This document shows, in pieces, positions 1 through 64,000 of a DNA stretch of 64,000 nt. The notes beneath the pieces are model-generated. The model made no database searches, was not told the origin of the DNA, and saw only the letters and a list, made by a program, of their open reading frames with translations. The DNA is taken from positions 9,852 to 73,851 of the forward strand of contig JANOEP010000044.1 of the NCBI GenBank assembly GCA_031441465.1. The letters run 5' to 3'. This stretch comes from a bacterium. GTDB taxonomy: Bacteria > Krumholzibacteriota > Krumholzibacteriia > LZORAL124-64-63. How positions within the stretch are numbered: the stretch's first letter is position 1; each line of letters opens with the position of its first letter. Position numbers and translations under genes: made by a program.

Positions 1-3000
1 GAGGGCTGCGCGCAGGCCATCAGCCGGATCAGCACGCAGCACCTCGCCGAGCGGGTGCAGTTCAACGTCGTGCACAAGGGCGTCGGTGCCGTGACCGACG
101 ATCCCGGCTGCGACTGGGACGCCTGGAGCATCGAAGGCGCGTTCGCCGGCGCCGTCTGGGACATGGCCGACGACGACTACGGCACCGAGACGGACCACTT
201 CCGCTTCGACAGCCTCGGAGAGGACGTGTACGACCAGCTCGACCTCGAGGTCGTCGACATCCTGAACATCATGGCCCAGGACTGCGATGTCGAAGGACAC
301 GCGCCCTACCGCGCCCCCGGTTTCTTCCGCTGCGCGGCCGAGTACCTCGACGGCCTCGGCTCGCCGCAGGCCACGCGGGCCATGCTCTGGGAGACGGCCT
401 GGAACTTCGACCTGCAGATCGACGAGCAGTCGCCCGGGATGGTGCCGAACCTGACCGCGTCGTTCCCCGTCGGCACTCCGACGCAGATCGCCAACGGCAC
501 CTTCCACTGGCAGCAGCCCTGGGACGACATGTCGGGCGCCTGCGCCTACAGCGTCCAACTGTCCGTGGGGCACATGCAGACGCCCGACCGCATCGTCGAC
601 ACGACACACCTGTGGTGGGAGCCCGAGGAGCAGCTCGCGCCGGGCACCTACTACTTCTCGGTGCTCGCCATGGACCGTGCCGGGCGCTGGAGCGGCACCG
701 CCAGCAACTACGGGCCGATCGTGATCATCGCGCCGGGCCCCTCCGACCTCGAGCCCATGACCCCGGCCGGCTGGACGGCGTCGCTGGTGCTGCGCAACGT
801 CACGGTGGCGGCTCCGGACCCGGTGTTGCAGACCAGCCTGGTCAACGGCAGCAGCGTCTACTTCAACTGGGGCGAGCGCAACGTCGGCATCGGCACTTCG
901 GGGAACTTCGTGGACGTGATGTACCTTGACGGCAACCCGGTCTACACCTCGACCATTCGCCTGCTCAACGCCGGCGTCACGAACGCCCCGCGCAACAACG
1001 GGCCCGTGAACCTGGGCGCGATCGGCCGCCACACCGTGTGGGTGCGCGAGGACGGCATGGACAACGCGGCCGAGTCCGACGAGGACAACAACATCTACGC
1101 CAAACAGTTCGTCTTCGCGCCGCAGGACCTGGATCTGGGCGAGACGATCTCGCGCACGGGCGGCCTGCCCGACGCGACCGCCGGCCAGGGGATGCTGCCC
1201 ATCGGCAGCACGTTCTACCCCAACGGCGACGGCTTCGAGATCGAAGTCTGCCTCTTCCCCGAACTGGTCTGGGCCGTGCCGGACGACGCGGACGACCGGA
1301 TCGTGCTGCGCCTGCACCCGCACGACTTCAACCAGACCGGGTTCACCACGCCGCTGGCGACGTCGACCAGCCTCGCCGACCTGCCGGCGACCGTCATCCA
1401 GAACCCCTCCGAGACGATCATGACCAGCTACTGCGTCGGCGTCCTGGACGACGAAGGCAGTGGCGCCGACTACCGCATCCACCGCGAGATCGGGGAGTGC
1501 TTCGCCATGCCGGACACCCTGCCGGGGGTGCTGTCGACGGCCGACTGCCTGGACTTCTACCTGACCTACAACGAGCTCGGCGAGGAGGCGTGGTTCACGA
1601 TCAAGCTGGCCAACGCGAGCACGCGCGACCTGCAACTGCGCTTCTTCGAACCCGGGTTCGCCCTGGGCTCCCTGGCGAACGCCGACGCCCTCGTCACGGC
1701 CGCAGCGGGCGACACGGTACACCACAGCGTGCTGCTGCCGCCGGGCGCGATGGCGCTGACGGTGGTCACCCGGGATCCCCGTCCCGCCGGCTCGTCGCCG
1801 TACACGGTCTTCGCCTACCGGGCGAAGTCCGACCCGGCGGCCACGGTGCCCGCGGGCTGGTTCGCCAACGTCGTGCCGCAGATCGGCACGCCGTACAACG
1901 CCGCCTCGGACAATATCCCCGCCCCGACCTCGCTCACCGGAAACAGCGCGGCGACCGGCATCTACTGGTCGCTGAGCAACGAGAGCGCCGAGGCCGCGGT
2001 CCCGATCGGGCTGAGCCACAGCCTCTACCTGGACGGCACGAGCTTCCTCACCGGGACCTTCATCGAGGCGATCTCGCCGTCCTACACCGTCAAGGCCGTG
2101 CGCAGCACACTGCTGAACGTCCGCGGCGGCCGCCACGCGCTCACCCACAGCGTCAACAGCAACTCCGTCATCGACGAGGATGACTGGACCAACAACCGCC
2201 ACGGCCGGCAGTGGGTCTGGTCCGCCCAGAACCTGTCGGCGAACACGACCTACCAGCTGCCGGCGCCCGCGAACCCGTTCGGCGGCCTCGCCCAGGTGAC
2301 CGCGGGCACCGTGGCCCCGAACTGCGACGGCTACCGCCCGAGCACGCCGGTGATGCCGACCGTGCCGACGATCGTCGCCGCCTACGCGTGGGACGACGTG
2401 CTCGACGTGGATCTGGGGATCTACGCGAGCGCCACCGTGCAGGAGGGGTACACGTCGGACTACGCCCTGTCGCAGTGGAGCGGACCGGGCTGCGATTTCG
2501 TGCTGCGCGGCGTCGCGACGCACGGGACGGCCACGTTCAACCTCGGGGTCGTCCGCGCCGGCGGCCAGTCCACCGGCGACTACACCCTGGCCACCAAGAC
2601 GACCACCGACGCCTGGGCCAGCCCGGTCGACGGGCGGCTTCTCGGCACCGTGGAGGCGGGCAGCTACCTCGACGCCGTCCGCCTGGACCTGCCGGCAGGG
2701 ACCTACGTCTTCACCCTGACGAGCACCGACGTCGAGCTCGGCTTCTCCCTACACGACTTCAGCTTCGGCGCCACGGGCAAGACCGAGCCCTGGCAGGACG
2801 GGATCGCCTGGCAGACCGCCGAGGAAGGCAGCCCGTACGCGTCTTTCGCGGTGACGATCCCGGCCACCGGGGCGCCGACCGAGTTCGCGCTCGTGGTCTG
2901 GCGCACGGACGGAACCTCGGCCGCCCTGGACGGCGACTGGCGCGTCATGGTCGGCGACGATGTCACCGGCGTCGACGACGGCGAACCCGTGCCGGACGCC

Positions 3001-3285
3001 GTCACCGCTTCGCGGCTGCTGGGCGCGACGCCGAACCCGTTCAATCCGTCGACCGAAGTCGCGTACGAGGTGGCCCGTGCCGGCCGCGGCGAGTTGACGG
3101 TGCACGACGTGCGCGGGCGGCAGGTCCGGACTCTCGTCGAGGGCGAGCTGACGACGGGACGCCACGTCGTGATCTGGAACGGCCTGGACGATGCCGGGCA
3201 GCGTGTGCCCAGCGGCATCTACATGGTGCGCTTGCGATCGGCGGGGGGAGGGGAGGATCTGCTCAAGCTGACCCTCGTCAAGTGA
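1..3285 (+). CDS. Large secreted multi-domain protein (CARDB/Ig-like repeats) with C-terminal FlgD-Ig/T9SS-like domain; 5' end lies outside the window
   Basis: Frame open from base 1. Two CARDB-like segments end 'AESDEDNN' and 'IDEDDWTNN'. C-terminus is 'PNPFNPSTEVAY...VHDVRGRQVRTL...WNGLDDAG...SGIYMVRL'. Confidence 0.8.
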   Translation, partial: EGCAQAISRISTQHLAERVQFNVVHKGVGAVTDDPGCDWDAWSIEGAFAGAVWDMADDDYGTETDHFRFDSLGEDVYDQLDLEVVDILNIMAQDCDVEGHAPYRAPGFFRCAAEYLDGLGSPQATRAMLWETAWNFDLQIDEQSPGMVPNLTASFPVGTPTQIANGTFHWQQPWDDMSGACAYSVQLSVGHMQTPDRIVDTTHLWWEPEEQLAPGTYYFSVLAMDRAGRWSGTASNYGPIVIIAPGPSDLEPMTPAGWTASLVLRNVTVAAPDPVLQTSLVNGSSVYFNWGERNVGIGTSGNFVDVMYLDGNPVYTSTIRLLNAGVTNAPRNNGPVNLGAIGRHTVWVREDGMDNAAESDEDNNIYAKQFVFAPQDLDLGETISRTGGLPDATAGQGMLPIGSTFYPNGDGFEIEVCLFPELVWAVPDDADDRIVLRLHPHDFNQTGFTTPLATSTSLADLPATVIQNPSETIMTSYCVGVLDDEGSGADYRIHREIGECFAMPDTLPGVLSTADCLDFYLTYNELGEEAWFTIKLANASTRDLQLRFFEPGFALGSLANADALVTAAAGDTVHHSVLLPPGAMALTVVTRDPRPAGSSPYTVFAYRAKSDPAATVPAGWFANVVPQIGTPYNAASDNIPAPTSLTGNSAATGIYWSLSNESAEAAVPIGLSHSLYLDGTSFLTGTFIEAISPSYTVKAVRSTLLNVRGGRHALTHSVNSNSVIDEDDWTNNRHGRQWVWSAQNLSANTTYQLPAPANPFGGLAQVTAGTVAPNCDGYRPSTPVMPTVPTIVAAYAWDDVLDVDLGIYASATVQEGYTSDYALSQWSGPGCDFVLRGVATHGTATFNLGVVRAGGQSTGDYTLATKTTTDAWASPVDGRLLGTVEAGSYLDAVRLDLPAGTYVFTLTSTDVELGFSLHDFSFGATGKTEPWQDGIAWQTAEEGSPYASFAVTIPATGAPTEFALVVWRTDGTSAALDGDWRVMVGDDVTGVDDGEPVPDAVTASRLLGATPNPFNPSTEVAYEVARAGRGELTVHDVRGRQVRTLVEGELTTGRHVVIWNGLDDAGQRVPSGIYMVRLRSAGGGEDLLKLTLVK

Positions 3286-3313
3286 CGGTGGCCTCGGCCG
3301 AGTGGAACCGACT

Positions 3314-3348
3314 GCGCCCCGCTCCTGTATGAGCGGGGCGCGTGTTTT
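3314..3348 (+). terminator. Intrinsic terminator
   Basis: 11-bp stem GCGCCCCGCTC/GAGCGGGGCGC followed by GTGTTTT, downstream of the stop at 3285. Confidence 0.65.
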
Positions 3349-3523
3349 AGGGAGACCCGGCGCGCGCCGGCGATTCGCCGACTCTGGGGATGCCGGCCGC
3401 AGATATCCTAGGCTATTACCAGGAATTTGCTGTAGATTACCCACCTGTTGAATGTTCGCCCGGGACGGCAGGGCGCTCCGAGCGTGTTGCCGGCCGGCCC
3501 GCTGTTCCGCCGAAGGAGAACCC

Positions 3524-4078
3524 ATGTTCCAGCGCCTGCCGATCGTCGCCGTCGCGGCCGTCGCCATCCTGCCCCTGCTCGCCGTGGCCGCCGGTGCCGG
3601 ATCCGCGACGGTCGCGCCCCTGCACGGCGGCGCCGTCACCGCCACCAAGGCCCACGCCTTCGAGACCCTGATCACGCCGCAGGGGGTGCGCGTCTTCCTC
3701 TACACCGACGAATCGGCGCCGGCCATGGTCGAGAAGGCGACCGGCACCGCCAAGCTGGCGCTGCCCGACGGCCGCACGCTCGACGTGCCCCTGAAGACGC
3801 GCCAGCCGGCCGGCGGCGAGCCCACCGCCTACTTCTGCCCCATGCACGCCGAAGTCGTGCGCGACGCGCCGGGCAAGTGTGAGCTGTGCGGCGGGATGGT
3901 CCTCTTCGTGCAGGACCACCTGTTCGGCGCCGCCGATCTCGGGGCCGTCGACCCCGCCGCGGTCACGGCGTTGATCCGCGTGTCCGGCCTGCGGGGCGCC
4001 GAGAAAGAGGCGACTTTCACGCCGGCCTTCTCGACGCCCGACGAGAAGGCCGGAGCCGTGCAGGCGGGCCAAGAATAA
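3524..4078 (+). CDS. Exported heavy-metal-binding domain protein (CPMH-type HMBD)
   Basis: AAGGAG RBS before ATG 3524, signal peptide, motif YFCPMH...PGKCELCGG. First gene of the cus-like operon. Confidence 0.8.
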   Translation: MFQRLPIVAVAAVAILPLLAVAAGAGSATVAPLHGGAVTATKAHAFETLITPQGVRVFLYTDESAPAMVEKATGTAKLALPDGRTLDVPLKTRQPAGGEPTAYFCPMHAEVVRDAPGKCELCGGMVLFVQDHLFGAADLGAVDPAAVTALIRVSGLRGAEKEATFTPAFSTPDEKAGAVQAGQE

Positions 4079-4125
4079 GCGGGGAGGCCGGCACGCCGGA
4101 TCTCCTGGCTTCCGAACCGTTCGCG

Positions 4126-5340
4126 GTGATCTCCGGCAACAGGGACGCCGCCGCCGCCGTCGTCGCGGCCGATTCCCTCGTCGCCCTGGCCCTGGCCCGC
4201 TCGCCCCGCCTCGCGGCGCTCGCCGAGTACATCGCCGTCGCGCGCGAGGAGGCGCCCGCCGAAGGCGCCCTGCCCGACCCGATGGTCGGCTTCAGCGCGC
4301 GCGGCGAAGACTACCCCGGCGCCGGCATCGGCGAGGATCCGATGGCCATGGCCGCGTTCGAGGTCAGCCAGACCCTGCCGTGGCCCGGCAAGCGCGGGCG
4401 CCGGCAAGCCGCGGCCGCAGCCAAGGTCGCCGTTGCCGAGGCGGAACTCGTCGCGGCGCGGCGGCGCCTCGCGGCCGAGGTGCGCGCCGCCTATGCCGAG
4501 CAGGCGGTGATCGATGCGCAGCGGGCGACGTTGCGCGAAGCGATCGCCCTGGTCGAACTGCTGGTCCCCGCCGTCACGGCGCGCTACGCGAACGGCCTGG
4601 CCGGCCAGAGCGACGTGGTCGGCCTGCAGCTCGAGCGGCTGCGCCTGGAGGTCGACCTGGAGGATCTCGACACGCGGTGCGCCGAGCATCTGGCCGAATT
4701 GTCCGCCGCGCTCGATCTGCCAGTCTCCGATCTGCCGCCGCTGGACGCGGGTCTGCCGGCCGTCGCGCCCGCCGACGTGGCCTCCGTCGCGGCCGGCGAC
4801 CTCGCCGAGGTCGCCGCAGCCGAGGCCCGCGTGAACGCCGCCGCGCAGCGGGCCGCCGCGGCCGAAGGCGAAGGCTCGCCCGACCTCGTCCTGGGCGCCG
4901 AGTACGGCTGGCGCGACGCGCTGCCGCCGATGGTCACCGCCCGCCTGGGCGTGGAGCTGCCGCTGTGGCAGGGCCGCAAGCAGGACGCCCTGGCCCGCGC
5001 CGCCGGTCGCGAGCACCTGATGGCCGAGGCCGAACGGCGCGACGCGCTCGCCATGGCCGGGGCGGAAGTCGCGGGACTGCAGGCGCGCGCCGGCGCCGCG
5101 CAGCGGCAGATCGAACGTCTCCGCAACGGCATCCTGCCCCAGGCGACCCTGGTCGTCGAGTCGGCCCGCTCCGGGTACGCCACGGGCGTCGCCGACGCCG
5201 CCGAGGTGATCATGGCCCTGCGTCAGCTCGTCGAATCCCGCGCGATGCTGGTCGAACGCGAGGCCGACCTGTACACCGCTTGGGCCGCGCTGCGCGCCCT
5301 CGCGGGCCGCGACCCCGTTCTTCAGGAGTACCGCCGATGA
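4126..5340 (+). CDS. TolC/CusC-family outer-membrane efflux protein; start uncertain
   Basis: 'GALPDPMV', 'SQTLPWPGKR' and 'VELPLW' are typical of heavy-metal TolC proteins. Stop overlaps the next ATG (ATGA). First in-frame start after 4078 is GTG 4126. Confidence 0.8.
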   Translation: MISGNRDAAAAVVAADSLVALALARSPRLAALAEYIAVAREEAPAEGALPDPMVGFSARGEDYPGAGIGEDPMAMAAFEVSQTLPWPGKRGRRQAAAAAKVAVAEAELVAARRRLAAEVRAAYAEQAVIDAQRATLREAIALVELLVPAVTARYANGLAGQSDVVGLQLERLRLEVDLEDLDTRCAEHLAELSAALDLPVSDLPPLDAGLPAVAPADVASVAAGDLAEVAAAEARVNAAAQRAAAAEGEGSPDLVLGAEYGWRDALPPMVTARLGVELPLWQGRKQDALARAAGREHLMAEAERRDALAMAGAEVAGLQARAGAAQRQIERLRNGILPQATLVVESARSGYATGVADAAEVIMALRQLVESRAMLVEREADLYTAWAALRALAGRDPVLQEYRR

Positions 5341-6653
5341 AGCACGCGCCGTTGCCGGCCTTCGCGCTCGCCTTCCTCGTCCTCTTCGTCGCACTCGCCG
5401 TCGGCGGCTGCGACGGCGGCCATGATCGCGGCGCGCAGGGCGGCGAGGCGGCCGGCGCGGGGCGGACCGCCGCCGCGGACGAGAAGTGGCTTTGCCCCAT
5501 GCACCCCACCTACATCGTCGACCGCAAGGGCGCCTGCCCCATCTGCGGCATGGACCTGGTGCCGGCGGTGGAGTTCTCGGCACAGCAGGGCGCTGCGGCG
5601 TCGGGTGTCCCGGGCATGGCGGCCATGGAATTGAGCGACGAGGCTGTCCGCCTCGCGGGCGTGCGGACGCATCCCGCGACGATGGAGCCGCTGAGCACCG
5701 GGATCCGGGCCGTCGGCCTGATCGTCGCCGACGAGACGCGCGTGCGCAGCGTGCAGACGCGGGTCGCCGGCTGGATCGAGTCGCTGGCCGTGAATTCGGT
5801 CGGGGCGCGCGTGTCCGCGGGCGAGCCCCTGCTGACCATCTACTCGCCGGAACTCGTGGCGGGCCAGGAGGAGCTGCTGCGCGCCGTCGCCGCCCGCGAC
5901 GCCGCCGGCGGCGAACCGCAGTCGCTGGCCAACGCCGAACTGCTCGTCGCCGCGGCGCGCCGCCGCCTGCAGCTCTTCGAGGTGCCCGACAGCTTCGTCG
6001 CGAGGCTCGAGGAGACCGGCGCGGTCCTGCGCACCGTGCCCCTGCGCTCGCCTGCGTCCGGCGTCGTCACGGAGCGCATGGCCTACGTGGGCATGCAGGT
6101 GGAGCCGGGCATGGCCCTCTTCCAGGTCACGGACCTCGCCGTGGTGTGGGTCGACGCCCGCTTCTACGAATACGAGGCCGGCCTGGTCGTCGAGGGCGCG
6201 CCGGTCGAGGTGCGCCTGCCGCACGACCCCGGGCTCGTCCTGCAGGGTGCGATCGACTACGTCTACCCGACGCTGGACGACGCCTCGCGCACCCTCTCCG
6301 CGCGCGTCGTCCTGGCCAACGATTTCGGGTTGCTGAGGCCGGGCATGTACGCGGACGTGACGCTCTTCGCCGACCGGGGCGAAGCCCTGGTCGTCCCCGA
6401 CGACGCCATCCTCGACACCGGCGAACGCCGCCTGGTGTTCGTGTCCCTCGGCGAGGGGCGCTTCACCCCGCGCGAGGTCGAAGTGGGGGTCCGCGCGCAC
6501 GGCAAGGCGCAGATCCTGAGCGGCCTCTCGGCCGGGGAGCAGGTCGTCGTGAAGGCCAACTTCCTGCTGGACAGCGAGTCGCGCCTCCGCGCCGCGCTCG
6601 CGGGCGCCGGCGCCGCCGTCCCGACGGGCGGCCACGCGGAGGAGCACCGGTGA
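5337..6653 (+). CDS. cusB: CusB-family RND periplasmic adaptor with N-terminal HMBD
   Basis: WLCPMHP...GACPICGMDLVP, GWIESL, IYSPELV, LRPGMY and ANFLLDSESRL motifs. ATGA/GTGA coupling on both sides. Confidence 0.88.
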   Translation: MKHAPLPAFALAFLVLFVALAVGGCDGGHDRGAQGGEAAGAGRTAAADEKWLCPMHPTYIVDRKGACPICGMDLVPAVEFSAQQGAAASGVPGMAAMELSDEAVRLAGVRTHPATMEPLSTGIRAVGLIVADETRVRSVQTRVAGWIESLAVNSVGARVSAGEPLLTIYSPELVAGQEELLRAVAARDAAGGEPQSLANAELLVAAARRRLQLFEVPDSFVARLEETGAVLRTVPLRSPASGVVTERMAYVGMQVEPGMALFQVTDLAVVWVDARFYEYEAGLVVEGAPVEVRLPHDPGLVLQGAIDYVYPTLDDASRTLSARVVLANDFGLLRPGMYADVTLFADRGEALVVPDDAILDTGERRLVFVSLGEGRFTPREVEVGVRAHGKAQILSGLSAGEQVVVKANFLLDSESRLRAALAGAGAAVPTGGHAEEHR

Positions 6654-9600
6654 TCCCGCGCATCATCGAGTTCAGCGCGCGCAACCGCCTCCTGGTGCTC
6701 GTGCTCACGGCGCTGGCCTGCGCGTACGCCGTCCACACGCTGCAGACGATCCGCCTCGACGCGCTGCCCGACCTGTCGGACACCCAGGTGATCATCGCCG
6801 CGAAGTGGGACCGCTCGCCGGACATCATGGAAGACCAGGTCACCTACCCCGTGGTCAGCGGCCTGCTCGGGGCGCCCCGGGTGAAGGCCATCCGCGGCTT
6901 CTCGGACTTCGGCTATTCCTTCGTCTACGTGATCTTCGAGGACGGCACCGACCTCTACTGGGCGCGCTCGCGGGTGCTCGAGTACCTGGACGAGATCCAG
7001 CCGCGGCTGCCCGCCGGGGTGAACGTCGCGCTGGGACCCGACGCCACGGGCGTGGGCTGGGTCTTCCAGTACGCGCTGGCGGACCCCGAGGGCCGCCACG
7101 GTCTCGACGAACTGCGTTCCTACCAGGACTGGACGTTGCGCTACGCGATCCAGGCCGTGCCCGGCGTGGCCGAAGTGGCCTCCATCGGCGGTTACCAGCG
7201 GCAATTCCAGATCACGGTCGATCCCGTCCGCCTCGCGGCCCTCGGGGTGCCGCTGCACGCGGTGATGGGAGCCGTCCAGGCCTCCAATAACGAGGTGGGC
7301 GGCCGCCTGCTCGAGTGGAGCGGCGCCGAGTACATGGTCCGCGGCCGCGGTTACGCCAAGACGCTCGCGGACTTCGAACAGATCGTCGTGAAGACCGCCG
7401 CCGGCGGCGTGCCGGTGCTGTTGAGCGACGTCGCCCGCGTGGAACTGGGACCCGACCTGCGCCGCGGCGTGGCCGACCTCGACGGCGGCGGCGACGCGGT
7501 GGGCGGCATCGTCGTGATGCGCCACGGCGAGAACGCCCTGCGCGTGATCGAGCGCGTCAAGGAGAGGCTGCACGAGCTGGAACCCGGCCTGCCGGCGGGC
7601 GTCGAGTTCGTCACCACCTACGACCGCAGCGACCTCATCCACCGCGCCATCGACACCCTCAAGCACGAGCTGCTGCTGCAGATGATCATCGTGTCGCTGG
7701 TGATCCTGGTCTTCCTGTGGCACGTGCCGTCGGCCATCGTGCCCATCATCACGATCCCCGTCTCGGTGCTGCTGGCCTTCATCCCGCTGCGCGCCCTGGG
7801 CGTCACGGTGAACATCATGTCGCTCGCCGGCATCGCCATTTCCATCGGCGTGCTCGTCGACGGGGCCATCGTCGAGGTGGAGAACGCCTACAACCGGATC
7901 CACCTCTGGCAGGTGGGCGGCCGCAAGGGGAGCTTCCACGACGTGCGCCTCGAGGCGCTCAAGGAGGTCGGTCCTTCGGTCTTCTTCTCGCTGCTGGTGA
8001 TCGCGGTGGCCTTCATCCCGGTCTTCACCCTGGTCGACCAGGAGGGCCGGTTGTTCCGGCCGCTCGCCTTCTCGAAGAACCTCGCGATGGCCCTCGCCGC
8101 CGTCCTCGCCATCACGCTGGACCCGGCGATGCGCATGATGTTCGCGCGCAGCGACCCGTTCACGTTCAAGCCCCGCGCCCTGGCGCGCTTCGCCAGCGCG
8201 GCCCTCGTCGGCACCTACCACGACGAATTGAAGCACCCGATCAGCCGCGCGATCTACCGCGTCTACGACCCCGCCTGCCGCTTCGTGCTGCGCCACCCGG
8301 CGGCGGTGATCCTCGCGGCGTTCCTGGCGGTCGCGGCCACCGTCCCGATGTACTTCCGCCTGGGCACCGAGTTCATGCCGCCCCTGAACGAGGGGTCCAT
8401 CCTCTACATGCCGACGACGCTGCCGGGCATCTCGGTGACGCAGGCCGTCGAGCTGATGACGACGCAGGACCGCGTCCTGAAGTCGTTCCCCGAGGTCCTG
8501 AGCGTGTTCGGCAAGGCCGGCCGCGCCGACACGGCCACCGACCCGGCGCCGCTGTCGATGATGGAGACCACGGTCATCCTCAAACCCGCGGACCAGTGGC
8601 GGCCCAAGGCGCGCTGGTACAGCGGCCGCCTGCCGGATTTCCTGCTGCCGCTGGTGCGGCCGATCTGGCCCGACCGCATCTCCTGGGCCGAACTGGTGGA
8701 CGAGATGGACCGCGCCCTGCGCATCCCGGGCGTGACCAACGCCTGGACCATGCCCATCAAGGCCCGCACCGACATGCTCACCACGGGCGTGCGCACCCCG
8801 GTGGGCATCAAGATCTTCGGGCCCGACCTCGCCGAGCTCGAGCGCCTCGGCACGCGGATCGAGTCGATCCTGCCCGCGGTCGCGGGCACCCGCAGCGTCT
8901 TCGCCGAGCGCGCCGCGGGCGGCTACTTCGTGGACATCGAGCCCCGCCGCGGCGAGCTGGCCCGCCTCGGCCTCACCGTCGCCGACCTCCAGGATGTGAT
9001 CATGTTCGCCGTCGGCGGCGAGAACGTCGGCACCGTGATCGACGGCCGGGCCCGGTACTCCATCAACGTCCGCTACCCGCGCGAGCTGCGCGACGATCTC
9101 GACAAGCTCGGGCGCGTCCTCGTCGACGCGCCCGGCGGCGCCGCCGTGCCGCTCGCGCAGGTCGCCGACCTGAAGATCGTCTCCGGCCCGGCGATGCTGC
9201 GCGACGAGAACGGGTTCCTCGCCAGCTACGTCTACGTCGACGTCGCGGGCCGCGACATCGGCGGCTACGTGGAAGAAGCCAAGCGCGTCGTGCGCGAGCA
9301 GGTCGCGTTGCCGGCCGGCTACGTCCTGCAATGGAGCGGCCAGTACGAGAACATGCTGCGGGTCGAGAAGCGCCTGCGGCTCGTCGTGCCGGCCACCCTG
9401 GTGCTCATCTTCCTGCTGCTGCTCGCGAACACGCGCTCGAGCTTCAAGGCGGGCGTGATCCTGCTGTCGGTGCCCTTCTCGGCAGTGGGCGCCATCTGGC
9501 TGCTCCACTTCCTGGACTACAACGTCTCGATCGCCGTGTGGGTGGGGCTGATCGCCCTGCTGGGCCTCGACGCCGAGACCGCCGTCTTCATGCTGCTGTT

Positions 9601-9931
9601 CCTCGACCTGTCGTACGACCAGGCCAAGCGCGAGGGCCGGCTGCGCGACCTCGCCGAGCTGGACGAGGCCATCCACCACGGCGCCGTCAAGCGCGCCCGG
9701 CCGAAACTGATGACCGTCGCCGCGACCTTCATCGGGCTGCTGCCCATCATGTGGTCGACCGGGGCGGGCGCGGACGTGATGAAGAGGATCGCGGCGCCGA
9801 TGATCGGCGGGCTCGTGACGTCCTTCCTGCTGGAACTGCTCGTGTACCCGGCGGTCTACAAGCTTTGGAAGATGCGGGAGCTGGGCCTGTCGTTCCCCGC
9901 CGGACGGCGGCTGCGGGCGGGGCGCTTGTAA
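6650..9931 (+). CDS. cusA: CusA/CzcA-family heavy-metal RND permease
   Basis: 'LDALPDLSDTQVI', 'GPDATGVGWVFQY', 'EFMPPLNEG', 'RPKLMT', 'DVMKRIAAPMIGG'. Confidence 0.95.
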   Translation: MIPRIIEFSARNRLLVLVLTALACAYAVHTLQTIRLDALPDLSDTQVIIAAKWDRSPDIMEDQVTYPVVSGLLGAPRVKAIRGFSDFGYSFVYVIFEDGTDLYWARSRVLEYLDEIQPRLPAGVNVALGPDATGVGWVFQYALADPEGRHGLDELRSYQDWTLRYAIQAVPGVAEVASIGGYQRQFQITVDPVRLAALGVPLHAVMGAVQASNNEVGGRLLEWSGAEYMVRGRGYAKTLADFEQIVVKTAAGGVPVLLSDVARVELGPDLRRGVADLDGGGDAVGGIVVMRHGENALRVIERVKERLHELEPGLPAGVEFVTTYDRSDLIHRAIDTLKHELLLQMIIVSLVILVFLWHVPSAIVPIITIPVSVLLAFIPLRALGVTVNIMSLAGIAISIGVLVDGAIVEVENAYNRIHLWQVGGRKGSFHDVRLEALKEVGPSVFFSLLVIAVAFIPVFTLVDQEGRLFRPLAFSKNLAMALAAVLAITLDPAMRMMFARSDPFTFKPRALARFASAALVGTYHDELKHPISRAIYRVYDPACRFVLRHPAAVILAAFLAVAATVPMYFRLGTEFMPPLNEGSILYMPTTLPGISVTQAVELMTTQDRVLKSFPEVLSVFGKAGRADTATDPAPLSMMETTVILKPADQWRPKARWYSGRLPDFLLPLVRPIWPDRISWAELVDEMDRALRIPGVTNAWTMPIKARTDMLTTGVRTPVGIKIFGPDLAELERLGTRIESILPAVAGTRSVFAERAAGGYFVDIEPRRGELARLGLTVADLQDVIMFAVGGENVGTVIDGRARYSINVRYPRELRDDLDKLGRVLVDAPGGAAVPLAQVADLKIVSGPAMLRDENGFLASYVYVDVAGRDIGGYVEEAKRVVREQVALPAGYVLQWSGQYENMLRVEKRLRLVVPATLVLIFLLLLANTRSSFKAGVILLSVPFSAVGAIWLLHFLDYNVSIAVWVGLIALLGLDAETAVFMLLFLDLSYDQAKREGRLRDLAELDEAIHHGAVKRARPKLMTVAATFIGLLPIMWSTGAGADVMKRIAAPMIGGLVTSFLLELLVYPAVYKLWKMRELGLSFPAGRRLRAGRL

Positions 9932-10031
9932 TTCCCCGGCGGATTTGCTAACCTCATGGCGTCAAATCGCCCGAGATGACACCCCCGGTCCTTTCCGGGC
10001 TCCTCCTCGCGTCAGCGGATGGGAGTTTGTC

Positions 10032-10610
10032 GTGCATCGGCGGCGCACCTGGGTCCGGACTCTCTCGCTCCTGTTTAGCTTCGCCACGCTCATCCCCGCG
10101 AGCGCCGGCGCCCAATCGATCGTCATCACCCTGCAGGCACACTCCGATGTCGTCACCTCCGACCTTCACCGCTTCGGCGTGCACGACGACGCCCTGATGG
10201 GCCTGGACGGCTATGATCTGCCGGAACCGCCGCCGCCTCCCGGCAGCTACCTGAGCCTGTCTTTCGTGATGCCCGGCGCGGCGACGGACCTGCCGAACCG
10301 CTGGCGCCACGAGCTGCGCCCGTCGGAGATCTTCATGGATCAGACCGAGACCTGGGAGCTGGTCCTGGAGACCGACCAGGTCGGCCGGCCGCTGTTGCTG
10401 GACTTCGCCGCGGAGATCGGGGCGCAGTACCCGCTGGCCGTGACGATCGTCGCGCCGCCGGAGCGCGCGTACCGCGTCGAGCTGCCGGCCCAGCTGCCCT
10501 TCGTGGCGCTGGCGCCCGTCACGACGCTCCGGCTGGAATTGACGTCCGACGATCCCGTCGCTACGCAAGACGTCGATTGGGGCGCGCTCAAGCGGCGGTA
10601 CGAGCGATGA
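10032..10610 (+). CDS. Secreted protein of unknown function with C-terminal WGxxKxxY tail
   Basis: GGGAG RBS before GTG 10032, signal peptide ending ASAGA, 'GLDGYDLPEPPPPP' domain, ends VDWGALKRRYER. Confidence 0.75.
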   Translation: MHRRRTWVRTLSLLFSFATLIPASAGAQSIVITLQAHSDVVTSDLHRFGVHDDALMGLDGYDLPEPPPPPGSYLSLSFVMPGAATDLPNRWRHELRPSEIFMDQTETWELVLETDQVGRPLLLDFAAEIGAQYPLAVTIVAPPERAYRVELPAQLPFVALAPVTTLRLELTSDDPVATQDVDWGALKRRYER

Positions 10611-10656
10611 GTGCAGCTTGGATCGGGAGCAATTCCTTCATGACGGGAGCTCGACC

Positions 10657-11250
10657 ATGCGATGCCGGATCCCCTCCACTCTGGTCCTGGTCGTCGCCCT
10701 GCTGACCGCGGCGAGCGGCGATCTGGCGCAGACCGACGCCTTCTGCATCAGCGAAAACGAGACGGGAACCGGAGGTTGGGGTTGCACCAACATCCCCGCC
10801 TTCGTGCCGACGAACATTTACCTGTGCCTGCTCCACCCGAGCGGGGAACAGGTCTTGGCCTGGGAGGCCAGGATCATTCACGACAACGCCACCGCCATGG
10901 TCGGCTCCTGGGTGGTCAACGGCGTGGATTCCCACCCGGACGCCGAGAATTTCGTCGTCACCTGCGTGGTCTCACCGCTGTATCCCAACCCGCAGGATAT
11001 CGTCGTGCTGGGCTCGATGCAGGTTATCGTCCTGAATCCGAGCGAGCGCATCGAGTTCTTCATCGGCCCGATTCCCGGATCCACGAACTTCCCCGCAGGC
11101 ACGCCCGGTTACGTCCACACGATGGGCATCAACACGCCCGCCACCGTGTGTAGCGGCGAATACGCTTTGCCGGTGTTCCACATCAACATGTGCCTCATGG
11201 ACGCGGTGGAGGAAGCCGACTGGGGTGCGATCAAGGCGCTGTACGAGTGA
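10657..11250 (+). CDS. Secreted protein (paralog of the N-terminal domain of 11388..13715) with WGxxKxxY tail
   Basis: GGGAG RBS, signal peptide, 'FVPTNIYLCLL...AWEARI...GPIPGS..FP.GTPGYVHT', ends ADWGAIKALYE. Confidence 0.8.
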   Translation: MRCRIPSTLVLVVALLTAASGDLAQTDAFCISENETGTGGWGCTNIPAFVPTNIYLCLLHPSGEQVLAWEARIIHDNATAMVGSWVVNGVDSHPDAENFVVTCVVSPLYPNPQDIVVLGSMQVIVLNPSERIEFFIGPIPGSTNFPAGTPGYVHTMGINTPATVCSGEYALPVFHINMCLMDAVEEADWGAIKALYE

Positions 11251-11387
11251 TGAGCGCTTCGTGCCGGCAAGGCCGTGATTCCCGCCGGCGTGCCGGCGTG
11301 CGTCCACCCGCGCCCGCTCAATCCGAGCGGCAACCAGATCATGGTCCTCGATGCCAGATTCACCGATCCCCATCACGGAGGCCATCC

Positions 11388-13715
11388 ATGAGCATGTCCA
11401 CCCGGTTCTACCTGACGATCTTCGCCGCCCTGCTCGCCCTGTCCGGCGCCGCGCTGGCGCAGCAGGACGCCTTCTGCATCTGCGTCGACCCGACGGATCC
11501 CGCCGAATGCGGCGGCAACGCCGACATCCCGATGTTCGTGCCGACGAACATCTACCTGTGCCTGCTCAATCCGAGCGGCAGCCCGGTCCGGGCCTGGGAG
11601 GCCCGGATCACGAACACCAACCAGTCGGGCATGATCGGAACCTGGGTGATGTCCGGGCTGGACGTCGACAACGACCCCATGGACTTCGTCATCGGCAACG
11701 GCGCCTCGCCGCTGGTCCCGAATGCGCAGGATGTCGTCGTGATGGGCTCGATGCAGGTCATCATCCTGAACGCCAGCACGCCCGTCGAATTCTATATCGG
11801 GCCGATCCCGGGTTCGGGCACGTTCCCGGGCGGCACCCCGGGCTACGTGCACACGCTAGGGTTCAACACGCCTGCGACCGTGTGCGGCGACGACTTCACA
11901 CAACCCGTCTTCAGCATCAACGGCGACAACCCGCCGCCCTTCGAGGACTCCTTCACCGTGACCATCTCGTCGACGCTCGGCGCCTACCACGACTTGAACA
12001 ACCTCGCCGGCATGGAAGCGAGCGCGACGGACGGCCTGGACCCAAACCTCGATATCCCCGAGCCGCCGGCCCCGCCGGCGGGATTCGCGTACCTGACCTT
12101 CCCGCATCCCGAGTGGGCCTCGCCTCTGGGTGACAATTTCCGCACGGATTACAGGGCGACCTACGTGCCGGCGACCACGACCAAGACCTGGTCGCTGCAT
12201 TTCACGACCGACCAGAGCGGCGTCGCGATGCTCGACTTCCAGCCGAGCTTCGACCAGACCGCGAACTGGGAGCTGACGTTGATCGACCTCGATTCCGGCG
12301 AGGTCGTGGATCTCTGGGGCGCAGGACTCGACTACTCGTTCAACGCCATGCCGGGTCAAGTCCGCCACCTGGAGCTGCTGGTGGGCCCGACCCAGATCCC
12401 GCCCCTCAGCCCAACGTCCAGCCTCCTGCCGACCGGTTGGTCTCTGGTGGGCATGCCCCTGCTGCCGGACGCGCCGGGCACCGTGGGCTCGGTGCTGCTG
12501 GACGACATCGTCAGCCCCACGTTCGTCTACAGCCACACGGTGAGCTCCGGCTACCAGCAGCAGTTGCCGAACGACGTCATGCGGCAGGGCAAGGGCTACT
12601 GGGTGGGCGCGAACAACCCCTTCACCTGGACGATGGAGGGGCAGCGCGACCTCAACGGCGCCTCGTTGGTCCTGAACAGCGGCTGGAACCTGCTCGGCGC
12701 GCCGTTGTGGACCGCCATGAGTATCGACGACATCAAGGTCGACTACCAGGGCACCCGTTACGACTACGCGACGGCGGTCCAGATGGGCCTCGTCGGCAGC
12801 TACGTCTATTTCTACCAGACCTCGACGGGCACCTACGTGACCCGGTCCACCCTCCATCCCTGGCACGGTTACTGGGTACCCGCCTACATGAGCGGCGTCA
12901 GCCTGTGGTTCCACTACACCAACATCGGCCCCGACAAATCCACCCCGGCCGCCCCGATCTTCGAACCGAACGACCTGAACTGGCGCCTGAGCCTCGGCCT
13001 CGAGGGCAACCCCGAGTCCGTGGTCGTCGGTCGCCTCGAGAAGGCCGCCGACGGCTTCGACGCCGCCTGGGACCAGCCCCGCCCGCCGCGCGCGCCGGTC
13101 GCCGCGTCCCGGCCGGAGCTGTGGCTCGACGGTTCGGCCCTGCACCTCAGCACCGGCGACCAGCTCACGTCCGACTACCGCGCCGCGACGGACGCGGACG
13201 TGGCCTGGGACCTCGTCGTCACCGCGCCCGCGCCTGGGCCGGTCACGCTGCGCTGGGACGCCGCGGAGTGGGGCGGCCGCGAAGATCTGCAGCTGTACCT
13301 GCCCCACCAGAACCGCGTCGCGGTGATGTCGATGCGCGAGCGGTCGAGCTTGACACTCGATGTGGGCGCCGCGCCGATGATCGTGCGCCTGCGCACGCCG
13401 GACCTGTCGACCGGCGCGCCGGAGGTTGTCGCGGGCAGTTATCTGCTGCGCGCGGTGCCGAACCCGTTCAACCCGCGCACCGAGATCGTGATGACGCTGC
13501 CGCGCGCCGGCAAGGCCGAGGTGCGGGTCCACGACGTTCTCGGTCGCGTGGTGAAGCGCTTCGCGGTCGACGCGGCCGTGGCCGGGGAGAACCGCGTCAC
13601 CTGGCTGGGCACCGACGATCGCGGCCGTGACGTGGCCAGCGGCGCGTACTTCGCGGCGCTCTACGTGGATGGGGCCGCGTCGGGCGCGGTGGTCCGGTTG
13701 AGCCTGGTGCGCTGA
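11388..13715 (+). CDS. Secreted multidomain protein with C-terminal FlgD-Ig/T9SS-like domain
   Basis: GGAGG RBS and signal peptide. N-domain closely similar to 10657..11250. Two 'ATDGLD..DIPEPP' / 'AADGFD..DQPRPP' modules, GWSLVG/GWNLLG repeats, PNPFNP CTD. Confidence 0.85.
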   Translation: MSMSTRFYLTIFAALLALSGAALAQQDAFCICVDPTDPAECGGNADIPMFVPTNIYLCLLNPSGSPVRAWEARITNTNQSGMIGTWVMSGLDVDNDPMDFVIGNGASPLVPNAQDVVVMGSMQVIILNASTPVEFYIGPIPGSGTFPGGTPGYVHTLGFNTPATVCGDDFTQPVFSINGDNPPPFEDSFTVTISSTLGAYHDLNNLAGMEASATDGLDPNLDIPEPPAPPAGFAYLTFPHPEWASPLGDNFRTDYRATYVPATTTKTWSLHFTTDQSGVAMLDFQPSFDQTANWELTLIDLDSGEVVDLWGAGLDYSFNAMPGQVRHLELLVGPTQIPPLSPTSSLLPTGWSLVGMPLLPDAPGTVGSVLLDDIVSPTFVYSHTVSSGYQQQLPNDVMRQGKGYWVGANNPFTWTMEGQRDLNGASLVLNSGWNLLGAPLWTAMSIDDIKVDYQGTRYDYATAVQMGLVGSYVYFYQTSTGTYVTRSTLHPWHGYWVPAYMSGVSLWFHYTNIGPDKSTPAAPIFEPNDLNWRLSLGLEGNPESVVVGRLEKAADGFDAAWDQPRPPRAPVAASRPELWLDGSALHLSTGDQLTSDYRAATDADVAWDLVVTAPAPGPVTLRWDAAEWGGREDLQLYLPHQNRVAVMSMRERSSLTLDVGAAPMIVRLRTPDLSTGAPEVVAGSYLLRAVPNPFNPRTEIVMTLPRAGKAEVRVHDVLGRVVKRFAVDAAVAGENRVTWLGTDDRGRDVASGAYFAALYVDGAASGAVVRLSLVR

Positions 13716-13733
13716 GGCGCCGGGTGGTCGTTG

Positions 13734-13773
13734 GGCGGCGGGGCAGCTGCGGCTTGTCCCGCCGCCGTCTTTT
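13734..13773 (+). terminator. Intrinsic terminator
   Basis: GGCGGCGGG...CCCGCCGCC stem followed by GTCTTTT. Confidence 0.55.
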
Positions 13774-13816
13774 CAGTAAGGTGATCCCGGACCGCCACCG
13801 CCCCGCCGCCGGAGGG

Positions 13817-14419
13817 ATGCCGATGCGTTTCCCGCGCCCCGCGCCTGCCCTGTTCTTCGCCCTGATGCTCGGCGCCGCCGCCGCCGCGTCGGCCCAGTCC
13901 GACGTGTTCTGCGTTTGCACCGACGCCACGACCGGAACCTGCGGCGGGAACCTCGAGGTGAGCGTGCCGGGGTCGTGCACCGTCTATCTGGTGCTCGCGC
14001 AGCCGTCGGGGTCGCCGGTGATGGCCTGGGAGGCCCGGGTGACCGTCGAGGGGTCGGCCACCTACGTGGGCGGCTGGACGCTGGCGGCCGGCTTGAACGT
14101 GGGCAGCGGCGACAACTACACCGTCGGACTGCAACTGGGCGGCCTGAACGGCCTGATGCCCAACGGCGTCGGCTTGGTGCCGCTGATGTCCATGACCGTG
14201 ATGCTGCTGGGGGAGGGCCCGCTGCTCTTCAAGGTGGGGCCCGTGCCCGGCTCGGCCAGTTTCCCGGACGGGACGCCCGGCTACCTGGTGGGCGCGGACA
14301 CCCTGAAGCCGGCGTCGGTCTGCAGCGGCTCTTTCGACCGGGCCGTGTTCACCCTGAACAACGGCGACGCCGACGAGCAAGGCACCTGGGGCGAGGTCAA
14401 AACCCTGTATTCGCACTGA
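13817..14419 (+). CDS. Secreted protein (same domain family as 10657..11250) with WGxxKxxY tail
   Basis: GGAGGG RBS (start 13817 or 13823), signal peptide, 'PSGSPVMAWEARV', 'GPVPGSASFPDGTPGY', ends GTWGEVKTLYSH. Confidence 0.8.
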   Translation: MPMRFPRPAPALFFALMLGAAAAASAQSDVFCVCTDATTGTCGGNLEVSVPGSCTVYLVLAQPSGSPVMAWEARVTVEGSATYVGGWTLAAGLNVGSGDNYTVGLQLGGLNGLMPNGVGLVPLMSMTVMLLGEGPLLFKVGPVPGSASFPDGTPGYLVGADTLKPASVCSGSFDRAVFTLNNGDADEQGTWGEVKTLYSH

Positions 14420-14543
14420 TTCCGCTGCCCGCCACCCGCTCCGGACCCGCCGATCACAGCATTTTCTGCTCAACCGTGAGAACCGCCGGCCGATCATCTC
14501 CTGCGATCGCCCAGAAAGGCATGTCCTCAACCGCGAGCGAGCC

Positions 14544-15185
14544 ATGCAAGAAACCAACGTCGCCGTTGCCGTCCCCGCCTTCACCGGCGCGGCCCCCGAT
14601 TCCCTGCTCGACGTCTTCCAGGACCAGATCCGTCCCGGCGGGAGGATCCTCGACTTCGGGTCCGGCGACGACCGCCGTGACCTGTACCTGGCTTCTGAGG
14701 GTTACCGCGTCACCGTACTCGCCGGGTCCGCCGAGGCCGAGTCGCGCCTGAACGAGGCCGCGGCCGCCGACGGCCTGGACCTCGTCGCGCTTCGGGAATC
14801 GTTCCTGGAGCACGATCCCGGGACGCAGCCGTACGACGCGCTGCTCTGCTACGACCTGCTGCCGCGCCTGTCGCGCACGGACAACGCCAGCCTGCTGCAC
14901 CGCATCTTCAGCTGGACGGCGCACGGGTCGCTGCTGTTCCTGACGGCACGGCACGTGGACGACACGTCCTACGACGAGGTGAGCGCGACGTGGGAGAAGG
15001 CGGGCCTGCACAGCTTCCGCGGTCCGGACGGCGAGTACCGCACCTACCTGGCGCGCGGCGTCGTGCGCAACCTGTTCCGTGGCTGGAACACGCTGCACCA
15101 TCGGGAATCCATGTCGCTGGTCGACGGGAGTGCGGCCGATGGACCCAGGGCGGGGAGGATCGAACTCGTGGCGAGGCGCCGCTAG
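14544..15185 (+). CDS. Class I SAM-dependent methyltransferase (TehB-like)
   Basis: Motif I 'RILDFGSGDDR', post-II 'YDALLC'. Confidence 0.7.
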   Translation: MQETNVAVAVPAFTGAAPDSLLDVFQDQIRPGGRILDFGSGDDRRDLYLASEGYRVTVLAGSAEAESRLNEAAAADGLDLVALRESFLEHDPGTQPYDALLCYDLLPRLSRTDNASLLHRIFSWTAHGSLLFLTARHVDDTSYDEVSATWEKAGLHSFRGPDGEYRTYLARGVVRNLFRGWNTLHHRESMSLVDGSAADGPRAGRIELVARRR

Positions 15186-15538
15186 ATCAGCGGCGCCCCG
15201 CCACGTCAACCCCCACCTGCACTGCTGGAGCGTGAGACTGGGAAGGCCGGAACTCCCCCGAATGGCCCTCGCCCGTAGGTCATTCTCGAAAAAGGAGTTC
15301 CGGCCAAGGATGTGAAGGAGGTTCGGGTCGCGACTCGCTAGCGCTTCGCACAGTGTTTCGGATACTGCCCGCAATCGAATGGTATGCCCCCCACACCCAC
15401 TCCGACATCATCTATAAGCACGAACCCGGCGGGACGTTGCATGGCTTCGGCGGTTTTCCGCAATATTTTCACATTCCGGTATCCCGATAAGTGTATGCTA
15501 TGAAAAGCCCTCGCCCGGCCGACGGGAGAATGAAGCGC

Positions 15539-15724
15539 ATGATCAAGATCGTCGAACCAGACCACCGCCCCGAGATCCTCACCCCGCGTGCCGACGGGAC
15601 GTGCGGTTGCTCGTGTGCCTGTAATTGTGCGACTGGAGATCAGGCCGGGAACCAGTCGATCAAATCACCCAAGAGCGATATCATCTCATTTCCGGTCATC
15701 CACGGGAAGCGTGACGGCGCCTGA
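15539..15724 (+). CDS. Putative Cys-rich RiPP precursor peptide (CGCSCACNC core), 61 aa
   Basis: GGGAG RBS 10 nt before ATG 15539. Sequence MIKIVEPDHRPEILTPRADGTCGCSCACNCATGDQAGNQSIKSPKSDIISFPVIHGKRDGA. Overlaps the radical SAM start. Confidence 0.72.
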   Translation: MIKIVEPDHRPEILTPRADGTCGCSCACNCATGDQAGNQSIKSPKSDIISFPVIHGKRDGA

Positions 15725-17162
15725 GTCCGGCCGCCCGCTCTGCCGGGTCTTCCAGCACGGGGGCCGGAGCTATGTCTACGACGCCGGGGCTGATCAGGTC
15801 GTCGAGGTGTCGGCGTCCGTCGCCTCGTGGCTGGATGCAGCGATGTCCTATCCGGACTGGATCGCCGCCGATGCCGCCGTCGAGGCAGAGATCGTGCAGG
15901 CCCGCGTCGTGCACGGCCTGTTCCGCACCGGGCGCCCGCGCCTGGTCGCGAAGCGATCCGGTCGGAATCGCGCCGCCGACGATGCCGGCCGCATCTCACA
16001 AATGACCCTCACCCTGGACGAGCGCTGCAACCTGCGCTGCGCCTACTGCCCGCACACGCTCGCCGCCCCCTGGACGCGACCTCACGGCGAGCGGCGGATG
16101 TCGGAAGATACGGTGCGGGCCGCTGTGGATCTGTTCCTGGCGTGTGCGGACGGCGGTTCGCCGTCGATATCGCTTTACGGCGGCGAGCCCCTGCTGGCGC
16201 CGGGACTCGTCCGCGTGGTCGCGGACCTGGTCCACGCGGCACGGCGGCCCGGAATCCGGATCATCCTGGACACCAACGGCACCCTGCTCGATGACGCGAT
16301 GGTGGAGATCGTCGCCGTACGGGGTCTGTACCTGCAGGTGAGCTTGGATGGTCCGGCGCCGATCCACGACCGCTGGCGCACCACGGTCGACGGCCGTCCC
16401 ACGCACGCCGCGGTGATGGCGGGCCTGGAACGCCTGCTCGCTCGGGATCCCGCAGCGGCAGGCCGGTTGCAGTTCCAGGCGACGCTGGCGCCCGGCAGCG
16501 ATATGCTGGAGGCCGACGCCTTCTTCGTGGAGCTGGGCCGCGAGTTGGGCCTCGCCGACATGTCGGTGGGTGCGTCCTATGCGGACATCCCAGGGATGGT
16601 CGAGGCCGACCCGACCGCGACCTCGCCGGAAGCGGGCGGGTGGGAGCGGGCACGCGCCGTGTACGTCGAGGCCTGCTCGTCTGGTCGCCACGCCGACTTG
16701 GGGCCGCTGGTGCAAGCTTGGTTCGACGGCCCCCTGATCCGTTTCTACCACCGCGAAGCAGAACCGTTGGCCTCGACCTTCCGGCCGGGCGGCGTCTGCA
16801 CGCCCGGTCTGCGCCGCCTCCACGTTTGCAGCGACGGCACGCTGCAGCCTTGCGAACGCGTGGGCACGGCGTTCGGCCTCGGCGACGTGCGGCGCGGGTT
16901 CGATCTCGACGCCGTGGACCGGCTCGAGCAGGCGTGGTTCGATGCCCTCGGCGGCCGGTGCGCGGACTGCTGGGCGCTTCGCCACTGCAGCCTCTGCTTC
17001 ACGGCGATGATCGACAGGGAGTCGGGCTGCGTGGGCGCCGTGCCGGAATCGGCTTGCCAAGACGTCAGGAAGGAGTTCGAAGGCACGCTGCGCTTGTGGG
17101 TGGAGCTGCTGGCGCGCAACCCGCGGGCCCTGGATCACCTGAGGGGCAGCAGCGTCAGTTGA
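15711..17162 (+). CDS. Radical SAM/SPASM peptide maturase (CcpM-like)
   Basis: CNLRCAYC, YGGEPLL, VSLDGP. SPASM 'GGVCTPGLRRLHV..DG.LQPCERV...CADCWALRHCSLC...C'. N-terminal RRE-like segment 'YVYDAGADQVVEVS'. Confidence 0.88.
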   Translation: MTAPESGRPLCRVFQHGGRSYVYDAGADQVVEVSASVASWLDAAMSYPDWIAADAAVEAEIVQARVVHGLFRTGRPRLVAKRSGRNRAADDAGRISQMTLTLDERCNLRCAYCPHTLAAPWTRPHGERRMSEDTVRAAVDLFLACADGGSPSISLYGGEPLLAPGLVRVVADLVHAARRPGIRIILDTNGTLLDDAMVEIVAVRGLYLQVSLDGPAPIHDRWRTTVDGRPTHAAVMAGLERLLARDPAAAGRLQFQATLAPGSDMLEADAFFVELGRELGLADMSVGASYADIPGMVEADPTATSPEAGGWERARAVYVEACSSGRHADLGPLVQAWFDGPLIRFYHREAEPLASTFRPGGVCTPGLRRLHVCSDGTLQPCERVGTAFGLGDVRRGFDLDAVDRLEQAWFDALGGRCADCWALRHCSLCFTAMIDRESGCVGAVPESACQDVRKEFEGTLRLWVELLARNPRALDHLRGSSVS

Positions 17163-17859
17163 GCGGGGTGCCCTGATGGAAGGTGATCACGCCGCATTCC
17201 GGCACGTCGAACTGCCAGGACGAGAACGCCACCGGCGTGCCGTTGAGCATGATGGTGTCCATTGGCGCGGGACCCAGGGTGCCCCGGTAGGCCGCCAGGC
17301 CGATCTCCCGGTAGCGGGGGCTCTGGAAGAACTCGCGGAGCTGCTCGTTGTCCTCGATCTCGCCGATGCTGACCGGGAAGGTGTTCGCTTTGTCCACTCC
17401 GTACGCCAAGTGGTATTCCGTTTTCCCCTTGTACGACAGGCCGAAAGCATGGGCCAAGGGCAACAGCCCCTCTAGGTATGACTGCTGCAGCTCTTCCATC
17501 GCCAGTCGTAGAGACTCGAGTTCTGCGCTGGCGTAGGGCACGCGCACCCCGTCGGCGGTGCTGCGACTGAATCCGAAGGAGGCCTTGGCGTCCCGGGTGG
17601 ACGAAAGGGATGCTGTACCGTCATCGTGGATCTGCATGACGTCGAGACGGAGCCCCGTTGATTCCAGCGCCGGCTGATTGGCGAAGGTCGCGCCCAGCAT
17701 CACCGCCACGATCGCGAACGCGACCAGGGGTCGCGAGGTCCGCCGGTCGCTGATACGCCTCCGCAGTTCCGCCCGCAGCGCCTCCTTGTGCTCGGAGTCG
17801 AGCCGGGGCGAGATGCGCGTCCCGCTCAGCCTGCGTTCGAGATCGTCGTGGTCAGACAT
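17155..17859 (-). CDS. Putative anti-sigma factor (single TM, extracytoplasmic C-domain)
   Basis: Start overlaps the ECF stop. Short charged N-terminus, then TM 'PLVAFAIVAVMLGATFA'. Confidence 0.6.
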   Translation of the reverse strand: MSDHDDLERRLSGTRISPRLDSEHKEALRAELRRRISDRRTSRPLVAFAIVAVMLGATFANQPALESTGLRLDVMQIHDDGTASLSSTRDAKASFGFSRSTADGVRVPYASAELESLRLAMEELQQSYLEGLLPLAHAFGLSYKGKTEYHLAYGVDKANTFPVSIGEIEDNEQLREFFQSPRYREIGLAAYRGTLGPAPMDTIMLNGTPVAFSSWQFDVPECGVITFHQGTPLN

Positions 17860-18523
17860 GCCGGTCGTTCCCATCCCAGTGTTTGTCCCGGCCGTCCTCC
17901 ATGGCGCCGCGCAGCTTGCCGAGCGTGCGGTGCAGCCGGGACTTCATGGTGCCCTCGGGGACGCCGTAGATCGCGGCGATCTCCTTCACGGGCAGGTCTT
18001 CGTAGATGCGCAGGGCGAGCCAGTTCCGTTCTTCGTGCGTCAGTTCGCTGAGATACCGGTCGAGCCGGAAGCGCTGCCGGGCCTTTTCCAGCTTCAGGGC
18101 GGGACTCGACTCGCTGTCCGCGAGCACTTCCTCGCCCAGGACGTTCAGGGGCGTGAACCAGGACTGCTGCCGTTGCGCCAGCTTGAAGTGGCGGTTCAGC
18201 CGGTTGATCGCGATCCGATAGAGCCACGCCTGGAACGGTTTGCTCTGCCACCGGAACTGCCACAGCCGGCTCAGGGCGAGGTGGAACACGTCGGCGGTCA
18301 GGTCCTGGGCGTCCACCCGGTTCAGGAGCCGGTTGTAGAGGAAACGAAAGATCCGATCGTAGTAATACTCATACAAGTAGTCGAACGCATCGGCATCGAT
18401 CTTGGCGCTCTGGATGCGGAGCCGCTCGTACTCGAGCCGCTGGGGATCGTCCACCGCGGCCGTCTTCGGATCGAAGACAACCGCAAGCCCCGGCCGCAGC
18501 CCAGGATGTTCCTCTCGTGCCAT
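17852..18523 (-). CDS. ECF RNA polymerase sigma factor
   Basis: 'DAQDLTADVF', 'FQAWLYRIAIN', 'EIAAIYGVPEGTMKSRLHR'. Start approximate. Confidence 0.9.
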   Translation of the reverse strand: MAREEHPGLRPGLAVVFDPKTAAVDDPQRLEYERLRIQSAKIDADAFDYLYEYYYDRIFRFLYNRLLNRVDAQDLTADVFHLALSRLWQFRWQSKPFQAWLYRIAINRLNRHFKLAQRQQSWFTPLNVLGEEVLADSESSPALKLEKARQRFRLDRYLSELTHEERNWLALRIYEDLPVKEIAAIYGVPEGTMKSRLHRTLGKLRGAMEDGRDKHWDGNDRHV

Positions 18524-18675
18524 TACAATGACGATGTCCCGGATCGGTTGCCACAAATGAGCGGTCGCGGGGGCGGGTTCTCGATTTGCCGCCCGGTGAC
18601 GACTCTGCTACGTTCTCGGTTGAATATACCACATCGGGCGCCGTCGTGGCGCGTCGTTCCCCGAAAGGCCCCGTC

Positions 18676-20220
18676 ATGGCCGAGCTTCCCGCCAGGAACC
18701 TCAAGGCGTTCATCGCCTTGCTCGAGCAGGCCGGCGACCTGGTGCGCGTCCGGGAGCCCGTCGATCCCGTCCTGGAGGCCGGCGAGATCGCCGACCGCTT
18801 CGTCAAGGCCGGCGAGGGCCCCGCCCTGCTCTTCGAGGACCCGCGCCCCGGCCGCTGGAGCGAGCGGGCCGGCCGGACGGCCCGGGCCACGGCGTCCGAC
18901 GGCCGGCCGGTGCCCCTGGCCATGAACCTGTTCGCCTCGCGCCGCCGCATGGCCTGGGCCCTGGGCTGCGAGTCGTTGGAGGAGGCCGTCGCCCGGGTGC
19001 GCGAGCCCCTGGAACTCGCTCCCCCTGAGGGGCTTTGGGAGAAGTTGAAGCTGCTGGGCAAGGCCCGCGACTGGAGCGCCGGCCTGCCCCGCTCGGTGGC
19101 CGGCGGACCCTGCCAGGAGGTCGTGGTCCGGGGCGAGGAGCTGGACCGCCGCGGCATCCTGGACCTGATGCCCGTGCTGACGACTTGGCCGCAGGACGGC
19201 GGTCCCTTCATCACCCTGCCGCTGGTCATCACCCGCAACCCCGAGACCGGCCGGCGCAACATCGGCATGTACCGGCTGCAGGTCTTCGACGGCCGCACCA
19301 CCGGCATGCACTGGCAGCTGCACAAGACCGGCGCCGACCACTACCGCGCCTACGAACGGCGCTGCGAGCGCATGCCCGTCTGCGTGGCGCTCGGCGGGCC
19401 GCCGTCGCTGACCTACGCCGCGACGGCGCCGCTGCCGCCGGAGATCGACGAGTCGATGTTCGCGGGCTTCCTGCAGGGCGCCCCGATCGCCTGGACCAAG
19501 GCCCTCACCTGCGACCTGGAAGTGCCGGCCGAGGCCGACTTCGTGCTGGAGGGCTACGTCGATCCCGGCGAGCGCCGCCGCGAGGGGCCGTTCGGCGACC
19601 ATACCGGTTTCTACACCCTGCCCGAGGAGTTCCCGGTCTTCCACGTGACCGCGATCACCTCGCGCCGCGATCCCGTCTACCCGTCGACCATCGTGGGCAT
19701 CCCGCCCATGGAGGACAAGTGGCTGGGTTGGGCCACCGAACGCCTGTTCCTGCCGCTGATGCAGAAGCCGCTGCCCGAGGTCGTCGACTACCACCTGCCG
19801 CCGGCCGCCTGCTTCCACAACCTGGCGATCGTGGCGATCCGCAAGCAGTACCCCGGGCACGCGCGCAAGGTCTGCCACGCGCTGTGGGGGATGGGCCAGA
19901 TGATGTTCTGCAAGACCATCGTGGTGGTCGACGCCGAGGTCGACGTCCACGACCCATCCGGCGTGCTGTGGCGCGTGACCAACTCCATCGACCCCAAGCG
20001 CGACACGTTCTTCGTCGACGGGCCCGTCGACCACCTCGACCACGCCGTGAACGTCCAGTTCCTGGGCGGCAAGATGGGGATCGACGCCACCGCGAAGTGG
20101 GAGGGCGAGGACGGCTACCGGCGCGAGTGGCCGCCGATCGTGCGCATGGACGACGCGGTCAAGCTCGATGTCGCGGAGCGCTGGCGCGACCTCCTGGCAC
20201 AGGCGGGGCGGCAGAAGTGA
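18676..20220 (+). CDS. ubiD: UbiD-family decarboxylase (menaquinone futalosine pathway, MqnL-like)
   Basis: 'WPQDGGPFIT', 'NIGMYRLQ', 'EGPFGDHTGFY', 'KMGIDAT'. Confidence 0.93.
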   Translation: MAELPARNLKAFIALLEQAGDLVRVREPVDPVLEAGEIADRFVKAGEGPALLFEDPRPGRWSERAGRTARATASDGRPVPLAMNLFASRRRMAWALGCESLEEAVARVREPLELAPPEGLWEKLKLLGKARDWSAGLPRSVAGGPCQEVVVRGEELDRRGILDLMPVLTTWPQDGGPFITLPLVITRNPETGRRNIGMYRLQVFDGRTTGMHWQLHKTGADHYRAYERRCERMPVCVALGGPPSLTYAATAPLPPEIDESMFAGFLQGAPIAWTKALTCDLEVPAEADFVLEGYVDPGERRREGPFGDHTGFYTLPEEFPVFHVTAITSRRDPVYPSTIVGIPPMEDKWLGWATERLFLPLMQKPLPEVVDYHLPPAACFHNLAIVAIRKQYPGHARKVCHALWGMGQMMFCKTIVVVDAEVDVHDPSGVLWRVTNSIDPKRDTFFVDGPVDHLDHAVNVQFLGGKMGIDATAKWEGEDGYRREWPPIVRMDDAVKLDVAERWRDLLAQAGRQK

Positions 20221-20984
20221 GCGACCTCGACCACGCCCACGCCCGCGGCCGCGACGGCGTGGTGGGCGATCCCGCCGCCCACGACCGCGCCGTGCGGTCG
20301 ATGTTCGCGCGGATCGCGCACGTCTACGACTTCATGAACCACGCCCTGAGCTTCAACCGCGACCGCGCGTGGCGGCGCGACCTCGTGCGCGCCCTCGACC
20401 CCGGCACCGACCTGCTGCTGGACCTGTGCGCGGGCACGGGCGACCTCGGCCTCGCGGCCCTGCGCGGTGGCCGCTGCCGCCGGGTCGTGGCGGCCGACTT
20501 CACGCCGGCGATGCTGAAGGCGGGCCGCGGCAAGGGGCTCGGCGCGGAAATCCCCGCCGTGGCCGCCGACGCCCAGGCGCTCCCGCTGCGCGCCGGCTGC
20601 GCCGACGCGATCGCCGTCGGTTTCGGTGTGCGCAACCTGGCCGACCTGCGCCGCGGCCTGGCCGAGATGCGGCGCGTCCTGAAGCCGGGCGGCCGCTTGC
20701 TGGTGCTCGATTTCTTCCGCGACGACCCGGCCGCCGCCGGCCCGAGCCGCGGCGCCGCCCGCCCGCTGCGCCGCGGGCTGGACCTGGCGCTGCCGCTGGC
20801 AGGCCGGCTGCTCGGCCGCGATCGAGCCGCCTACGCCTACCTCGCCGCCAGCCGGGACCGCTTCGTGACCCCGGCGCAGTTCACGGCGCTGCTCGGCGAG
20901 TTCGGCTTCCGGGACATCCTGGTGCGCCGTCAGACCCTCGGCATCGCCCACCTGATCGGCGGGCGGCTCGACCACCAGGAGTGA
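20217..20984 (+). CDS. menG: Demethylmenaquinone methyltransferase UbiE/MenG
   Basis: 'VRSMFARIAHVYDFMNHALS', 'LDLCAGTGD', 'GFGVRNL', 'RVLKPGG'. GTGA overlap with ubiD. Confidence 0.9.
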   Translation: MSDLDHAHARGRDGVVGDPAAHDRAVRSMFARIAHVYDFMNHALSFNRDRAWRRDLVRALDPGTDLLLDLCAGTGDLGLAALRGGRCRRVVAADFTPAMLKAGRGKGLGAEIPAVAADAQALPLRAGCADAIAVGFGVRNLADLRRGLAEMRRVLKPGGRLLVLDFFRDDPAAAGPSRGAARPLRRGLDLALPLAGRLLGRDRAAYAYLAASRDRFVTPAQFTALLGEFGFRDILVRRQTLGIAHLIGGRLDHQE

Positions 20985-20994
20985 GGAGAGAGTC

Positions 20995-21627
20995 ATGGAC
21001 CGCGAAAGGATCCCGTCGCCCCCGATCACGGTCGCCTGGACCGGCGCCAGCGGCTTGGTGTACGGCGTGCGCCTGGTGGAGGTCTTGCTGAACGCGGGCC
21101 GCGACGTGGCGCTGCTGCGCAGCGACGCCGTCGAGCAGACGGCGGCCGCCGAGCTGGGCCGTGCCCCGCGTGCGCTGGTCGAAGAGCTGCGGCAGGTCGC
21201 AGTCGCCCGCGGCGCGGCGCTGCGCGAGTACGGCAAGCACGAGTTTTCGGCGCCGGTCGCCAGCGGCTCGGCGCCTTCGGGCGGCATGGCGGTGTGCCCC
21301 TGCTCGATGAGCACGCTGGCCCGCATCGCCACCGGCACCGGCGACGATCTGCTGCATCGCGCCGCCGACGTGCAACTGAAGGAGCGGCGGCGCCTCGTGC
21401 TCGTGCCGCGAGAGACCCCGCTGGCGGTCCACCACCTCGAGCACATGGCCCGGCTCGCCGCCGCCGGCGCCGTGATCCTGCCGGCGATGCCCGGCTTCTA
21501 CCAGCGACCGGCGACCGTGCAGGACCTCGTCGACTTCGTGGTGCAGCGCGTCTGCGACCAACTCGGCGTCGCGGTGCGCCTGGCGCGGCCGTGGGGCGAC
21601 GCCGACGCCCCGGGAGAACCGGCATGA
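20995..21627 (+). CDS. ubiX: Flavin prenyltransferase UbiX
   Basis: 'TGASG', 'ASGS', 'PCSMSTL', 'LVPRETPL', 'PAMPGFY'. Confidence 0.93.
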   Translation: MDRERIPSPPITVAWTGASGLVYGVRLVEVLLNAGRDVALLRSDAVEQTAAAELGRAPRALVEELRQVAVARGAALREYGKHEFSAPVASGSAPSGGMAVCPCSMSTLARIATGTGDDLLHRAADVQLKERRRLVLVPRETPLAVHHLEHMARLAAAGAVILPAMPGFYQRPATVQDLVDFVVQRVCDQLGVAVRLARPWGDADAPGEPA

Positions 21628-22532
21628 CGACGGGACGCGGCGCACCGCGCGGTCGCGGCTGGCGGACCGTCGGCGACTACTTCGGGCTGGTGAAGTTCGA
21701 GCACACCGTCTTCGCCCTGCCGTTCGCCCTGATCTCGCTGCTGGTCGCCACCGCCGGTCGCCCTTCGCGGCGCCTGCTGTGGGGCGTGCTGGCGGCGATG
21801 GTCGGCGCGCGCTGCGCGGCGATGGCCTTCAACCGCCTCGCCGACCGCGGCTACGACGCGCGCAACCCGCGCACGGCCGACCGCCACCTGCCCGCGGGGC
21901 GGATCGGGGTGGCCGGCGCGGCGACCTTCACGCTGGTCAGTGCGATCGTCTTCCTGCTGGCCGCCCGCAGCCTCAACCCGCTGTGTTTCGCGCTGGCGCC
22001 GGCCGCGCTCGCGGTGGTCCTCGGCTACTCCTACGCCAAGCGGTTCACCCCCTGGTCGCACCTGGTGCTGGGCCTAAGCCTGGGCATCGCGCCGACGGGT
22101 GCGTGGCTCGCGGCCACCGGCGCCTTCGCCGCGTTCCCGCTGTGGATGTCGGCGGGCGTGATGCTCTGGGTCGGCGGGTTCGACGCGATCTACGGCTGCC
22201 AGGACGTCGAGATCGACCGGAGCGAAGGGCTGCGCTCCCTGGCGGTCCGCTTCGGCGTGCCCGGCGCGCTGGGGATCGCCAAGGGCCTGCACGTGCTGGC
22301 CGTGCTGTGCCTCGCGTTCGCGTACCGCGCGGCGCCGACGTTGGGCGCGACGGCGGACCTGGGCCTGTGCGCGCGCCTCGGCCTGATCGTCATGACGCTG
22401 CTGCTGGTCTGGGAGCACCGCCTGGTGCGCGGCGGGGATCTGCGCCACATCGACCGGGCGTTCTTCACCATCAATTCCTGGATCGGGATGCTCCTGCTGC
22501 TCTTCGTCGCCTGCGACGTCTACCTGGTCTGA
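21624..22532 (+). CDS. mqnP: UbiA-family polyprenyltransferase (MqnP-like)
   Basis: 'VKFEHTVFALPFA', 'FNRLADRGYDARNPRTADR', 'YSYAKRFT', 'QDVEID'. Confidence 0.88.
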   Translation: MTTGRGAPRGRGWRTVGDYFGLVKFEHTVFALPFALISLLVATAGRPSRRLLWGVLAAMVGARCAAMAFNRLADRGYDARNPRTADRHLPAGRIGVAGAATFTLVSAIVFLLAARSLNPLCFALAPAALAVVLGYSYAKRFTPWSHLVLGLSLGIAPTGAWLAATGAFAAFPLWMSAGVMLWVGGFDAIYGCQDVEIDRSEGLRSLAVRFGVPGALGIAKGLHVLAVLCLAFAYRAAPTLGATADLGLCARLGLIVMTLLLVWEHRLVRGGDLRHIDRAFFTINSWIGMLLLLFVACDVYLV

Positions 22533-22917
22533 GGGGGCGCCGCCGCCGTCCAGATTCCGACCCCCCGATGCTTCCGTATTGCGCACCTCCCGCACCGCAG
22601 GAAGGCATTCTGCGCCCTCCCGCGACACGACGGAACACGTCCTGTTCACGGTTCCTCCCGGATGGAGCGCCTTTTCGGGAGCGGCGTCCGCCTTGGGGGC
22701 TGTTGGCGCATCTATAATAATATCAATGTGATACAACGATCATCGCGCAGCCGGGTGACCCGGCTGTCCGGTCGGTGCAGACCGGGCGCAGCTTCCGGCA
22801 AGGAAATCCTCAAGCGGGTATGAGGCTTGCCGATGGACTCTCGTGAATTCACCCCGGTCCGGCCGTGCGGACCCGACAAGAGCGCCCCCCCGCGAGGGCA
22901 AGAGAAAGGGATCTGGA

Positions 22918-23871
22918 ATGAAGACTCGTTACAGCATGCTGGCCGTCGTCCTGATGCTCGGCCTGGCCACGTCCGCGATGGCGACCGGGACGATCGGCCT
23001 GTTCTTCGACACCGAGGGCAACAGCGCCCAGCTCGTCGGCGAGCCCACGATGGTCTACGACGGCTACGTCCTGATCAACAACTCCGACATGCTGCTCGGC
23101 GGGGCGGCCTTCAAGCTCGAGTCCGAGGGCGGCTTCATGATCGTCAGCGAGACCTGGGCTCCGGGCTTGCTGTTCGGCACCCTGCTGACCGGCGCCGAGA
23201 TCGGTCTCTACACGCCCATCGCGCAGTTCGGCAACGACCCCCAGTCGATCTGCCACATCCAGGTGTTCTCGCCGACGATGATCGTCAACTCGCACCAGAC
23301 CATCGTCGCCGACCCGGACTACGCCACGCCGGTGCTGGCGAACACGTCCGCCATCCTGTTCCCGGCCGACGGCCTGACCTCCAGCATCACGCTGCGCCCG
23401 ACCCCCCAGATCGGCGTGTTCTGGGACGAGGCCGGCACCCAGGGCGTGTTGATCGAGAACGGCGGCATGACCGAGATCCACAACGCCTGGATCATGGTCC
23501 GCAATGCCGAGATGATGGTCGGCGGCGCCGCCTTCAAGCTGGTCCTGGATCCGCGCATCATGATCCTGAGCGCGACCCCGGCTTCGGGCCTGATCTTCGG
23601 CAGCCTGTCGGCCGGCGTCGAGATGGGTCTGTACAGCTACCTGCCCGTGTTCGGCACCGACCCGGGCCTGCTGTACACCCTGCAGATGACGACCTTCAAC
23701 AACCTGATGGTCAACGCCGAGCTGTCGATCGTCAATCATCCCAGCTACGACGCGCCCAAGGTGGCGGACAACAGCGCCGTCCAGTGGACCGCCGAAGGCC
23801 TGACCTCGTACCTGACCATCCCCGTCGGCACCGAGGAGATGAGCTGGGGCCAGGTCAAGAGCCTGTACTAG
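22918..23871 (+). CDS. Secreted two-repeat protein with WGxxKxxY tail
   Basis: Signal peptide ending SAMA. Internal duplication 'IGLFFD..G...GGAAFKL' / 'IGVFWD..G...GGAAFKL'. Ends MSWGQVKSLY. Confidence 0.85.
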   Translation: MKTRYSMLAVVLMLGLATSAMATGTIGLFFDTEGNSAQLVGEPTMVYDGYVLINNSDMLLGGAAFKLESEGGFMIVSETWAPGLLFGTLLTGAEIGLYTPIAQFGNDPQSICHIQVFSPTMIVNSHQTIVADPDYATPVLANTSAILFPADGLTSSITLRPTPQIGVFWDEAGTQGVLIENGGMTEIHNAWIMVRNAEMMVGGAAFKLVLDPRIMILSATPASGLIFGSLSAGVEMGLYSYLPVFGTDPGLLYTLQMTTFNNLMVNAELSIVNHPSYDAPKVADNSAVQWTAEGLTSYLTIPVGTEEMSWGQVKSLY

Positions 23872-23936
23872 GCACAACGTTCCCGCGGAGGGCGTGTCGG
23901 AATCCCCCCCAGGACGCGACGGACCTCCGCAAACGG

Positions 23937-23970
23937 GAAGCGGGAGAGGGCAACCTCTCCCGCTTCTTCG
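23937..23970. terminator. Hairpin terminator between convergent genes
   Basis: Perfect 13-bp stem GAAGCGGGAGAGG-GCAA-CCTCTCCCGCTTC with GNRA loop. Confidence 0.75.
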
Positions 23971-23986
23971 TCCGTTCCCGCCGACC

Positions 23987-24790
23987 TCACCCGGGCGGGG
24001 GCTCGGGGTCGCGCTTCACGACGTGGAACCCGTAGGAAGTTTCCACCACGCCGGTGATTTCGCCGGGCTTCAGGCCGAACAAGGCATCCTCGAAGGACGA
24101 CTCCAGATTCCCCGGTTCCACGAGCCCGATCAGGCCGCATTCGAAACGACTCTGTTCGTCGTCGGAGAAGCGGGCGGCCAGACCGCAGAAGTCGGCGTCG
24201 GGTACCTGCGCCTTGGCGGCGATCTCGCCTGCCAGGGCCTGCGCCTGGTCCCGGGAACGGGTGATCGTGCCGCCGTCGCCCCCCGCTCCCCGCCAGGCGA
24301 TCAGGATGTGGCGGGCCACGGCGCGCCGCACAGGCACGCGCATCAGCACGTGGAACCCGGCGGTCGACTCGACGCAGGGATCCAACTCGCCGATTTCCAG
24401 TTGCGACAGGGTCACTTCCAGGGACAAGGGCAGCCGGCCGGGCCGCACGACGCCCAGTTCGCCGCCGTGGCGCGCCGTGCGGGCGTCGTCGGAGTAGCGG
24501 CGGGCCAGTTCCGCGAACGAGGCGCGGTTGTCGAGGATCTCGGTCGCCAGGCGCACGGCCAGGGCGCGCGCCTCGTCCGGCGTGCGCGTGACGCCGGGCA
24601 TCGCCGGGCTGCCGTCACGATGGGCGATCAGGATGTGCGCGCCGGCGATCTCCGTCGGCCGCGCGAGGGAGTCCGCGGCGGCCGTCGCGGGCCCGCGCGT
24701 CGCCGGTTCGCGGCCGCGCAGCAGCGCGAACGCCACCAAGGCGACGGCGCCCGCCAGGGTCGCCAGCAATGCGAGGCGCCGGAGTTTCAT
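23987..24790 (-). CDS. Parvulin/PpiC-type peptidyl-prolyl isomerase (two rotamase domains)
   Basis: 'AHILI', 'FAELARRYSDD...GGELG', 'ARHILI', 'VETSYGFHVVK'. N-terminal TM/signal. Confidence 0.88.
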   Translation of the reverse strand: MKLRRLALLATLAGAVALVAFALLRGREPATRGPATAAADSLARPTEIAGAHILIAHRDGSPAMPGVTRTPDEARALAVRLATEILDNRASFAELARRYSDDARTARHGGELGVVRPGRLPLSLEVTLSQLEIGELDPCVESTAGFHVLMRVPVRRAVARHILIAWRGAGGDGGTITRSRDQAQALAGEIAAKAQVPDADFCGLAARFSDDEQSRFECGLIGLVEPGNLESSFEDALFGLKPGEITGVVETSYGFHVVKRDPEPPPG

Positions 24791-25617
24791 CGTCCGCCCT
24801 TCTGGTAGGGATCGGCGCCCGTCGCCAGCAGGATCTTGCTCGCGAGCAGGTGGTAGATCTGCAGCTCCCAGTTCACGATCCCCGCGCGCATGTGCAGGTG
24901 GCGCATGTAGGTCAGGAACTTCTCCCGCTCCGGCGGCCCGAGGCCGACCGCCGCCATGGCGGCGCCGAAATGCTCGTACATCACGTCCAGCTCGTCCTGC
25001 GTTGGCAGCTTGGTGGAACGGTGCGGGTGGTTGACACGCATCTCGGGCCGGCGGCTGGGCTCGCGGCGCGGCGCGACGCAGGCCGCGCGCCAGGCGCGGC
25101 GCAGCTCGTAGCTCAGGACCATCACGGCTTGCGAGAGGTTCAGGGACGGCTGCTCGGGGGCGGTGTCGATCGAGCAGACGTAGCGGCAGGCGTAGACCTC
25201 GTCGTTGGTCAGGCCGGTGCGCTCGGTGCCGAACATCAGGGCCACCGGCCCCTCGGCCGCGTGTTCGATCAGCAGCGCCGCCAGATCGTGCGGCGCCATC
25301 AGGGCGCCCTTGCGCAGCTCGCGCGGGCGGGCCGTGGTGCCGGCAACGACCAGGCAGTCGCGCACGGCCGCCCGGTGGTCCAGCACGACCTGCGCGCCTT
25401 CGAGCACGTCCTCGGCCCCGTGCGCCAGCGCGCGCGCCCGCTCGCCGTAGGGATCGTGCGGCGAGATCAGCACCAGGTGCGACAGGCCCATCGTCTTCAT
25501 GGCGCGGGCCGTCGCCCCGACGTTGCGCGGCTCGGTGGTGCGGCTCAGCACGATGCGGACGTTGTCCAGCACCGCCTGGGCCGCGGGGTCGACGGGATCG
25601 GAGGGGAAGCGGGCCAC
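24787..25617 (-). CDS. trmJ: TrmJ/LasT-family SPOUT RNA methyltransferase
   Basis: 'NVGATARAMKTMG', 'FGTERTGLTNDE', 'SLNLSQAV'. Confidence 0.85.
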   Translation of the reverse strand: MARFPSDPVDPAAQAVLDNVRIVLSRTTEPRNVGATARAMKTMGLSHLVLISPHDPYGERARALAHGAEDVLEGAQVVLDHRAAVRDCLVVAGTTARPRELRKGALMAPHDLAALLIEHAAEGPVALMFGTERTGLTNDEVYACRYVCSIDTAPEQPSLNLSQAVMVLSYELRRAWRAACVAPRREPSRRPEMRVNHPHRSTKLPTQDELDVMYEHFGAAMAAVGLGPPEREKFLTYMRHLHMRAGIVNWELQIYHLLASKILLATGADPYQKGGR

Positions 25618-25702
25618 GGGTTTCGTCCTCTGGGGGGATGGCTGGTCGTCCGTCCCCCCAATATCGCGCCCCGCGGGTCGGTTGTCACGCGCGGGGGCGG
25701 CG

Positions 25703-26479
25703 TCAGCCTGGCAGCCGGTACGTCACCGTCAGCGGGAACGACGTCCCTTGCGGGTAGTAGCGCCGCCAGCTCACGAACGATGCGCCGCCGTGCTCGTGGA
25801 CGCGAACTTCGGGGCTGACCGTGAGGACCTCGGCGCCCGCCGGCAGGCGCAGCTTGCGCTCGTAGAGGCGGTCGTCGGGGAAGTCGCCGGGGTAGGTGCA
25901 GGTCCACACGTCGCCGTCGCGGAAGGCGCCGCGGGGTCGGATCGTGCTCATCGACATCTCGACGCTCTCTCCCGGCAGGACGGGCACGGCCAGCTCGACG
26001 ATCACGTTCTGGATGTCGGTGCCTGGCCGGGGCTCGAAACGGTGGGGCAGCGTATTGCCCCAGGGGTCCAGGATCTTCAGCGTGCGGTACGTCTCCATCT
26101 CGTGGGGGCCGGCGCCCCACACGACGCTGGTCTGCAGCTCCCGGCCGTCGTTGGCGACGTGGAAGGTGTTCCAGGCCTCGACGCTGCCGTCGGCGCGCAG
26201 GACCTCGTAGCAGGAAGAGCGCACCAGCCGCCGGCCTTCGGGTCGCGGCAGATCGCGGTCGCCGTCGACCTCGCGGATCTGACGGCCCTCCAGCTCGTAG
26301 AGCGCGTCGCCGGTCTGCAGCAGGTACGTGGCTTCGTCGACCGGCCGCAGCACGCCGGTGAGCGTGCGGCCATCGGTCAGGCGGACCTCCGTAGCGCAGC
26401 AGGTCTCGGCGGCCAGCAGCAGCAGGAGAAGCGGAGCCGCGCGGGTGGCGGTGCGGAGCGTGGCGTTCGTCGTGGTCAT
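25703..26479 (-). CDS. Exported protein of unknown function in the ECF operon
   Basis: GGAGG RBS before ATG 26479, hydrophobic signal, directly downstream of the anti-sigma gene. Confidence 0.65.
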   Translation of the reverse strand: MTTTNATLRTATRAAPLLLLLLAAETCCATEVRLTDGRTLTGVLRPVDEATYLLQTGDALYELEGRQIREVDGDRDLPRPEGRRLVRSSCYEVLRADGSVEAWNTFHVANDGRELQTSVVWGAGPHEMETYRTLKILDPWGNTLPHRFEPRPGTDIQNVIVELAVPVLPGESVEMSMSTIRPRGAFRDGDVWTCTYPGDFPDDRLYERKLRLPAGAEVLTVSPEVRVHEHGGASFVSWRRYYPQGTSFPLTVTYRLPG

Positions 26480-26490
26480 CTTCGTGCCTC

Positions 26491-26922
26491 CTAGAACGGG
26501 CTGTCGCCGAGATTCAGGGTCCCCGTCGCGAGCGCGGTTTCCGGTCCCACGTCGCCGCCGTCGCGCACCAGCGTGATGGCGCCGGAATGCAGCGTCGCGT
26601 CGCCGTCGCCGAGACGCCGCATGACCGACGGCGCGACCAGGACGACTGCCAGCACGGCGGCCGCGGCCCAGACGACCGGACGCAGCAGGACGATCGGCGC
26701 CAACGGCGCGGGCGCGGCCAAGATCCGCCCGCGCAGATCGTCCGCCGCGCGGTCGCCCGCCAACGCCTCCCGCCACTCCTCCCGCTCGCGGCGGCGCCGC
26801 GCCGCCTCCGCCCGGCAGTCCGCGCATCCGTCCAGGTGCGCGGACAGGGCGGCGGCCCGCTCGCCGTCGAGCTCGCCGTCGACCAGCGCGGTCAGCAGCG
26901 CGAGCGCGTCCTCACAACGCAT
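26491..26922 (-). CDS. zf-HC2 zinc-binding anti-sigma factor
   Basis: 'MRCED...LVDGEL...HLDGCADC' (HxxxCxxC) plus a TM helix. Overlaps the ECF stop. Confidence 0.85.
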   Translation of the reverse strand: MRCEDALALLTALVDGELDGERAAALSAHLDGCADCRAEAARRRREREEWREALAGDRAADDLRGRILAAPAPLAPIVLLRPVVWAAAAVLAVVLVAPSVMRRLGDGDATLHSGAITLVRDGGDVGPETALATGTLNLGDSPF

Positions 26923-27427
26923 GACCCATCCTCCCGAGTTCGCGGCGCAGTTGTTGCACCGCATGGTGCTTGCGTGAGGCGACGGTGCCCGGCGGGATCC
27001 CCAGGACCTCGGCGATCTCCCCGTAGCGCAACCCCTCCACCTCCGAGAGCAGGAAGACCGCGCGGTGCTCCTCGTCCATCAGGTCGAGGGCCCGGTCGAG
27101 GGCCGCGCGCAGTTCGGTGGCGTGCAGGAGGGCGTCGGCCGGGGCCGGCGGGTCGAGGTCGGCGGCGAGGTGCGGCGCCGCGTCCCGCCGCGTGCGCCGG
27201 CGCCGCCAGTGGTCGACGGCCGCGTGGCGCGCACAGGCGAAGACGTAGGCCGCCGACGGCAGCTCGTCGTCCCGGTCGGGACGCAGACGCCGCAGCCGCA
27301 GGAAGGTGTCGTGCGTCAGGTCGCGGGCGAGGTCGTCGTCCCGCACCAGGCTGCGCAGGAAGCGATGGACCCGGTCGAGATCTCTCTCGACCAGCCTGGT
27401 GAACCCGTCGTCCCGCTGCTGCGCCAC
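26912..27427 (-). CDS. ECF RNA polymerase sigma factor
   Basis: 'LARDLTHDTF', 'EGLRYGEIAEVLGIPPGTVASR'. Confidence 0.88.
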   Translation of the reverse strand: MAQQRDDGFTRLVERDLDRVHRFLRSLVRDDDLARDLTHDTFLRLRRLRPDRDDELPSAAYVFACARHAAVDHWRRRRTRRDAAPHLAADLDPPAPADALLHATELRAALDRALDLMDEEHRAVFLLSEVEGLRYGEIAEVLGIPPGTVASRKHHAVQQLRRELGRMGHAL

Positions 27428-27527
27428 TGCACCCCCCCGAACCCGAAGTTACCCTTGCCGGGCACCGTCGTCACGACAGTAAGACGCACGGGGGCGCGCT
27501 TTCTTCAGCGATCGATTCCGTCCGCCG

Positions 27528-27563
27528 AAAAAAAAGGCGGGGACCCCCGTGGGAATCCCCGCC
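27528..27563 (-). terminator. Intrinsic terminator of 27591..29597
   Basis: On the minus strand: GGCGGGGA...TCCCCGCC stem followed by a poly-T run. Confidence 0.8.
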
Positions 27564-27590
27564 CGTTGCCGGCGATGCGGCTCATGAGGG

Positions 27591-29597
27591 TCAGCGCGCG
27601 AGGACCGCCTTGGTGATGTTCACGAACCCGGCCGCCGAAGCCCGCACCAGGTAGACGCCGCTGGAGGCGGCGCGCCCGCCATCGTTGCGGCCGTCCCAGG
27701 CCAGGGCGTGGGGGCCGGCCGCCAGGGCGCCGTCGTGCAGGGTGCGCACGAGGTGACCCTGGAGGTCGTAGACCGCCACGCGGGCGGGGCCGTCGGCCGG
27801 CAGCGTGAAGGCGACGCTCGTCTGCGGGTTGAACGGGTTGGGCCGCACCCGCAGGTCCAGGCCGGGGTTGAACGGCAGCTCGCCGACCGCGGTGGCGTCG
27901 GCGGTCAGCAGCCAGGCGCTGGCGTTCAGAAAGAACTCGCGGTTGTCCGAGCCGACCTCGGTCCAGTTGTTCGCGTGGGATTCGCTGTCGGTGCCATCGG
28001 CGGTGCTCGAGGAGTCGCCGTAGCCCACGATCTTGCCCTGGCCGTAGCGTGACCAGGCGGCGACGTGGGGCGAGCCCTCGTTCTTGCTGATCAGGGCGCC
28101 CACGTCCGCGAGGTCGGGGTTGGCGGTCGGCCACAGGCTCATCACGTTGCCCACGTGGTAGATGACGGCCGCCACCTCGCCGTAGGGGCCGTGGATCACG
28201 GGATTGACCGGGTCGCCGGTCACGTTGGTGAAGGTGCCGGTGATCGCGTTGTTGCCCTCGTCCTTCACGTGGAAGTGCAGGCCGAACAGGGCGCCGCAGA
28301 AGGTTTCGGTGTCGCCGGCCGGGGGGACCGTGATGTGCGGCACGGAGTAGCCGCCGAAGATGCTCGGGCTGTCCCAGCCATCGCCGTCGCGGTCGCTGCC
28401 GTTGTGGTCGGCCACCACGAAGAGCGAGCCGCCGGCGTAGACGAACTGGCGCACGGCCTCGATCTCGGCCGCGGTGAACGGGGCCTGCGGCTCGGGGATC
28501 ACCAGCAGGTCGACGTCGGCGAGCTGGGCCGATGTGATCGCCGCGTTGTTGCTGCGGATGGTGTTGCCCGCGAGGAACAGCTCGTAGCCCCAGCTCGACA
28601 GCTGGCCGCTCCAGGCCGACTCGCTCGTCGGGTTGGCCGGCAGGGGGTTGGGATGGTTGTCGTCGACGCGCCAGTTGCCCGAGGTGCCGGCGTCCTGCTG
28701 ATGCATGTGGTCGAAGAGCACGACCTTGCCGCCGGCGATGCCGCCCTGGATGGTGACGGAGAAGTAGCCCGTCGGGGCGTTGGCCGGGTTCAGCGACTCG
28801 GCGCTCTCGTCGTCCCGGGCCCAGACGTAGTACTGCAGGACCGTGTTGCCGACCTGATTCGCGAAGGTCGCGGCGTACTGGTCGCCGCCCACGGAGGTCA
28901 TGACCGTGGAGGTGAACGAGCCGGCGCCCACGCGCGACCAGCACCAGACCGCGTCGACGGTGCCGTCGGCGTCGGTGACCGTCGTGGTGATGGTGACGTC
29001 GTCGCCATCGGACGGTGTCGCGGGCGCGTGCTGGACCGTCGCGATGACCGGCGGCTGGTTCGAGGTGCCGGTCGTGCCGTCGTAGTACAGCTCGATGAAT
29101 TCGTAGGGGTAGTCGGCGGGGTCGTTGGCCTCGCTGATCACCAGGCCCGACATGACGGCGTCGGGCGCCTCGACGCCCGTACCCGGCGTCGGCGTGGTGT
29201 TGATGGTCCAGGCCAGGGTCTCGGGATCCGGACGGTGGTAGGCGCGTCCGGTGGTGGTGATCCCGGGGGTCGGCCCGTCCTCGTTGCCGTTGGCGGCGTT
29301 GCGCAGCTCGTAGGTCTCGGCCCCGTTGATGAAGGGGAACGTCGCCGCGGAGTTCAGGAACACCACATTGCCGCCCAGAGCGACCCCGTAGTAGGTCTCG
29401 AACGCGGCCTGGGCGGCGTCGCGCGCCACGATGAGGTAGCCGCCCGCGGGCACCACGGTGCCGGCCGGGATCGTGTAGGTCTGGGCGGAGTTCGCCTGCA
29501 CGAGCTTCCAGCCGCCCACGTTCAGGCTCTGGGCCAGGCAGGGTGCGGCGAGCAGCAGCAGCGCGGCGAAAGCGAGCAGGGGGCGGCAACGGGTCAT
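27591..29597 (-). CDS. Secreted protein: lamin-tail-like and Ig-like domains, DUF4350/GATase-like module, FlgD-Ig CTD
   Basis: AAGGA RBS and signal peptide. 'YTIPAGTVVPAGGYLIVA', 'VISE..D...EFIELY', 'VLFDHMHQQDAG', 'VDLLVIPEPQAPF', PNPFNP CTD. Confidence 0.8.
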   Translation of the reverse strand: MTRCRPLLAFAALLLLAAPCLAQSLNVGGWKLVQANSAQTYTIPAGTVVPAGGYLIVARDAAQAAFETYYGVALGGNVVFLNSAATFPFINGAETYELRNAANGNEDGPTPGITTTGRAYHRPDPETLAWTINTTPTPGTGVEAPDAVMSGLVISEANDPADYPYEFIELYYDGTTGTSNQPPVIATVQHAPATPSDGDDVTITTTVTDADGTVDAVWCWSRVGAGSFTSTVMTSVGGDQYAATFANQVGNTVLQYYVWARDDESAESLNPANAPTGYFSVTIQGGIAGGKVVLFDHMHQQDAGTSGNWRVDDNHPNPLPANPTSESAWSGQLSSWGYELFLAGNTIRSNNAAITSAQLADVDLLVIPEPQAPFTAAEIEAVRQFVYAGGSLFVVADHNGSDRDGDGWDSPSIFGGYSVPHITVPPAGDTETFCGALFGLHFHVKDEGNNAITGTFTNVTGDPVNPVIHGPYGEVAAVIYHVGNVMSLWPTANPDLADVGALISKNEGSPHVAAWSRYGQGKIVGYGDSSSTADGTDSESHANNWTEVGSDNREFFLNASAWLLTADATAVGELPFNPGLDLRVRPNPFNPQTSVAFTLPADGPARVAVYDLQGHLVRTLHDGALAAGPHALAWDGRNDGGRAASSGVYLVRASAAGFVNITKAVLAR

Positions 29598-29843
29598 CGG
29601 GCACGTCCTTCGGGTGCGGATCCGGGCGGGCGGATGCCGGGTCGGGCTGTTGGGGCGGCGGGCGAATCCGCCCCAAAGTTGATCAATGGTAACACACTGA
29701 GAACAAGAGAACAAACGTTGAGATCGGTAAGGCTAAAATCGTCGTTGTTCACAGCCGTGAGACGCGGCAATATGTATCTATATAGACTGTTATAAGGATA
29801 TTATCTTTGCCGACCCATGGTAGGGTCCATCTGCAGTGCGTTC

Positions 29844-29872
29844 TTGACATATTCGCGAATCGCGAATACAGT
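29844..29872 (+). promoter_or_regulatory. Sigma70 promoter with palindromic operator in the spacer
   Basis: TTGACA (29844-49), 17-nt spacer, TACAGT (29867-72). Inverted repeat TATTCGCG-AAT-CGCGAATA at 29850-29868. Confidence 0.75.
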
Positions 29873-29878
29873 ATGTGC

Positions 29879-30415
29879 ATGGAACTCAAGCCACAGGACA
29901 TCTACGTTACCCTGAAATTAGTGGCTCGTGGCAAACAACCATGGACGTACAACCAGTTGTCCCTCGAATTGGCAATGAGCGCTTCCGAGGTCAACGCCGC
30001 CGTGAAACGCGCCCAACAGGCCGGATTGGTACGCGTGCAGGTGTACCATGAGAAAAACCCACAACCGATCATGAAAGCGATCGATGAGTTCGTGTTCCAT
30101 GGGCTCAAGTACGCGTTTCCTCCCGATCTGGGTGGAATGGTACGTGGGATGCCGACGGCCTTCGCAGCTCCTGGAATTAGTGAATCCGTGCAATCCGATG
30201 GTCAGCCACCCCATGTTTGGCCCTGGGAGTCTGGTGTCGTGCGGGGGCTCGCACTTTCTCCTCTCTATCGATCTGCACCCCAGGCCGCGCACGCGGACAG
30301 CCAATTCTATCAGATGCTAGCTTTAGTCGATTGCCTGCGCATTTCTTCGCCACGCGGCACAGGAGCGGCAACGATCATGCTCAAGACCATGCTGGCGTCC
30401 TATGGCAAGAACTAA
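29879..30415 (+). CDS. wHTH-containing putative antitoxin (type IV TA/AbiEi-like partner)
   Basis: 'MELKPQDI...LSLELAMSASEVNAAVKRAQQAGLV' HTH. Overlaps the nucleotidyltransferase gene. Lower GC. Confidence 0.65.
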   Translation: MELKPQDIYVTLKLVARGKQPWTYNQLSLELAMSASEVNAAVKRAQQAGLVRVQVYHEKNPQPIMKAIDEFVFHGLKYAFPPDLGGMVRGMPTAFAAPGISESVQSDGQPPHVWPWESGVVRGLALSPLYRSAPQAAHADSQFYQMLALVDCLRISSPRGTGAATIMLKTMLASYGKN

Positions 30416-31109
30416 AAGTTCGAACCTGGATGCACTCGTGCGTGCTTCGGAGCTGCTCGGCCCCCTTCTCGATGAGATGGTGCTGATCGGCGGTTGTGCC
30501 GTTGATCTACTGATCACGGACGATGCGGCGCCTCCCGTGCGGATCACCCGCGATATCGATGTGATCATTGAGGCCGCATCCTATAACGAATTTCAGGCGA
30601 TCGAACGACGTCTCCGCGAGCGGGGGTTTTCTCAGGATATGTCCCTGCCTGGGCCGATCTGCCGCTTTCACCATGACTCGCTGTTCCTGGATGTGATGCC
30701 TTGTGATGAGACAGTTCTCGGGTTCGGAAGCTGTTGGTTCAGTCGTGCGTTCGCCAACAGTCTGGTCTGTCGACTGCCGAACGGGCTCGATATCCGGTAC
30801 GTATCCGCGCCCTACTTCCTGGCGACCAAGCTGATCGCCTTCAAAACGCGCGGAGCCGGCGATCTATTCAGGAGCAAGGATTTCGAGGATATCGTGGCGC
30901 TGATCGACGGTCGCCCGGAACTACCGGAGGAAGTTGCCGGGGAGAATGCCGAACTGCGGTGCTTCATCCGCGATGAGTTTCAAGACCTGATGGCCATGGG
31001 TGACTTTGTCGACTGCCTGCCGGGGATGATCCCGGCAGCGGACGCCACATCCCGGCGCCTGCAGGTCATCCTCGGCCGTTGCGAGAGCCTCCGCGCCGAA
31101 ACTCCCTGA
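30402..31109 (+). CDS. Pol-beta-type nucleotidyltransferase (AbiEii/MenT-like putative toxin)
   Basis: 'VLIGGCAV...RITRDID', 'LATKLIAF..R', 'SKDFEDI' match the GG, RxTxDxD, K and KDxxD motif series. Confidence 0.75.
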   Translation: MARTKSSNLDALVRASELLGPLLDEMVLIGGCAVDLLITDDAAPPVRITRDIDVIIEAASYNEFQAIERRLRERGFSQDMSLPGPICRFHHDSLFLDVMPCDETVLGFGSCWFSRAFANSLVCRLPNGLDIRYVSAPYFLATKLIAFKTRGAGDLFRSKDFEDIVALIDGRPELPEEVAGENAELRCFIRDEFQDLMAMGDFVDCLPGMIPAADATSRRLQVILGRCESLRAETP

Positions 31110-31226
31110 TCATGCCGGCGCCCCCCCTCGTACCCGTATCGAGCTGGTCATGTGGTAATGAGGCTGACGATCAGCCAGAACGGTGCTAGGCTCACCGCGG
31201 TTCAGGTTGTCGAGGAGGATCGGACG

Positions 31227-32285
31227 TTGAAATCGAGATTCCCGGCGCTCACGGTGCTGCTCGTTGCCGCGGCGGCGACGGTCGCTCCCGGCCAGGCTTC
31301 TCCGGCCAAGACGCAACATCGCGCCCCCTCGCCGCGCGCCGCCGGCTCCCGCATCGGCGGCGACTCCATCGAATCCGCCGTGGGCATCTTCACGCTGCCG
31401 TACACCGACACGGGCTCCACCCTCGAGGCGCTCAACGACTACGACGAGATCTGCCCCTGGGACGGGAGCGAGTCGCCGGACGTGGTCTACGCGATCAAGC
31501 AGACCAACGACACCTACGTCACGATCGACCTCTGCGGCTCCGGCTACGACACGCGCGTCTTCGTCTACGACTACAACCGGGTCAGGGTGGGCTGCAACGA
31601 CGACCGCATCGGCACGGAGTTCCCCTGCAACTCCCTTGACTCGCGGATCGACGCCCTGCTGCTCGAGGCGGGCATCCCCTACTACATCATCATCGACGGC
31701 TACGGCGGCGACAGCGGCGACTACGTCCTGACGGTGAGCGTCGCCGACATCCCCGTCCTGGAGTGCCCCGACGGCGCTCCGGTCGAGGGCGAGCCGCCGA
31801 TGGTGTTCGGGTTCGACGACAAGTACAACTGCGGCTGCTTTTGCGTCAATCCACCTGCCAGGTACCAGAGCCTCCCGGTCGACGCCGCCGGCACGACCTT
31901 CGCCTGCTTCCGCTCCGGCTGGAACGGCATCGCCGGCGGGAGCGCAAGCGACTTCGACTGGATCGAGACCGAGGTCGGCCCTGACGGGATGCTCCACTTC
32001 GAACTCGCCGTGGAGTGGCCCTCGGAACTCGTCGTGCTGCCGCCCACCTGTGACGTCACCGAATACTACGGCTTCGTCGCCGCCGACCCGAGCGCGACCG
32101 CGACCCTGGACGTCCCGCTCGCGCCCGGTACGCCGGTGTGGGTGGTCCTGAGTTCCTCGCCCTACGTCGACCCGGGCCCCAACCTGCCCCTGGAGTACGA
32201 CCTCCACCTGTCCATCGCCGGTCAGGCCGCCACAACGTCCAACGAGGGGCTGAGCTGGGGAGAGATCAAGGCCGCGTACCGTTGA
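31227..32285 (+). CDS. Secreted Cys/Asp-rich protein, paralog 1, WGxxKxxY tail
   Basis: GAGGAGG RBS before TTG, signal peptide, 'LPYTDTGST...DYDEICP...SPDVVY...DLCGSGYDT...CNDD...YYIIIDGY'. Ends LSWGEIKAAYR. Confidence 0.82.
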   Translation: MKSRFPALTVLLVAAAATVAPGQASPAKTQHRAPSPRAAGSRIGGDSIESAVGIFTLPYTDTGSTLEALNDYDEICPWDGSESPDVVYAIKQTNDTYVTIDLCGSGYDTRVFVYDYNRVRVGCNDDRIGTEFPCNSLDSRIDALLLEAGIPYYIIIDGYGGDSGDYVLTVSVADIPVLECPDGAPVEGEPPMVFGFDDKYNCGCFCVNPPARYQSLPVDAAGTTFACFRSGWNGIAGGSASDFDWIETEVGPDGMLHFELAVEWPSELVVLPPTCDVTEYYGFVAADPSATATLDVPLAPGTPVWVVLSSSPYVDPGPNLPLEYDLHLSIAGQAATTSNEGLSWGEIKAAYR

Positions 32286-32392
32286 AGGGCGGCCTGCCGC
32301 CGCAGTCTCGAACACTGGTGCGAATCGTGTACCGCCCGCCCGCGATGTTCCCTAGTTTCATCGACCGCCCCCCGATCACGAAGGAGAGGCCG

Positions 32393-33391
32393 ATGAGATC
32401 GTCGACCCTGATCGTCATGGCGTTGCTCGTTGCGGTGCCGGTCGCGGCCGCGCCGCGGGTCGCCGGCGACACCATCGAAAGCGCCATGGGCATCGCCGCC
32501 CTGCCTTACCTCGACACCGGCTCCACCACCATGGCCTTCGACGACTACGACGAGACCTGTTCCTGGGACGGGAGCGGGTCGCCGGACGTCGTCTACGCGA
32601 TCAAGCTGCCCGCCGACGCGTACGTCACCGTCGACCTCTGCGGCTCGACCTACGACACCCGCGTCTACGTCTACGACCAGGCCCGGGCCGTCATCGGCTG
32701 CAACGACGACAGCGGCAGCACGGATCCCCTCTGCAACCCGCCCGATTCGCGGATCGACGCCCTGCGGCTCGAGGCCGACGTCCCCTACTACATCATCGTC
32801 GACGGCTTCGGCGGCGACAGCGGCGGCTACGTCCTGAAGGTGAGCGTCGCCGACATCCCCGTCCTGGTCTGCCCCGGCGGCGCCCGGGTCGAGGGCGAAC
32901 CGCCGCTGGTGTTCGACGTCGACGACGCGTTCAACTGCGGTTGCGCTTGCGCGAGCCCGCCGGACCGGTTCCAGAAGCTCGGGGCCGACGCCGCGGGTTC
33001 GACCTACGCCTGCCTCCGCTCCGGCTGGAACGGCTACCCCGGGGCCCCCGTGTTCGACGAGGACTGGCTGACGGTCATCGTCGGACCGGACGGTCTGCTC
33101 CATTTCGAACTCGTCGTCGAAAGGGCGACGGAACTCATCGTGCGCCGGGCCACCTGCGAGACCGCCGTGTACTACGGTTACGTCACCGCGGAAGCGAACG
33201 AGCCCGCGACCCTGGACGTCCATCTCGCCCCCGGCACGCCGATATGGGCCGTGCTGAGCCCTTCACCCTTCTTCGATCCGGGCATCGTCCTGCCCCTGGA
33301 GTACGGCCTCCACTTGACCATCGACGGCCAAGCCACCGCCACGGCGAACGAGGGACGGAGCTGGGGGGAGATCAAGGCGGTCTACCGGTAA
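32393..33391 (+). CDS. Secreted Cys/Asp-rich protein, paralog 2, WGxxKxxY tail
   Basis: AAGGAG RBS. Colinear similarity to paralog 1. Ends RSWGEIKAVYR. Confidence 0.82.
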   Translation: MRSSTLIVMALLVAVPVAAAPRVAGDTIESAMGIAALPYLDTGSTTMAFDDYDETCSWDGSGSPDVVYAIKLPADAYVTVDLCGSTYDTRVYVYDQARAVIGCNDDSGSTDPLCNPPDSRIDALRLEADVPYYIIVDGFGGDSGGYVLKVSVADIPVLVCPGGARVEGEPPLVFDVDDAFNCGCACASPPDRFQKLGADAAGSTYACLRSGWNGYPGAPVFDEDWLTVIVGPDGLLHFELVVERATELIVRRATCETAVYYGYVTAEANEPATLDVHLAPGTPIWAVLSPSPFFDPGIVLPLEYGLHLTIDGQATATANEGRSWGEIKAVYR

Positions 33392-33516
33392 GGCCCGGCC
33401 GGCCGGTGTGATTTTGCTGGTACATGCCATGGTTGCTGATACGCTACGATCGTTGTCCGATGCAACCGGAGAAGGACGAACTCGGCGACATCGACCCGCT
33501 CATGGAGGAGAGGACG

Positions 33517-34599
33517 ATGAAAGCGAACACCCTGGTATTGATCCTGCTGCTGTTCGCAGCCCCCCTGCTCTCGACCCCCTTGGCCGCCCGGAACCCCGAC
33601 GCCTGGTCCCAGCAGAAGCCCCACCGTCCGGCGCCGCCCGCCGCCGCCGCAACCGACGCGCGTGACGGCGGTGACACGATCATGGAGGCGGTGGAGATCG
33701 CCGGCCTGCCCTACGCCGACAGCGGCTTGACGACCAACGCCGCCGACGACTACGACGCGGTCTGCCCCTTCGAGGGCAGCGAATCGCCCGACGTCGTCTA
33801 CGCCTACACTCCCGTTTCCGGCGGCGCGATCGCGATCGATCTCTGCGGCTCCGACTACGACACGAAGGTCTTCGTCTACGACATCGCGATGAACGTCGTC
33901 GCCTGCAACGACGACTTCTACCCGTCCGGCGACCAGGTCTGCGGCGCCTACGCGTCGAAGATCGAGTACCTCGAGGTCCAGGCGGGAACCACGTACTACA
34001 TCATCGTCGACGGCTACGACGGCGAGTCCGGCGCGTACCAGCTGGCCGTCGCGCCGGCGACGGCCGCCGGCCTGGAGTGCCCGGCCGGCTTGCGCGTCGA
34101 GGGCGAACCGCCGCCGGACGCCGGCGGGGACGACGTCTTCAACGGCGGCTGCACCACCGGCGGGTTGCACTTCCAGACCATCACGGGCGGCCTCGACGGC
34201 ATGCTCGAGATCTGCCAGATCTCGGGCTGGAACGACAGCCAGGCCGCCTACATCTACGACGTCGACTGGCTCGAGGCGACGGTAGGTCCGGGCGGGCTGT
34301 TCCACTGCGAGTTCGACGCCGACTGGACGATGGACTGCCGGGTGTTCAGCGCCGATAACTGCTTCTTCACCCAACAACTGGCGTACGCCAGGGGCGGCCG
34401 CGGCGTGATCGGGACGATCGATCTGGAACTGACTCCCGGCGCCGTCATCTGGCTGTACTTCGCGCCGGCCAGTTCGAGCCCGCCGATCGACGTGACGCCT
34501 TACACGTTCGACTACACGCTCGACGTGTCGGGCCTCGAACCGGCGGCGGCGGCCAACGAGGCGATGGGGTGGGGGGCGGTCAAGAGCCTGTATAAATAG
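33517..34599 (+). CDS. Secreted Cys/Asp-rich protein, paralog 3, WGxxKxxY tail
   Basis: GGAGGAG RBS, signal peptide, same motifs as paralogs 1 and 2. Ends MGWGAVKSLYK. Confidence 0.82.
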   Translation: MKANTLVLILLLFAAPLLSTPLAARNPDAWSQQKPHRPAPPAAAATDARDGGDTIMEAVEIAGLPYADSGLTTNAADDYDAVCPFEGSESPDVVYAYTPVSGGAIAIDLCGSDYDTKVFVYDIAMNVVACNDDFYPSGDQVCGAYASKIEYLEVQAGTTYYIIVDGYDGESGAYQLAVAPATAAGLECPAGLRVEGEPPPDAGGDDVFNGGCTTGGLHFQTITGGLDGMLEICQISGWNDSQAAYIYDVDWLEATVGPGGLFHCEFDADWTMDCRVFSADNCFFTQQLAYARGGRGVIGTIDLELTPGAVIWLYFAPASSSPPIDVTPYTFDYTLDVSGLEPAAAANEAMGWGAVKSLYK

Positions 34600-34612
34600 G
34601 GTTCTGGCCACA

Positions 34613-34654
34613 AAATTGTCCCTGGCGCGGCAACGACTGCGCCAGGGACAATTT
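34613..34654. repeat. 16-bp perfect inverted repeat (REP-like or bidirectional terminator)
   Basis: AAATTGTCCCTGGCGC-N10-GCGCCAGGGACAATTT between convergent genes. Confidence 0.75.
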
Positions 34655-34673
34655 CACGTCCAGAACCCATCAC

Positions 34674-36074
34674 TCACTCGGAGCGGGTCAGTTCCCCGAG
34701 CACTTCCACGTGCCCCGTCATCGGGAACATGTCGATCACCCGCGCGCGCCGCAGCTGGTAGCCCCCCTCGCCCAACGTCTTGACGTCGCGGGCGAACGTC
34801 GCCGGATCGCAGCTCATGTAAAGCACGCGGGCGGGACCGAGTACGGCGAGGTCCTTCGCCACCTGTTCGCCCAGGCCGGTGCGCGGCGGATCGGCGACGA
34901 CCGTTGTGCCGGACCAATCGAGCGCTCCGGCGGGATCGCCCGGGTTGCCGGGTTGGTCGGCGGGATCGCCGGTCTTCCAGGACAGGACGGCCCGCTCGAC
35001 CGGGGTGTCGAGCACGGCGGTGCGGGCGGCGGCGGCGCGGTCGCGTTTGACGTTGTTGCGGGCGTCGCGGACCGCGCCCGCGTCGCTCTCGACGGCCACG
35101 GTGCGGGCGAAGCGGTCGTCCAACGCCAGGCTGAACAGACCGACACCGGCGTACAGGTCCAGCAGCGCGGCTCCCGGCGCGGCGGCGGTAACGCCGGCCT
35201 CGTCCAGCCAGTTCCTGACGAGCGCGACGGCGGCCTCGGTCTCCCGGTAGTTCGTCTGGAAGAAGCTCGTGGCGTGGACGCGGTAGGTGCGGCCGGCGAG
35301 CTGGACCACGAGGTGGTCGCGGCCCCACAGGGGCCGGTTGTTGTACAGGATCCCCAGGCACTTCGGGTGCGGCGCCGTGCCCTCGGGCAGTTTCTTCAGC
35401 ACCGCCTTGAGCATCCGCGCGCGGTCGGGCTCGCCGAACAGCGACACCAGGAAGCGGTCCTGGTGGTCCAGGCGCACCACGACCTGGTCCGCCGGCGGCA
35501 GGGTGACGACGAAGGGGAAGATGTCGTCGTTGAACGCATCCGGCATCAGGCCGTGCCGCTCGATCAGCAGGACCTCGTGGCTGTCGTGGCGAAGCATGCC
35601 GTACGGGCCGGCCGGCGTCCGCCACAGGCGGACCTTGTTGCGGTATCCCAGCGCGGGGCCGGCGGGGACGGGACTTTCGAGACGGTCGCCGAGGTCGAGA
35701 CCGGCGATTCGGGCGAGGCAGTCGCGCACGATCTCCGTCTTGACCCGCAACTGAGCCGCCACCGACAGGTGCTGCAGATCGCAGCCCGAGAGCGATCCCA
35801 ACTCGCCCAGGGGTGGCTCGACGCGGTCGGCCGACGGGGTGACCACCTCGATCAGCTCGGCTTCCAGGAAGCCTTTGCGCCGGCGCGTTACGCGCGCTCG
35901 GACCGTATCGCCCGCGGCAGTGCCGGCCACGAACGTGGTCAAGCCGTCGGGACTGCGGCCCAGACCGGCGCCGCCGGTGACCAGCTTCGTGATGGCGGTC
36001 TCGAACAAGTCGCCCACGTTCAGGGGGGCGGGCGTCGGGACGCCGGAGGGATTCGTGGTCTGCAGGTCGTTCAT
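34674..36074 (-). CDS. rlmD: RlmD/TrmA-family RNA (uracil-5)-methyltransferase with TRAM domain
   Basis: TRAM N-terminus, 'YRNK', 'SFFQTN', 'LDLYAGVGLF', 'DPPRTGL', 'YMSCDPATFARD', 'DMFPMTGHVE'. Confidence 0.88.
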   Translation of the reverse strand: MNDLQTTNPSGVPTPAPLNVGDLFETAITKLVTGGAGLGRSPDGLTTFVAGTAAGDTVRARVTRRRKGFLEAELIEVVTPSADRVEPPLGELGSLSGCDLQHLSVAAQLRVKTEIVRDCLARIAGLDLGDRLESPVPAGPALGYRNKVRLWRTPAGPYGMLRHDSHEVLLIERHGLMPDAFNDDIFPFVVTLPPADQVVVRLDHQDRFLVSLFGEPDRARMLKAVLKKLPEGTAPHPKCLGILYNNRPLWGRDHLVVQLAGRTYRVHATSFFQTNYRETEAAVALVRNWLDEAGVTAAAPGAALLDLYAGVGLFSLALDDRFARTVAVESDAGAVRDARNNVKRDRAAAARTAVLDTPVERAVLSWKTGDPADQPGNPGDPAGALDWSGTTVVADPPRTGLGEQVAKDLAVLGPARVLYMSCDPATFARDVKTLGEGGYQLRRARVIDMFPMTGHVEVLGELTRSE

Positions 36075-36142
36075 GTGGGATCCTTGGATATGGTGAGGGA
36101 CCCCCCAAGCTAACACCCGCGCCCATCACATCCAAGCCGACG

Positions 36143-36268
36143 GTTGTGGCCGGAAAATTGTCCCTGGGGCCCAAGGACCAGCTTGGCACCCATTATATGG
36201 TAATATATAGGTATAATTATGGATATTCATGGGCCGGAAGGCCCGAGGGACAATTTCCCGGCCATAAC
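36143..36268. repeat. ~23-bp imperfect inverted repeats around an AT-rich core (MITE/REP-like)
   Basis: GTTGTGGCCGGAAAATTGTCCCT ... AGGGACAATTTCCCGGCCATAAC (2 mismatches). Same core as the 34613 element. Confidence 0.7.
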
Positions 36269-36309
36269 AAAAGTGACACCGGGAAGGGTTCCGGTCTAGA
36301 CTGCCCGAC

Positions 36310-36972
36310 ATGTTGAGAACGCCCCCCAATTGGAACTCCCTTCCCCCCGCCGCCCTGTTCCTGGCCGGCATGCTCCTGCTGACCCCCGGCTGCGCCCCCC
36401 ACCGCCGCGGCAAACTGCCGCCGCTCAGCGACCAGCCTGCGGCGCCCCATCCCGACTCCGACAGGCCGGACCGCTCGCGTCCCGGTCGAGTTCAGCCTCG
36501 ATCGGGGACGACGTGGCCGCCCGTCGGGATGCCGGAAGGTACCCTGGCCGATTCGTCATCCGGGGAGGCTGCGGTGCCGCCGACCGAGGTCGCCACGGCG
36601 ACGGGGCAGGAAGTCTGCCGGCTGGCCATGGAGCACCTGGGCACGCCCTACCGGTTCGGGGGCTCGACGGCCAAGGGCTTCGACTGTAGCGGGTTTGCGA
36701 GGTTCATCTTCAAGAAGGTCGGGATCGTGTTGCCGCGGTCGTCGGTCGAGCAGTCCCGCGCCGGGCACCACGTACCCAAGGGGGAGCTGCGGGTGGGCGA
36801 CCTGCTCTGCTTCAACAACGGGCGCGGTCGGATCTCGCATGTGGGGATCTACATCGGGCACGGGGACTTCATCCACTCGACGTCCACGGGGGGGCGTGTG
36901 CAGATCGACAGCCTGAACGAGCCCTGGTGGACGAAAAGCCTCGAAGCGATCCGGCGTGTGCTGCCCGAGTAA
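36310..36972 (+). CDS. NlpC/P60 (C40) cell-wall peptidase lipoprotein
   Basis: Lipobox-like LTPGC, 'LGTPYRFGG...GFDCSG', 'HVGIYIG...FIHS'. Confidence 0.9.
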   Translation: MLRTPPNWNSLPPAALFLAGMLLLTPGCAPHRRGKLPPLSDQPAAPHPDSDRPDRSRPGRVQPRSGTTWPPVGMPEGTLADSSSGEAAVPPTEVATATGQEVCRLAMEHLGTPYRFGGSTAKGFDCSGFARFIFKKVGIVLPRSSVEQSRAGHHVPKGELRVGDLLCFNNGRGRISHVGIYIGHGDFIHSTSTGGRVQIDSLNEPWWTKSLEAIRRVLPE

Positions 36973-36995
36973 GTGGGTACCCGCGCGGGCCGGGC

Positions 36996-38237
36996 TCAGG
37001 CGTCGTGGCTGGGTTCGGCGCGCCCGCCCGGGCCGATCCGCAGTTTGGTCGAAGTCTGCATCGCCTCGTTCACCGCCTCTTCCATCCCGATCACCTCCGA
37101 CAGCTCCAGCAGCTTGACGGCGCGGGCGTTGAGCACCGGCCGCGGCGAGCGGATCGAGCAGCAGTCGCGGTGCGGCTCGATGGAGATGCCGTACGCGCCG
37201 ATGCGCCGGCTCAAGGCCGTGATCTCGAGCTTGTCCATGCCGATCACCGGCCGCAGGATCGGCAGGCGGATGTCGGGCGTGATGGCCGCGAGGTTGGGCA
37301 GGGTCTGGCTGGCGACCTGGCCGACGCTGTCGCCGGCGATCACCGCCTGGCAGTTCTCCCGGCGCGCGAAGCGCACCGCCGTCTTGAACATGTAGCGGCG
37401 GAAGAGCACCATGTCGTAGGCGTCCTCGACCGCGCCCATGGCGCGCACCTCGTACGGGTAGGACGGCACCAGGTGCAGCACCAGCGGCTGGGGGGCGAAA
37501 CCGGCCAGGACGGCGACCAGGCGTTCGATCTTGTCGGAGTCGGCCTCGGCGACGCTGCGGCCCGGGTAGAAGTGGACGAACTCGGGGCGGCAGCCCCGCC
37601 GCATCATCATCCACGCCGCCACCGGCGAGTCGATCCCGCCGGACATCAGGACCGTGACGCGCCCGCTGGAGCCCACGGGCAGGCCGCCGCAACCGGGCAG
37701 CTTCTGGGCGAAGATCAGGATTTCCCGCTTCATCACCAGCACGTGGACCGTGAATTCGGGATTCCGTAGGTCCACCGGCAGGCCGGTCGCCGTGACGATG
37801 GCGGCGCCGAGCTGCGCGCTGATCTGGGGCGAGGGCATCGGGAAAGTCCGGTCGGATCGCCGCGTTTCCACCTTGAAGGTGCGGGCGGCGCCCACCTCGC
37901 GGCGGGCCATCGCGGCGGCGATCTCGCCGGCGCTGTCCAGGTCGGCCGCGTCGTCGCCGGTGCGGGGGACCGAGGCGGCCAGCGACAGGTTCTGGATGCC
38001 GGGCACCCGCTGCAGTTTCGCGGCGGCGCGCACGGCGGCCGCCGGATCGCCGAGGCGCAGCAGCAGGCGGCTCTCGATGTGGTTGAGGGCGACCACCGGC
38101 TCGCCGCGCAGCTGCGCCATCATGTTGTTGCGCAGGCGCAGCAGGAACACGTGGCGGTTCTTGCCCTTCAGGGCGATCTCCGAGTAGTGGGCGCTGATCA
38201 CCGTTCGGTCGGCGTCGGTCGGCAGGCGGTCGTGCAC
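36996..38237 (-). CDS. thiI: tRNA 4-thiouridine synthase ThiI (no rhodanese domain)
   Basis: 'YSEIALKGKNR', THUMP domain, 'GLPVGSSG', PP-loop 'SGGIDS', 'GQVASQTL', 'DCCS'. Confidence 0.93.
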   Translation of the reverse strand: MHDRLPTDADRTVISAHYSEIALKGKNRHVFLLRLRNNMMAQLRGEPVVALNHIESRLLLRLGDPAAAVRAAAKLQRVPGIQNLSLAASVPRTGDDAADLDSAGEIAAAMARREVGAARTFKVETRRSDRTFPMPSPQISAQLGAAIVTATGLPVDLRNPEFTVHVLVMKREILIFAQKLPGCGGLPVGSSGRVTVLMSGGIDSPVAAWMMMRRGCRPEFVHFYPGRSVAEADSDKIERLVAVLAGFAPQPLVLHLVPSYPYEVRAMGAVEDAYDMVLFRRYMFKTAVRFARRENCQAVIAGDSVGQVASQTLPNLAAITPDIRLPILRPVIGMDKLEITALSRRIGAYGISIEPHRDCCSIRSPRPVLNARAVKLLELSEVIGMEEAVNEAMQTSTKLRIGPGGRAEPSHDA

Positions 38238-38310
38238 GGAATCTCCGTCGACGAAGGAAGGGAGCCGCAGTTCGCGGGTCAGCCCAAGGATGCGCCCTGA
38301 GCGGGCGAAG

Positions 38311-40491
38311 TCAACGGGCGAGGGTGATCTTGGCCGTACGGCGGGCCGCGGCGGATCCGTCCTGCGGGCTGCTGAAGAAGGTGGCGAAGTAGATGCCGGC
38401 CGGGCAGGCGCGCCCGTCCCGGTCGCGGCCGTCCCAGGACGCGGAGCGCTCGCCGGCGGGGGCCGGGGGCAGGGCGTGTGCGTGGACGAGGCGTCCGCGG
38501 ATGTCGTGGATCTCCAGGCGGTCGCGGCTCGGGGCGGCGGTCCGCCAGCGCAGGATGCCGCGGCCGTGGAAGGGGTTGGGCAGCGGGGGCAGCAGGCTCA
38601 GGCCCGGGCCGTCGGCGCCGTCGCCCACCGCGACGACGACGTCCGCGGCGTGCAGCAGCCAGCCCTGGGGATCGACCGTCACCCCGGTCACCGCGGCGGG
38701 GACGGGCAGCCGGAAGTCCATGATCCGCCGGTCCACCCACAGGGCCACCGGGATGTCTCCGGCGGCGGTGGTGAGCGTCAGGTCCAACGGCATGATGAAG
38801 GGTTCGTCGCCGGTCAGGGGATCCGGCGGCTGGACCTGGCGCAGGTCGAGGTGCAGCACGTTCTGCCCGAATTCCTGCTCGTTGAACCAGGTCAGCGCCA
38901 ACTCGGGGTGGGTCGTGCGCAGGAGCCACTGGTCGAAGAACCAGTCGAGCTGTTGGCGGCTGGTGCGCTCGCAAGAGCCGACGAAGTCCGCTGTGGTGAC
39001 CGCCGTGTGGGAAACGTCGCGGTTCGTGATGTACTCGCGCAGGGCGTCGAAGAACATCTGGTCGCCGAGCACCCGCCGCAGCATGTGCAGCACCCAGGCG
39101 CCCTTGTGGTAGACCAGATCGTCGAAGTAGTACCAGGGGTCCGCGACGCCGGGCTCCCGCAGCAGGGGCGTGTCCCAATTCGTGAAGTTGCTGCGCGCCT
39201 TCATGAACCACTTCAGGGCGCTCGGGCCGGAGTTGTGCTCGCGCCACAGCCCCTCGACGTAGGTCGCGAACCCTTCGTTCAGCCAGACGTGGGTCCAGTC
39301 GGCGCAGGTGACCTTGTTGCCGAACCACTGGTGGGACAGCTCGTGCATGATGATGGTGTCGAAGAAGTGGTCGCCGCGCACGAAGTGGGACCCGTACGAG
39401 GTGGCTGTGGGGTGCTCCATGGCGCCGTCCCACTCGAACAGGGCCATGCCGTACTTTTCGCCCGGGAACGGGTAGGCCCCGAACTTCGACTCGCAGAACG
39501 CCATCATGGCGCCCAGTCGTTCGAAGTCGACGACGGCATCTTCCACGAGGTTGGGGTAGACGTAATGGGTCAGCGGCAGATCGCCGCCGATGCCGGCGTA
39601 GATTTCCTGGAGCACGACGTAGTCGCTGACGGCGACCGACAGGTGGTAGGTGCTCAGGGGCTGGGCCTCGCGCCAGCAGAACAGCTCGGTCGTCGCCGGG
39701 TCGCGACCCGCGAGCGGCGAGCCGGGCGGGGCGAGGGCGACGGCGCCAGGCAGGTAGGGGTGCGGCGGCGGCGCGGCCAGCGGCGCGCCGTTGGAGACGC
39801 CGATCAGGCCCGCGGGCACCACCAGCATGATGTCGCAGGTGGCCTTGTCCAGGGGGTAGTCCTTGCACGGCCACCAGGAACGGGCGCTCCAGGGTTCGCT
39901 GAGGCTGGCGGCGATCGGCTCGCCGTCGGGCCGCGTCGTGAACTGGAAGCCGAAGAAACCGGCCGGTTGGGGCGCACCGCTGAAGAACACGGCGACGGTC
40001 AGCGTGTCGACGGGCGAAACGGACGCCGCCAGCGACACGCGCAGCAGGTCGCCGTCGCGCTGCCAGGGCAGGGGCGTGAACACCGTGCTGATCTCGCCGG
40101 CGCCGCTGACGCCCATGCCGGCGGCGAAGTCCAGGACCAGCTCGCCGACGCCGGCCTGGACCGGCGTGAAGGTGACGAAGCAGGCGCCGCTCAGGACTTC
40201 CTGGTCGATGTTCACGTCGAGGTAGAGGGCGTAGTGCAGGACGTCGATGGCATCCTGCTCGGGTGTCGCCTGGGGCATCCGGTCGGCAGTGAAGGCGGCC
40301 GCGGCGGCCAGGGCCCGTGCCTTGCCTTCGTACGCCCAGGAGTCCGGGCTTTGGTCGGCCAGGAGGTGGTCGGTCGTGGTTCGAACGGCAGGATCGGTGA
40401 CGGGCGCGGCGAAGCCCGCGACGGGCGACAGCAGCGCGACGCACAGCAGAGCGGCGACTAGGCCGGCGGATGTCTTGGGCGATGTGTGCAT
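38311..40491 (-). CDS. Secreted M1-family aminopeptidase with FlgD-Ig CTD
   Basis: 'GAMEH', 'HELSHQWFG...WLNEGFATY', 'VYHKGA'. Signal peptide and PNPF CTD. Confidence 0.92.
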   Translation of the reverse strand: MHTSPKTSAGLVAALLCVALLSPVAGFAAPVTDPAVRTTTDHLLADQSPDSWAYEGKARALAAAAAFTADRMPQATPEQDAIDVLHYALYLDVNIDQEVLSGACFVTFTPVQAGVGELVLDFAAGMGVSGAGEISTVFTPLPWQRDGDLLRVSLAASVSPVDTLTVAVFFSGAPQPAGFFGFQFTTRPDGEPIAASLSEPWSARSWWPCKDYPLDKATCDIMLVVPAGLIGVSNGAPLAAPPPHPYLPGAVALAPPGSPLAGRDPATTELFCWREAQPLSTYHLSVAVSDYVVLQEIYAGIGGDLPLTHYVYPNLVEDAVVDFERLGAMMAFCESKFGAYPFPGEKYGMALFEWDGAMEHPTATSYGSHFVRGDHFFDTIIMHELSHQWFGNKVTCADWTHVWLNEGFATYVEGLWREHNSGPSALKWFMKARSNFTNWDTPLLREPGVADPWYYFDDLVYHKGAWVLHMLRRVLGDQMFFDALREYITNRDVSHTAVTTADFVGSCERTSRQQLDWFFDQWLLRTTHPELALTWFNEQEFGQNVLHLDLRQVQPPDPLTGDEPFIMPLDLTLTTAAGDIPVALWVDRRIMDFRLPVPAAVTGVTVDPQGWLLHAADVVVAVGDGADGPGLSLLPPLPNPFHGRGILRWRTAAPSRDRLEIHDIRGRLVHAHALPPAPAGERSASWDGRDRDGRACPAGIYFATFFSSPQDGSAAARRTAKITLAR

Positions 40492-40657
40492 GACGGGGTT
40501 ACAGTCTCAAAGAACCTGGTTGTCTCCTCAAGTTGTCTGGCTCACAATGCAGGATGCCGCGCGGATCGCGCGAACGGTCCATGTTAGCACATGAGAGCAT
40601 CTTTTGCACCCGCCGGTATCCGCGATGCGGGCCGGCTCGGACCTTCGGGAGGAACCG

Positions 40658-41950
40658 ATGCCGGACAATCGCGCTTTTTCGCTCGATCTGACTGGTTTAG
40701 AGTCATTTCTCGACCGCGGCGCGATCGACGAGCGCGCCGACCTGGCGCGTGCCATCGGCGCGGAACTGGCCCGCCGCGAGGGTCCCGGCGCCGACTTCTT
40801 GGGTTGGCTGGACCTGCCGCGCAACGCGTCCGGCCCGGATCTGGACCGCCTCCGGGACGCCGCCGAAGAAGCCCGCCGCGCCACCGACGTCGTGGTGGTG
40901 ATCGGCATCGGCGGCTCCTACCTGGGCGCCGAGGCCGTCCTGCACGCCCTGGCCGACCGCACCTCCGGACCCGAGATCCTGTTCGCCGGCACGCACCTGT
41001 GCGCCGCCGGACTGCGCCGCCTGCTGCGGCGCATCGAAGGGCGCGAGGTGCGGCTGTGCGTGATCTCCAAGTCCGGCACGACGCTGGAGCCCGCCGTGTC
41101 GTTCCGCCTGTTCCGCGCCGCGCTGCGGGAGCGCTACGGCCGCGACGGCGAGCGGCGCCGCATCACCGCGATCACCGACGCCTCGCGCGGCGCCCTGCGC
41201 GCGCTGGCCGACGCCGAAGGTTGGGACAGCTACGTCATCCCCGACGACGTGGGCGGGCGCTTCTCGGTGCTGAGCCCGGTGGGCCTGTGGCCGCTGGCCG
41301 TCGCCGGTCTGGACGTGCGCCGCCTGCTCGAGGGGGCGGCCGACATGGCGGCCACCTGCGAAAACCCCGTGCTCGCCGCCAATCCCGCGCACCTGTACGC
41401 CGTGGCGCGCCACCAGCTCTACAGCGCCGGCTTCACGACCGAGGTGCTCAGCACCTTCCACAGCGACCTCGGGCCCCTGCAGGAGTGGTGGAAGCAGCTG
41501 TTCGGCGAGAGCGAGGGCAAGCACGGGCGCGGCATCTTCCCGGCGTCGTGCCGTTTCACGACCGACCTGCACAGCCTCGGCCAGTACCTGCAGGACGGCC
41601 GCCGCGAACTGTTCGAAACCTTCCTGACCGTCCGCGAGACCGATCCCTCGCTCGTCGTCCCCGCCTCGACGGACCGGGGCGACGGGCTCGGCTACCTCGA
41701 GGGCCGCTCCCTCGACGACATCAACGCCCAGGCCTACGCCGGCACGCGCGCCGCTCACCGCGAGGGGGGGCTGCCGACGCTCAGTCTGGAGCTGGCGCGA
41801 CTGGACGAGTGGAGCGTCGGCGGGCTGCTCTTCTTCTTCGAGAAGGCCGTGGCGGTCAGCGGGCGCCTGCTGGGGGTGAACCCCTTCGATCAGCCCGGTG
41901 TCGAGGCCTACAAGCGCGAGATGTTCCGGCTGCTGGGCAAGCCCGCCTGA
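40658..41950 (+). CDS. pgi: Glucose-6-phosphate isomerase
   Basis: 'IGIGGSYLG', 'SKSGTTLEP', 'DVGGRFSVL', 'QLFGESEGK', 'NPFDQPGVEAYK'. Confidence 0.96.
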   Translation: MPDNRAFSLDLTGLESFLDRGAIDERADLARAIGAELARREGPGADFLGWLDLPRNASGPDLDRLRDAAEEARRATDVVVVIGIGGSYLGAEAVLHALADRTSGPEILFAGTHLCAAGLRRLLRRIEGREVRLCVISKSGTTLEPAVSFRLFRAALRERYGRDGERRRITAITDASRGALRALADAEGWDSYVIPDDVGGRFSVLSPVGLWPLAVAGLDVRRLLEGAADMAATCENPVLAANPAHLYAVARHQLYSAGFTTEVLSTFHSDLGPLQEWWKQLFGESEGKHGRGIFPASCRFTTDLHSLGQYLQDGRRELFETFLTVRETDPSLVVPASTDRGDGLGYLEGRSLDDINAQAYAGTRAAHREGGLPTLSLELARLDEWSVGGLLFFFEKAVAVSGRLLGVNPFDQPGVEAYKREMFRLLGKPA

Positions 41951-42005
41951 AGCGGGGAAACCGCGTCCGGATGGCTGCGGCTTCCCCGTTGGAACGCGGC
42001 GCGGG

Positions 42006-44951
42006 TCAACGCGCGAGCGTCACTTTGATCGAGCGCTCTTTTCCGTCGGCGGTCAGCCTCACCACGTAACTTCCCGAAGCAGCAACGCGTCCGCGCTCGT
42101 CGCGACCGTCCCAGACCAGCGCCTGCCAGCCGGCCGGTCGCGCGGTCATCGCCAGTTCGCGAACCAGCCTCCCCATCTGGTCGTAAACGGCAAGACGGAT
42201 CCGGGACGCCGCCGGCAACCCGAAGCGGATCGTCGTGCTGGGATTGAAGGGATTGGGATAACTCTCCAGCGCGAACGGCGCCGCGGGGGTGCTCGGCCCG
42301 GCGCCGGTGACGTCCTGCGGCCGCAACAGGCCTGGGGCACCCCGGTTCCCGTGCACGTCAACGCCCGCCACCTTGTAATAGGAACCGCTTCCGGTCTCCC
42401 ACGACGCGTCGGTCCAGATCGTGTCACGCAAAGAGGCGACCAGACTGGCCTCGTTCACTGGGAAGTCCGGACTCGTGCCGCGGTGGACCTCGTAGCGGTC
42501 GAGGTCCGCTTCGGTATTCGGATGCCAGGCGAGGTCGAGCCGCGCCGGACCGAACTGTGCGCGGCCGGCCAGCCCCTGTAGCAGCGCCGGCGCCAGGTTG
42601 TCGACCGAGCGCGCGCTGTCGGGCGGCGACGCCCAGAACACGGCGGGATCGGCCGTGTGCGCGAGGACCTGGACGTAGGTGGGATCGTCGCAGACCGCGG
42701 TGGAGTCGAACAGCGTCGGGACGGTCTCCGCGTAGCCGGGCAGGTAGTACGCGTCCAGCGAGGAGATCAGCCGCCAGTAGAAGGTCCGGCCGTCGAGGGT
42801 TTCCGTCCGCAGTTCCCGCTGTGGGGCGGCCGCTTTCTGGAGCGCCGCTTCGGCGGCGGTGATGGCGCGCCAGACCGTGTAGCGGGTGATGAGCCGCTGC
42901 TGCGCGTCGTCGCCGGGGCTGGCGTGCCACGAGAGGTCGAGCAGGCCACCCTGGTCGCCCGGGACGTCCCGCACCGCGTGGAGGCGCGGCACGCGGTCGC
43001 CGGCGCCGCTGCACGCGACGCCGGGGCAGGCGACTCCGGTCGTGATCATGGCGGCCGCCGGCTCGACCGCGACGGGGGAGAAGCGGACCACCACGTCGAG
43101 CGTGTCGCCGTGGCCGAGGTCGAAGGGCCCGGCGCCCTGGACGAGGCTGAAGGGCGAGGCTGGCGTGTCGACGGTCCCGGTCAGCCGGCAGCCGCCCTGG
43201 TTCGTGACGACGAACGGGAGATCCGCGTGCTGCCCGATCGACACGACGCCGAAGTCCAGCGACGCGGGCGCGACCAGGCAGGAGGGATCGACGCCGAGGC
43301 CGGTGAGCGGGATGTCCGCGCAGCCGCCGAGCCCGATGTCCAGGGTGCAGGCGTGCGTCCCGCCGGAGGTCGGTTCGCAGCGCACGGTCACCGCCAGCTG
43401 TTCGCCGGCGCCGAGGCTGAATGGGCCGCCGCCCGCCAGGACGGTGAAATGGTCGCACGATTCGGAGACGTCGCCGGTCACGACGCCGCCGCCGTCGTTG
43501 CTGATGACCAGCGTGCTGTCCCTGTAGGCTTCCACCTGCCCGAAGTCGAGCTGGTCCGGCTCGACCCGGCACAGGGGCGTCGGCTGCGCGAAGATGTCCG
43601 TGCCGCCGCCGCCGCCGCTGCGGGCGTCCCACCAGGCGACCAGCTCGTTGCTCGTGGTGAGGGTGGCGGGGTAGGGGTAGGTCTGGTCGCCGTCGGCCGC
43701 GCACAGGACGAGCCCGTCGGCCGCCCACCGCGCGGCGCCGTTGGCGTCGACCTGCTGGACGTAGATGTCGGCGTCGGCGCCGCGCTGGTCGTGCCAGGTC
43801 ACGACGGCGCCGCCGTCGCCGTCGGCGACGACCCGGGCGCCCTGCTGGTGGCCGCTCGCATCGCAGATCGCGAGTCCGGCGGTTCCCCACATCAGATCCC
43901 CGGTGGAGCGTACGCGCTGGGCGTAGATGTCGTAGTTGTAGTTTCGCATGTCGCGCCAGACGACGATCGCGCCGCCGTTGCCGGTGCTTGCGATCTGGGG
44001 GTTGTCGGCGGCCGGCAAGCCGGAGGAGAACATGACGACGCCGCCGGCTCCCCACTGGACGGTGCCCGTGGTATCGATGCGCTGAGCTGAGATCGTGGAG
44101 GTGCCCAAACCGTTCGTACACCAGGCGATGACGGCTCCCGTCCCGCCGTCGTCGACGATCTGGGGGCTGATCCTATTGTACATAGGGGTGTAAGGTGAAA
44201 TCTGCACGCCGCCGCCGCTCCACATCGTGGCGCCGGTGCTCAGTAGTCGCTGGGCGTAGATGGTGCTGTTGGCGCTGCGGCCGTCCTGCCAGACGACGAT
44301 CAGCCCACCAAGGCCGTCGGAGGCGAGCCGGGGCACGCTCTGGTTGCCGCTCACGCCGGAGACGTTCACACCCTGCGTCGTCCACTGCCCCGTTCCGTCC
44401 GGGGACAGCCGTTGCGCGTAGATGTCCTCGTTGCCGGCGGTGCGGCTGTCGGCCCAGACGATGAAGGCGCCGCCCGCCCCGTCCGCCGTGATCCGGGCGT
44501 ATTGCTGGGTACCGGACATCGTGCAGACCGGAACACCGTTCGCCGCCCAGAGACAGACACCGGACAGGCTCACCTTCTGGGCGTAGACGTCGGAATTGCC
44601 GGATCTGGTGTCCTCCCAGACGACGACCACGGCCTCCGGATCGACCAGCGCCAGGCCCGTGAAGTACTGCGCCGAGGCACCCGTGCACACCGCGACGCCG
44701 TCGAGGCCCCAGAGCGGTTCCCCGGCGGCGTCCATCCTCTGTGCGTAGACGTCGAGGTTGCCGTTGCGGTTGTCCCGCCAGGCGACGACCGTCCCGCCGG
44801 TGCCGTCGGACACGACGCAGACCTCGCTCTGATCGCCGGCCGACCGGCAGACGGGAACCCCGTCGGGCACCCAGGCGGACGTCGGCGCCGCCGAGGCGAG
44901 CAAGATCGCCAGGGCCGCGATCGCGGTTGTCGTGAAGGTGGTCCGGGTCAT
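42006..44951 (-). CDS. Secreted repeat protein (beta-propeller-like repeats, two choice-of-anchor-D/ASH-like Ig domains, FlgD-Ig CTD)
   Basis: About 7 repeats of 'DG.GG..V.W.D.R....DIYAQR', two 'LDFG.V' Ig domains, PNPFNP CTD. Confidence 0.85.
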   Translation of the reverse strand: MTRTTFTTTAIAALAILLASAAPTSAWVPDGVPVCRSAGDQSEVCVVSDGTGGTVVAWRDNRNGNLDVYAQRMDAAGEPLWGLDGVAVCTGASAQYFTGLALVDPEAVVVVWEDTRSGNSDVYAQKVSLSGVCLWAANGVPVCTMSGTQQYARITADGAGGAFIVWADSRTAGNEDIYAQRLSPDGTGQWTTQGVNVSGVSGNQSVPRLASDGLGGLIVVWQDGRSANSTIYAQRLLSTGATMWSGGGVQISPYTPMYNRISPQIVDDGGTGAVIAWCTNGLGTSTISAQRIDTTGTVQWGAGGVVMFSSGLPAADNPQIASTGNGGAIVVWRDMRNYNYDIYAQRVRSTGDLMWGTAGLAICDASGHQQGARVVADGDGGAVVTWHDQRGADADIYVQQVDANGAARWAADGLVLCAADGDQTYPYPATLTTSNELVAWWDARSGGGGGTDIFAQPTPLCRVEPDQLDFGQVEAYRDSTLVISNDGGGVVTGDVSESCDHFTVLAGGGPFSLGAGEQLAVTVRCEPTSGGTHACTLDIGLGGCADIPLTGLGVDPSCLVAPASLDFGVVSIGQHADLPFVVTNQGGCRLTGTVDTPASPFSLVQGAGPFDLGHGDTLDVVVRFSPVAVEPAAAMITTGVACPGVACSGAGDRVPRLHAVRDVPGDQGGLLDLSWHASPGDDAQQRLITRYTVWRAITAAEAALQKAAAPQRELRTETLDGRTFYWRLISSLDAYYLPGYAETVPTLFDSTAVCDDPTYVQVLAHTADPAVFWASPPDSARSVDNLAPALLQGLAGRAQFGPARLDLAWHPNTEADLDRYEVHRGTSPDFPVNEASLVASLRDTIWTDASWETGSGSYYKVAGVDVHGNRGAPGLLRPQDVTGAGPSTPAAPFALESYPNPFNPSTTIRFGLPAASRIRLAVYDQMGRLVRELAMTARPAGWQALVWDGRDERGRVAASGSYVVRLTADGKERSIKVTLAR

Positions 44952-45032
44952 GGCTGATCTCCCTCCGCTTCGGTGGTGCCGGCAGGAACGGGGGCGCGGA
45001 CCGGCGGCCGCGCCCTCCTCATCGATGGGACT

Positions 45033-45836
45033 TCATCGGTACATGCTCTTGATGGCCCCCCAGCTCGTGGTGTCTCCGGCGACCGCACCGCAGTCGCAGG
45101 CCGTCGCGCAGAGGTTCACGGGCGTGATGACGCCGCCGCAGTTGAAGTTGAGCGCGAAGCAGCAGACCGCGGCGAAGGGCACGGTCGCGTCGGCCGACAC
45201 GGCGAGGTGGCCGCTCCAGCCCGGCGGCACCGGGTTGGGCGCGGGCGACAGGTCCTCGTTCAGCAGCGCGACGTTCCAGCCGGCGCACACGCCGGCGAAC
45301 CACCAACCGGCCCAGCCCGGGCACATCGTCACGACGTGGATCATGGAATGGCCGAAGCCCGGGCAGACCAGCAGATTGCCGAAGTGGGCGTTGACCTGGC
45401 CGCCGGGGGCGCCGTTGAAGAACCAGATGATGTCCACGTTGCCGTCCCAGTGGTCCTCGGGTCCGCAGTAGTCCTTGTCCCCGGTCGGCATGAGCCAGGG
45501 CAGGGTCTCGGTCGCCGAGGGAGGCAATTCCTCCCGCAGAACCTCCAGGAAGACGTCGAAGAAGCTGTCCGGCATCATCGGCGGTATCTGGAAGGTGCCG
45601 ATCGTGCCGTGACGAGGCAGGAAGGCGCCGTACTCCTGCGAGAAGAGTTCGCCCGACGCCAGTTCAGAGGTCTGGGTGCCCGCGTTGTGGAACTGGACGT
45701 GGAAGGCGACCATGGCTCCCTGCGTCTCCCAGTCGACGGCGACGACCTCGAGCCCGCCCTGCGCCGCAGTGGCCGCAGGCAGCAGCAGAACCGCAGCCGC
45801 GACCAAGCAGAGTGCGATACGTAGCTTGTGGTGCAT
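45033..45836 (-). CDS. Secreted Cys-containing protein with WGxxKxxY tail
   Basis: Signal peptide ending ATAA. Ends AVAGDTTSWGAIKSMYR. Confidence 0.78.
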   Translation of the reverse strand: MHHKLRIALCLVAAAVLLLPAATAAQGGLEVVAVDWETQGAMVAFHVQFHNAGTQTSELASGELFSQEYGAFLPRHGTIGTFQIPPMMPDSFFDVFLEVLREELPPSATETLPWLMPTGDKDYCGPEDHWDGNVDIIWFFNGAPGGQVNAHFGNLLVCPGFGHSMIHVVTMCPGWAGWWFAGVCAGWNVALLNEDLSPAPNPVPPGWSGHLAVSADATVPFAAVCCFALNFNCGGVITPVNLCATACDCGAVAGDTTSWGAIKSMYR

Positions 45837-46319
45837 GTTCGACCCCCTTGAAGCTGGACTGTGCCCGGCCGACGACGCTCGCCGACCGGCAGGAGCCGCC
45901 GGGCGTCCCTCCCTCGGACGCGCCGTCGGCGTCGAACGCCACCCGCATGTGGGACGGCCGGTCCGGAGCGCGCGGATACGCCGCGCGCCGGCATCGCAGG
46001 CAGGGGGCGGAGTCGGAGTCTTCGGTGACGGAGGCTCGGGATCGAAGATCGAGGGCGTGCGGCCGAGGTGAAGGCGGGGTTGATCGGGCTCCGCAGCCCC
46101 CGGAACGACGATCTTGGCGCCGGGCGGAGAATGCTGTCAACGGGGCTGCCGGCCGCCGTTCCAGCTGCATGGGGCCCATCGGGTTGTCGGGCGGTTGCGC
46201 GCCGCCGCCACCCTGCCGGAAAGCCGATCTCCCCCGCGGCCGTCTCCGACCTGACAAACCCGCCCCGCTGCGCTACATTTCGCCGGCACCGAGCCCACCC
46301 ACGCGAAGGGAACGCGACC

Positions 46320-47558
46320 ATGTCCAGCCAGATCCGCCCGCACGGCAGCGACCACCTGATGCCCCTGCTCCTGGAGGGCGCCGCCCGCGACGCCGAACTG
46401 AAGCGGGCCGCGGGCCTGCCGCAGGTCGTCATCAGCAGCCGCGAGGCCGGCGACCTGATCATGCTGGGCATCGGCGGCTTCACGCCGCTGACCGGTTTCA
46501 TGGGGAAGGCCGACTGGGAGGGCGTCTGCCGCGACATGAAGCTGGCGAACGGCGTCTTCTGGCCGATCCCCATCACCCTGAGCGTGGACCGCGCGACGGC
46601 CGGCGCGCTCAAGAGCGGCGACGAGATCGCGCTGCTCGAGCCGGAGACGGGCGAGATCCTCGCCACCATGGCGGTGCGGGAGAAGTACGAGATCGACCGC
46701 GCCTTCGAGTGCGAGCGCGTCTTCCGCACCGTCGACCCCGAGCATCCTGGCGTCAAGATGGTCCTGGAGCAGAAGGACATGAACCTCGGCGGCCCGGTGA
46801 AGGTGCTGAGCGAGAGCACGTTCCCGGCCGAGTTCCCCGGCCTTTACATGCGACCCGAGGAGAGCCGCCGCATCTTCGCCGAGCGCGGCTGGAAGACGAT
46901 CGCCGCGCTGCAGCTGCGCAACCCCATGCACCGCAGCCACGAGTACCTCGCCAAGATCGCGCTGGAAATCAACGACGGCGTGTTCATCCACCAGCTCGTG
47001 GGCAACCTGAAGCCCGGGGACATCCCCGCCGACGTGCGCGCGAAGTGCATCGACGCGCTGGTCGACGGCTACTTCCTCAAGCAGAGCGTCCTGCAGGGCG
47101 GCTACCCGCTGGACATGCGCTACGCCGGACCGCGCGAGGGCCTGCTGCACGGCCTGTTCCGCCAGAACTTCGGCTGCACGCACATGATCATCGGCCGCGA
47201 CCACGCCGGCGTCGGCAACTACTACGGCCCCTTCGACGCCCAGAACATCTGGTCGGAGATCCCCGCGGGCTCGCTCGAGATCGAGATGCTGCCCATCGAC
47301 TGGACCTTCTGGTGCTTCAAGTGCGGCGGCATGATCTCCATGCGCACCTGCCCCCACGGCAAGGAGGACCGCCTGTTCCTCTCGGGTACGGCCCTGCGCA
47401 AGGGCCTGAGCGAGGGCGGCGAGATCCCGCCCGAGTTCTCGCGCCCCGAGGTGCTGACGATCCTGAAGGAGTACTACGCCGGGATCGACGCCGCGAGCCG
47501 CGTGGAAGTGAAGCTGCACGACGCGGCGACGGGCAAGGGGACCGAGAAGAAATCCTGA
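46320..47558 (+). CDS. sat: Sulfate adenylyltransferase (ATP sulfurylase, Sat type)
   Basis: 'GFTPLTGFM', '[11 protein letters not shown]', 'MRYAGPRE', 'GRDHAGVG', 'LSGT'. Confidence 0.95.
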
Positions 47559-47651
47559 CGCGTCCTGACCGCGGTGCGGAAGTTGCCCTCGCCGGGAGAG
47601 AGGGAGTCGGCGTGAAGGACCGGCCAGCGAGCGCGATTCGGTGAATCGGGC

Positions 47652-47680
47652 TTGACCCGCGGTCCGTTCTTGCCGACAAT
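47652..47680 (+). promoter_or_regulatory. Sigma70-like promoter upstream of the NYN leader RNA
   Basis: TTGACC-N17-GACAAT. Confidence 0.6.
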
Positions 47681-47685
47681 CAGGG

Positions 47686-47757
47686 AGCAGTCAACCCCAG
47701 TTCGGCTCGTTGAGCCGACTGGCCCCCTCCGGGTTGCGACCCGGAGGGTTTCTTTTT
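47686..47757 (+). ncRNA. Putative ~70-nt structured leader/small RNA ending in an intrinsic terminator
   Basis: Hairpin CCAG-T-TCGGCTC/GAGCCGA-CTGG (47697-47722), then CCCTCCGGGT-TGCG-ACCCGGAGGG plus TTTCTTTTT (47725-47757). Confidence 0.5.
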
Positions 47758-48406
47758 GATAACCACAATGAATAGAACGACTTTCCTGGTTGATGGCTTC
47801 AATCTCTATCATTCATTGCGCACGGCGTCGGAGGAAATGGGCGGCGCTTCGACGAAGTGGTTGGACCTGTCCAGCCTCCTGCGATCCTATCTGCCGAACA
47901 TCGGCGGCGGTGCGCAGGTCGAGCGCATTTACTATTTCTCCGCGCTTGCCACACACCTGGAGCAGCGACAACCGGGCGTGACAGTTCGCCATCGCACCTA
48001 CATCGAATGCTTACAGTCGACAGGCATCATCCCGGTTCTGGGGCGCTTCAAGTCAAAGCAGGTCCATTGCAGAAACTGCCAGCGCCAGAGCGTGCACTTC
48101 GAGGAGAAAGAAACGGACGTCGCGATATCGACGAAATTGCTCGAGGTGCTCCATCTGGTCGCAGCAGACACGGTGGTGCTCGTTACCGGAGACACGGATC
48201 TGGCGCCGGCCGTCCGTACCGCGCGGTCGCTGTTTCCGGCCAAGCGCATCTGGTTCGTCTTCCCGTACAAACGGAAGAACAACGAGCTTGCACAAATCGC
48301 CGACGGCTACTGCTACATCCGCAAAGAGCGCTACAGGCAACACCAATTCCCTGCGACCGTGACATTGGCCACCGGCCGAACCATTGACAAGCCCGCCGCA
48401 TGGTAG
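47756..48406 (+). CDS. NYN (LabA/DUF88, PIN-fold) ribonuclease
   Basis: 'FLVDGFNLYH', 'EEKETDVAI', 'LVTGDTDLAPA'. Inserted CRNC knuckle-like motif. Lower GC. Start TTG 47756 or ATG 47768. Confidence 0.9.
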   Translation: MITTMNRTTFLVDGFNLYHSLRTASEEMGGASTKWLDLSSLLRSYLPNIGGGAQVERIYYFSALATHLEQRQPGVTVRHRTYIECLQSTGIIPVLGRFKSKQVHCRNCQRQSVHFEEKETDVAISTKLLEVLHLVAADTVVLVTGDTDLAPAVRTARSLFPAKRIWFVFPYKRKNNELAQIADGYCYIRKERYRQHQFPATVTLATGRTIDKPAAW

Positions 48407-48421
48407 GACCGCGGACGGGGC

Positions 48422-48880
48422 CTAGTCGCAGGGGGGGCAGCCGCGGTCCAGGATGATTTCCCAGCGGCCCGCGGCGGTGCGGCGCCAGGTCGAAGTGAAG
48501 AAGCCGGCGGGCGAGCCGTCGGGGGCGGTGACCGGGCCGCTCGAGAGGCCCAGCTCGCCCGAGGCCAGCACCGCGACGTCCAGGGGCGACCAGGCGAAGG
48601 GGGCCTCGTCGCCCTCGAAGAAGCGCGCCCAGGCGGCGGCGACCGTGTCGCGCCCACGCAGGAAGCCCTGCCCTCCCAGGAAGACCGCGTCTTCGGCCAG
48701 GAACGACGTGAAGGCGGCGAGGTCGCGGTCGGCCATCGACTTGGCGAAGGCCGTCTCGGTCGCCCGCAGCTCGGCCTCCAGCGCCGCGACGTCGAACGGA
48801 GCTTCGTCGGCTGCCAAGACAGCGGGGACGAGCAGGACCGCGAGCAAACCCGCGATGAGCAGATGGCGGATCGTCGTCAT
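48422..48880 (-). CDS. Exported NTF2-like (DUF4440/SnoaL-like) protein
   Basis: Signal peptide, 'TETAFAKSMADRDLAAF...AEDAVF', 'STWRR...WEIILDRG'. Confidence 0.8.
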   Translation of the reverse strand: MTTIRHLLIAGLLAVLLVPAVLAADEAPFDVAALEAELRATETAFAKSMADRDLAAFTSFLAEDAVFLGGQGFLRGRDTVAAAWARFFEGDEAPFAWSPLDVAVLASGELGLSSGPVTAPDGSPAGFFTSTWRRTAAGRWEIILDRGCPPCD

Positions 48881-49057
48881 GGGAACACCACCCTGACCTG
48901 AGGTGACCGAGCTGCAACTGTTGAATGAGGTCAATATAGGTCCCGGAGCTGGATTTGTCCGCGCCCGAAGGCGTTGCCGCAGGGGCGGGGCGGGGTTATC
49001 CTGGATTCCGCAACGAAGCTGGAATACCGGATGACCACCTCAAGCGAGGAGAACGAA

Positions 49058-49642
49058 ATGGCGCACGTCCTGCCCGACCTCAAGTACGCGAAGAACGCGC
49101 TCGAGCCGCACATCTCGGCCGAGACGCTCGAGTACCACCACGACAAGCACCACGCGGCCTACGTCACCAACCTGAACAACCTGGTCCCGGGCACGGAGTT
49201 CGAGAAGCTGTCGCTCGAAGACATCGTCCGCAAGGCCGCGGCCGGCGGCGTCTTCAACAACGCGGCCCAGGTGTGGAACCACACCTTCTACTTCGACGGC
49301 ATGGGCCCCAAGGCCGGCGGCGCGCCCGCCGGTGCGCTGGCGGCGGCCATCGACAAGGCCTTCGGCACCTTCGCGGCCTTCAAGGAGCAGTTCGGCAAGG
49401 CGGCCGTCGGCAATTTCGGTTCCGGCTGGACGTGGTTGGCGAAGAACAGCGGCGGCGGCCTCGAGATCGTGAGCACGAGCAACGCCGGCTCGCTGATCAC
49501 TTCCGACAAGACGCCTGTGCTGACCATCGACGTCTGGGAGCACGCCTACTACATCGACACGCGCAACGCGCGGCCCAAGTACGTCGAGAACTGGTGGAAC
49601 GTCGTGGACTGGAACGTCGCGGCGAAGCACTTCGGCGGCTGA
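49058..49642 (+). CDS. sodB: Fe superoxide dismutase
   Basis: 'HHDKHH', 'NNAAQVWNHTFY' (Fe-type), 'FGSGW', 'DVWEHAYY'. Confidence 0.95.
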   Translation: MAHVLPDLKYAKNALEPHISAETLEYHHDKHHAAYVTNLNNLVPGTEFEKLSLEDIVRKAAAGGVFNNAAQVWNHTFYFDGMGPKAGGAPAGALAAAIDKAFGTFAAFKEQFGKAAVGNFGSGWTWLAKNSGGGLEIVSTSNAGSLITSDKTPVLTIDVWEHAYYIDTRNARPKYVENWWNVVDWNVAAKHFGG

Positions 49643-49658
49643 CCAAAGGCGATCCGCG

Positions 49659-50567
49659 ATGACCACGACCGAGCGGCCGGCGCCGCCCCACTTCCTGGGC
49701 ATCGGCGTCGTGCGCGGCGGCACGACCTGGCTGTGGCGTCAGATCGGGTTGCACCCGGGGGCCTGGATGACCCCGGTCAAGGAACTGGACTACTTCAACC
49801 GCCTGTACCCGGTGGTCGGTGGGCCGCCGGGCGGCGAGGTCGAGGTGGTCGAGGGGGTGGACCCCTGGCGCGAGACGCTGCGGCGTCTGCGCTGGGACCG
49901 CCTCGGCCGCTACCTGCGGGGCAACGACCCGGCGACGCTGGCCTGGCGCTGGCGTTTCTACCGGGGTCGCCCCGGACCCGAGTGGTACGCGTCGCTCTTC
50001 GCACCGGCGCGCGGCCGCGTCACCGGCGACGTCACGCCCCACTACAGCGCGCTCGGCGACGAAGGTGTGCGCCACGTCGCCGAGTGCTACCCGCAGACGA
50101 AGATCGTCCTGCTGCTGCGCGACCCGGTCGCCCGCGACTGGTCCCACGCCGCGCACTTCCTGGGCTTCGAGCGCGGCCGCCCGGTCGCGGACCTCACCGA
50201 GCGCGAGATCCTCGACCACATCCACGATCCCTCGACGCGGGCGCGCGGCGACTACCTGCCCATGCTGGCGCGGTGGGAGCGGCACGTGCCGCCGGAGAGG
50301 TTCTTCGTGGGGTTCTTCGAGGACATCCACGAGCGGCCCGACGAATTGCTGCGCAGCCTGTGGCGTTTCCTGGATCTCGACGACGACCCGGTGCTGCTGC
50401 CGCCGGGGCGCGGGCGCAAGGTCAACGCCGCCGGCGGTGGCGCGGCACCTCCGGCCGTCGCCCGCCATCTGGCCGAGCTGCACCTGCCGGCGCTCGAGGC
50501 GCTGGCCGGGCGGTACGGCGGGGCGCCGGAGCGTTGGCTGGCGCGAGCACGCGGGTTGCTGGTTTGA
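49659..50567 (+). CDS. PAPS-dependent sulfotransferase
   Basis: 5'-PSB 'GIGVVRGGTTWL', 'KELDYF', 3'-PB 'LLRDPVARDWS'. Confidence 0.85.
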   Translation: MTTTERPAPPHFLGIGVVRGGTTWLWRQIGLHPGAWMTPVKELDYFNRLYPVVGGPPGGEVEVVEGVDPWRETLRRLRWDRLGRYLRGNDPATLAWRWRFYRGRPGPEWYASLFAPARGRVTGDVTPHYSALGDEGVRHVAECYPQTKIVLLLRDPVARDWSHAAHFLGFERGRPVADLTEREILDHIHDPSTRARGDYLPMLARWERHVPPERFFVGFFEDIHERPDELLRSLWRFLDLDDDPVLLPPGRGRKVNAAGGGAAPPAVARHLAELHLPALEALAGRYGGAPERWLARARGLLV

Positions 50568-50614
50568 TAGAACTGGACGGGTGAAACAGGCCTCCCAGAA
50601 GGGAACGCAGGAGG

Positions 50615-51148
50615 GTGAAGGACTCAGGTCGTGAACTGCGCGTAGGAGATGTGGAGCAACGAATTCTGTTCATTCGTGGTGAGAAGGTCATTCTCGATGC
50701 GGACCTTGCTGCCTTCTATGGAGTGCCGACGAAGCGGCTGAACGAGCAGGTGAAGCGCAACAAGGGACGCTTTCCTGCGGACTTCATGTTCGAACTGACT
50801 GGTATCGAGAAAGACGAGGTGGTCGCAAATTGCGACCACCTTTCTAGATTGAAGTACTCCAAGGCTTTACCGTACGCTTTCACGGAACATGGCGCCATCA
50901 TGGCCGCGAGCGTGCTCAACTCGCAACGAGCAGTCGAAATGAGCGTGTTCGTGGTGAGAGCATTCGTCAAGCTTCGGCAAACGGTTCTTCAGCACGCCGA
51001 ATTGGGCCGGCGCCTGGAGGAGCTGGAACACCGGCTCGGCTCGCACGATCAACAGATTGTGGCTCTGGTGGAGGCAATTCGGCGCCTGATGAGTCCCGCG
51101 GCCGTGCCCATGCGGCGACGGATCGGTTTCGGGGGTGGCGAGCCCTGA
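50615..51148 (+). CDS. ORF6N-domain DNA-binding protein
   Basis: 'IRGEKVILDADLA..YGVPTKRLNEQVKRN..RFP.DFMFEL', 'PYAFTEHGAIM', C-terminal coiled coil and 'RRIGF'. Confidence 0.9.
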   Translation: MKDSGRELRVGDVEQRILFIRGEKVILDADLAAFYGVPTKRLNEQVKRNKGRFPADFMFELTGIEKDEVVANCDHLSRLKYSKALPYAFTEHGAIMAASVLNSQRAVEMSVFVVRAFVKLRQTVLQHAELGRRLEELEHRLGSHDQQIVALVEAIRRLMSPAAVPMRRRIGFGGGEP

Positions 51149-51257
51149 CAGGCGCATGAACCTGTCGAAGGCTCTGTCACGGATCCGGCTTGCGCCAGAT
51201 CCGCGCCAACCGGTTTCGCCGGCCACCTTCGCTGGTCATGCGCAGCGATACCCCGCT

Positions 51258-52157
51258 TCAGCGATGACACCACCAGGCGACGCCCTGCCCGGCCAGGAAG
51301 GCCTCGGCGTCGCGTCCGTGCAGCATCGCGACGGTCGCCAGCACGCCGGCCTCGGTGCAGGTGGCGGCCGCCACGGTCACCGCGCGCGGGGCGTCGCGCA
51401 CCGGCCAGCCCGTGCGCGGGTTCAGGAGGTGGCCGTAGCGGACGCCGTCCTTCAGCAGGAAGCGACGGGCGTCGCCGCTGGTCGCCAGACCCCCGCCTCT
51501 CATCTCCAGCACGCGTTCAGCGTGGTCCTCGCGACCCGGATCTTCGACGCCCACACGCCAGGCCGCGCCGCCGCCGCGCGGGCCGGTGGCGCGCAGGTCG
51601 CCGCCCAGATTCACCAGCGCCGCGGCCGGCGCCGCCGCGGCCAGCAGCTCGGCCGTGCGGTCGGCCGCGTACTCCTTGCCGAGACCGCCGAGATCGATTT
51701 CCATCCCCGCCGGCAGCGTGATCTCCGGGTTGCGCCACACGACCTTGTCCCAGCCGACCAGCGGCAGCAGCGCCTTGACCCGGCCGCGCGACGGCAGCCG
51801 GTCGCTGCCGTCGAAGTTCCACGCGCGGCGCAGGATCCCCGAGGTGACGTCGAAGCGGCCGCCGCTGAGCGCGTGGCAGCTCGCCGCGAGGTCGAGCAGC
51901 CGGGCGGTCTCGTCGTCGACGCGGACGGCGGCGCCGCCGGCGGCGTTGATCGCGTGCACGGCGCCGTCGTCGCGGTAGCGGCTGAACTTGTGTTCGATGC
52001 GGAGGGTTTCGGCGGCGGCGAGTTCGGTGAGACGGCGGGCCTGCTCGACGTCGCAGCCCTCGAACAGGACCTCGCAGGGGCCGGCCATCGCCGTGAAGGT
52101 CCCGGCCTGGATGTCGCCGCGGCGCTGCACGGCAATGATCATGTCAGGAACTGTCAC
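51258..52157 (-). CDS. apbE: FAD:protein FMN transferase ApbE
   Basis: 'FSRYRDD', 'GRFDVT', 'IDLGGLGKEYAAD', 'NLGGD', 'ATSGD', 'HLLNPRTG'. Start approximate. Confidence 0.9.
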   Translation of the reverse strand: MTVPDMIIAVQRRGDIQAGTFTAMAGPCEVLFEGCDVEQARRLTELAAAETLRIEHKFSRYRDDGAVHAINAAGGAAVRVDDETARLLDLAASCHALSGGRFDVTSGILRRAWNFDGSDRLPSRGRVKALLPLVGWDKVVWRNPEITLPAGMEIDLGGLGKEYAADRTAELLAAAAPAAALVNLGGDLRATGPRGGGAAWRVGVEDPGREDHAERVLEMRGGGLATSGDARRFLLKDGVRYGHLLNPRTGWPVRDAPRAVTVAAATCTEAGVLATVAMLHGRDAEAFLAGQGVAWWCHR

Positions 52158-52158
52158 G

Positions 52159-53430
52159 TCAGGACCCGAACGAGTAGCCCAACTGGAAGATCCAGGCATC
52201 CACGACCGGGAACAGGTCGAAGGACGCCAGGTCGCCGGGCGCGCCTGCGGGGTGCCCGTCGCCGGACTGGCGGTAATATTCCACGCGCGCCGTGACGCGG
52301 TGGTCGCGGCCGACGTTGCGCCCGTGCTCCAGCCCGAACGTCCAGCCGTCGAACGCGCCGAGCCGGTAGTCGGCCGTGGCGTGGTCCGGCAGCGCGGCGC
52401 CGTCGAGCAGCCAGCGAGCGTAGAAGTCGGCGGCCGATTGGTGGTAGAAGCGCACGTGGGGCTGCAGGTACTTGTCGCCGCCCAGCTCGAGGCGGTCGCG
52501 CAGTTCGAGGGTGTGGGAGACGATGCCCCAGTCGTCGGTCATGAAGCGGTAGGACAGGTCGACGACGCCGTGCGGCAGCTGCCGCTTCGCGCGGCCGAAG
52601 AGGATGTGCTTGGTGCGCGCGTCGGGGCGGTTCTCGAAGAGCTGGTCGACCGGCGCGCCGCTCGTCGGGTCCACCACGCTGACCAGCTTGTAGGGGTCGG
52701 TCTGGTAGCCCGTGACCCGGCTCAGCGAGTACGTCAGCTGGACGAGGGTCGCGCGGTCGATCACCTGCACCAGCCCGAGCATCGCGTCGGCGACGTTCTT
52801 GCTGCCGTCGCCGGCGAGGCGCGGCAGGTCGGCGCCGACCGGCGTCATCGAGGCGAAGGGGATGGGGCGGCCGCCCTCGGGCGTGACCGTGTCGCGGGAG
52901 AAGGAGACGCCGGCGTTCAGCGTGCGGTTGCGGCGGTCGAAGTCGCGGGCGATCGAAGCGTTGGCGCCCATCGACGTGTAGTCGTGCTCGCCGGAACCGT
53001 AGAGACCGGCCGTGGCCGTGGACAGGCGGCCCAGCGGCAGGGTCAAGCCGCCGCTGACCGCGACGCGCGCGTCGCGGAAGGTGTCGTCCAGGGGCGTCTC
53101 GCCGGGCGCGGTCGAGTAGCTGCCGCGGCCCGAGGGTCGCGTGAAGGTCTGGACCGCGGCGCCCGGCACCGCGCCGCTGGCCGAGGCGCCGGTCAGGGCG
53201 TCGTAGACGACCTTGAAGTTCCCGAGATACCCGGAACCGAAGTCGTGCCGCGCCTGCAGGACGGTCTCGAGGGCCGAGACCCGGTTGGGCTCGGCGTAGC
53301 CGAGGATCGCGGTCTCGACATCGGTGGCGCGGGACGTCGCGACGCCGCCGACGCCCGCGAGCGCGCAGGCGGCCGACAGCGCGCCGCGGATCGAGCGGTA
53401 GGTCCGGTCAGTTGCAGCCACAGCCGCCAC
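52159..53430 (-). CDS. DUF3570-family outer-membrane protein
   Basis: GTG start overlaps the DUF4266 end (VAAVAATD). 'YDALTGAS', 'EHDYTS', 'GYQTDPYK', 'DDWGI.SHT', 'ADYRLG'. Confidence 0.8.
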   Translation of the reverse strand: MAAVAATDRTYRSIRGALSAACALAGVGGVATSRATDVETAILGYAEPNRVSALETVLQARHDFGSGYLGNFKVVYDALTGASASGAVPGAAVQTFTRPSGRGSYSTAPGETPLDDTFRDARVAVSGGLTLPLGRLSTATAGLYGSGEHDYTSMGANASIARDFDRRNRTLNAGVSFSRDTVTPEGGRPIPFASMTPVGADLPRLAGDGSKNVADAMLGLVQVIDRATLVQLTYSLSRVTGYQTDPYKLVSVVDPTSGAPVDQLFENRPDARTKHILFGRAKRQLPHGVVDLSYRFMTDDWGIVSHTLELRDRLELGGDKYLQPHVRFYHQSAADFYARWLLDGAALPDHATADYRLGAFDGWTFGLEHGRNVGRDHRVTARVEYYRQSGDGHPAGAPGDLASFDLFPVVDAWIFQLGYSFGS

Positions 53431-53641
53431 CCCCGAACCCGGCGCCGCCGGTGGACGCTTCCTTGCTGAAGTAGATGTGCTCGTCGAGGGCGGCGGTGAC
53501 CGGGTCGCCGTCGAGCCGCATCGAGCGCTGCGCGAGCAGGTCGCGCTCCCAGGGCTGCACGCCCAGGCTGGCGCAGCCGCCGAACAGCGACAGGGCGAGC
53601 ACGGCACCCGCCGCGATGATCGACCTATTCCTTTGCCGCAC
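53408..53641 (-). CDS. DUF4266-family small lipoprotein
   Basis: Lipobox FGGC, 'VQPWERDLLA', C-terminal 'SKEASTGGAGFGGGGCGCN'. Confidence 0.88.
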   Translation of the reverse strand: MRQRNRSIIAAGAVLALSLFGGCASLGVQPWERDLLAQRSMRLDGDPVTAALDEHIYFSKEASTGGAGFGGGGCGCN

Positions 53642-54125
53642 CGGGGACTCCTTCGGCCAGCAGGGTCTTGATCTCGGTCTCGACCTCGGCGGTTTTCTTC
53701 GGGTCGAACCCGACGTGGCTCGCCCTGAGTTTGCCTTGGCGATCGATCAGGTAGCTGGCCGGCATGCCCTCCAGGCCGTAGGCGATCGCGAGCTTGCCCT
53801 CGACATCCCAGACGATCTGCAGGTCGCCCCCGAGTTCGGCGAAGAAGGCCTCGGCGGCCTTGCGCTCGTGGTCCTCGTTCACCATCAGCACGGTCAGCCC
53901 CTGCTCGCCGTACTTCGCCTGCATTTCGCGCAGCCAGGGGAAGGACGACCGGCAGGGCTGGCACCACGAGGCCCAGAAATCCACGTAGACCACGCGGCCG
54001 GCGTAGGGTTTCAGGTCCAGGGCGGTGGGGGTCGGGACGCGCGGGCCGTCGAGGCCGCCGGCGGAAGGCAGGGAGGCGAACACCAGAACGACCAGAACGG
54101 TGAACGCAAGCACGGCCCTCTTCAT
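53625..54125 (-). CDS. TlpA/ResA-family thioredoxin-like disulfide reductase
   Basis: 'VYVDFWASWCQPCR', 'GMPASYLIDRQG'. Signal peptide. Confidence 0.9.
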   Translation of the reverse strand: MKRAVLAFTVLVVLVFASLPSAGGLDGPRVPTPTALDLKPYAGRVVYVDFWASWCQPCRSSFPWLREMQAKYGEQGLTVLMVNEDHERKAAEAFFAELGGDLQIVWDVEGKLAIAYGLEGMPASYLIDRQGKLRASHVGFDPKKTAEVETEIKTLLAEGVPGAAKE

Positions 54126-54484
54126 GACGGGCTCCTTTCGGCGGATGCGGCTCCTCGCGGACCGGTGAATCCTACCGAACTCCAGGTGTATTGGATAGTT
54201 CCGATATTCAGGGACGGGACAGAGCGGCGGTGGCCAGGGCGAGCAGCAGCGGGGTCAGCAGCACGGCGGCGGCGCGGAAGATGAGCTGGCGGGTCATGGG
54301 AACGCTTTCTTTGAAGTTGGCGGCGGCGCCCTCCTGGCGCAGCCGGCGCCAAAATAGGCTGGTCCTTACCCTGAGGCAAGCCGCAAACGCAGCCGGGGTA
54401 TGGTCTTTTACGGGCCGGTGCCGTATCATGACTGCAGATGTTCGTTGCCACCCCTGGTAACTTCCGCCTGGCTGGAGGTCCGTC

Positions 54485-55786
54485 ATGCTGCGCTCCGCGC
54501 GCCTGATCCGGTTGCTGCTGCTATTGTCGATGTTGGTCCTGGCCCTGGTCGCCGGCTGCTCCGATTCCACGGCGCCGGCTCCCGACGACAAGGACAACAT
54601 CCTGGATCCCGGCGACGGGACCTTCGCCCTGAAGGACATGACCGTCCCGATTCCCTGGGGGCCGCCGGTGATGCTGCGCCTCGAGGGGTCGAACCTGGCG
54701 AGCGATCCCGCCACCGGGACCGTGTCGCTGGACGTGAACGTGCGTAATCTCTCGGACCGTTCGATCGGCGTCCCGCTGACCGTCTGGCTGTCGGGCTTCC
54801 AGCCCGCGGACGTCTTCCCGATCAACGCCGATCTCGCGCCGGGCGACGATCCCGTCTGGCCGGCTGGCGTCGATTCGACCGGTGTCTGGATGGAGTGGGG
54901 CTACGACTACGCCGCGCTGATCGGCGACGACGGGCTGCTCGCCCCCGGTGAAGCCTCCGAGTCGAAGACCTGGATCTTCCAGGATCCCTCGCTGGGCTCG
55001 TTCGCCTTCGCCGCGCGCGCCGACATCGGCGGCGATCCCGGCGCGGCGCGCCTGGGCGGACTCTGCTTTATCGACCAGAACTACAACGGGTATCCCGAGG
55101 CGGACGAAGGGCCCTTCACACCCGGCTGGGCGACCGTGACCGGTCCCGGCGATTTCTGGTACACCGCCTCTCCCGGGCCCGACGGTCGCTACGAAGTGCC
55201 GTTGTATGAGGCCGGCATCTACCAGGTGACGTTCGAGACCTACGTGATGATGCCGATGCCGCTGGTGTTCACGACGCCCAACCCCTTGACGGTCCTGATC
55301 GTCTCGGGGCCCGACGGCGTGGTGCAGAGCTTCCTGGACGCGAACTTCGGCATCGCGCCCGACTGGTTCCCGCCGCCGTCGGTCCAGCCGATCTGGTTCA
55401 CCGACCTGCAGCCCGAGGCGCTGCACGTGGCGCCCTGGACCTTCCTGGACGCCGCGGTCGAGGGCGCGCTGATGACCTTCCACGTGGGCTACTCGGGCTG
55501 CGAGCCCGAGCATCCCTTCTCGTTGTGGATGTCGGGCGAGTTCCAGGAGTCGTCGCCGCCCAGGGCGGTCATCACGCTGGTGAACGAGCTGGACGAGAAC
55601 TGCGACGCGTACTTCGAGCAGATGCCCGTCTTCGACCTGGGTCCGCTGTACCGCCGCTACATGGAGAGCTACGGTATGGGCGAGTTGATCCTGGACGTGA
55701 GGGGTCCCGACGGGTTCTCGACCTTGATGAAGATCGGGATCTCCATGCCCGATTCGACCGACCCCGGGCATCCCGGCGGTCACTGA
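54485..55786 (+). CDS. Lipoprotein of unknown function (SdrD-B-like motif)
   Basis: GGAGG RBS, lipobox LVAGC, 'GLCFIDQNYNGYPEADE' and 'DANFG' SdrD-B-like features. Confidence 0.75.
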   Translation: MLRSARLIRLLLLLSMLVLALVAGCSDSTAPAPDDKDNILDPGDGTFALKDMTVPIPWGPPVMLRLEGSNLASDPATGTVSLDVNVRNLSDRSIGVPLTVWLSGFQPADVFPINADLAPGDDPVWPAGVDSTGVWMEWGYDYAALIGDDGLLAPGEASESKTWIFQDPSLGSFAFAARADIGGDPGAARLGGLCFIDQNYNGYPEADEGPFTPGWATVTGPGDFWYTASPGPDGRYEVPLYEAGIYQVTFETYVMMPMPLVFTTPNPLTVLIVSGPDGVVQSFLDANFGIAPDWFPPPSVQPIWFTDLQPEALHVAPWTFLDAAVEGALMTFHVGYSGCEPEHPFSLWMSGEFQESSPPRAVITLVNELDENCDAYFEQMPVFDLGPLYRRYMESYGMGELILDVRGPDGFSTLMKIGISMPDSTDPGHPGGH

Positions 55787-55799
55787 ACGCTCGTGACGA

Positions 55800-55835
55800 A
55801 GACCGCGGCCCCGCTTCCGGGAGGAGGCGGGGCCG
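55800..55835. repeat. 36-bp direct repeat, copy 1 (hairpin)
   Basis: AGACCGCGGCCCCGCTTCCGGGAGGAGGCGGGGCCG, identical to 57466..57501. Confidence 0.9.
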
Positions 55836-55842
55836 TTGTTTA

Positions 55843-55905
55843 TTTCCCGATCGGGAAAATACTATTGACATATCGATAAAATCCTCGATAATTTACCCGA
55901 TCGGG
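55843..55905 (+). promoter_or_regulatory. hipBA promoter with two palindromic operators
   Basis: CCCGATCGGG at 55846-55855 and 55896-55905 flank TTGACA (55865-70) and GATAAT (55887-92). Confidence 0.75.
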
Positions 55906-55926
55906 ACAATTACACGAGGAGCGACG

Positions 55927-56187
55927 ATGAACCCCTCAACTCCGACCACAAGAATTCAAACCACCGTGGATCTCGGGAAATTCATTCGGGAGCGAAGAAA
56001 GAACGATGGCCTGACCCTGGTCGAAGTGGCCGGTCTGACGAATGTGGGGGTGCGTTTCCTTTCGGAGCTGGAGAACGGGAAGCCGACGGTCCGGCTGGAC
56101 AAGCTGCTGCGGGTGCTGGGCGCGCTGGGCATCCAGCTGCATCTCGTCAACCCGACCAGTCAACCATCGCGATCGAGGATCAGATGA
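55927..56187 (+). CDS. hipB: HipB-like (y4mF-type) HTH antitoxin
   Basis: GAGGAG RBS, 'LGKFIRERRK..GLTL.EVAGLTNVGVRFLSELENGKPT'. ATGA overlap with hipA. Confidence 0.88.
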   Translation: MNPSTPTTRIQTTVDLGKFIRERRKNDGLTLVEVAGLTNVGVRFLSELENGKPTVRLDKLLRVLGALGIQLHLVNPTSQPSRSRIR

Positions 56188-57449
56188 GCACGCTCAACGT
56201 ATACTGGGACAGGATGCTCGTCGGCCATCTGATCGCGGTGGGTAGGCAGGGTATGTCCTTCCGGTATGCCGCATCCTACCTGTCGACCGCCAGTCCTCGT
56301 CCGATCTCCTTGTCGCTGCCTTTGCAGGCAGAGGCCTTCGACGGAGATATTGCGAAGTCCTGGTTCGCCAATCTGCTGCCCGAGGGTGAAATCCGGGGGC
56401 ACGTCGCCCGCAGGCTCGGCGTATCGGAACGCAACGAATTCGCCATGCTGAACGGGGTCGGTGGTGATTGCGCCGGGGCCTTGCGGATTCTCCCGGAATC
56501 CGTGGTGGAAATCGAAGCCGGGAAATTGATTCCGCTGCCCTGGGAAGAGCTGGAAGAAAAAATCGCCTCGACCCCTAGACCGTCCCTGCTCGCCTTGGTC
56601 ATGCAGGACGAGGGCCTGAGATTGTCGCTGGCGGGCGCGCAGGACAAACTCCCGGTTCACCTGGCGGACGGCAGGCTCGCACTGCCGAGCGGAAGCCGGG
56701 CCAGCACCCACCTCCTGAAGATCTCGAGCGGCGGCTTCCCCGATCTCGTGCAGAACGAGCTGTTCTGCCTGACGTTGGCCCGCAGGGTCGGGCTCAACGT
56801 GCCTGCCGCTGAGATGGCCGCGACGAAAACACCGATCCTGATCATCGAACGATACGACAGGCGAACGGATGCGAACGGCATCACCCACCGGCTCCACCAG
56901 GAAGACTTCTGCCAGGCTTTGGGATTGCCGCCGGAATCGAAATACGAAAACGAGGGCGGCCCTTCGCTGGAGGCGATGTTCGAAGTCCTCTCCCGCGGCA
57001 GCGTCTCCCCGCTGCCGGACAAGCGCGAGCTCCTCAAATGGGTCATCTTCAATTTCATGATCGGCAACGCGGACGCCCACGCGAAGAACGTGTCGTTGCT
57101 CTATGGGAGATACGACGACTTCCAGGGGCCGCGCTTGGCCCCGTTCTATGACCTCGTCTGTACGGAGGTCTACGACAACCTGTCGAGGAAACAGGCCCAG
57201 AAGATCGGCGGGGAATACCGCCAGAGGCAAATCGGCGGCCGGCACTGGGACCGCTTCGCGGCCTCCCTCGACGTCAACCCGAAATACCTGCGCTCGGTCG
57301 CCGTGGAGCTATGCTCGCGGGCCGAGGACATCGTGGTCCCGTTGGCTCGAACCATCGGGGAGTCCGGTTCCGGAAAAGCGACCCTCGAGCGGGTCACCGA
57401 GGCGATCGGCGGGCGGATCAGGAGACTTCAGGCCGGCCTCGCCTCCTAG
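56184..57449 (+). CDS. hipA: HipA-family serine/threonine kinase toxin
   Basis: 'ISLSLP', 'NLLPEG', 'LSLAGAQDK', 'HQEDFCQ', 'IGNADAHAKNVS', 'LAPFYDL'. Confidence 0.95.
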   Translation: MSTLNVYWDRMLVGHLIAVGRQGMSFRYAASYLSTASPRPISLSLPLQAEAFDGDIAKSWFANLLPEGEIRGHVARRLGVSERNEFAMLNGVGGDCAGALRILPESVVEIEAGKLIPLPWEELEEKIASTPRPSLLALVMQDEGLRLSLAGAQDKLPVHLADGRLALPSGSRASTHLLKISSGGFPDLVQNELFCLTLARRVGLNVPAAEMAATKTPILIIERYDRRTDANGITHRLHQEDFCQALGLPPESKYENEGGPSLEAMFEVLSRGSVSPLPDKRELLKWVIFNFMIGNADAHAKNVSLLYGRYDDFQGPRLAPFYDLVCTEVYDNLSRKQAQKIGGEYRQRQIGGRHWDRFAASLDVNPKYLRSVAVELCSRAEDIVVPLARTIGESGSGKATLERVTEAIGGRIRRLQAGLAS

Positions 57450-57465
57450 CAGGCGCGCGCCGGAC

Positions 57466-57501
57466 AGACCGCGGCCCCGCTTCCGGGAGGAGGCGGGGCC
57501 G
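57466..57501. repeat. 36-bp direct repeat, copy 2 (hairpin)
   Basis: Identical to 55800..55835. Confidence 0.9.
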
Positions 57502-57522
57502 CTTCCGTGCTAGGGTGTCGCG

Positions 57523-57933
57523 TCAGCGCCAGGCGCCGAGGATCGCGCCCATCAGCGCCAGGGCGACCACGTCGTGCAGGGCCAGCACCAGGTAGAGCTT
57601 CAGCGAGCGGCCCTCGAACAGCAAGTTGGCGCCGGTGGTCATGCCCACCAGGCCGAGTCCCGCGTAGAGGCCGACGCGCGCGCCGTCGAGCCAGGAAGTC
57701 GCGCCGGCCCAGCCGACGAACACGGCCAGGGTCAGCGCCATGACCGCGCCTGACAGGAAGGCCCAGACCATCGTGACCGGCTTGTAGTCGGCCGCGAGCT
57801 GCTCTTTGGTCTTGCCGATGCCGGCCATCCAGGCCTTGCCGAACAGGCCGGGCGAGAACCAGGCGCCGCCGATGACCATGGACAGGATCGCGCAGGCCAG
57901 CACGGCCAGGTAGTTGACCGAGACGGGGGGCAT
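57523..57933 (-). CDS. DUF1761-family membrane protein
   Basis: 'VNYLAVL...IGGAWFSPGLFGKAWM', four TM helices. Confidence 0.82.
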   Translation of the reverse strand: MPPVSVNYLAVLACAILSMVIGGAWFSPGLFGKAWMAGIGKTKEQLAADYKPVTMVWAFLSGAVMALTLAVFVGWAGATSWLDGARVGLYAGLGLVGMTTGANLLFEGRSLKLYLVLALHDVVALALMGAILGAWR

Positions 57934-58045
57934 CGCTCACCTCCGGAGTGACGGGGAAGGGCCGATTCCGGCTGGATCTTCCACGGATAAGAGCGATTTT
58001 GTCCAGGTCATTGAAGAGCGGACCCACCGCCGACGGGAGAAGACG

Positions 58046-59113
58046 ATGACCGCGATCCCGAGCCCGACGACCCGCGCCGCTTTGGCCGCGGCGCTGCTGA
58101 TGCTGACGCTGGCGACAGCCGTCCCGGCCGCGGCCGCCGAGGATTTCGAACGCGTGCCCTACTCCGGCACCTACGATGTGTTCGCGCGGCCGCACGACGC
58201 GCGCGGTGACGGCATGGGCGGCACCGGCACCGCCGGCGCCGAGGGGCCGCTGGCGGCGTGGTGGAACCCCGCGACGACGGCGATCGACAACGGCGCGACG
58301 GCCGGCTACCAGGGCTTCGGCCAGTTCTTCGACGGGCAGCGGCAGTGGGCCGCGGGCGCGGCCGTCGCGCGGGGGGGGCTGCAGGCGGGAGTCATCGCCG
58401 GGCGCTGGAGCGGGGAGCTGCCGCTGGTGACGCTGGTGGGGGACACCGTGAGCGTCGGCTCGCGTCAGGACCAGCTGCTGGTCCACGCCGCCTGCGAGCT
58501 GGGGCCGACGCTGTTCGGCGCCGACACCGGTACGGTGCTGCGCGCGGGCGTCGCCGGCCGCCGCCACACGCTGGAGGTCGCGGGCCAGGACGCCTCGACG
58601 TGGAGTGTAGACCTAGGTGTGGTCGCCGGCCGCGGCTACGAGCGACTGGCCGCCGCCGGCGACTGGCGCTGGCGCGCGGGCGTGGTCTTCGCCGGGCTGG
58701 CGGGCGAGGGGCGCGACATCGGTTCGTTGGGCATCGATCCCGTGCGGCGGCTGAGCTACGGCGCCGCGGTCGGCATGTGCCTGGCGCGCCGCAACGACGG
58801 CGGCGACCTGCTCGATCTGAACGTGGCCGGGGACTGGGTCCTGTACCGCCGCGACGGCGACTGGTTCGACGCGGCCGAGTGGCGTGGCGGGGCGGAGTTG
58901 CTGGTGGGCGGGCTGGTGGCGATCCGGCATGGGCTGGCCGCCGAGCACTCGCAGAGCCCGTACGCGGGGGATGCGTGGGGGCTGGGCGCGCGGTGGCGGG
59001 AACCGCGCGGGCGCTTCGAAGTGACGGCGGACTACGCGCGGCTGGACCTGGACGGCGCGGTGTTCCGCGACGCGGTGGACCGGGTGGGGGTGGCGGTGCG
59101 GGCTGGGTTCTAG
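58046..59113 (+). CDS. PorV/PorQ-like outer-membrane beta-barrel protein
   Basis: Signal peptide, 'ARGDGMGG...AAWWNPA' plug motif, amphipathic strands, C-terminal Phe. Confidence 0.65.
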   Translation: MTAIPSPTTRAALAAALLMLTLATAVPAAAAEDFERVPYSGTYDVFARPHDARGDGMGGTGTAGAEGPLAAWWNPATTAIDNGATAGYQGFGQFFDGQRQWAAGAAVARGGLQAGVIAGRWSGELPLVTLVGDTVSVGSRQDQLLVHAACELGPTLFGADTGTVLRAGVAGRRHTLEVAGQDASTWSVDLGVVAGRGYERLAAAGDWRWRAGVVFAGLAGEGRDIGSLGIDPVRRLSYGAAVGMCLARRNDGGDLLDLNVAGDWVLYRRDGDWFDAAEWRGGAELLVGGLVAIRHGLAAEHSQSPYAGDAWGLGARWREPRGRFEVTADYARLDLDGAVFRDAVDRVGVAVRAGF

Positions 59114-59634
59114 GTCGTCAGGTACCTCGTTCTGATCACTTCGAGGTGGTGGGCGACGTGGCCGGCGGTGATGTAGGGGATCGCGCGCACCACGATGCGG
59201 TTCTTGTTGGCGGTGCCGGCGCGGGCCAGGGCTTCGGGGGATAGTCCCGCGAAGAAGTGGACGGTGGCGCGGCGCAGGGCGACGAACTCGTCGAGCAGGT
59301 CGGCGAGGGGGATGCGGTCGAAGTCGGCCGCGGCGACCCAGGCGTTTTCGTCCATGCCGGGGAGTTCGGTGGGGTCGGCGCGGGCGATGCTGGTGGCGCG
59401 GTAGAGGAAGAGGCGTTCGGTGTCGATTAGGTGGCCGAGGACTTCCTTTACGCTCCATTTGCCTTCAGTATAGCGGCGTAGGGCGGCGATCTCGTCGAGC
59501 GGCTGCAACAGGGACTGCGCCTCGCATATCTGGGAGGACAGTACGATCAGCACGTTGGTTCCCAGGAAAGGGGTGATGTAATTGTTGTAGTAAGGGGCGT
59601 GATCGTTGGCGAGAGGCGGTGGAATGCTGGTCAT
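59110..59634 (-). CDS. DinB-family protein
   Basis: 'YTEGKWSVKEVLGHLIDTER', 'GHVAHH'. Confidence 0.88.
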   Translation of the reverse strand: MTSIPPPLANDHAPYYNNYITPFLGTNVLIVLSSQICEAQSLLQPLDEIAALRRYTEGKWSVKEVLGHLIDTERLFLYRATSIARADPTELPGMDENAWVAAADFDRIPLADLLDEFVALRRATVHFFAGLSPEALARAGTANKNRIVVRAIPYITAGHVAHHLEVIRTRYLTT

Positions 59635-59732
59635 GGTGCCGCTCCTGGCCTCATTTCAGAGGCTTAACAAAGTGGACTTGAGATCTCCCATATAACTGAC
59701 ATATTAACTGGATCCACAAGGGCCTCCTCGTT

Positions 59733-61019
59733 TCACTCCCTCCGTCCCCTGAGTTCCGAGTACACGTTTTGCAGGTTCCGAATCAGACGGTGCGGAGGCA
59801 CGCCGTGGGAGGGCTCAGAGAAATCCAAGAGATACGCAGGATGTTTGAATCTATCTGCACCATGTTCGCGCATTCCTAGGATCTCACAAAGTCGTCTTCC
59901 TTCATCAGTCCATCCGACAGCACCTAGGCGCTTAACGAATACTCGGTGTTCGCGGGCTAGAACCTCCAATCTATGGATGAGGCCGTACATTAACCGGTGG
60001 AGCCCGGATTGATCCACCCCCTCACAAAGATGACGAGATTCCGGATGAATCGCGATAGACATCAAGTACAAATCAATCTCAGTCCCGTCGGTGTATGTTA
60101 CAATATCAGTGGGCTTGATATTATCGTCTGTACGCAAGCCGCTTAACACCTCATCGAAAACTTCTGCCTTGAGGGGCATGGCATTAAGGTATCCATGGAC
60201 CCGGTGAGTCTGATCCATCAAGAGCGTGTATATATCCGGATTGATGCCAAGCCAGCGTCCTGATAAGCCATTAGGAATCGCTACATCACCATAGTGCTCA
60301 AGCTGGCCGTATACAAGTTTGTCAATGATACGAGAATAATGTACGATATTATCCCATGTAACTCCTTTCGGAAGATCTGAGCTGCGAACGGTCCGGAATC
60401 TCACAAGGGGTTCTTCGAGAAACTTTATCCATTGCTCATAGTGACCGCGTCGAAAGTAATCGCTATGTCCGAAATACTCGAATCTCCGATTTTGAACAAG
60501 CGGAGAAGTCATTGAAAATCCATTTGCTCCGCTACTGCCTGTTTCTTTAACTATCCTACGAGTGACACGGCTCCACATGTCGTCCACGCCGTAGTCGTTG
60601 CGCACCTCTATGACTTGATTTCGTGCAAAGATACTCACCCAGTCGAAGTCACGAGGAAGAATTGAACCGCATAGCACGATCTTGCCAAGGCTCATGTCCT
60701 CGAATGTCCTAAGCGCGTGGCCAACGATGTATGTTCCAAAACTGTGCGCGACCACGCTAGGACGAAATTGGTTGCGGCGTTTCGGGTTTGGCTCCTTCCG
60801 CTCCCGCACATCAATATACCAGTTATAGAAGGCCTCCACCTGCCTCCTGCGTGATCTGGCTGACAGGAACCGGTGTAACTTGAAGTGGCCGTAGTCATAG
60901 GTGTCGTGTGCAAGTCCACGCTCGCTGAGTGCGTCTCCAAACTCCTTCTGCCAAGACGCATGAGTGCATATCCCATGAAGCAATAAAGTAGTATCTTTTT
61001 TGCAGCTTCCCAATGTCAC
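59733..61019 (-). CDS. Alpha/beta-hydrolase fused to a GNAT-like C-terminal domain (low-GC island)
   Basis: 'LLHGI', nucleophile elbow 'VAHSFGT', 'GHSDYF'. C-terminal 'LYLMSIAIHPESR...EGRRLCEILGM' is GNAT-like. Confidence 0.65.
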   Translation of the reverse strand: MTLGSCKKDTTLLLHGICTHASWQKEFGDALSERGLAHDTYDYGHFKLHRFLSARSRRRQVEAFYNWYIDVRERKEPNPKRRNQFRPSVVAHSFGTYIVGHALRTFEDMSLGKIVLCGSILPRDFDWVSIFARNQVIEVRNDYGVDDMWSRVTRRIVKETGSSGANGFSMTSPLVQNRRFEYFGHSDYFRRGHYEQWIKFLEEPLVRFRTVRSSDLPKGVTWDNIVHYSRIIDKLVYGQLEHYGDVAIPNGLSGRWLGINPDIYTLLMDQTHRVHGYLNAMPLKAEVFDEVLSGLRTDDNIKPTDIVTYTDGTEIDLYLMSIAIHPESRHLCEGVDQSGLHRLMYGLIHRLEVLAREHRVFVKRLGAVGWTDEGRRLCEILGMREHGADRFKHPAYLLDFSEPSHGVPPHRLIRNLQNVYSELRGRRE

Positions 61020-61525
61020 TCCACTTCTAGGATGTCACCCCAAATATCTCGTCATCCGTGGTGCCGCGATGCGGCGATGTACCGTATGCCGATGCTTGCC
61101 CACGATGAGTTGCTCAAACCGGCGGTGATCCAGCCTGGGGACATTACTTCACTTTCTTGCCACAACCGTACGGTTACAGCTCGTTGCGACCGAATTTCGC
61201 TTTGAGACAAAGCTGCTCGAATGCATCGACGCCCATCCTCGGCCGCTCTGCCGGATCCGGCTAGCTAACGATGACACCCTGACCCAGTCTTGATTCGGGC
61301 ACCAACCGGAAACGACCATTAACAGTGTCCGCTACCAATGACATGGCTACGAAACCGAGATTGGTAAATCCAATACCCCGCATAACTCCGTTGAACTCCA
61401 GACTTCTTGGAGCGATTGAGAAATGCGGCCCCTTCCCTCAAAGCGCGCTCTTCACTCTTACTAGTTCTGATCGAGCATCTAGTTCGAGGTTGATCTTTCG
61501 ACTGGCGGTCCGTAGAGAAACCTGA

Positions 61526-61771
61526 TTGTACCGTAAGTGCATTGCCTCTCTGAACGCGCAGCTGCGGCAGGTGACCAAGAAGCGCGGCTTGTTCTCGACC
61601 GACGACTCGGTCCGCAAGGTCGTGTATCTGGCGATGATGCGGGCCTCGACGCGATGGACGATGCCGATCCAGGACTGGCCAGCGGCGATGAACTTCATCT
61701 CGATCGTGTTCGGAGAGAGGGAGCCGGTCTGAACCATGAGAGGGTGTTTACACAGTTCTGTTGGCACAACC
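61526..61771 (+). mobile_element. IS256-family remnant: transposase C-terminal fragment plus right end
   Basis: 'SLNAQLRQVTKKRGLFSTDDSVRKVVYLA...WTMPIQDW..AMN', followed by the IS256-like terminus TTTACACAGTTCTGTTGGCACAACC. Confidence 0.8.
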
Positions 61772-61774
61772 ATA

Positions 61775-63649
61775 TTACCGCGATCTCCCAGCTCGTTCGA
61801 CTTCTCTCCGTATGCTGTTCTTAAGAACTGTCAGGAACGTCTCGTTACGGACTTCCGCGTCGCCAATTAGGCTTTCGTACGTCAGGACGAACATATCGAC
61901 CAGAAGCTCCTGCTCGCTGGCCAATATGATGGGCTGAGACTTATAGAACATTGTACTCTGTGAAAACAACTCGATAAATCTTTCTTCCCGAAGAGAACGA
62001 CTAAATTCGGCATCGATGTCAGTGACGGCGTAGAACCAGACTCGGTTGATCTTGTTGGGATAGTGTTCAAGCAGTAAGCGGGCTCTTTGTTTTAACTGGC
62101 TTACAGCTTCTTCCTTCTTCGCCAACCCAATACCGTGCTTCTTGAGTTCCACGACGACGACATCAACCGGGCTCATACCCTCTGGATCGCCCGAGAAGAC
62201 GAGCGTAATATCTGGCCGTGTACCATCGCCTTCGCCTTCTACAGCAATTTCACGGATTACTGCGCTCATTGTCCGATCGCTGAGTACCGTGGAATAGCTC
62301 ATATATTTGTCGTCTAGGAGCCAGACGTTGCAGTTGTATATGTCCGAAGATAATTCTAAGCCACGAAGAGTAGTATGTCTAGGAACGATGACGTCGTGGA
62401 TCTCACCTTCATTGTTACCCACATCCATTGTCTTTAATTTCGCGATAATGCGGGTTCGGAAAAGGATGTACTCAGTCAGAACTCTTGCAGAAACGTCGAG
62501 CGCCTTCTGGAAAGTCGCTTCGTCAAGATCCTCGCACTCTAGTACCGCCTTCTGATTTACGAAAAAGCGCTCACGGGCGCTCTTCAATGCGTCGTCTTTG
62601 ATAATGAGTCCTACCGTATCATCGGGAAAGTACCCGCTGAGGTGTGGATACTTAGAATCGAGTTCGTTAGCTGTAGCAGCGTTAATGTCGCGTATCCGTG
62701 GGATCTTTTCGGTGATGATGCGGTCTAATTCCCGACGCAATCGACTTCGGAGTGTTGCCTCAGAAATATCATTGGGCAAATCGAGCTTCTGACGAGAAGT
62801 GTCCGTCTTTCCCTTGAAAAACTCAGAGGCAAACAGAATGAGCACTTGATAGCCGCCAGGAATGCTTTCTTCGGGCACGATAGGATACGGGACTGTCCGC
62901 CCATCAACACATATGGCGGTCATGACCGATTTGGGGCGTTCATTGTCTAGTGCAATGCTGTAGTGAATGTTAATGGACTCATACAAATCCAATTCGGGTT
63001 CTTGGATGGTCGTCTGTTCTAGAACTGGTAGATCAGCTAAAGAAAATCTACAGCGACCAGTGCTAAATCCCTGTTCGGGATTGGGAGTGCCGGTAGTCAA
63101 GTTGATCACGATGCTCAACGATCGCCTATCTTCCTTGAGACTGAATAAAAGCGGAAAGAAATGGCTGATCAACGACATCTTGATGTCCTCAGGGCGGAGG
63201 TACTTGTAGGACTTGACCCGCTCACCTGAGAAATTCTTAAACTCTAGGATTGTTCCGGATGGCTGTCCATCGACATCAACTACTTCGCTATCGCCATCGA
63301 AATCCTGGTTAAATATAAAAACGCGCTTCTTGGTTCCCCGGAAACGACTGACGACTGTGATCGCATCGAAGTACTGTAGAAAAACCAGCCGTCCCAATCC
63401 CTTGTGCTCCGGACAGTTGGTTTCTAGCAGCTTAGAGAACTTTTCAAAGTTCTCATCAAGGAACCCTTCACCATTGTCCGATATTTTCATTGTCAACGTA
63501 TCGGCTTGATCAAAGCTGACAATATCGATTTCAATCGAGATCTCTGTCGCTTTCGCATCGATCGAGTTAGCTACTGCTTCAAAGTAGACTTGTTCGAAGC
63601 TAGGATTAGGGAAGAAGTGCGAGACTGCTTTCTTTGAATTTATTTTCAT
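61775..63649 (-). CDS. GHKL (MORC/HATPase_c) ATPase fused to a C-terminal PD-(D/E)XK-like nuclease
   Basis: 'EAVANSIDA', 'ISDNGEGF', 'KGLGRL', 'GT'. C-terminal 'NEGEIH...WLLDD...RPDITL...VVVELKK'. Low GC. Confidence 0.75.
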   Translation of the reverse strand: MKINSKKAVSHFFPNPSFEQVYFEAVANSIDAKATEISIEIDIVSFDQADTLTMKISDNGEGFLDENFEKFSKLLETNCPEHKGLGRLVFLQYFDAITVVSRFRGTKKRVFIFNQDFDGDSEVVDVDGQPSGTILEFKNFSGERVKSYKYLRPEDIKMSLISHFFPLLFSLKEDRRSLSIVINLTTGTPNPEQGFSTGRCRFSLADLPVLEQTTIQEPELDLYESINIHYSIALDNERPKSVMTAICVDGRTVPYPIVPEESIPGGYQVLILFASEFFKGKTDTSRQKLDLPNDISEATLRSRLRRELDRIITEKIPRIRDINAATANELDSKYPHLSGYFPDDTVGLIIKDDALKSARERFFVNQKAVLECEDLDEATFQKALDVSARVLTEYILFRTRIIAKLKTMDVGNNEGEIHDVIVPRHTTLRGLELSSDIYNCNVWLLDDKYMSYSTVLSDRTMSAVIREIAVEGEGDGTRPDITLVFSGDPEGMSPVDVVVVELKKHGIGLAKKEEAVSQLKQRARLLLEHYPNKINRVWFYAVTDIDAEFSRSLREERFIELFSQSTMFYKSQPIILASEQELLVDMFVLTYESLIGDAEVRNETFLTVLKNSIRREVERAGRSR

Positions 63650-63862
63650 CTCGCTATCCCGTTCCTCTGTAGAATCTCTGATTACAGATGCATGCCTCTC
63701 TACCACTAACGCACAGCTAGATTGACTTAGTTTACCGGCTGTCGTTTAAACTGTCAATTTCAACGAAATGCAGAATAGTGCAGATTTAATAACGTATTAC
63801 CAGGCAATGAGTCCCACTAAGAAGTGAGAGAACAGTTAACCTTTGGCGGAATCCTTAAGATG

Positions 63863-64000
63863 TGTAAACGCCGGCTGAAAAGTGCGGCACCTGTCGCGCC
63901 GGTCTAAAACTGCGGCACCCCTTGCCGCCGGCCGGAAGTAGGCCAGATTCCTCTGGGATTCCCCCAGACGGACCTGGACCCGATCTTCCGGAGGCATGGA
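63863..64000 (+). mobile_element. IS21-family element terminus (probably the left end; element continues beyond the window)
   Basis: Starts TGTAAACGCCGG. Internal repeats GCCGGCTGAAAAGTGCGGCACC and GCCGGTCTAAAACTGCGGCACC. GC rises abruptly; GGAGG near the window end. Confidence 0.65.

Follow-up and report, generated by a model that had tools for sequence, protein, structure and literature searches.

Analysis of a four-gene cluster in the genome of an uncultured sediment bacterium revealed a short protein segment which is clearly an appended, portable and strictly C-terminal module. This tail, 18 residues long and of the form [VI]-[AP]-N-E-x-x-[ST]-[W/F]-[G/S]-x-[VI]-K-x-L-[Y/F]-[R/K]-COOH, is undescribed, and it is absent from the curated libraries that we searched (Pfam and NCBIfam). 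Tails with W[GS] are present on 62 open reading frames (ORFs) of this genome, that is on about 2% of the ORFs considered genes. On homologous proteins, the tail and the C-terminal domain (CTD) typical of type IX secretion system (T9SS) cargo repeatedly replaced each other.

When all 26,930 stop-to-stop frames of at least 60 amino acids in the genome were searched with the expression WG.[IVLAM][KR]..[YFW], 49 of the 54 matches were located no more than three residues from the stop, and W, G and K were invariant across these 49 tails. In the set of 62, the distance from W to the end of the protein is 8-11 residues, and exactly 9 in 47 tails. In each of the 49 WG ORFs, a start precedes a stretch resembling a signal peptide (assigned heuristically), and two have a lipobox-like sequence. 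The passengers scoring above the cut-off come from no fewer than six mutually unrelated types of Pfam domain (LTD, CBM_20, Temptin_C, Kre9_KNH, TSP_3 and Cohesin), and for 40 of the 49 WG-tailed ORFs no family was found at E ≤ 0.01. Upstream of the tail the passenger sequences do not align with each other; any paralogue match at E ≤ 1e-5 was obtained for 20 of the 49. No Pfam or NCBIfam model corresponds to the tail itself, as at E ≤ 10 the 49 tail segments retrieved three families per library, each in one member.

The sequence-only reading of this DNA had considered that the WG segment might be an integral strand or helix of the preceding fold. AF2 modelled P0002, the product of the second gene of the cluster, with a mean pLDDT of 82.8. 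Its β-sandwich stops at residue 176, and pLDDT is about 94 between residues 28 and 176. Further on, the model is disordered at residues 182-188 (pLDDT below 50) and has a short, low-confidence helix at residues 189-196, with pLDDT of about 54. The segment is thus appended to the fold and is not a strand of it.

Of 201 genomes sampled from the phylum, 195 contain matches to a DNA pattern comprising the tail and the stop codon, with up to 76 matches per genome, compared with 0-1 per genome for the reversed-pattern control. FlgD_ig CTDs are present in all 201. In the lineages poor in 'WG', variants with W-S, W-T or ...F-R endings gave 3-32 matches against a control of 0 in all five genomes analysed, and in some other lineages the W is replaced by F, L or M. 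The description of the segment as 'WG' needs a small correction, the second residue being G or S in the genome studied here. Loss of the tail from family f2 and genus g18 was considered and dropped, since a looser pattern found the W-S, W-T and ...F-R variants there.

A literature search, with most subscription journals outside its reach, returned no paper on the tail, and nothing on type IX secretion in Krumholzibacteriota or on FlgD Ig-like domains in connection with T9SS. When two tail segments were compared with the ESM Atlas, they scored 0.89 and 0.78; the matches at 0.89 were hypothetical proteins of short length and included one record from Eiseniibacteriota, and we treat these matches as leads only.

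The four-gene cluster and its modules

The cluster, located in the window (the whole analysed stretch of 64,000 nucleotides), consists of four ORFs on the same strand, all with signal-peptide-like N-termini (Table 1). That of P0003, MSMSTRFYLTIFAALLALSGAALAQ, was read directly, by heuristic rules, as a Sec signal peptide.

Table 1. Features of the four-gene cluster; positions are those of the window
Feature	Position	Strand	Remarks
Gene 1 (P0001), 'B-tail'	10032..10610	+	signal peptide, module B, tail; 192 aa, GTG start; from translation and BLASTP
Tail of gene 1	10554..10607	+	PVATQDVDWGALKRRYER
Gene 2 (P0002), 'A-tail'	10657..11250	+	signal peptide, module A (predicted cohesin fold), tail; 197 aa
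Tail of gene 2	11194..11247	+	LMDAVEEADWGAIKALYE; preceded by disordered linker
Gene 3 (P0003), A-B-C-B'-CTD, putative T9SS-type cargo	11388..13715	+	775 aa
Module A of gene 3	11460..11927	+	residues about 25-180
Module B of gene 3	11955..12392	+	residues about 190-335
Middle region C of gene 3	12405..12977	+	residues about 340-530; no family match
B' of gene 3, diverged second B copy	13023..13391	+	residues about 546-668
FlgD-Ig / T9SS type-A-like CTD of gene 3	13455..13712	+	PF13860, Foldseek
Terminator-like hairpin 3' of gene 3	13734..13766	+	stem of 13 bp with 10 G-C pairs, then a T-rich tail; a match to the consensus and no more (sites found: 3 vs 1.8 ± 1.2 in shuffles)
Gene 4 (P0004), second 'A-tail' paralogue	13817..14419	+	200 aa; 41% identity to P0003
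Tail of gene 4	14363..14416	+	GDADEQGTWGEVKTLYSH

The modular composition of gene 3 proposed from the sequence, namely modules A and B followed by a CTD, was confirmed by BLASTP and by a match to PF13860. P0002 is 59% identical to residues 25-178 of P0003 over 154 aa (E 5e-59), P0004 is 41% identical to the same module-A stretch over 158 aa (E 2e-33), and the stand-alone B protein, P0001, resembles residues 192-284 of P0003 as had been supposed, with 36% identity over 98 aa (E 3e-11). Similarities of such significance are not spurious. The claim that both stand-alone A genes share a common module therefore stands; the verbatim FVPTNIYLCLL motif that had been attributed to them does not, as P0004 reads SCTVYLVLAQ there. 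The B' region of P0003 is a weaker copy, seen by aligning P0038, an A-B-CTD relative whose B module and CTD match residues 546-775. Region C is missing in the shorter A-B-CTD relatives, and it was modelled with low confidence in the whole-protein AF2 prediction of P0003, which was poor altogether (mean pLDDT 52.5, from 13 sequences). Foldseek with this prediction yielded useful matches for the CTD alone.

Translations of the three stand-alone genes end, as the earlier reading had it, in the tail and not in a CTD: their last residues are DWGALKRRYER in P0001, DWGAIKALYE in P0002 and TWGEVKTLYSH in P0004. No Ig-like sorting domain was found in these three proteins with Pfam or NCBIfam at E ≤ 1, and only about 18 residues follow the passenger. 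W183 and K187 are invariant in the ten orthologues of P0001 (189-192 aa, mostly about 80% identical), and so are W189, K193 and Y196 of P0002 among 18 homologues.

A search of PDB sequences found no match for module A (best E 0.097) or module B (best E 0.71). At the level of its predicted structure, module A was shown to be a cohesin-fold β-sandwich, a nine-stranded jelly-roll. When it was compared by VIA-align with 48,161 PDB representatives, the top 20 matches were all cohesins, with Z of 8.2-11.8 and rmsd of 2.6-4.9 Å (6.9 in one row) over 121-138 residues, and pilins came next at Z ≤ 7.3. Foldseek agreed, its top matches also being cohesins (E 8e-5). The Pfam Cohesin family (PF00963) does not match module A, as no family was found at E ≤ 1 for P0002, P0004 or the A module of P0003; an hhalign comparison with L043, a tailed protein which is the only Pfam cohesin of the genome, gave a probability of 5%. 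No Dockerin_1 (PF00404) was found in the genome at E ≤ 0.01.

In the studied systems, the FlgD-Ig CTD is a T9SS signal: the cargo passes through the outer membrane, the PorU sortase removes the CTD, and the protein becomes fixed at the cell surface, linked to a glycolipid. The presence of a T9SS in the genome analysed here was shown by similarity of its predicted components. SprA scored over the cut-off (470.8 bits summed), and a PorU-like gene, with 403 bits at model positions 4-1093, fell just under the cut-off of 420; it adjoins a PorV-like gene with 95 bits against a cut-off of 250. FlgD_ig domains above the cut-off number 110 in this genome. In P0003 this domain occupies residues 705-755 (PF13860, E 1.1e-7, 32.2 bits vs a cut-off of 27), and the match to TIGR04183, at 19.2 bits, is below the cut-off of 23. 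Foldseek relates the CTD of P0003 to the Ig domains of FlgD at 27-30% identity, and also to the C-terminal domains of PorU and PorZ. The genome contains one secretin operon as well, of the T2SS or type IV pilus kind.

Exchange between the tail and the CTD

That the two C-termini are alternatives on the same passengers, as had been proposed, was borne out by several lines of evidence. Three passenger families in this genome come with either tag, and in one of them (L044) the junction is clean: the passenger stops at one residue and is followed either by the 18-aa tail or by a linker and the CTD. Among the best 150 representatives of the module-A family, the proteins of up to 260 aa comprise 86 with the tail and 38 others, most of the latter bearing tail variants with F, L or M in place of W; those longer than 260 aa comprise 20 with the CTD, one with the tail and five others. 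W, K, L and Y/F dominate in these 87 tails (86 short, one long). The module-A tree requires 10 tag changes, and at least six of them are forced by well-supported branches; with shuffled labels 19.7 ± 1.1 changes were required, and none of 500 shuffles was as low as 10. It was shown in this way that the tail and the CTD replaced each other at least six times. In the same family the tag tracks protein size almost perfectly: small proteins bear the tail, large ones the CTD. Such tracking is not predicted by the existence of two equivalent export tags, but it is predicted by a relation of subunit and scaffold.

The arrangement of genes points in a similar direction. As many as 17 of the 62 tailed genes lie within 1 kb of a CTD gene, compared with 3.5 ± 1.8 at random positions. 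From roughly 34 genomes with a full-length match to the stand-alone B protein, 16 loci of other genomes were picked; all 16 contain the stand-alone B gene, and in 15 it directly adjoins one or two CTD genes with a B module. This pair of tailed-B and CTD-B genes is kept down to 26-30% identity. Both the adjacency and the conserved B pair favour a partnership of the tailed and CTD-bearing proteins over an independent route. Within the cluster, cooperation of the tailed A and B proteins with the paralogue anchored by a CTD is probable.

Possible function of the tail

One plausible explanation, which we put first, if tentatively, is that one shared factor of the cell envelope reads the tail as a short and portable address label. 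The cluster would then represent a Sec-exported family made from two shuffled modules, A and B, in which each protein is closed by one of two interchangeable C-terminal tags: the large multi-module members by the FlgD-Ig CTD of roughly 85 residues, and the single-module members by the 18-residue tail. The tail would send small exported proteins to the outer membrane or beyond it without a full CTD, and a dedicated factor would read it. Being portable and spread over the whole genome, the tail fits the suggestion of the sequence-only reading that the two C-termini are alternative tags for export or anchoring. No candidate handler was found among the neighbours: within 6 kb of the tailed genes only CTD proteins recur, together with an IS-like repeat.

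The same reading had offered docking of a cohesin/dockerin kind as its other option, and to this idea the cohesin fold of module A lends unexpected support, as does the conserved pairing of tailed-B and CTD-B genes. The tail would dock on cohesin-fold modules such as A, or on another module of the CTD proteins, and scaffolds anchored by the T9SS would in this way display tailed single-module proteins non-covalently. By analogy with the cellulosome, an A-tail protein would be an adaptor subunit (cohesin plus 'dockerin') and gene 3 would encode the anchoring scaffoldin. The division of the tags between small and large proteins, the enrichment of tailed genes next to CTD genes, the abutting B genes in 15 of 16 loci, and the tailed protein that matches Pfam Cohesin (L043) are all consistent with such an arrangement, and a cohesin scaffoldin with a T9SS CTD was inferred in Cloacimonadota (PMC8542988). 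On the other hand, AF2 leaves the tail of P0002 undocked on its own module A, the 62 tails compare with no more than five module-A genes and a single Pfam cohesin, and the cohesin likeness of module A is solely structural, in view of the Pfam and hhalign results. Moreover, none of nine other adjacent tail/CTD gene pairs has a shared module at E < 0.05, and tailed proteins would still need passage through the outer membrane. On balance we regard non-covalent docking of this kind as somewhat unlikely. Its fully developed version appears to us unlikely: a tail of 10-18 residues would act as a 'dockerin' plugging into cohesin-fold modules in a two-membrane bacterium, and scaffolds anchored to the outer membrane by the type IX system would carry assemblies, possibly chained, of dozens of small proteins with the tail (binders, CBMs, cohesin adaptors). 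In a bolder form still, the invariant lysine of the tail would be the amine acceptor of a PorU-type sortase, which would covalently join the scaffold and the tailed subunits.

It is also conceivable that PorV or SprA reads the tail as a stripped-down last strand of the CTD, and that the same translocon is used without the Ig domain. The tail and the CTDs have a common ending, L-hydrophobic-[R/K]-COOH with a K upstream; among the 110 CTDs of this genome, position -3 is L in 91 and position -1 is R or K in 103. The repeated swaps of the two tags and the presence of FlgD_ig CTDs in every sampled genome would agree with a common translocon, and the K-x-x-x-[R/K] spacing of the tail resembles the KxxxK motif of the CTD in P. 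gingivalis, where the last 22 residues with this motif were reported to suffice for secretion and loss of two terminal residues blocked it (Lasica 2017, PMC5445135). The same review stresses, however, that the CTD is recognized by its fold and not by its sequence, and the tail is predicted to be helical or disordered, not a strand. Furthermore, the likeness spans only three positions, and the K of the tail is one position off register relative to that of the CTD. The tail/CTD ratio also varies widely between genomes: there are 3-11 tail-pattern matches against 199-223 first-look FlgD_ig candidates in three genomes of family f2 (G001, G004 and G006), and 62 tails against 132 such candidates in this one. 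We therefore consider a minimal T9SS signal quite unlikely.

Some periplasmic enzymes are held at the membrane by C-terminal helices, and the tail helix could similarly attach a protein, whether periplasmic or exposed at the surface, to a membrane leaflet or to lipopolysaccharide. Residues 189-196 of P0002 are indeed drawn as a helix by AF2, and aromatic W and Y/F, along with K and R, are typical interfacial residues. We find this very improbable nonetheless. Helical amphipathicity of the tail was rejected, as its hydrophobic moment is not above that of shuffles (0.40 for a helix vs 0.41 for a strand; shuffles 0.32 ± 0.15, 30% of which reach it), and the near-invariance of W, K and N-E over unrelated proteins and across the phylum is suggestive of specific recognition by a protein, and less so of a general affinity for lipids. 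Finally, that the segment is no tag at all, being integral to each fold or a chance or compositional motif, is hardly credible even with the tail helix predicted at low confidence only, given its position at the very C-terminus in 49 of 54 occurrences, its unrelated passengers, the disordered linker preceding it and the near-silent reversed-pattern control.

C-terminal tags decide about release, anchoring or surface assembly of exported bacterial proteins. To our knowledge, the discovery of such a tag has in every case so far been followed by that of a dedicated machine (sortases, exosortases, rhombosortase, the T9SS attachment complex). The abundance of the tail, its conservation throughout an uncultured phylum and its replacement of the CTD indicate either an unknown envelope recognition factor or a docking peptide of very small size that serves cohesin-fold modules. 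In both cases there would be practical value: the surface proteome of FCB-type bacteria from the environment could be predicted, and proteins could be displayed at the surface with a compact tag. The tail also provides a simple annotation rule for hundreds of 'hypothetical' metagenome proteins.

Comparison with known systems

The T9SS type-A CTD (TIGR04183, Por_Secre_tail; here in its PF13860 flavour) is, like the tail, a portable C-terminal element present in many copies on unrelated Sec-exported passengers; the tail replaces it on homologous passengers and has a similar L-hydrophobic-[R/K] end. The tail differs in having 18 instead of about 85 residues and no Ig fold, in matching neither model, and in its occurrence on small single-module proteins (one tail among the module-A proteins longer than 260 aa).

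Small tripartite C-terminal sorting signals, such as LPXTG, PEP-CTERM, GlyGly-CTERM, MYXO-CTERM and others, form a second group for comparison. Of the seven attributes of these signals listed in the Haft preprint (10.1101/2023.06.07.544157), five are found in the tail, namely location at the C-terminus, many copies per genome, at least three near-invariant residues, carriers with signal peptides, and carriers otherwise unrelated to one another. Unlike all the small sorting signals described there, the tail contains no hydrophobic segment of transmembrane length: over the last 40 aa, no 19-residue Kyte-Doolittle window reaches 1.6 in any of the 62, and the highest value is 1.53. Where those signals, in the same source, end in a cluster of two to five basic residues, the tail has one; among its last three residues a single basic residue is present in 50 of the 62 tails, none in 11 and two in one. 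Both differences make an intramembrane sorting protease for the tail unlikely.

Cohesin-dockerin assemblies, which include the scaffoldins of cellulosomes and their adaptor and anchoring forms, share with the cluster the predicted cohesin fold of module A and the arrangement in which 'cohesin + short tag' proteins adjoin a 'cohesin + surface anchor' protein. In contrast to them, module A falls outside Pfam Cohesin, the genome has no Dockerin_1, and the putative docking element comprises about 10-18 residues as opposed to the calcium-binding dockerin of 60-70 residues. A scaffoldin that combines cohesin with a CTD, inferred in Ca. Stygibacter (PMC8542988), belongs to the same group of comparisons.

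Modular architecture of the cluster and its C-terminal tail

The window (C44:9852-73851) of the genome (3.49 Mb, roughly 70% G+C, completeness 96.8%) carries a cluster of four genes (Table), whose ORFs are separated by 46, 137 and 101 bases. The sequence-only reading had proposed that these genes share passenger modules and end either in a tail with the WG motif or in a FlgD-Ig-type C-terminal domain (CTD), and pairwise alignment confirmed it: module A of P0002 and of P0004 matched the N-terminal 155 residues of P0003 (59% identity, E 5e-59, and 41%, E 2e-33, respectively), and module B of P0001 matched its residues 192-284 (36%, E 3e-11). Alignment of P0003 with the short form P0038 gave the layout A(25-180)-B(190-335)-C(340-530)-B'(546-668)-CTD(690-775), where C is the middle region and B' a diverged second copy of B. 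Some relatives of P0003 span its full length (78%, 60% and 40% identity); others have a shorter A-B-CTD form of 437-444 amino acids. Its CTD exceeded the cut-off of PF13860 (FlgD_ig) and matched T9SS models weakly, and no Pfam or NCBIfam model matched modules A and B or region C. The AF2 model of P0003 was poor (pLDDT 52.5), with structural matches for its CTD only.

Features of the window (positions in the window)
Feature	Position	Strand	Remarks
T9SS-type cargo gene	55-3285		CARDB + FlgD_ig; start of window
CusC (OEP)/CusB (HMBD + HlyD)/CusA (RND) heavy-metal efflux operon	3886-9931		directly upstream of cluster
Gene 1, P0001	10032-10610	same as other three	module B + tail; signal-peptide-like N-terminus
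Gene 2, P0002	10657-11250	same as other three	module A + tail; signal-peptide-like N-terminus
Gene 3, P0003	11388-13715	same as other three	775 residues, CTD; signal-peptide-like N-terminus
Gene 4, P0004	13817-14419	same as other three	module A + tail; signal-peptide-like N-terminus
TehB-like methyltransferase (PF03848, weak) and 524-aa radical SAM protein	14544-17162		downstream of cluster
Five further tailed genes	22759-23871, 31110-34599, 45033-46136		no Pfam match
CTD gene, 1008 aa	42006-45032		tailed gene L034 immediately upstream
Low-G+C block	60001-64000		G+C falls from ~0.69 to 0.48-0.51; no Rfam match
GHKL-type ATPase ORF (HATPase_c_3), 642 aa	61775-63706	minus	

P0001, P0002 and P0004 end in ...DWGALKRRYER, ...DWGAIKALYE and ...TWGEVKTLYSH. 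A regular expression for this motif gave 54 matches among the 26,930 stop-to-stop frames of at least 60 amino acids in the whole genome; in 49 of them no more than three residues separated the match from the stop, and in 37 the aromatic was followed by exactly one residue. Once W-S was allowed, the tailed ORFs numbered 62, with the tryptophan 8-11 residues from the C-terminus (exactly 9 in 47) and no transmembrane-like hydrophobic stretch in the last 40 residues of any. When the 49 WG ORFs are aligned, likeness is confined to a C-terminal stretch of about 18 residues, V-[AP]-N-E-x-x-[ST]-W-G-x-[VI]-K-x-[LM]-Y-R, and the sequence upstream is unrelated. A heuristic search found a candidate start and a signal-peptide-like segment in all 49 WG ORFs. 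Passengers over Pfam cut-offs include LTD, CBM_20, Temptin_C, Kre9_KNH, TSP_3 and Cohesin, with no Pfam match for 40 of 49 tailed proteins; at E <= 10, the 49 tail segments drew matches from only three Pfam and three NCBIfam families, every one in a single member, and no curated model of the tail was found.

In the AF2 model of P0002 (18 homologues, mean pLDDT 82.8), a cohesin-fold β-sandwich at residues 28-176 (pLDDT about 94) leads through a linker at 182-188 (pLDDT under 50) to a short helix at 189-196 (about 54). Because this low-confidence linker separates the sandwich from the tail helix, the model places the tail outside the domain fold, in agreement with the earlier view of the WG segment as an appendage rather than an integral element.

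Among the further tailed genes of the window, L030, L028 and L033 are tandem paralogues (40-65% identical), and L032 has a paralogue on contig C37 (68% identity). Three near-identical ORFs of ~371 amino acids ending in ...RHELSYAM, probably an insertion sequence, recur near tailed genes on contigs C11, C39 and C64. The low-G+C block could have a foreign origin or represent a defence island. On a contig of a related MAG (L050, 1-5036), CusB-CusA genes are followed by A-tail, A-tail, B-tail and A-B... genes, the same set in a different order, and metal-efflux genes stand directly upstream of the A/B gene set in both places. Modules A and B contain conserved Cys and His residues, and a link of the cluster to metal handling is possible.

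Exchange of tail and CTD, and their proximity

Three passenger families of this genome were found with either tail or CTD. In one of them, L044, the passenger ends in ...FLIEVAG and the 18-residue tail follows, and in two paralogues (60% and 54% identical) a linker and CTD start at the same point. Two more module-A genes, on contig C37, bear W-S tails. A module-A profile retrieved 412 representative clusters (E <= 0.001) among 1.84 billion proteins. Among the best 150 of these, proteins of up to 260 amino acids comprised 86 with a tail and 38 others, the latter mostly tails in which F, L or M replaces the tryptophan and the remainder fragments; longer proteins comprised 20 with a CTD, one with a tail and five others. 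We built a FastTree phylogeny of 126 rows (105 tail, 21 CTD) using only their module-A region; seven rows with neither tag, rows shorter than 170 amino acids and those with partial profile cover were left out. The tree required 10 tag changes, at least six of them forced by well-supported branches, while shuffled labels required 19.7 +/- 1.1 and none of 500 shuffles was as low as 10. Tailed P0002 is sister to P0003 and P0032, both with CTD (99% local support). Tail and CTD have replaced each other repeatedly, the number of switches being rough because the tree is unrooted, the alignment short and no bootstrap was made.

Tailed genes also lie close to CTD genes: 10, 17 and 27 of the 62 were within 500 bp, 1 kb and 3 kb, against 1.8 +/- 1.3, 3.5 +/- 1.8 and 9.5 +/- 2.9 for random non-overlapping positions, and none of 1000 random sets matched these counts. 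Part of this excess could stem from a general tendency of secreted-protein genes to cluster, and nine other adjacent tail/CTD pairs of this genome showed no shared module. More telling is how B genes are paired in other genomes. Of 201 genomes sampled from the phylum, 40 encode P0001-like proteins, and 37 of these belong to the window's own family. We examined 16 loci taken from the ~34 genomes in which P0001 has a full-length stand-alone match. All had a stand-alone B ORF; in 15 it lies immediately next to one or two large CTD ORFs that contain B or A-B, and the sixteenth is cut by a contig end. The regular expression recognized the tail on 13 of these B proteins, the other three ending in the variants FSEVKRLYR, LAGIKALYR and WGGVQILYR, and the pair is kept down to 26-30% identity. 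In seven of 14 pairs (L061, L062, L064, L069, L071, L074, L075) the two ORFs share a frame and are separated by a single stop, against a chance expectation of about 4.7 pairs; very short spacers in high-GC DNA are probably all that this reflects.

Within the phylum, a DNA pattern for the tail (W-G-x-hydrophobic-K-x-x-[Y/F]-basic-stop) was found in 195 of the 201 genomes, up to 76 times per genome against 0-1 for the reversed pattern. In seemingly tail-poor lineages, W-S, W-T and ...F-R variants gave 3-32 matches (control 0) in five of five genomes. The tail drifts by lineage, W-G becoming W-S, W-T or W-A, and Y becoming F (G097, G159, G001, G004, G006); many module-A relatives (among representatives P0105-P0214) carry F, L or M for the tryptophan, as in ...TFGSVKSLFR. 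A tail receptor, if one exists, should co-vary with this drift. NCBI labels relatives 'bacterium', 'Candidatus Latescibacteria bacterium' and 'Fibrobacter sp.'. FlgD_ig was detected in all 201 genomes; 110 matches over cut-off in this one, together with a SprA homologue and a full-length PorU-like gene (403 bits) that adjoins a PorV-like gene, show that a T9SS with a large cargo set is present.

Possible functions of the tail

We tentatively favour, at somewhat under an even chance, a short address or retention label for which a single common factor of the envelope would be the reader; the cluster's tailed A and B proteins would act together with their CTD-anchored paralogue.

A less likely explanation is that the tail serves as a mini-dockerin for cohesin-fold modules. 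The adjacency of tailed and CTD genes, their size dichotomy and the fold of module A favour it. Foldseek against the PDB returned cohesins as best matches (E 8e-5, TM 0.43-0.58), and in an independent structural search of 48,161 representative chains cohesins took the first 20 places (Z 8.2-11.8, rmsd 2.6-4.9 Å, 6.9 in one row, over 121-138 residues), with pilin-type domains following at Z <= 7.3. Module A is a cohesin-fold module by structural likeness only: Pfam Cohesin did not match it, a PDB sequence search found nothing, and hhalign gave 5% probability against the genome's single Pfam-cohesin protein, L043, itself tailed. Against a mini-dockerin, few cohesin-like modules were found, the monomer model showed no self-docking, and tailed proteins would still need a way across the outer membrane. 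No Dockerin_1 is encoded in this genome. One operon (L077, G000:C48:24000-37000) comprises genes for a GspE/PilB-like ATPase, a GspF-like protein, four prepilin-type proteins and unknown products, then the genome's single secretin (467 aa), with a PilT-like ATPase and a prepilin peptidase; it resembles either a T2SS or a type IV pilus system, so that the outer membrane may be crossed by a second route.

That the tail is a minimal T9SS signal seems improbable. Like the CTDs of this genome, it ends in L-hydrophobic-[R/K] and has a lysine further upstream, and this ending recalls the KxxxK motif and a Porphyromonas gingivalis CTD whose last 22 residues reportedly suffice for secretion, but in a register one off; the review that reports this stresses fold over sequence (PMC5445135). 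A membrane-interface helix is very improbable, as the hydrophobic moment of the tail did not exceed that of shuffles.

Our literature search, thin on subscription journals, found no paper on the tail. An address label invites comparison with the small C-terminal sorting signals for which Haft gives seven attributes (10.1101/2023.06.07.544157). The tail shows five, including portability, strict position, signal peptides and unrelated carriers, but lacks the transmembrane segment and the basic cluster; by that description it therefore falls outside the class, and an intramembrane sortase is unlikely to act on it.

Follow-up and report, generated by a model that had tools for sequence, protein, structure and literature searches.

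What is made by a 61-residue, cysteine-rich reading frame that overlaps a radical SAM (rSAM) gene in an uncultured member of the Krumholzibacteriota? The two frames lie at 15539..17162 of the window, by which we mean the whole stretch of 64,000 nt that was analysed, and an initial annotation made from the letters alone had read them as a minimal RiPP locus. We hold it rather probable that they form part of a lineage-specific RiPP module, in which the leader of the peptide would be bound by an RRE domain, five Cys would be bridged as thioethers, and the pair would be genetically linked with an ECF sigma factor of its own and that factor's membrane partner.

The precursor peptide gene (15539..15724, forward strand) runs from ATG 15539 to a TGA stop at 15722-15724, with the ribosome-binding site (RBS) GGGAGA (15524-15529) placed 9 nt ahead of the ATG, and its translation is MIKIVEPDHRPEILTPRADGTCGCSCACNCATGDQAGNQSIKSPKSDIISFPVIHGKRDGA. 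The frame has a further in-frame ATG at 15530, directly abutting the RBS. An N-terminal leader opening with MIKIVEPDHRPE leads into a core in which the five Cys occupy residues 22, 24, 26, 28 and 30, and 31 residues follow C30; the RBS, leader-like start, five alternating Cys and extension of about 30 residues described in the initial annotation are all present in the sequence. Such an architecture, with a strict alternating-Cys core in mid-peptide and a long follower, is unusual, and no curated model fits it. A scan of 27 of the 29 precursors identified in related loci against NCBIfam (E ≤ 10) gave no match near any cut-off, and the sole match of the window precursor was a weak one to the StsA model NF045558 (15.1 bits against a cut-off of 42, E 0.016); CxCxC is present in the peptide, and the GxGxG acceptor motif is absent from its follower.

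High-GC genomes yield many spurious ORFs, and a small frame of this kind could be a chance product of GC-rich DNA, with the enzyme acting on some other substrate. Several observations make this reading barely credible. GC3 in the precursor frame is 0.72, compared with 0.54 at codon position 1 and 0.52 at position 2, and a six-frame translation of the 3.49-Mb genome contains CxCxCxCxC at just 6 places, the other 5 being off-frame stretches rich in Arg, Cys, Pro and Trp. A Cys-rich precursor is kept upstream of the rSAM gene in 6/6 same-genus loci, across which the leader and the TGY Cys codons vary at third positions only; over the whole ORF, the variable columns number 26, 28 and 39 at codon positions 1, 2 and 3, respectively. 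In all, 29 of 40 homologous loci have next to the rSAM gene a CxC(xC)n peptide that shares the N-terminal leader motif; these locus counts overstate the independent support because kin are not independent. These related peptides have the leader motif in common and differ in their cores, which already contradicts a chance frame, and the complex model described below also disfavours it. What speaks for a chance frame is that no precursor was found by the patterns used in the other 11 of the 40 loci, including a clade ordered rSAM, sigma factor, membrane protein; a precursor hunt in those 11 loci and in five wide loci of the rSAM-sigma clade turned up no convincing candidate. The short frames with Cys that lie between the rSAM and sigma genes overlap with the promoter region of the sigma gene.

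Alternating Cys are the one strictly conserved feature across all 29 precursors, and the 13 type-A relatives have both the leader and the Cys ladder in common. Precursor types also track enzyme clades: one clade takes in 13 of the 14 type-A rows (SH-aLRT 95), and another all of the type-B rows (11/11, SH-aLRT 100). On this quick tree, from which rows L021 and L024 (<430 aa) were left out, the precursor-type labels require 5 changes against a shuffle mean of 19.9, and none of 200 shuffles gave a number as low. The precursor-enzyme pair is real and conserved, and of the refuting outcomes named in the initial annotation, neither of the two open to computation (no conserved Cys-rich ORF beside homologous rSAM genes, and no RRE) came about.

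The lineage was likewise correctly flagged as unexpected. Homologues come from metagenome-assembled genomes (MAGs) labelled bacterium, Krumholzibacteriota or Latescibacteria, not from Clostridia, and the enzyme occurs in 54 of the 90 genomes searched from the family to which the window belongs, compared with 5 of 117 from the other families of the phylum. Contigs from four sequencing runs (four studies) are mostly 85-95% alike and derive from relatives, and the stretch is complete in only two runs, its probable sources. One of the four is an RNA library with a contig spanning 15384-16020; contigs cannot show transcription, its level or its ends, so this contig is no evidence of expression.

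The overlapping gene (15711..17162, forward strand) has a GTG start and encodes a 483-aa protein which, by profile and structural likeness to CteB, is classed as an RRE-radical SAM-SPASM peptide maturase. It begins within the last 14 nt of the precursor gene (15711-15724), and the choice of GTG 15711 is supported by the upstream extension of its frame (15588-15710), where GC3 is only 0.46. Both this overlap and the SPASM signature quoted at first, CTPGLRRLHVCSDGTLQPCERV, were recovered, the latter together with the rSAM cluster motif CNLRCAYC. Pfam Radical_SAM matches the protein at 56 bits (cut-off 29.5), and neither a PqqD/RRE nor a SPASM domain was detected by Pfam at E ≤ 0.1. Among 66 homologues, the rSAM residues C106, C110 and C113 (CX3CX2C) are invariant, as are C363, G376, C381, C417, C420, C426, C429 and C449 of the SPASM region, whose seven Cys are, judged by their sequence pattern, the set for two auxiliary [4Fe-4S] clusters.

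The best NCBIfam match of the maturase is CcpM (TIGR04068), covering model positions 2-453 of 462 at 176.1 bits against a cut-off of 500, and the enzyme is therefore CcpM-like and not a CcpM member. RumMC (146 bits), lachnocin (128), QhpD (110) and PapB (97) come next; the top matches are all thioether or peptide maturases, every one below its curated cut-off, and the SCIFF maturase model TIGR03974 reaches 65.7 bits against 425. In profile comparison, CteB (5wgg) aligns over the full length (E 3.2e-58, query 6-480, chain 3-446), with the SPASM region aligning up to the C-terminus. CteB also ranks first when the structure model of the maturase (pLDDT 91.2) is searched with Foldseek (E 7e-20), at an identity of 16-17% in the structural alignment. 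On profile and model grounds, we regard the maturase as a full-length CteB/CcpM-like RRE-rSAM-SPASM protein.

The RRE-like N-terminus proposed at first, on which the Pfam HMMs were silent, is supported by this homology to CteB, by its predicted fold and by a docked leader. Alignment of the N-terminal region starts at CteB residue 3, and the model places strands at 11-16, 19-24 and 29-33 and helices at 35-46, 55-68 and 84-91, a beta-beta-beta-alpha-alpha-alpha domain of RRE type with pLDDT mostly >76. A complex model of precursor and maturase scored 0.87 (runs 0.84, 0.89 and 0.87), with 0.00 for the best of three controls. Of 157 solved complexes 116 reach the mark for this score, as do 2 of 215 mismatched pairs; these counts serve only as a rough guide here, where own alignments were used. 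Contact agreement between runs was at least 26% and partner pLDDT at least 42. Modelled contacts join peptide residues 1-9, 11 and 14 to enzyme residues 21, 29-34, 37, 60-64, 68 and 70, and the core and follower had no confident placement. From this model, peptide residues 1-14 are predicted to bind the RRE of the maturase. Solved RRE-leader complexes (CteB, SuiB and ChlB entries) are among the structural matches, and the complex model may score well because the predictor remembers these.

A route from gene to product can be proposed on this basis. The precursor would be translated together with the maturase from the overlapping genes, and its leader (about residues 1-14, opening M-hydrophobic-x-K/R-hydrophobic-D/E) would bind the fused RRE domain. 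The radical SAM core and two SPASM auxiliary clusters would then use the five alternating Cys (C22-C30) to form thioether bridges within the peptide, each reaching a residue in the follower. Candidate acceptors are the conserved Asp and Ala found four and six residues past the last Cys (+4 and +6), and the bridged peptide would likely take the form of a nested hairpin 'ladder' like that shown for StsA, a sactipeptide with CxCxC. We place the locus as a variant within the known sacti/ranthipeptide type of RiPP, and its product would most likely be a peptide bridged by as many as five thioethers derived from Cys; the number of bridges, their acceptors and topology, and the fate of the peptide are what we infer from these likenesses.

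The same pair might instead perform other chemistry, in the form of Cys oxidation, C-C or C-O cross-links or epimerisation. The next-best solved relatives are anSME (E 4e-27), which oxidises Cys to formylglycine, and ChlB (1e-30), at Foldseek ranks 4-11, and the cyclophane-forming maturases YhhB, XyeB and FxsB appear in the NCBIfam list. Full-length similarity can, moreover, mispredict rSAM function, according to the available part of PMC10288494. Against this, the strongest family and solved-structure matches are thioether synthases, the alternating Cys that are strict in 29 precursors would be natural thioether donors, and the core is without the aromatic residues that cyclophane formers require. 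We consider a different chemistry unlikely and retain thioether bridging as the preferred reading.

The initial description of the locus as minimal holds in that no peptidase or exporter gene adjoins it, but it overlooked the conserved ECF sigma gene and putative anti-sigma gene that directly follow. The first encodes an ECF-type sigma-70 factor (17852..18556, reverse strand) with Sigma70_r2 and r4 in Pfam; its product scores 89.5 bits on the ECF superfamily model (cut-off 42.9), and its best family match is the BldN-family ECF model, at 123 bits against a cut-off of 206. Its true start is probably later than TTG 18556, and its homologues have an N-terminal extension in common. The whole genome holds only six ECF homologues, and for this one, 17 of 21 wide loci have a homologue within 8 kb of the rSAM gene, the gene order taking at least four forms.

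Directly after the sigma gene, and overlapping it by 23 nt, comes the gene of a 239-aa single-pass membrane protein (17155..17874, reverse strand), whose 3' end converges on that of the rSAM gene with an 8-nt overlap; its cluster, c2, is present in 13 of the 21 wide loci. The alignment has a short N-terminal region, a hydrophobic helix and a C-terminal domain of about 170 aa, and the model has helices at 8-18, 27-44 and 48-65 followed by an alpha/beta domain. No Pfam or NCBIfam family and no anti-sigma domain was detected in it, and Foldseek against the PDB returned nothing at E ≤ 0.001, the best match (E 0.011) being a sensor domain. Its protein-atlas clusters are hypothetical only, with DUF4367 in 27% of one cluster as a weak lead. 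Its position and topology make it a putative anti-sigma factor, and co-occurrence suggests a link of the sigma factor to the peptide module; the two proteins would most likely control the peptide or respond to it.

On the other side of the pair, a gene for a TehB-like SAM-dependent methyltransferase (14544..15185, forward strand; TehB E 2.7e-5) lies upstream in 8/8 type-A wide loci and in 0/13 of the others. Those eight loci are also syntenic more widely, and the methyltransferase could be a tailoring enzyme or merely a syntenic neighbour. The single Peptidase_C39 match in the genome falls within a long ORF with a signal-peptide-like start.

These surroundings also bear on where the peptide acts. 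It could serve in metal or redox handling and not in antibiosis, as a Cys-rich peptide, perhaps cross-linked in part, that stays inside or close to the cell and whose level is linked with envelope or metal stress by way of the ECF sigma factor and membrane sensor pair. In line with such a role, loci of the window type have no exporter or leader peptidase in cis, the sigma factor and membrane protein are tightly linked and the core holds five Cys; by analogy, metallophore RiPP clusters, such as those of the copper-binding bufferins and of methanobactin, carry sigma/anti-sigma genes. None of the adjacent genes, however, encodes a metal transporter or is otherwise related to metals, and if all Cys became thioethers the thiolate ligands would be lost. 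Distant relatives, too, look suited to secreted products: locus L059 has a C39-peptidase ABC exporter and a GG-type leader, and an S9 peptidase lies near L057 and, by gene cluster, L063. A metal or redox function has, in our view, a small chance of being correct, and we return to a thioether-bridged peptide linked to the sigma factor.

Upstream of the precursor, a two-stem hairpin with apical loop CCCTCGCCCG (15238..15310, forward strand) is supported by fold energy and covariation. Its distance to the precursor ATG is about 240-280 nt, and it folds at -34.9 kcal/mol (z -3.3); across 12 loci, 12 of its 20 pairs have changed on both sides, with a covariation score that none of 500 shuffles attained. 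Searching its own genome gave one strong match of 87.7 bits, with a runner-up at 28.2, and no Rfam family was assigned to it. The conserved hairpin is probably an RNA element. Rfam matches within 14900-15800 (E ≤ 1) were microRNA-like chance matches that fall on another hairpin, and were rejected.

A second copy of the CCTCGCCCG motif (15509..15529, forward strand) sits just ahead of the RBS. It is kept in the five genus loci shown and is also found in locus L042. In the fold of 15495-15545, CTCGCCCG pairs with CGGGAG at an energy no better than that of shuffles (z +0.42), and since this copy can pair with the RBS it may mask it. A TTGCAY box (15437..15442, forward strand), 90-111 nt upstream of the precursor ATG, occurs at a similar distance in 11 of 13 type-A loci. 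Scanning 15100-18800 for sigma-70 promoters and terminators gave no promoter and a single terminator-like site, inside the rSAM gene, which is no more than shuffles gave. A shared or ECF-type promoter was also sought upstream of the precursor and sigma genes, and no common ECF motif could be defined; sigma genes are preceded by extended -10-like TGnTAT(A/G)AT boxes, and precursor upstream regions by the TTGCAY box and -10-like boxes.

A bolder version of the favoured reading would have an uncultured phylum contribute a RiPP class of its own: a 'cysteine-ladder' peptide of leader, CxCxCxCxC core and follower, which a single enzyme staples as a thioether hairpin of five rungs. Such a peptide would not be a secreted antibiotic and would act on its own pair of ECF sigma factor and membrane sensor, as their ligand or effector, the whole forming a self-contained signalling or stress module with a dedicated structured RNA upstream. 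We offer this as speculation that is improbable as it stands. In either form, the locus adds an uncultured FCB-type lineage to those with rSAM/SPASM peptide maturation and provides a compact two-gene system amenable to expression and mass spectrometry. It is one of many uncharacterised RiPP families, and its chemistry is expected and not surprising. No description of this peptide/maturase family was found in the literature on CcpM/CLI_3235, on Krumholzibacteri RiPPs or on sigma-linked rSAM RiPPs, of which the portions available were covered; these proteins may well be among the entries of the rSAM dataset in PMC10288494.

How, then, does the locus compare with known systems? CteB, the synthase of the SCIFF peptide CteA (5wgg/5why), has the same order of N-terminal RRE, rSAM core and SPASM domain with two auxiliary clusters, and docking of the leader on the beta3 strand of the RRE is predicted here also. 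CteB forms a Cys-Thr gamma-thioether. The low identity and the TIGR03974 score given above set the two enzymes apart, and the precursor here is not a SCIFF peptide.

In its genetic layout, the module recalls RiPP clusters with an ECF sigma/anti-sigma pair, as in microbisporicin (MibX/MibW) and in the methanobactin and bufferin operons, where a dedicated ECF sigma factor and membrane partner likewise stand beside precursor and maturase. Their classes and enzymes differ (lanthipeptide, MNIO, MbnBC), and the regulatory link proposed here comes from co-occurrence, with a membrane protein that has no recognisable anti-sigma domain.

For the core, a likeness is offered by StsA of Streptomyces sparsogenes, in which Cys2, Cys4 and Cys6 are bridged to Gly15, Gly13 and Gly11 as nested hairpin sactionines, according to the available part of PMC10288494. 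StsA too has an alternating Cys core, and its model is the sole NCBIfam precursor model touched, weakly, by the window peptide. The peptide here differs in having five Cys and no GxGxG, and falls well short of the StsA cut-off. StsB is MftC-like and works with a separate RRE protein, StsC, whereas the enzyme here is CteB/CcpM-like with a fused RRE.

For the enzyme, the best-scoring family, matched over the full length, points to the SacP23/CcpM cluster of Paenibacillus polymyxa. The available text of PMC10731318 gives a SacP23 precursor that is likewise 61 aa long and Cys-rich, lists an ECF sigma gene in the cluster, and treats the thioether bridges of SacP23 as assumed and not yet demonstrated. 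That an ECF sigma gene is found there too, beside the sigma/membrane coupling proposed here, suggests that regulation may be an integral and overlooked part of such systems. These resemblances could be taken to make the locus an ordinary member of the clostridial and Paenibacillus CcpM/CLI_3235 bacteriocin system, a reading that we judge very improbable. The enzyme lies far below the CcpM cut-off, and there was no CLI_3235 match, TIGR04065 (cut-off 26 bits) matching none of the 27 precursors scanned at E ≤ 10 and nothing in the genome at E ≤ 1. Neither TIGR04066 nor TIGR04069 was found in the 96.8%-complete genome, or among the neighbours by Pfam, although the blank for TIGR04066 is weak because its search matched in none of 14 control genomes. 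The CcpM type named in the initial annotation thus survives as a likeness and not as membership. In contrast to the SacP23 cluster, with its TIGR04066 protein, TIGR04069 ACP-like protein, subtilase and ABC transporter, the locus described here has none of these beside it; it pairs its maturase with a strict mid-peptide CxCxCxCxC core and a 31-aa follower, and its host belongs to an uncultured FCB-type group, not to the Bacillota.

The precursor peptide is encoded by an ORF at 15539..15724 on the forward strand, whose best start is the ATG at 15539 and whose stop is the TGA at 15722-15724. The initial annotation of a 61-aa ORF with a ribosome-binding site (RBS) and five alternating cysteines was borne out: GGGAGA lies at 15524-15529, 9 nt ahead of the ATG, and an N-terminal stretch (MIKIVEPDHRPE...) is followed by Cys at 22, 24, 26, 28 and 30 and by 31 further residues. 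GC3 of this frame is 0.72, versus 0.54 and 0.52 at codon positions 1 and 2. Six-frame translation of the complete 3.49-Mb genome contains CxCxCxCxC 6 times, the 5 other occurrences falling in off-frames rich in Arg, Cys, Pro or Trp. The proposed 14-nt overlap with the radical SAM (rSAM) gene also held, as the maturase gene (15711..17162, forward strand, 483 aa) starts at GTG 15711 within the last 14 nt of the peptide ORF. Among genomes of the same genus, the peptide ORF was present at the same place in six loci (the window's own genome and 5 of 6 others); across their aligned nucleotide sequences, leader and TGY codons vary at third positions only, and the GTG-to-TGA overlap is retained. The peptide ORF is a genuine gene and the partner of the maturase. 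A longer open frame from 15588 was rejected as the maturase gene, its extra part having a GC3 of 0.46 versus 0.86 for the gene proper.

The maturase carries CNLRCAYC and, as previously quoted, the SPASM signature CTPGLRRLHVCSDGTLQPCERV; all 66 homologues aligned keep its three rSAM and seven SPASM cysteines. Its top NCBIfam match is CcpM (TIGR04068; 176 bits, profile positions 2-453 of 462), ahead of RumMC (146 bits), lachnocin maturase (128), QhpD (110), PapB (97) and others. Every one of these matches is far under its curated cut-off, so that the CcpM-like designation stands as nearest family over almost the full profile and not as membership; the module falls within no curated family tested. 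Searches of Pfam returned Radical_SAM alone, with no PqqD or SPASM match at E<=0.1. The RRE-like N-terminus (RiPP recognition element, a leader-binding domain) thus lacks a PqqD match in Pfam, yet the AlphaFold model (pLDDT 91.2, pTM 0.90) places strands at 11-16, 19-24 and 29-33 before helices at 35-46, 55-68 and 84-91, which is RRE topology. Compared with solved structures, the family profile matched CteB first (E 3.2e-58), end to end from chain residue 3, followed by ChlB (1e-30) and anSME (4e-27), and Foldseek gave the same order. Of 208 genomes searched across the phylum, 60 encode the maturase (E<=1e-40); it is present in 54/90 from the window's family and in 5/117 from other families.

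A predicted complex of enzyme and precursor scored 0.87 (runs 0.84, 0.89 and 0.87), while the best of three controls scored 0.00. The score mark was reached by 116/157 solved complexes and 2/215 mismatched pairs, counts that are only roughly valid here because our own alignments were used. The runs share at least 26% of contacts, with partner pLDDT of at least 42. Confident contacts join peptide residues 1-9, 11 and 14 to enzyme residues 21, 29-34, 37, 60-64, 68 and 70 and to the C-terminal helix, a predicted arrangement in which the leader would lie along RRE strand 3; core and follower have no placement. Solved RRE-leader complexes of relatives were among the Foldseek matches (SuiB-SuiA and ChlB-ChlA leader entries) and the CteB-CteA complex has also been solved, so the pass may be partly memory, and the model shows likeness, not binding.

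We inspected 40 homologous loci together with their 1.5-kb flanks. As the initial annotation would predict, Cys-ladder ORFs accompany the rSAM homologues, with at least one at 29/40 loci, including all six of the same genus (43-71 aa where lengths were listed). All of these ORFs begin M-[IYF]-x-[KRE]-hydrophobic, and their ladders are CxC, CxCxC or longer; no such ORF was found in the 1.5-kb flanks of 11/40 loci, two of which are cut or partial. Type A precursors (14 loci including the window) lie upstream of the enzyme, with the leader M[IY]x[KR][IV][ED]P[GD]H and a core of three to six alternating Cys, five or six in most, followed by a conserved x-[ST]-G-D-x-A; counting from the last Cys, Asp is at +4 in 10/13 and Ala at +6 in 11/13. 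Type B precursors (11 loci) lie downstream and combine the leader M[YF]xKL[DE] with a CxCxC core and, often, a Y[FWY]DING C-terminus. Type C loci (4) have one to four tandem precursors, whose leader ends are of GG- or GAG-type in L015, L019 and L022; an ABC exporter adjoins L019/L059 and L023/L066, that of L059 bearing a C39 peptidase domain. In a maximum-likelihood tree of 38 enzymes, made by quick search only with two short rows left out, 13/14 type-A rows fell in one clade (SH-aLRT 95) and 11/11 type-B rows in a separate one (SH-aLRT 100). Precursor types required 5 changes on this tree versus a shuffle mean of 19.9 (equally low in 0/200), although both the locus and the tree counts overstate independent support because related genomes are not independent.

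Several further genes were observed around these loci. Beside the type-C maturase locus of L056 (G012:C4, ~10800..17500), a repeated array of three LanC-like genes interleaved with six ORFs of ~74-87 aa looks like a lanthipeptide-type cluster, and CGGC-domain, Nitro_FeMo-Co-like and CbiA/ferredoxin genes lie on the other side. The sole Peptidase_C39 match in the window's genome (L073, G000:C18:5887-6243) is in an ORF of at least 669 aa with a signal-peptide-like start, not within an obvious ABC exporter. Upstream of the maturase in type-B loci L057, L058, L063, L064 and L065 is a PrkA/DUF444/SpoVR set, a YeaG-YeaH-YcgB-type stress operon, which adjoins the maturase divergently in all of these loci but L065, where it lies past the sigma pair; L057 and L058 have a second PrkA-like gene. 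An S9 prolyl-oligopeptidase gene (Pfam) follows the sigma gene in L057, with a same-cluster ORF at that place in L063.

Upstream of the precursor, a TehB-like methyltransferase gene (14544..15185) is found in 8/8 type-A loci viewed with 8 kb on either side and in 0/13 others; the same eight have a broader stretch of synteny in common, UbiD and other genes among it, so this co-occurrence does not show a functional link to the module. Several secreted proteins are encoded farther upstream (11190..13715 and 13724..14419, forward strand), with paralogues in L048-L054. Their mature N-terminus after the signal peptide, ...Q[QS]D[VA][FM]C[IVF]C.D...CGGN, holds another CxC motif, and the 841-aa protein has a C-terminal FlgD_ig/T9SS-type domain; they are confined to loci sharing the wider synteny and have no evident tie to the maturase.

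Between methyltransferase and precursor is a probable RNA element, a two-stem hairpin with loop CCCTCGCCCG (15238-15310) whose folding energy is -34.9 kcal/mol (z -3.3). With 10 loci as seed, a covariance model detected it in 12, two of them outside the seed. The window's genome contains only this one copy (87.7 bits, runner-up 28.2), and the element has no Rfam match. Two-sided changes affect 12/20 pairs, with a covariation score attained by 0/500 shuffles, a result biased toward structure because the model itself guided the alignment. A second CCTCGCCCG immediately precedes the precursor RBS, with which it could pair, in a fold no better than shuffles. In 11/13 type-A loci, a TTGCAY box precedes the precursor ATG by 90-111 nt. 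One RNA library from a ~90%-alike relative yields contigs over parts of the locus, including 15384-16020; contigs cannot prove transcription. A separate GC-rich hairpin (15146..15224; -50.2 kcal/mol, z -3.5) crosses the methyltransferase stop codon with no U-tract after it, and microRNA-like Rfam matches from this hairpin, not from 15238-15310, were dismissed as chance.

Clustering of ORFs from the 21 loci with 8 kb on either side revealed an ECF sigma factor and a ~240-aa membrane protein as the most widespread neighbours besides the maturase. The sigma ORF cluster (17852..18556 in the window, reverse strand) spans 15 of these loci, and tblastn found a homologue in 17/21, 16 of them within ~1.4 kb; the membrane protein gene (17155..17874, reverse strand), directly after the sigma gene, is present in 13. 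The pair is convergent with the maturase in the window type, co-directional and after it in L055, L060 and L067, and upstream in L065, a variable order that favours a functional tie over frozen synteny. Only 6 ECF homologues are detectable in the window's genome. The sigma factors have a common N-terminal extension and match the BldN family best in NCBIfam, below cut-off. In the model of the membrane protein, two short helices at the N-terminus and a hydrophobic helix precede an alpha/beta domain at the C-terminus; the protein matched no family (Pfam, NCBIfam) and no solved fold (Foldseek against PDB), and its position and topology suggest a putative anti-sigma factor. Both the regulatory role of the pair in the module and the fate of the peptide are inferred. 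The maturase and putative anti-sigma stop codons overlap by 8 nt (17155..17162) with no terminator found between them, so the convergent transcripts would be mutually antisense. Extended -10-like boxes, TGTGnTAT(A/G)(A/T)T, lie upstream of sigma genes (for example window ~18590-18640, reverse strand; L052-L054, L057, L063) and hint at the promoter form in the lineage; a conserved TAGCAGA with a GC hairpin follows in the window, L048/L049, L052, L054 and L061.

Given the enzyme's relatives and the invariant Cys ladder, the maturase would most likely form thioethers, abstracting hydrogen from an acceptor carbon and joining that carbon to a Cys sulfur, with one such bond per Cys for all five. Such chemistry is ordinary for the superfamily. 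Experiments on StsA have shown Cys2, Cys4 and Cys6 bridged to Gly15, Gly13 and Gly11 in a nested hairpin, with the same alternating-Cys donor pattern as the window peptide (PMC10288494). Its model was the sole precursor model matched by that peptide (E 0.016; 15 bits versus a cut-off of 42). By analogy, we propose a nested ladder in which C30 would be joined innermost to D34, the next rungs running from C28 to A36 and onward. CX3D is the donor-acceptor spacing of PapB. Conservation at alternating positions, D(+4) and A(+6), is consistent with this ladder but no proof of it.

Our search of literature listings, which did not extend to supplements, found no description of this precursor-maturase family; its proteins may appear in large rSAM compendia. 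SacP23 of Paenibacillus, a canonical CcpM cluster, includes an ECF sigma gene, as does the module described here, together with an ABC transporter, TIGR04066, TIGR04069 and a subtilase (PMC10731318). None of these last four adjoins the module in the window, and searches of the window's genome detected neither TIGR04066 nor TIGR04069. The module represents a genuine RiPP family spread across the lineage, with a precursor architecture of its own and a conserved pair of regulators, and in its working it would resemble a CteB/CcpM-type sacti- or ranthipeptide system.
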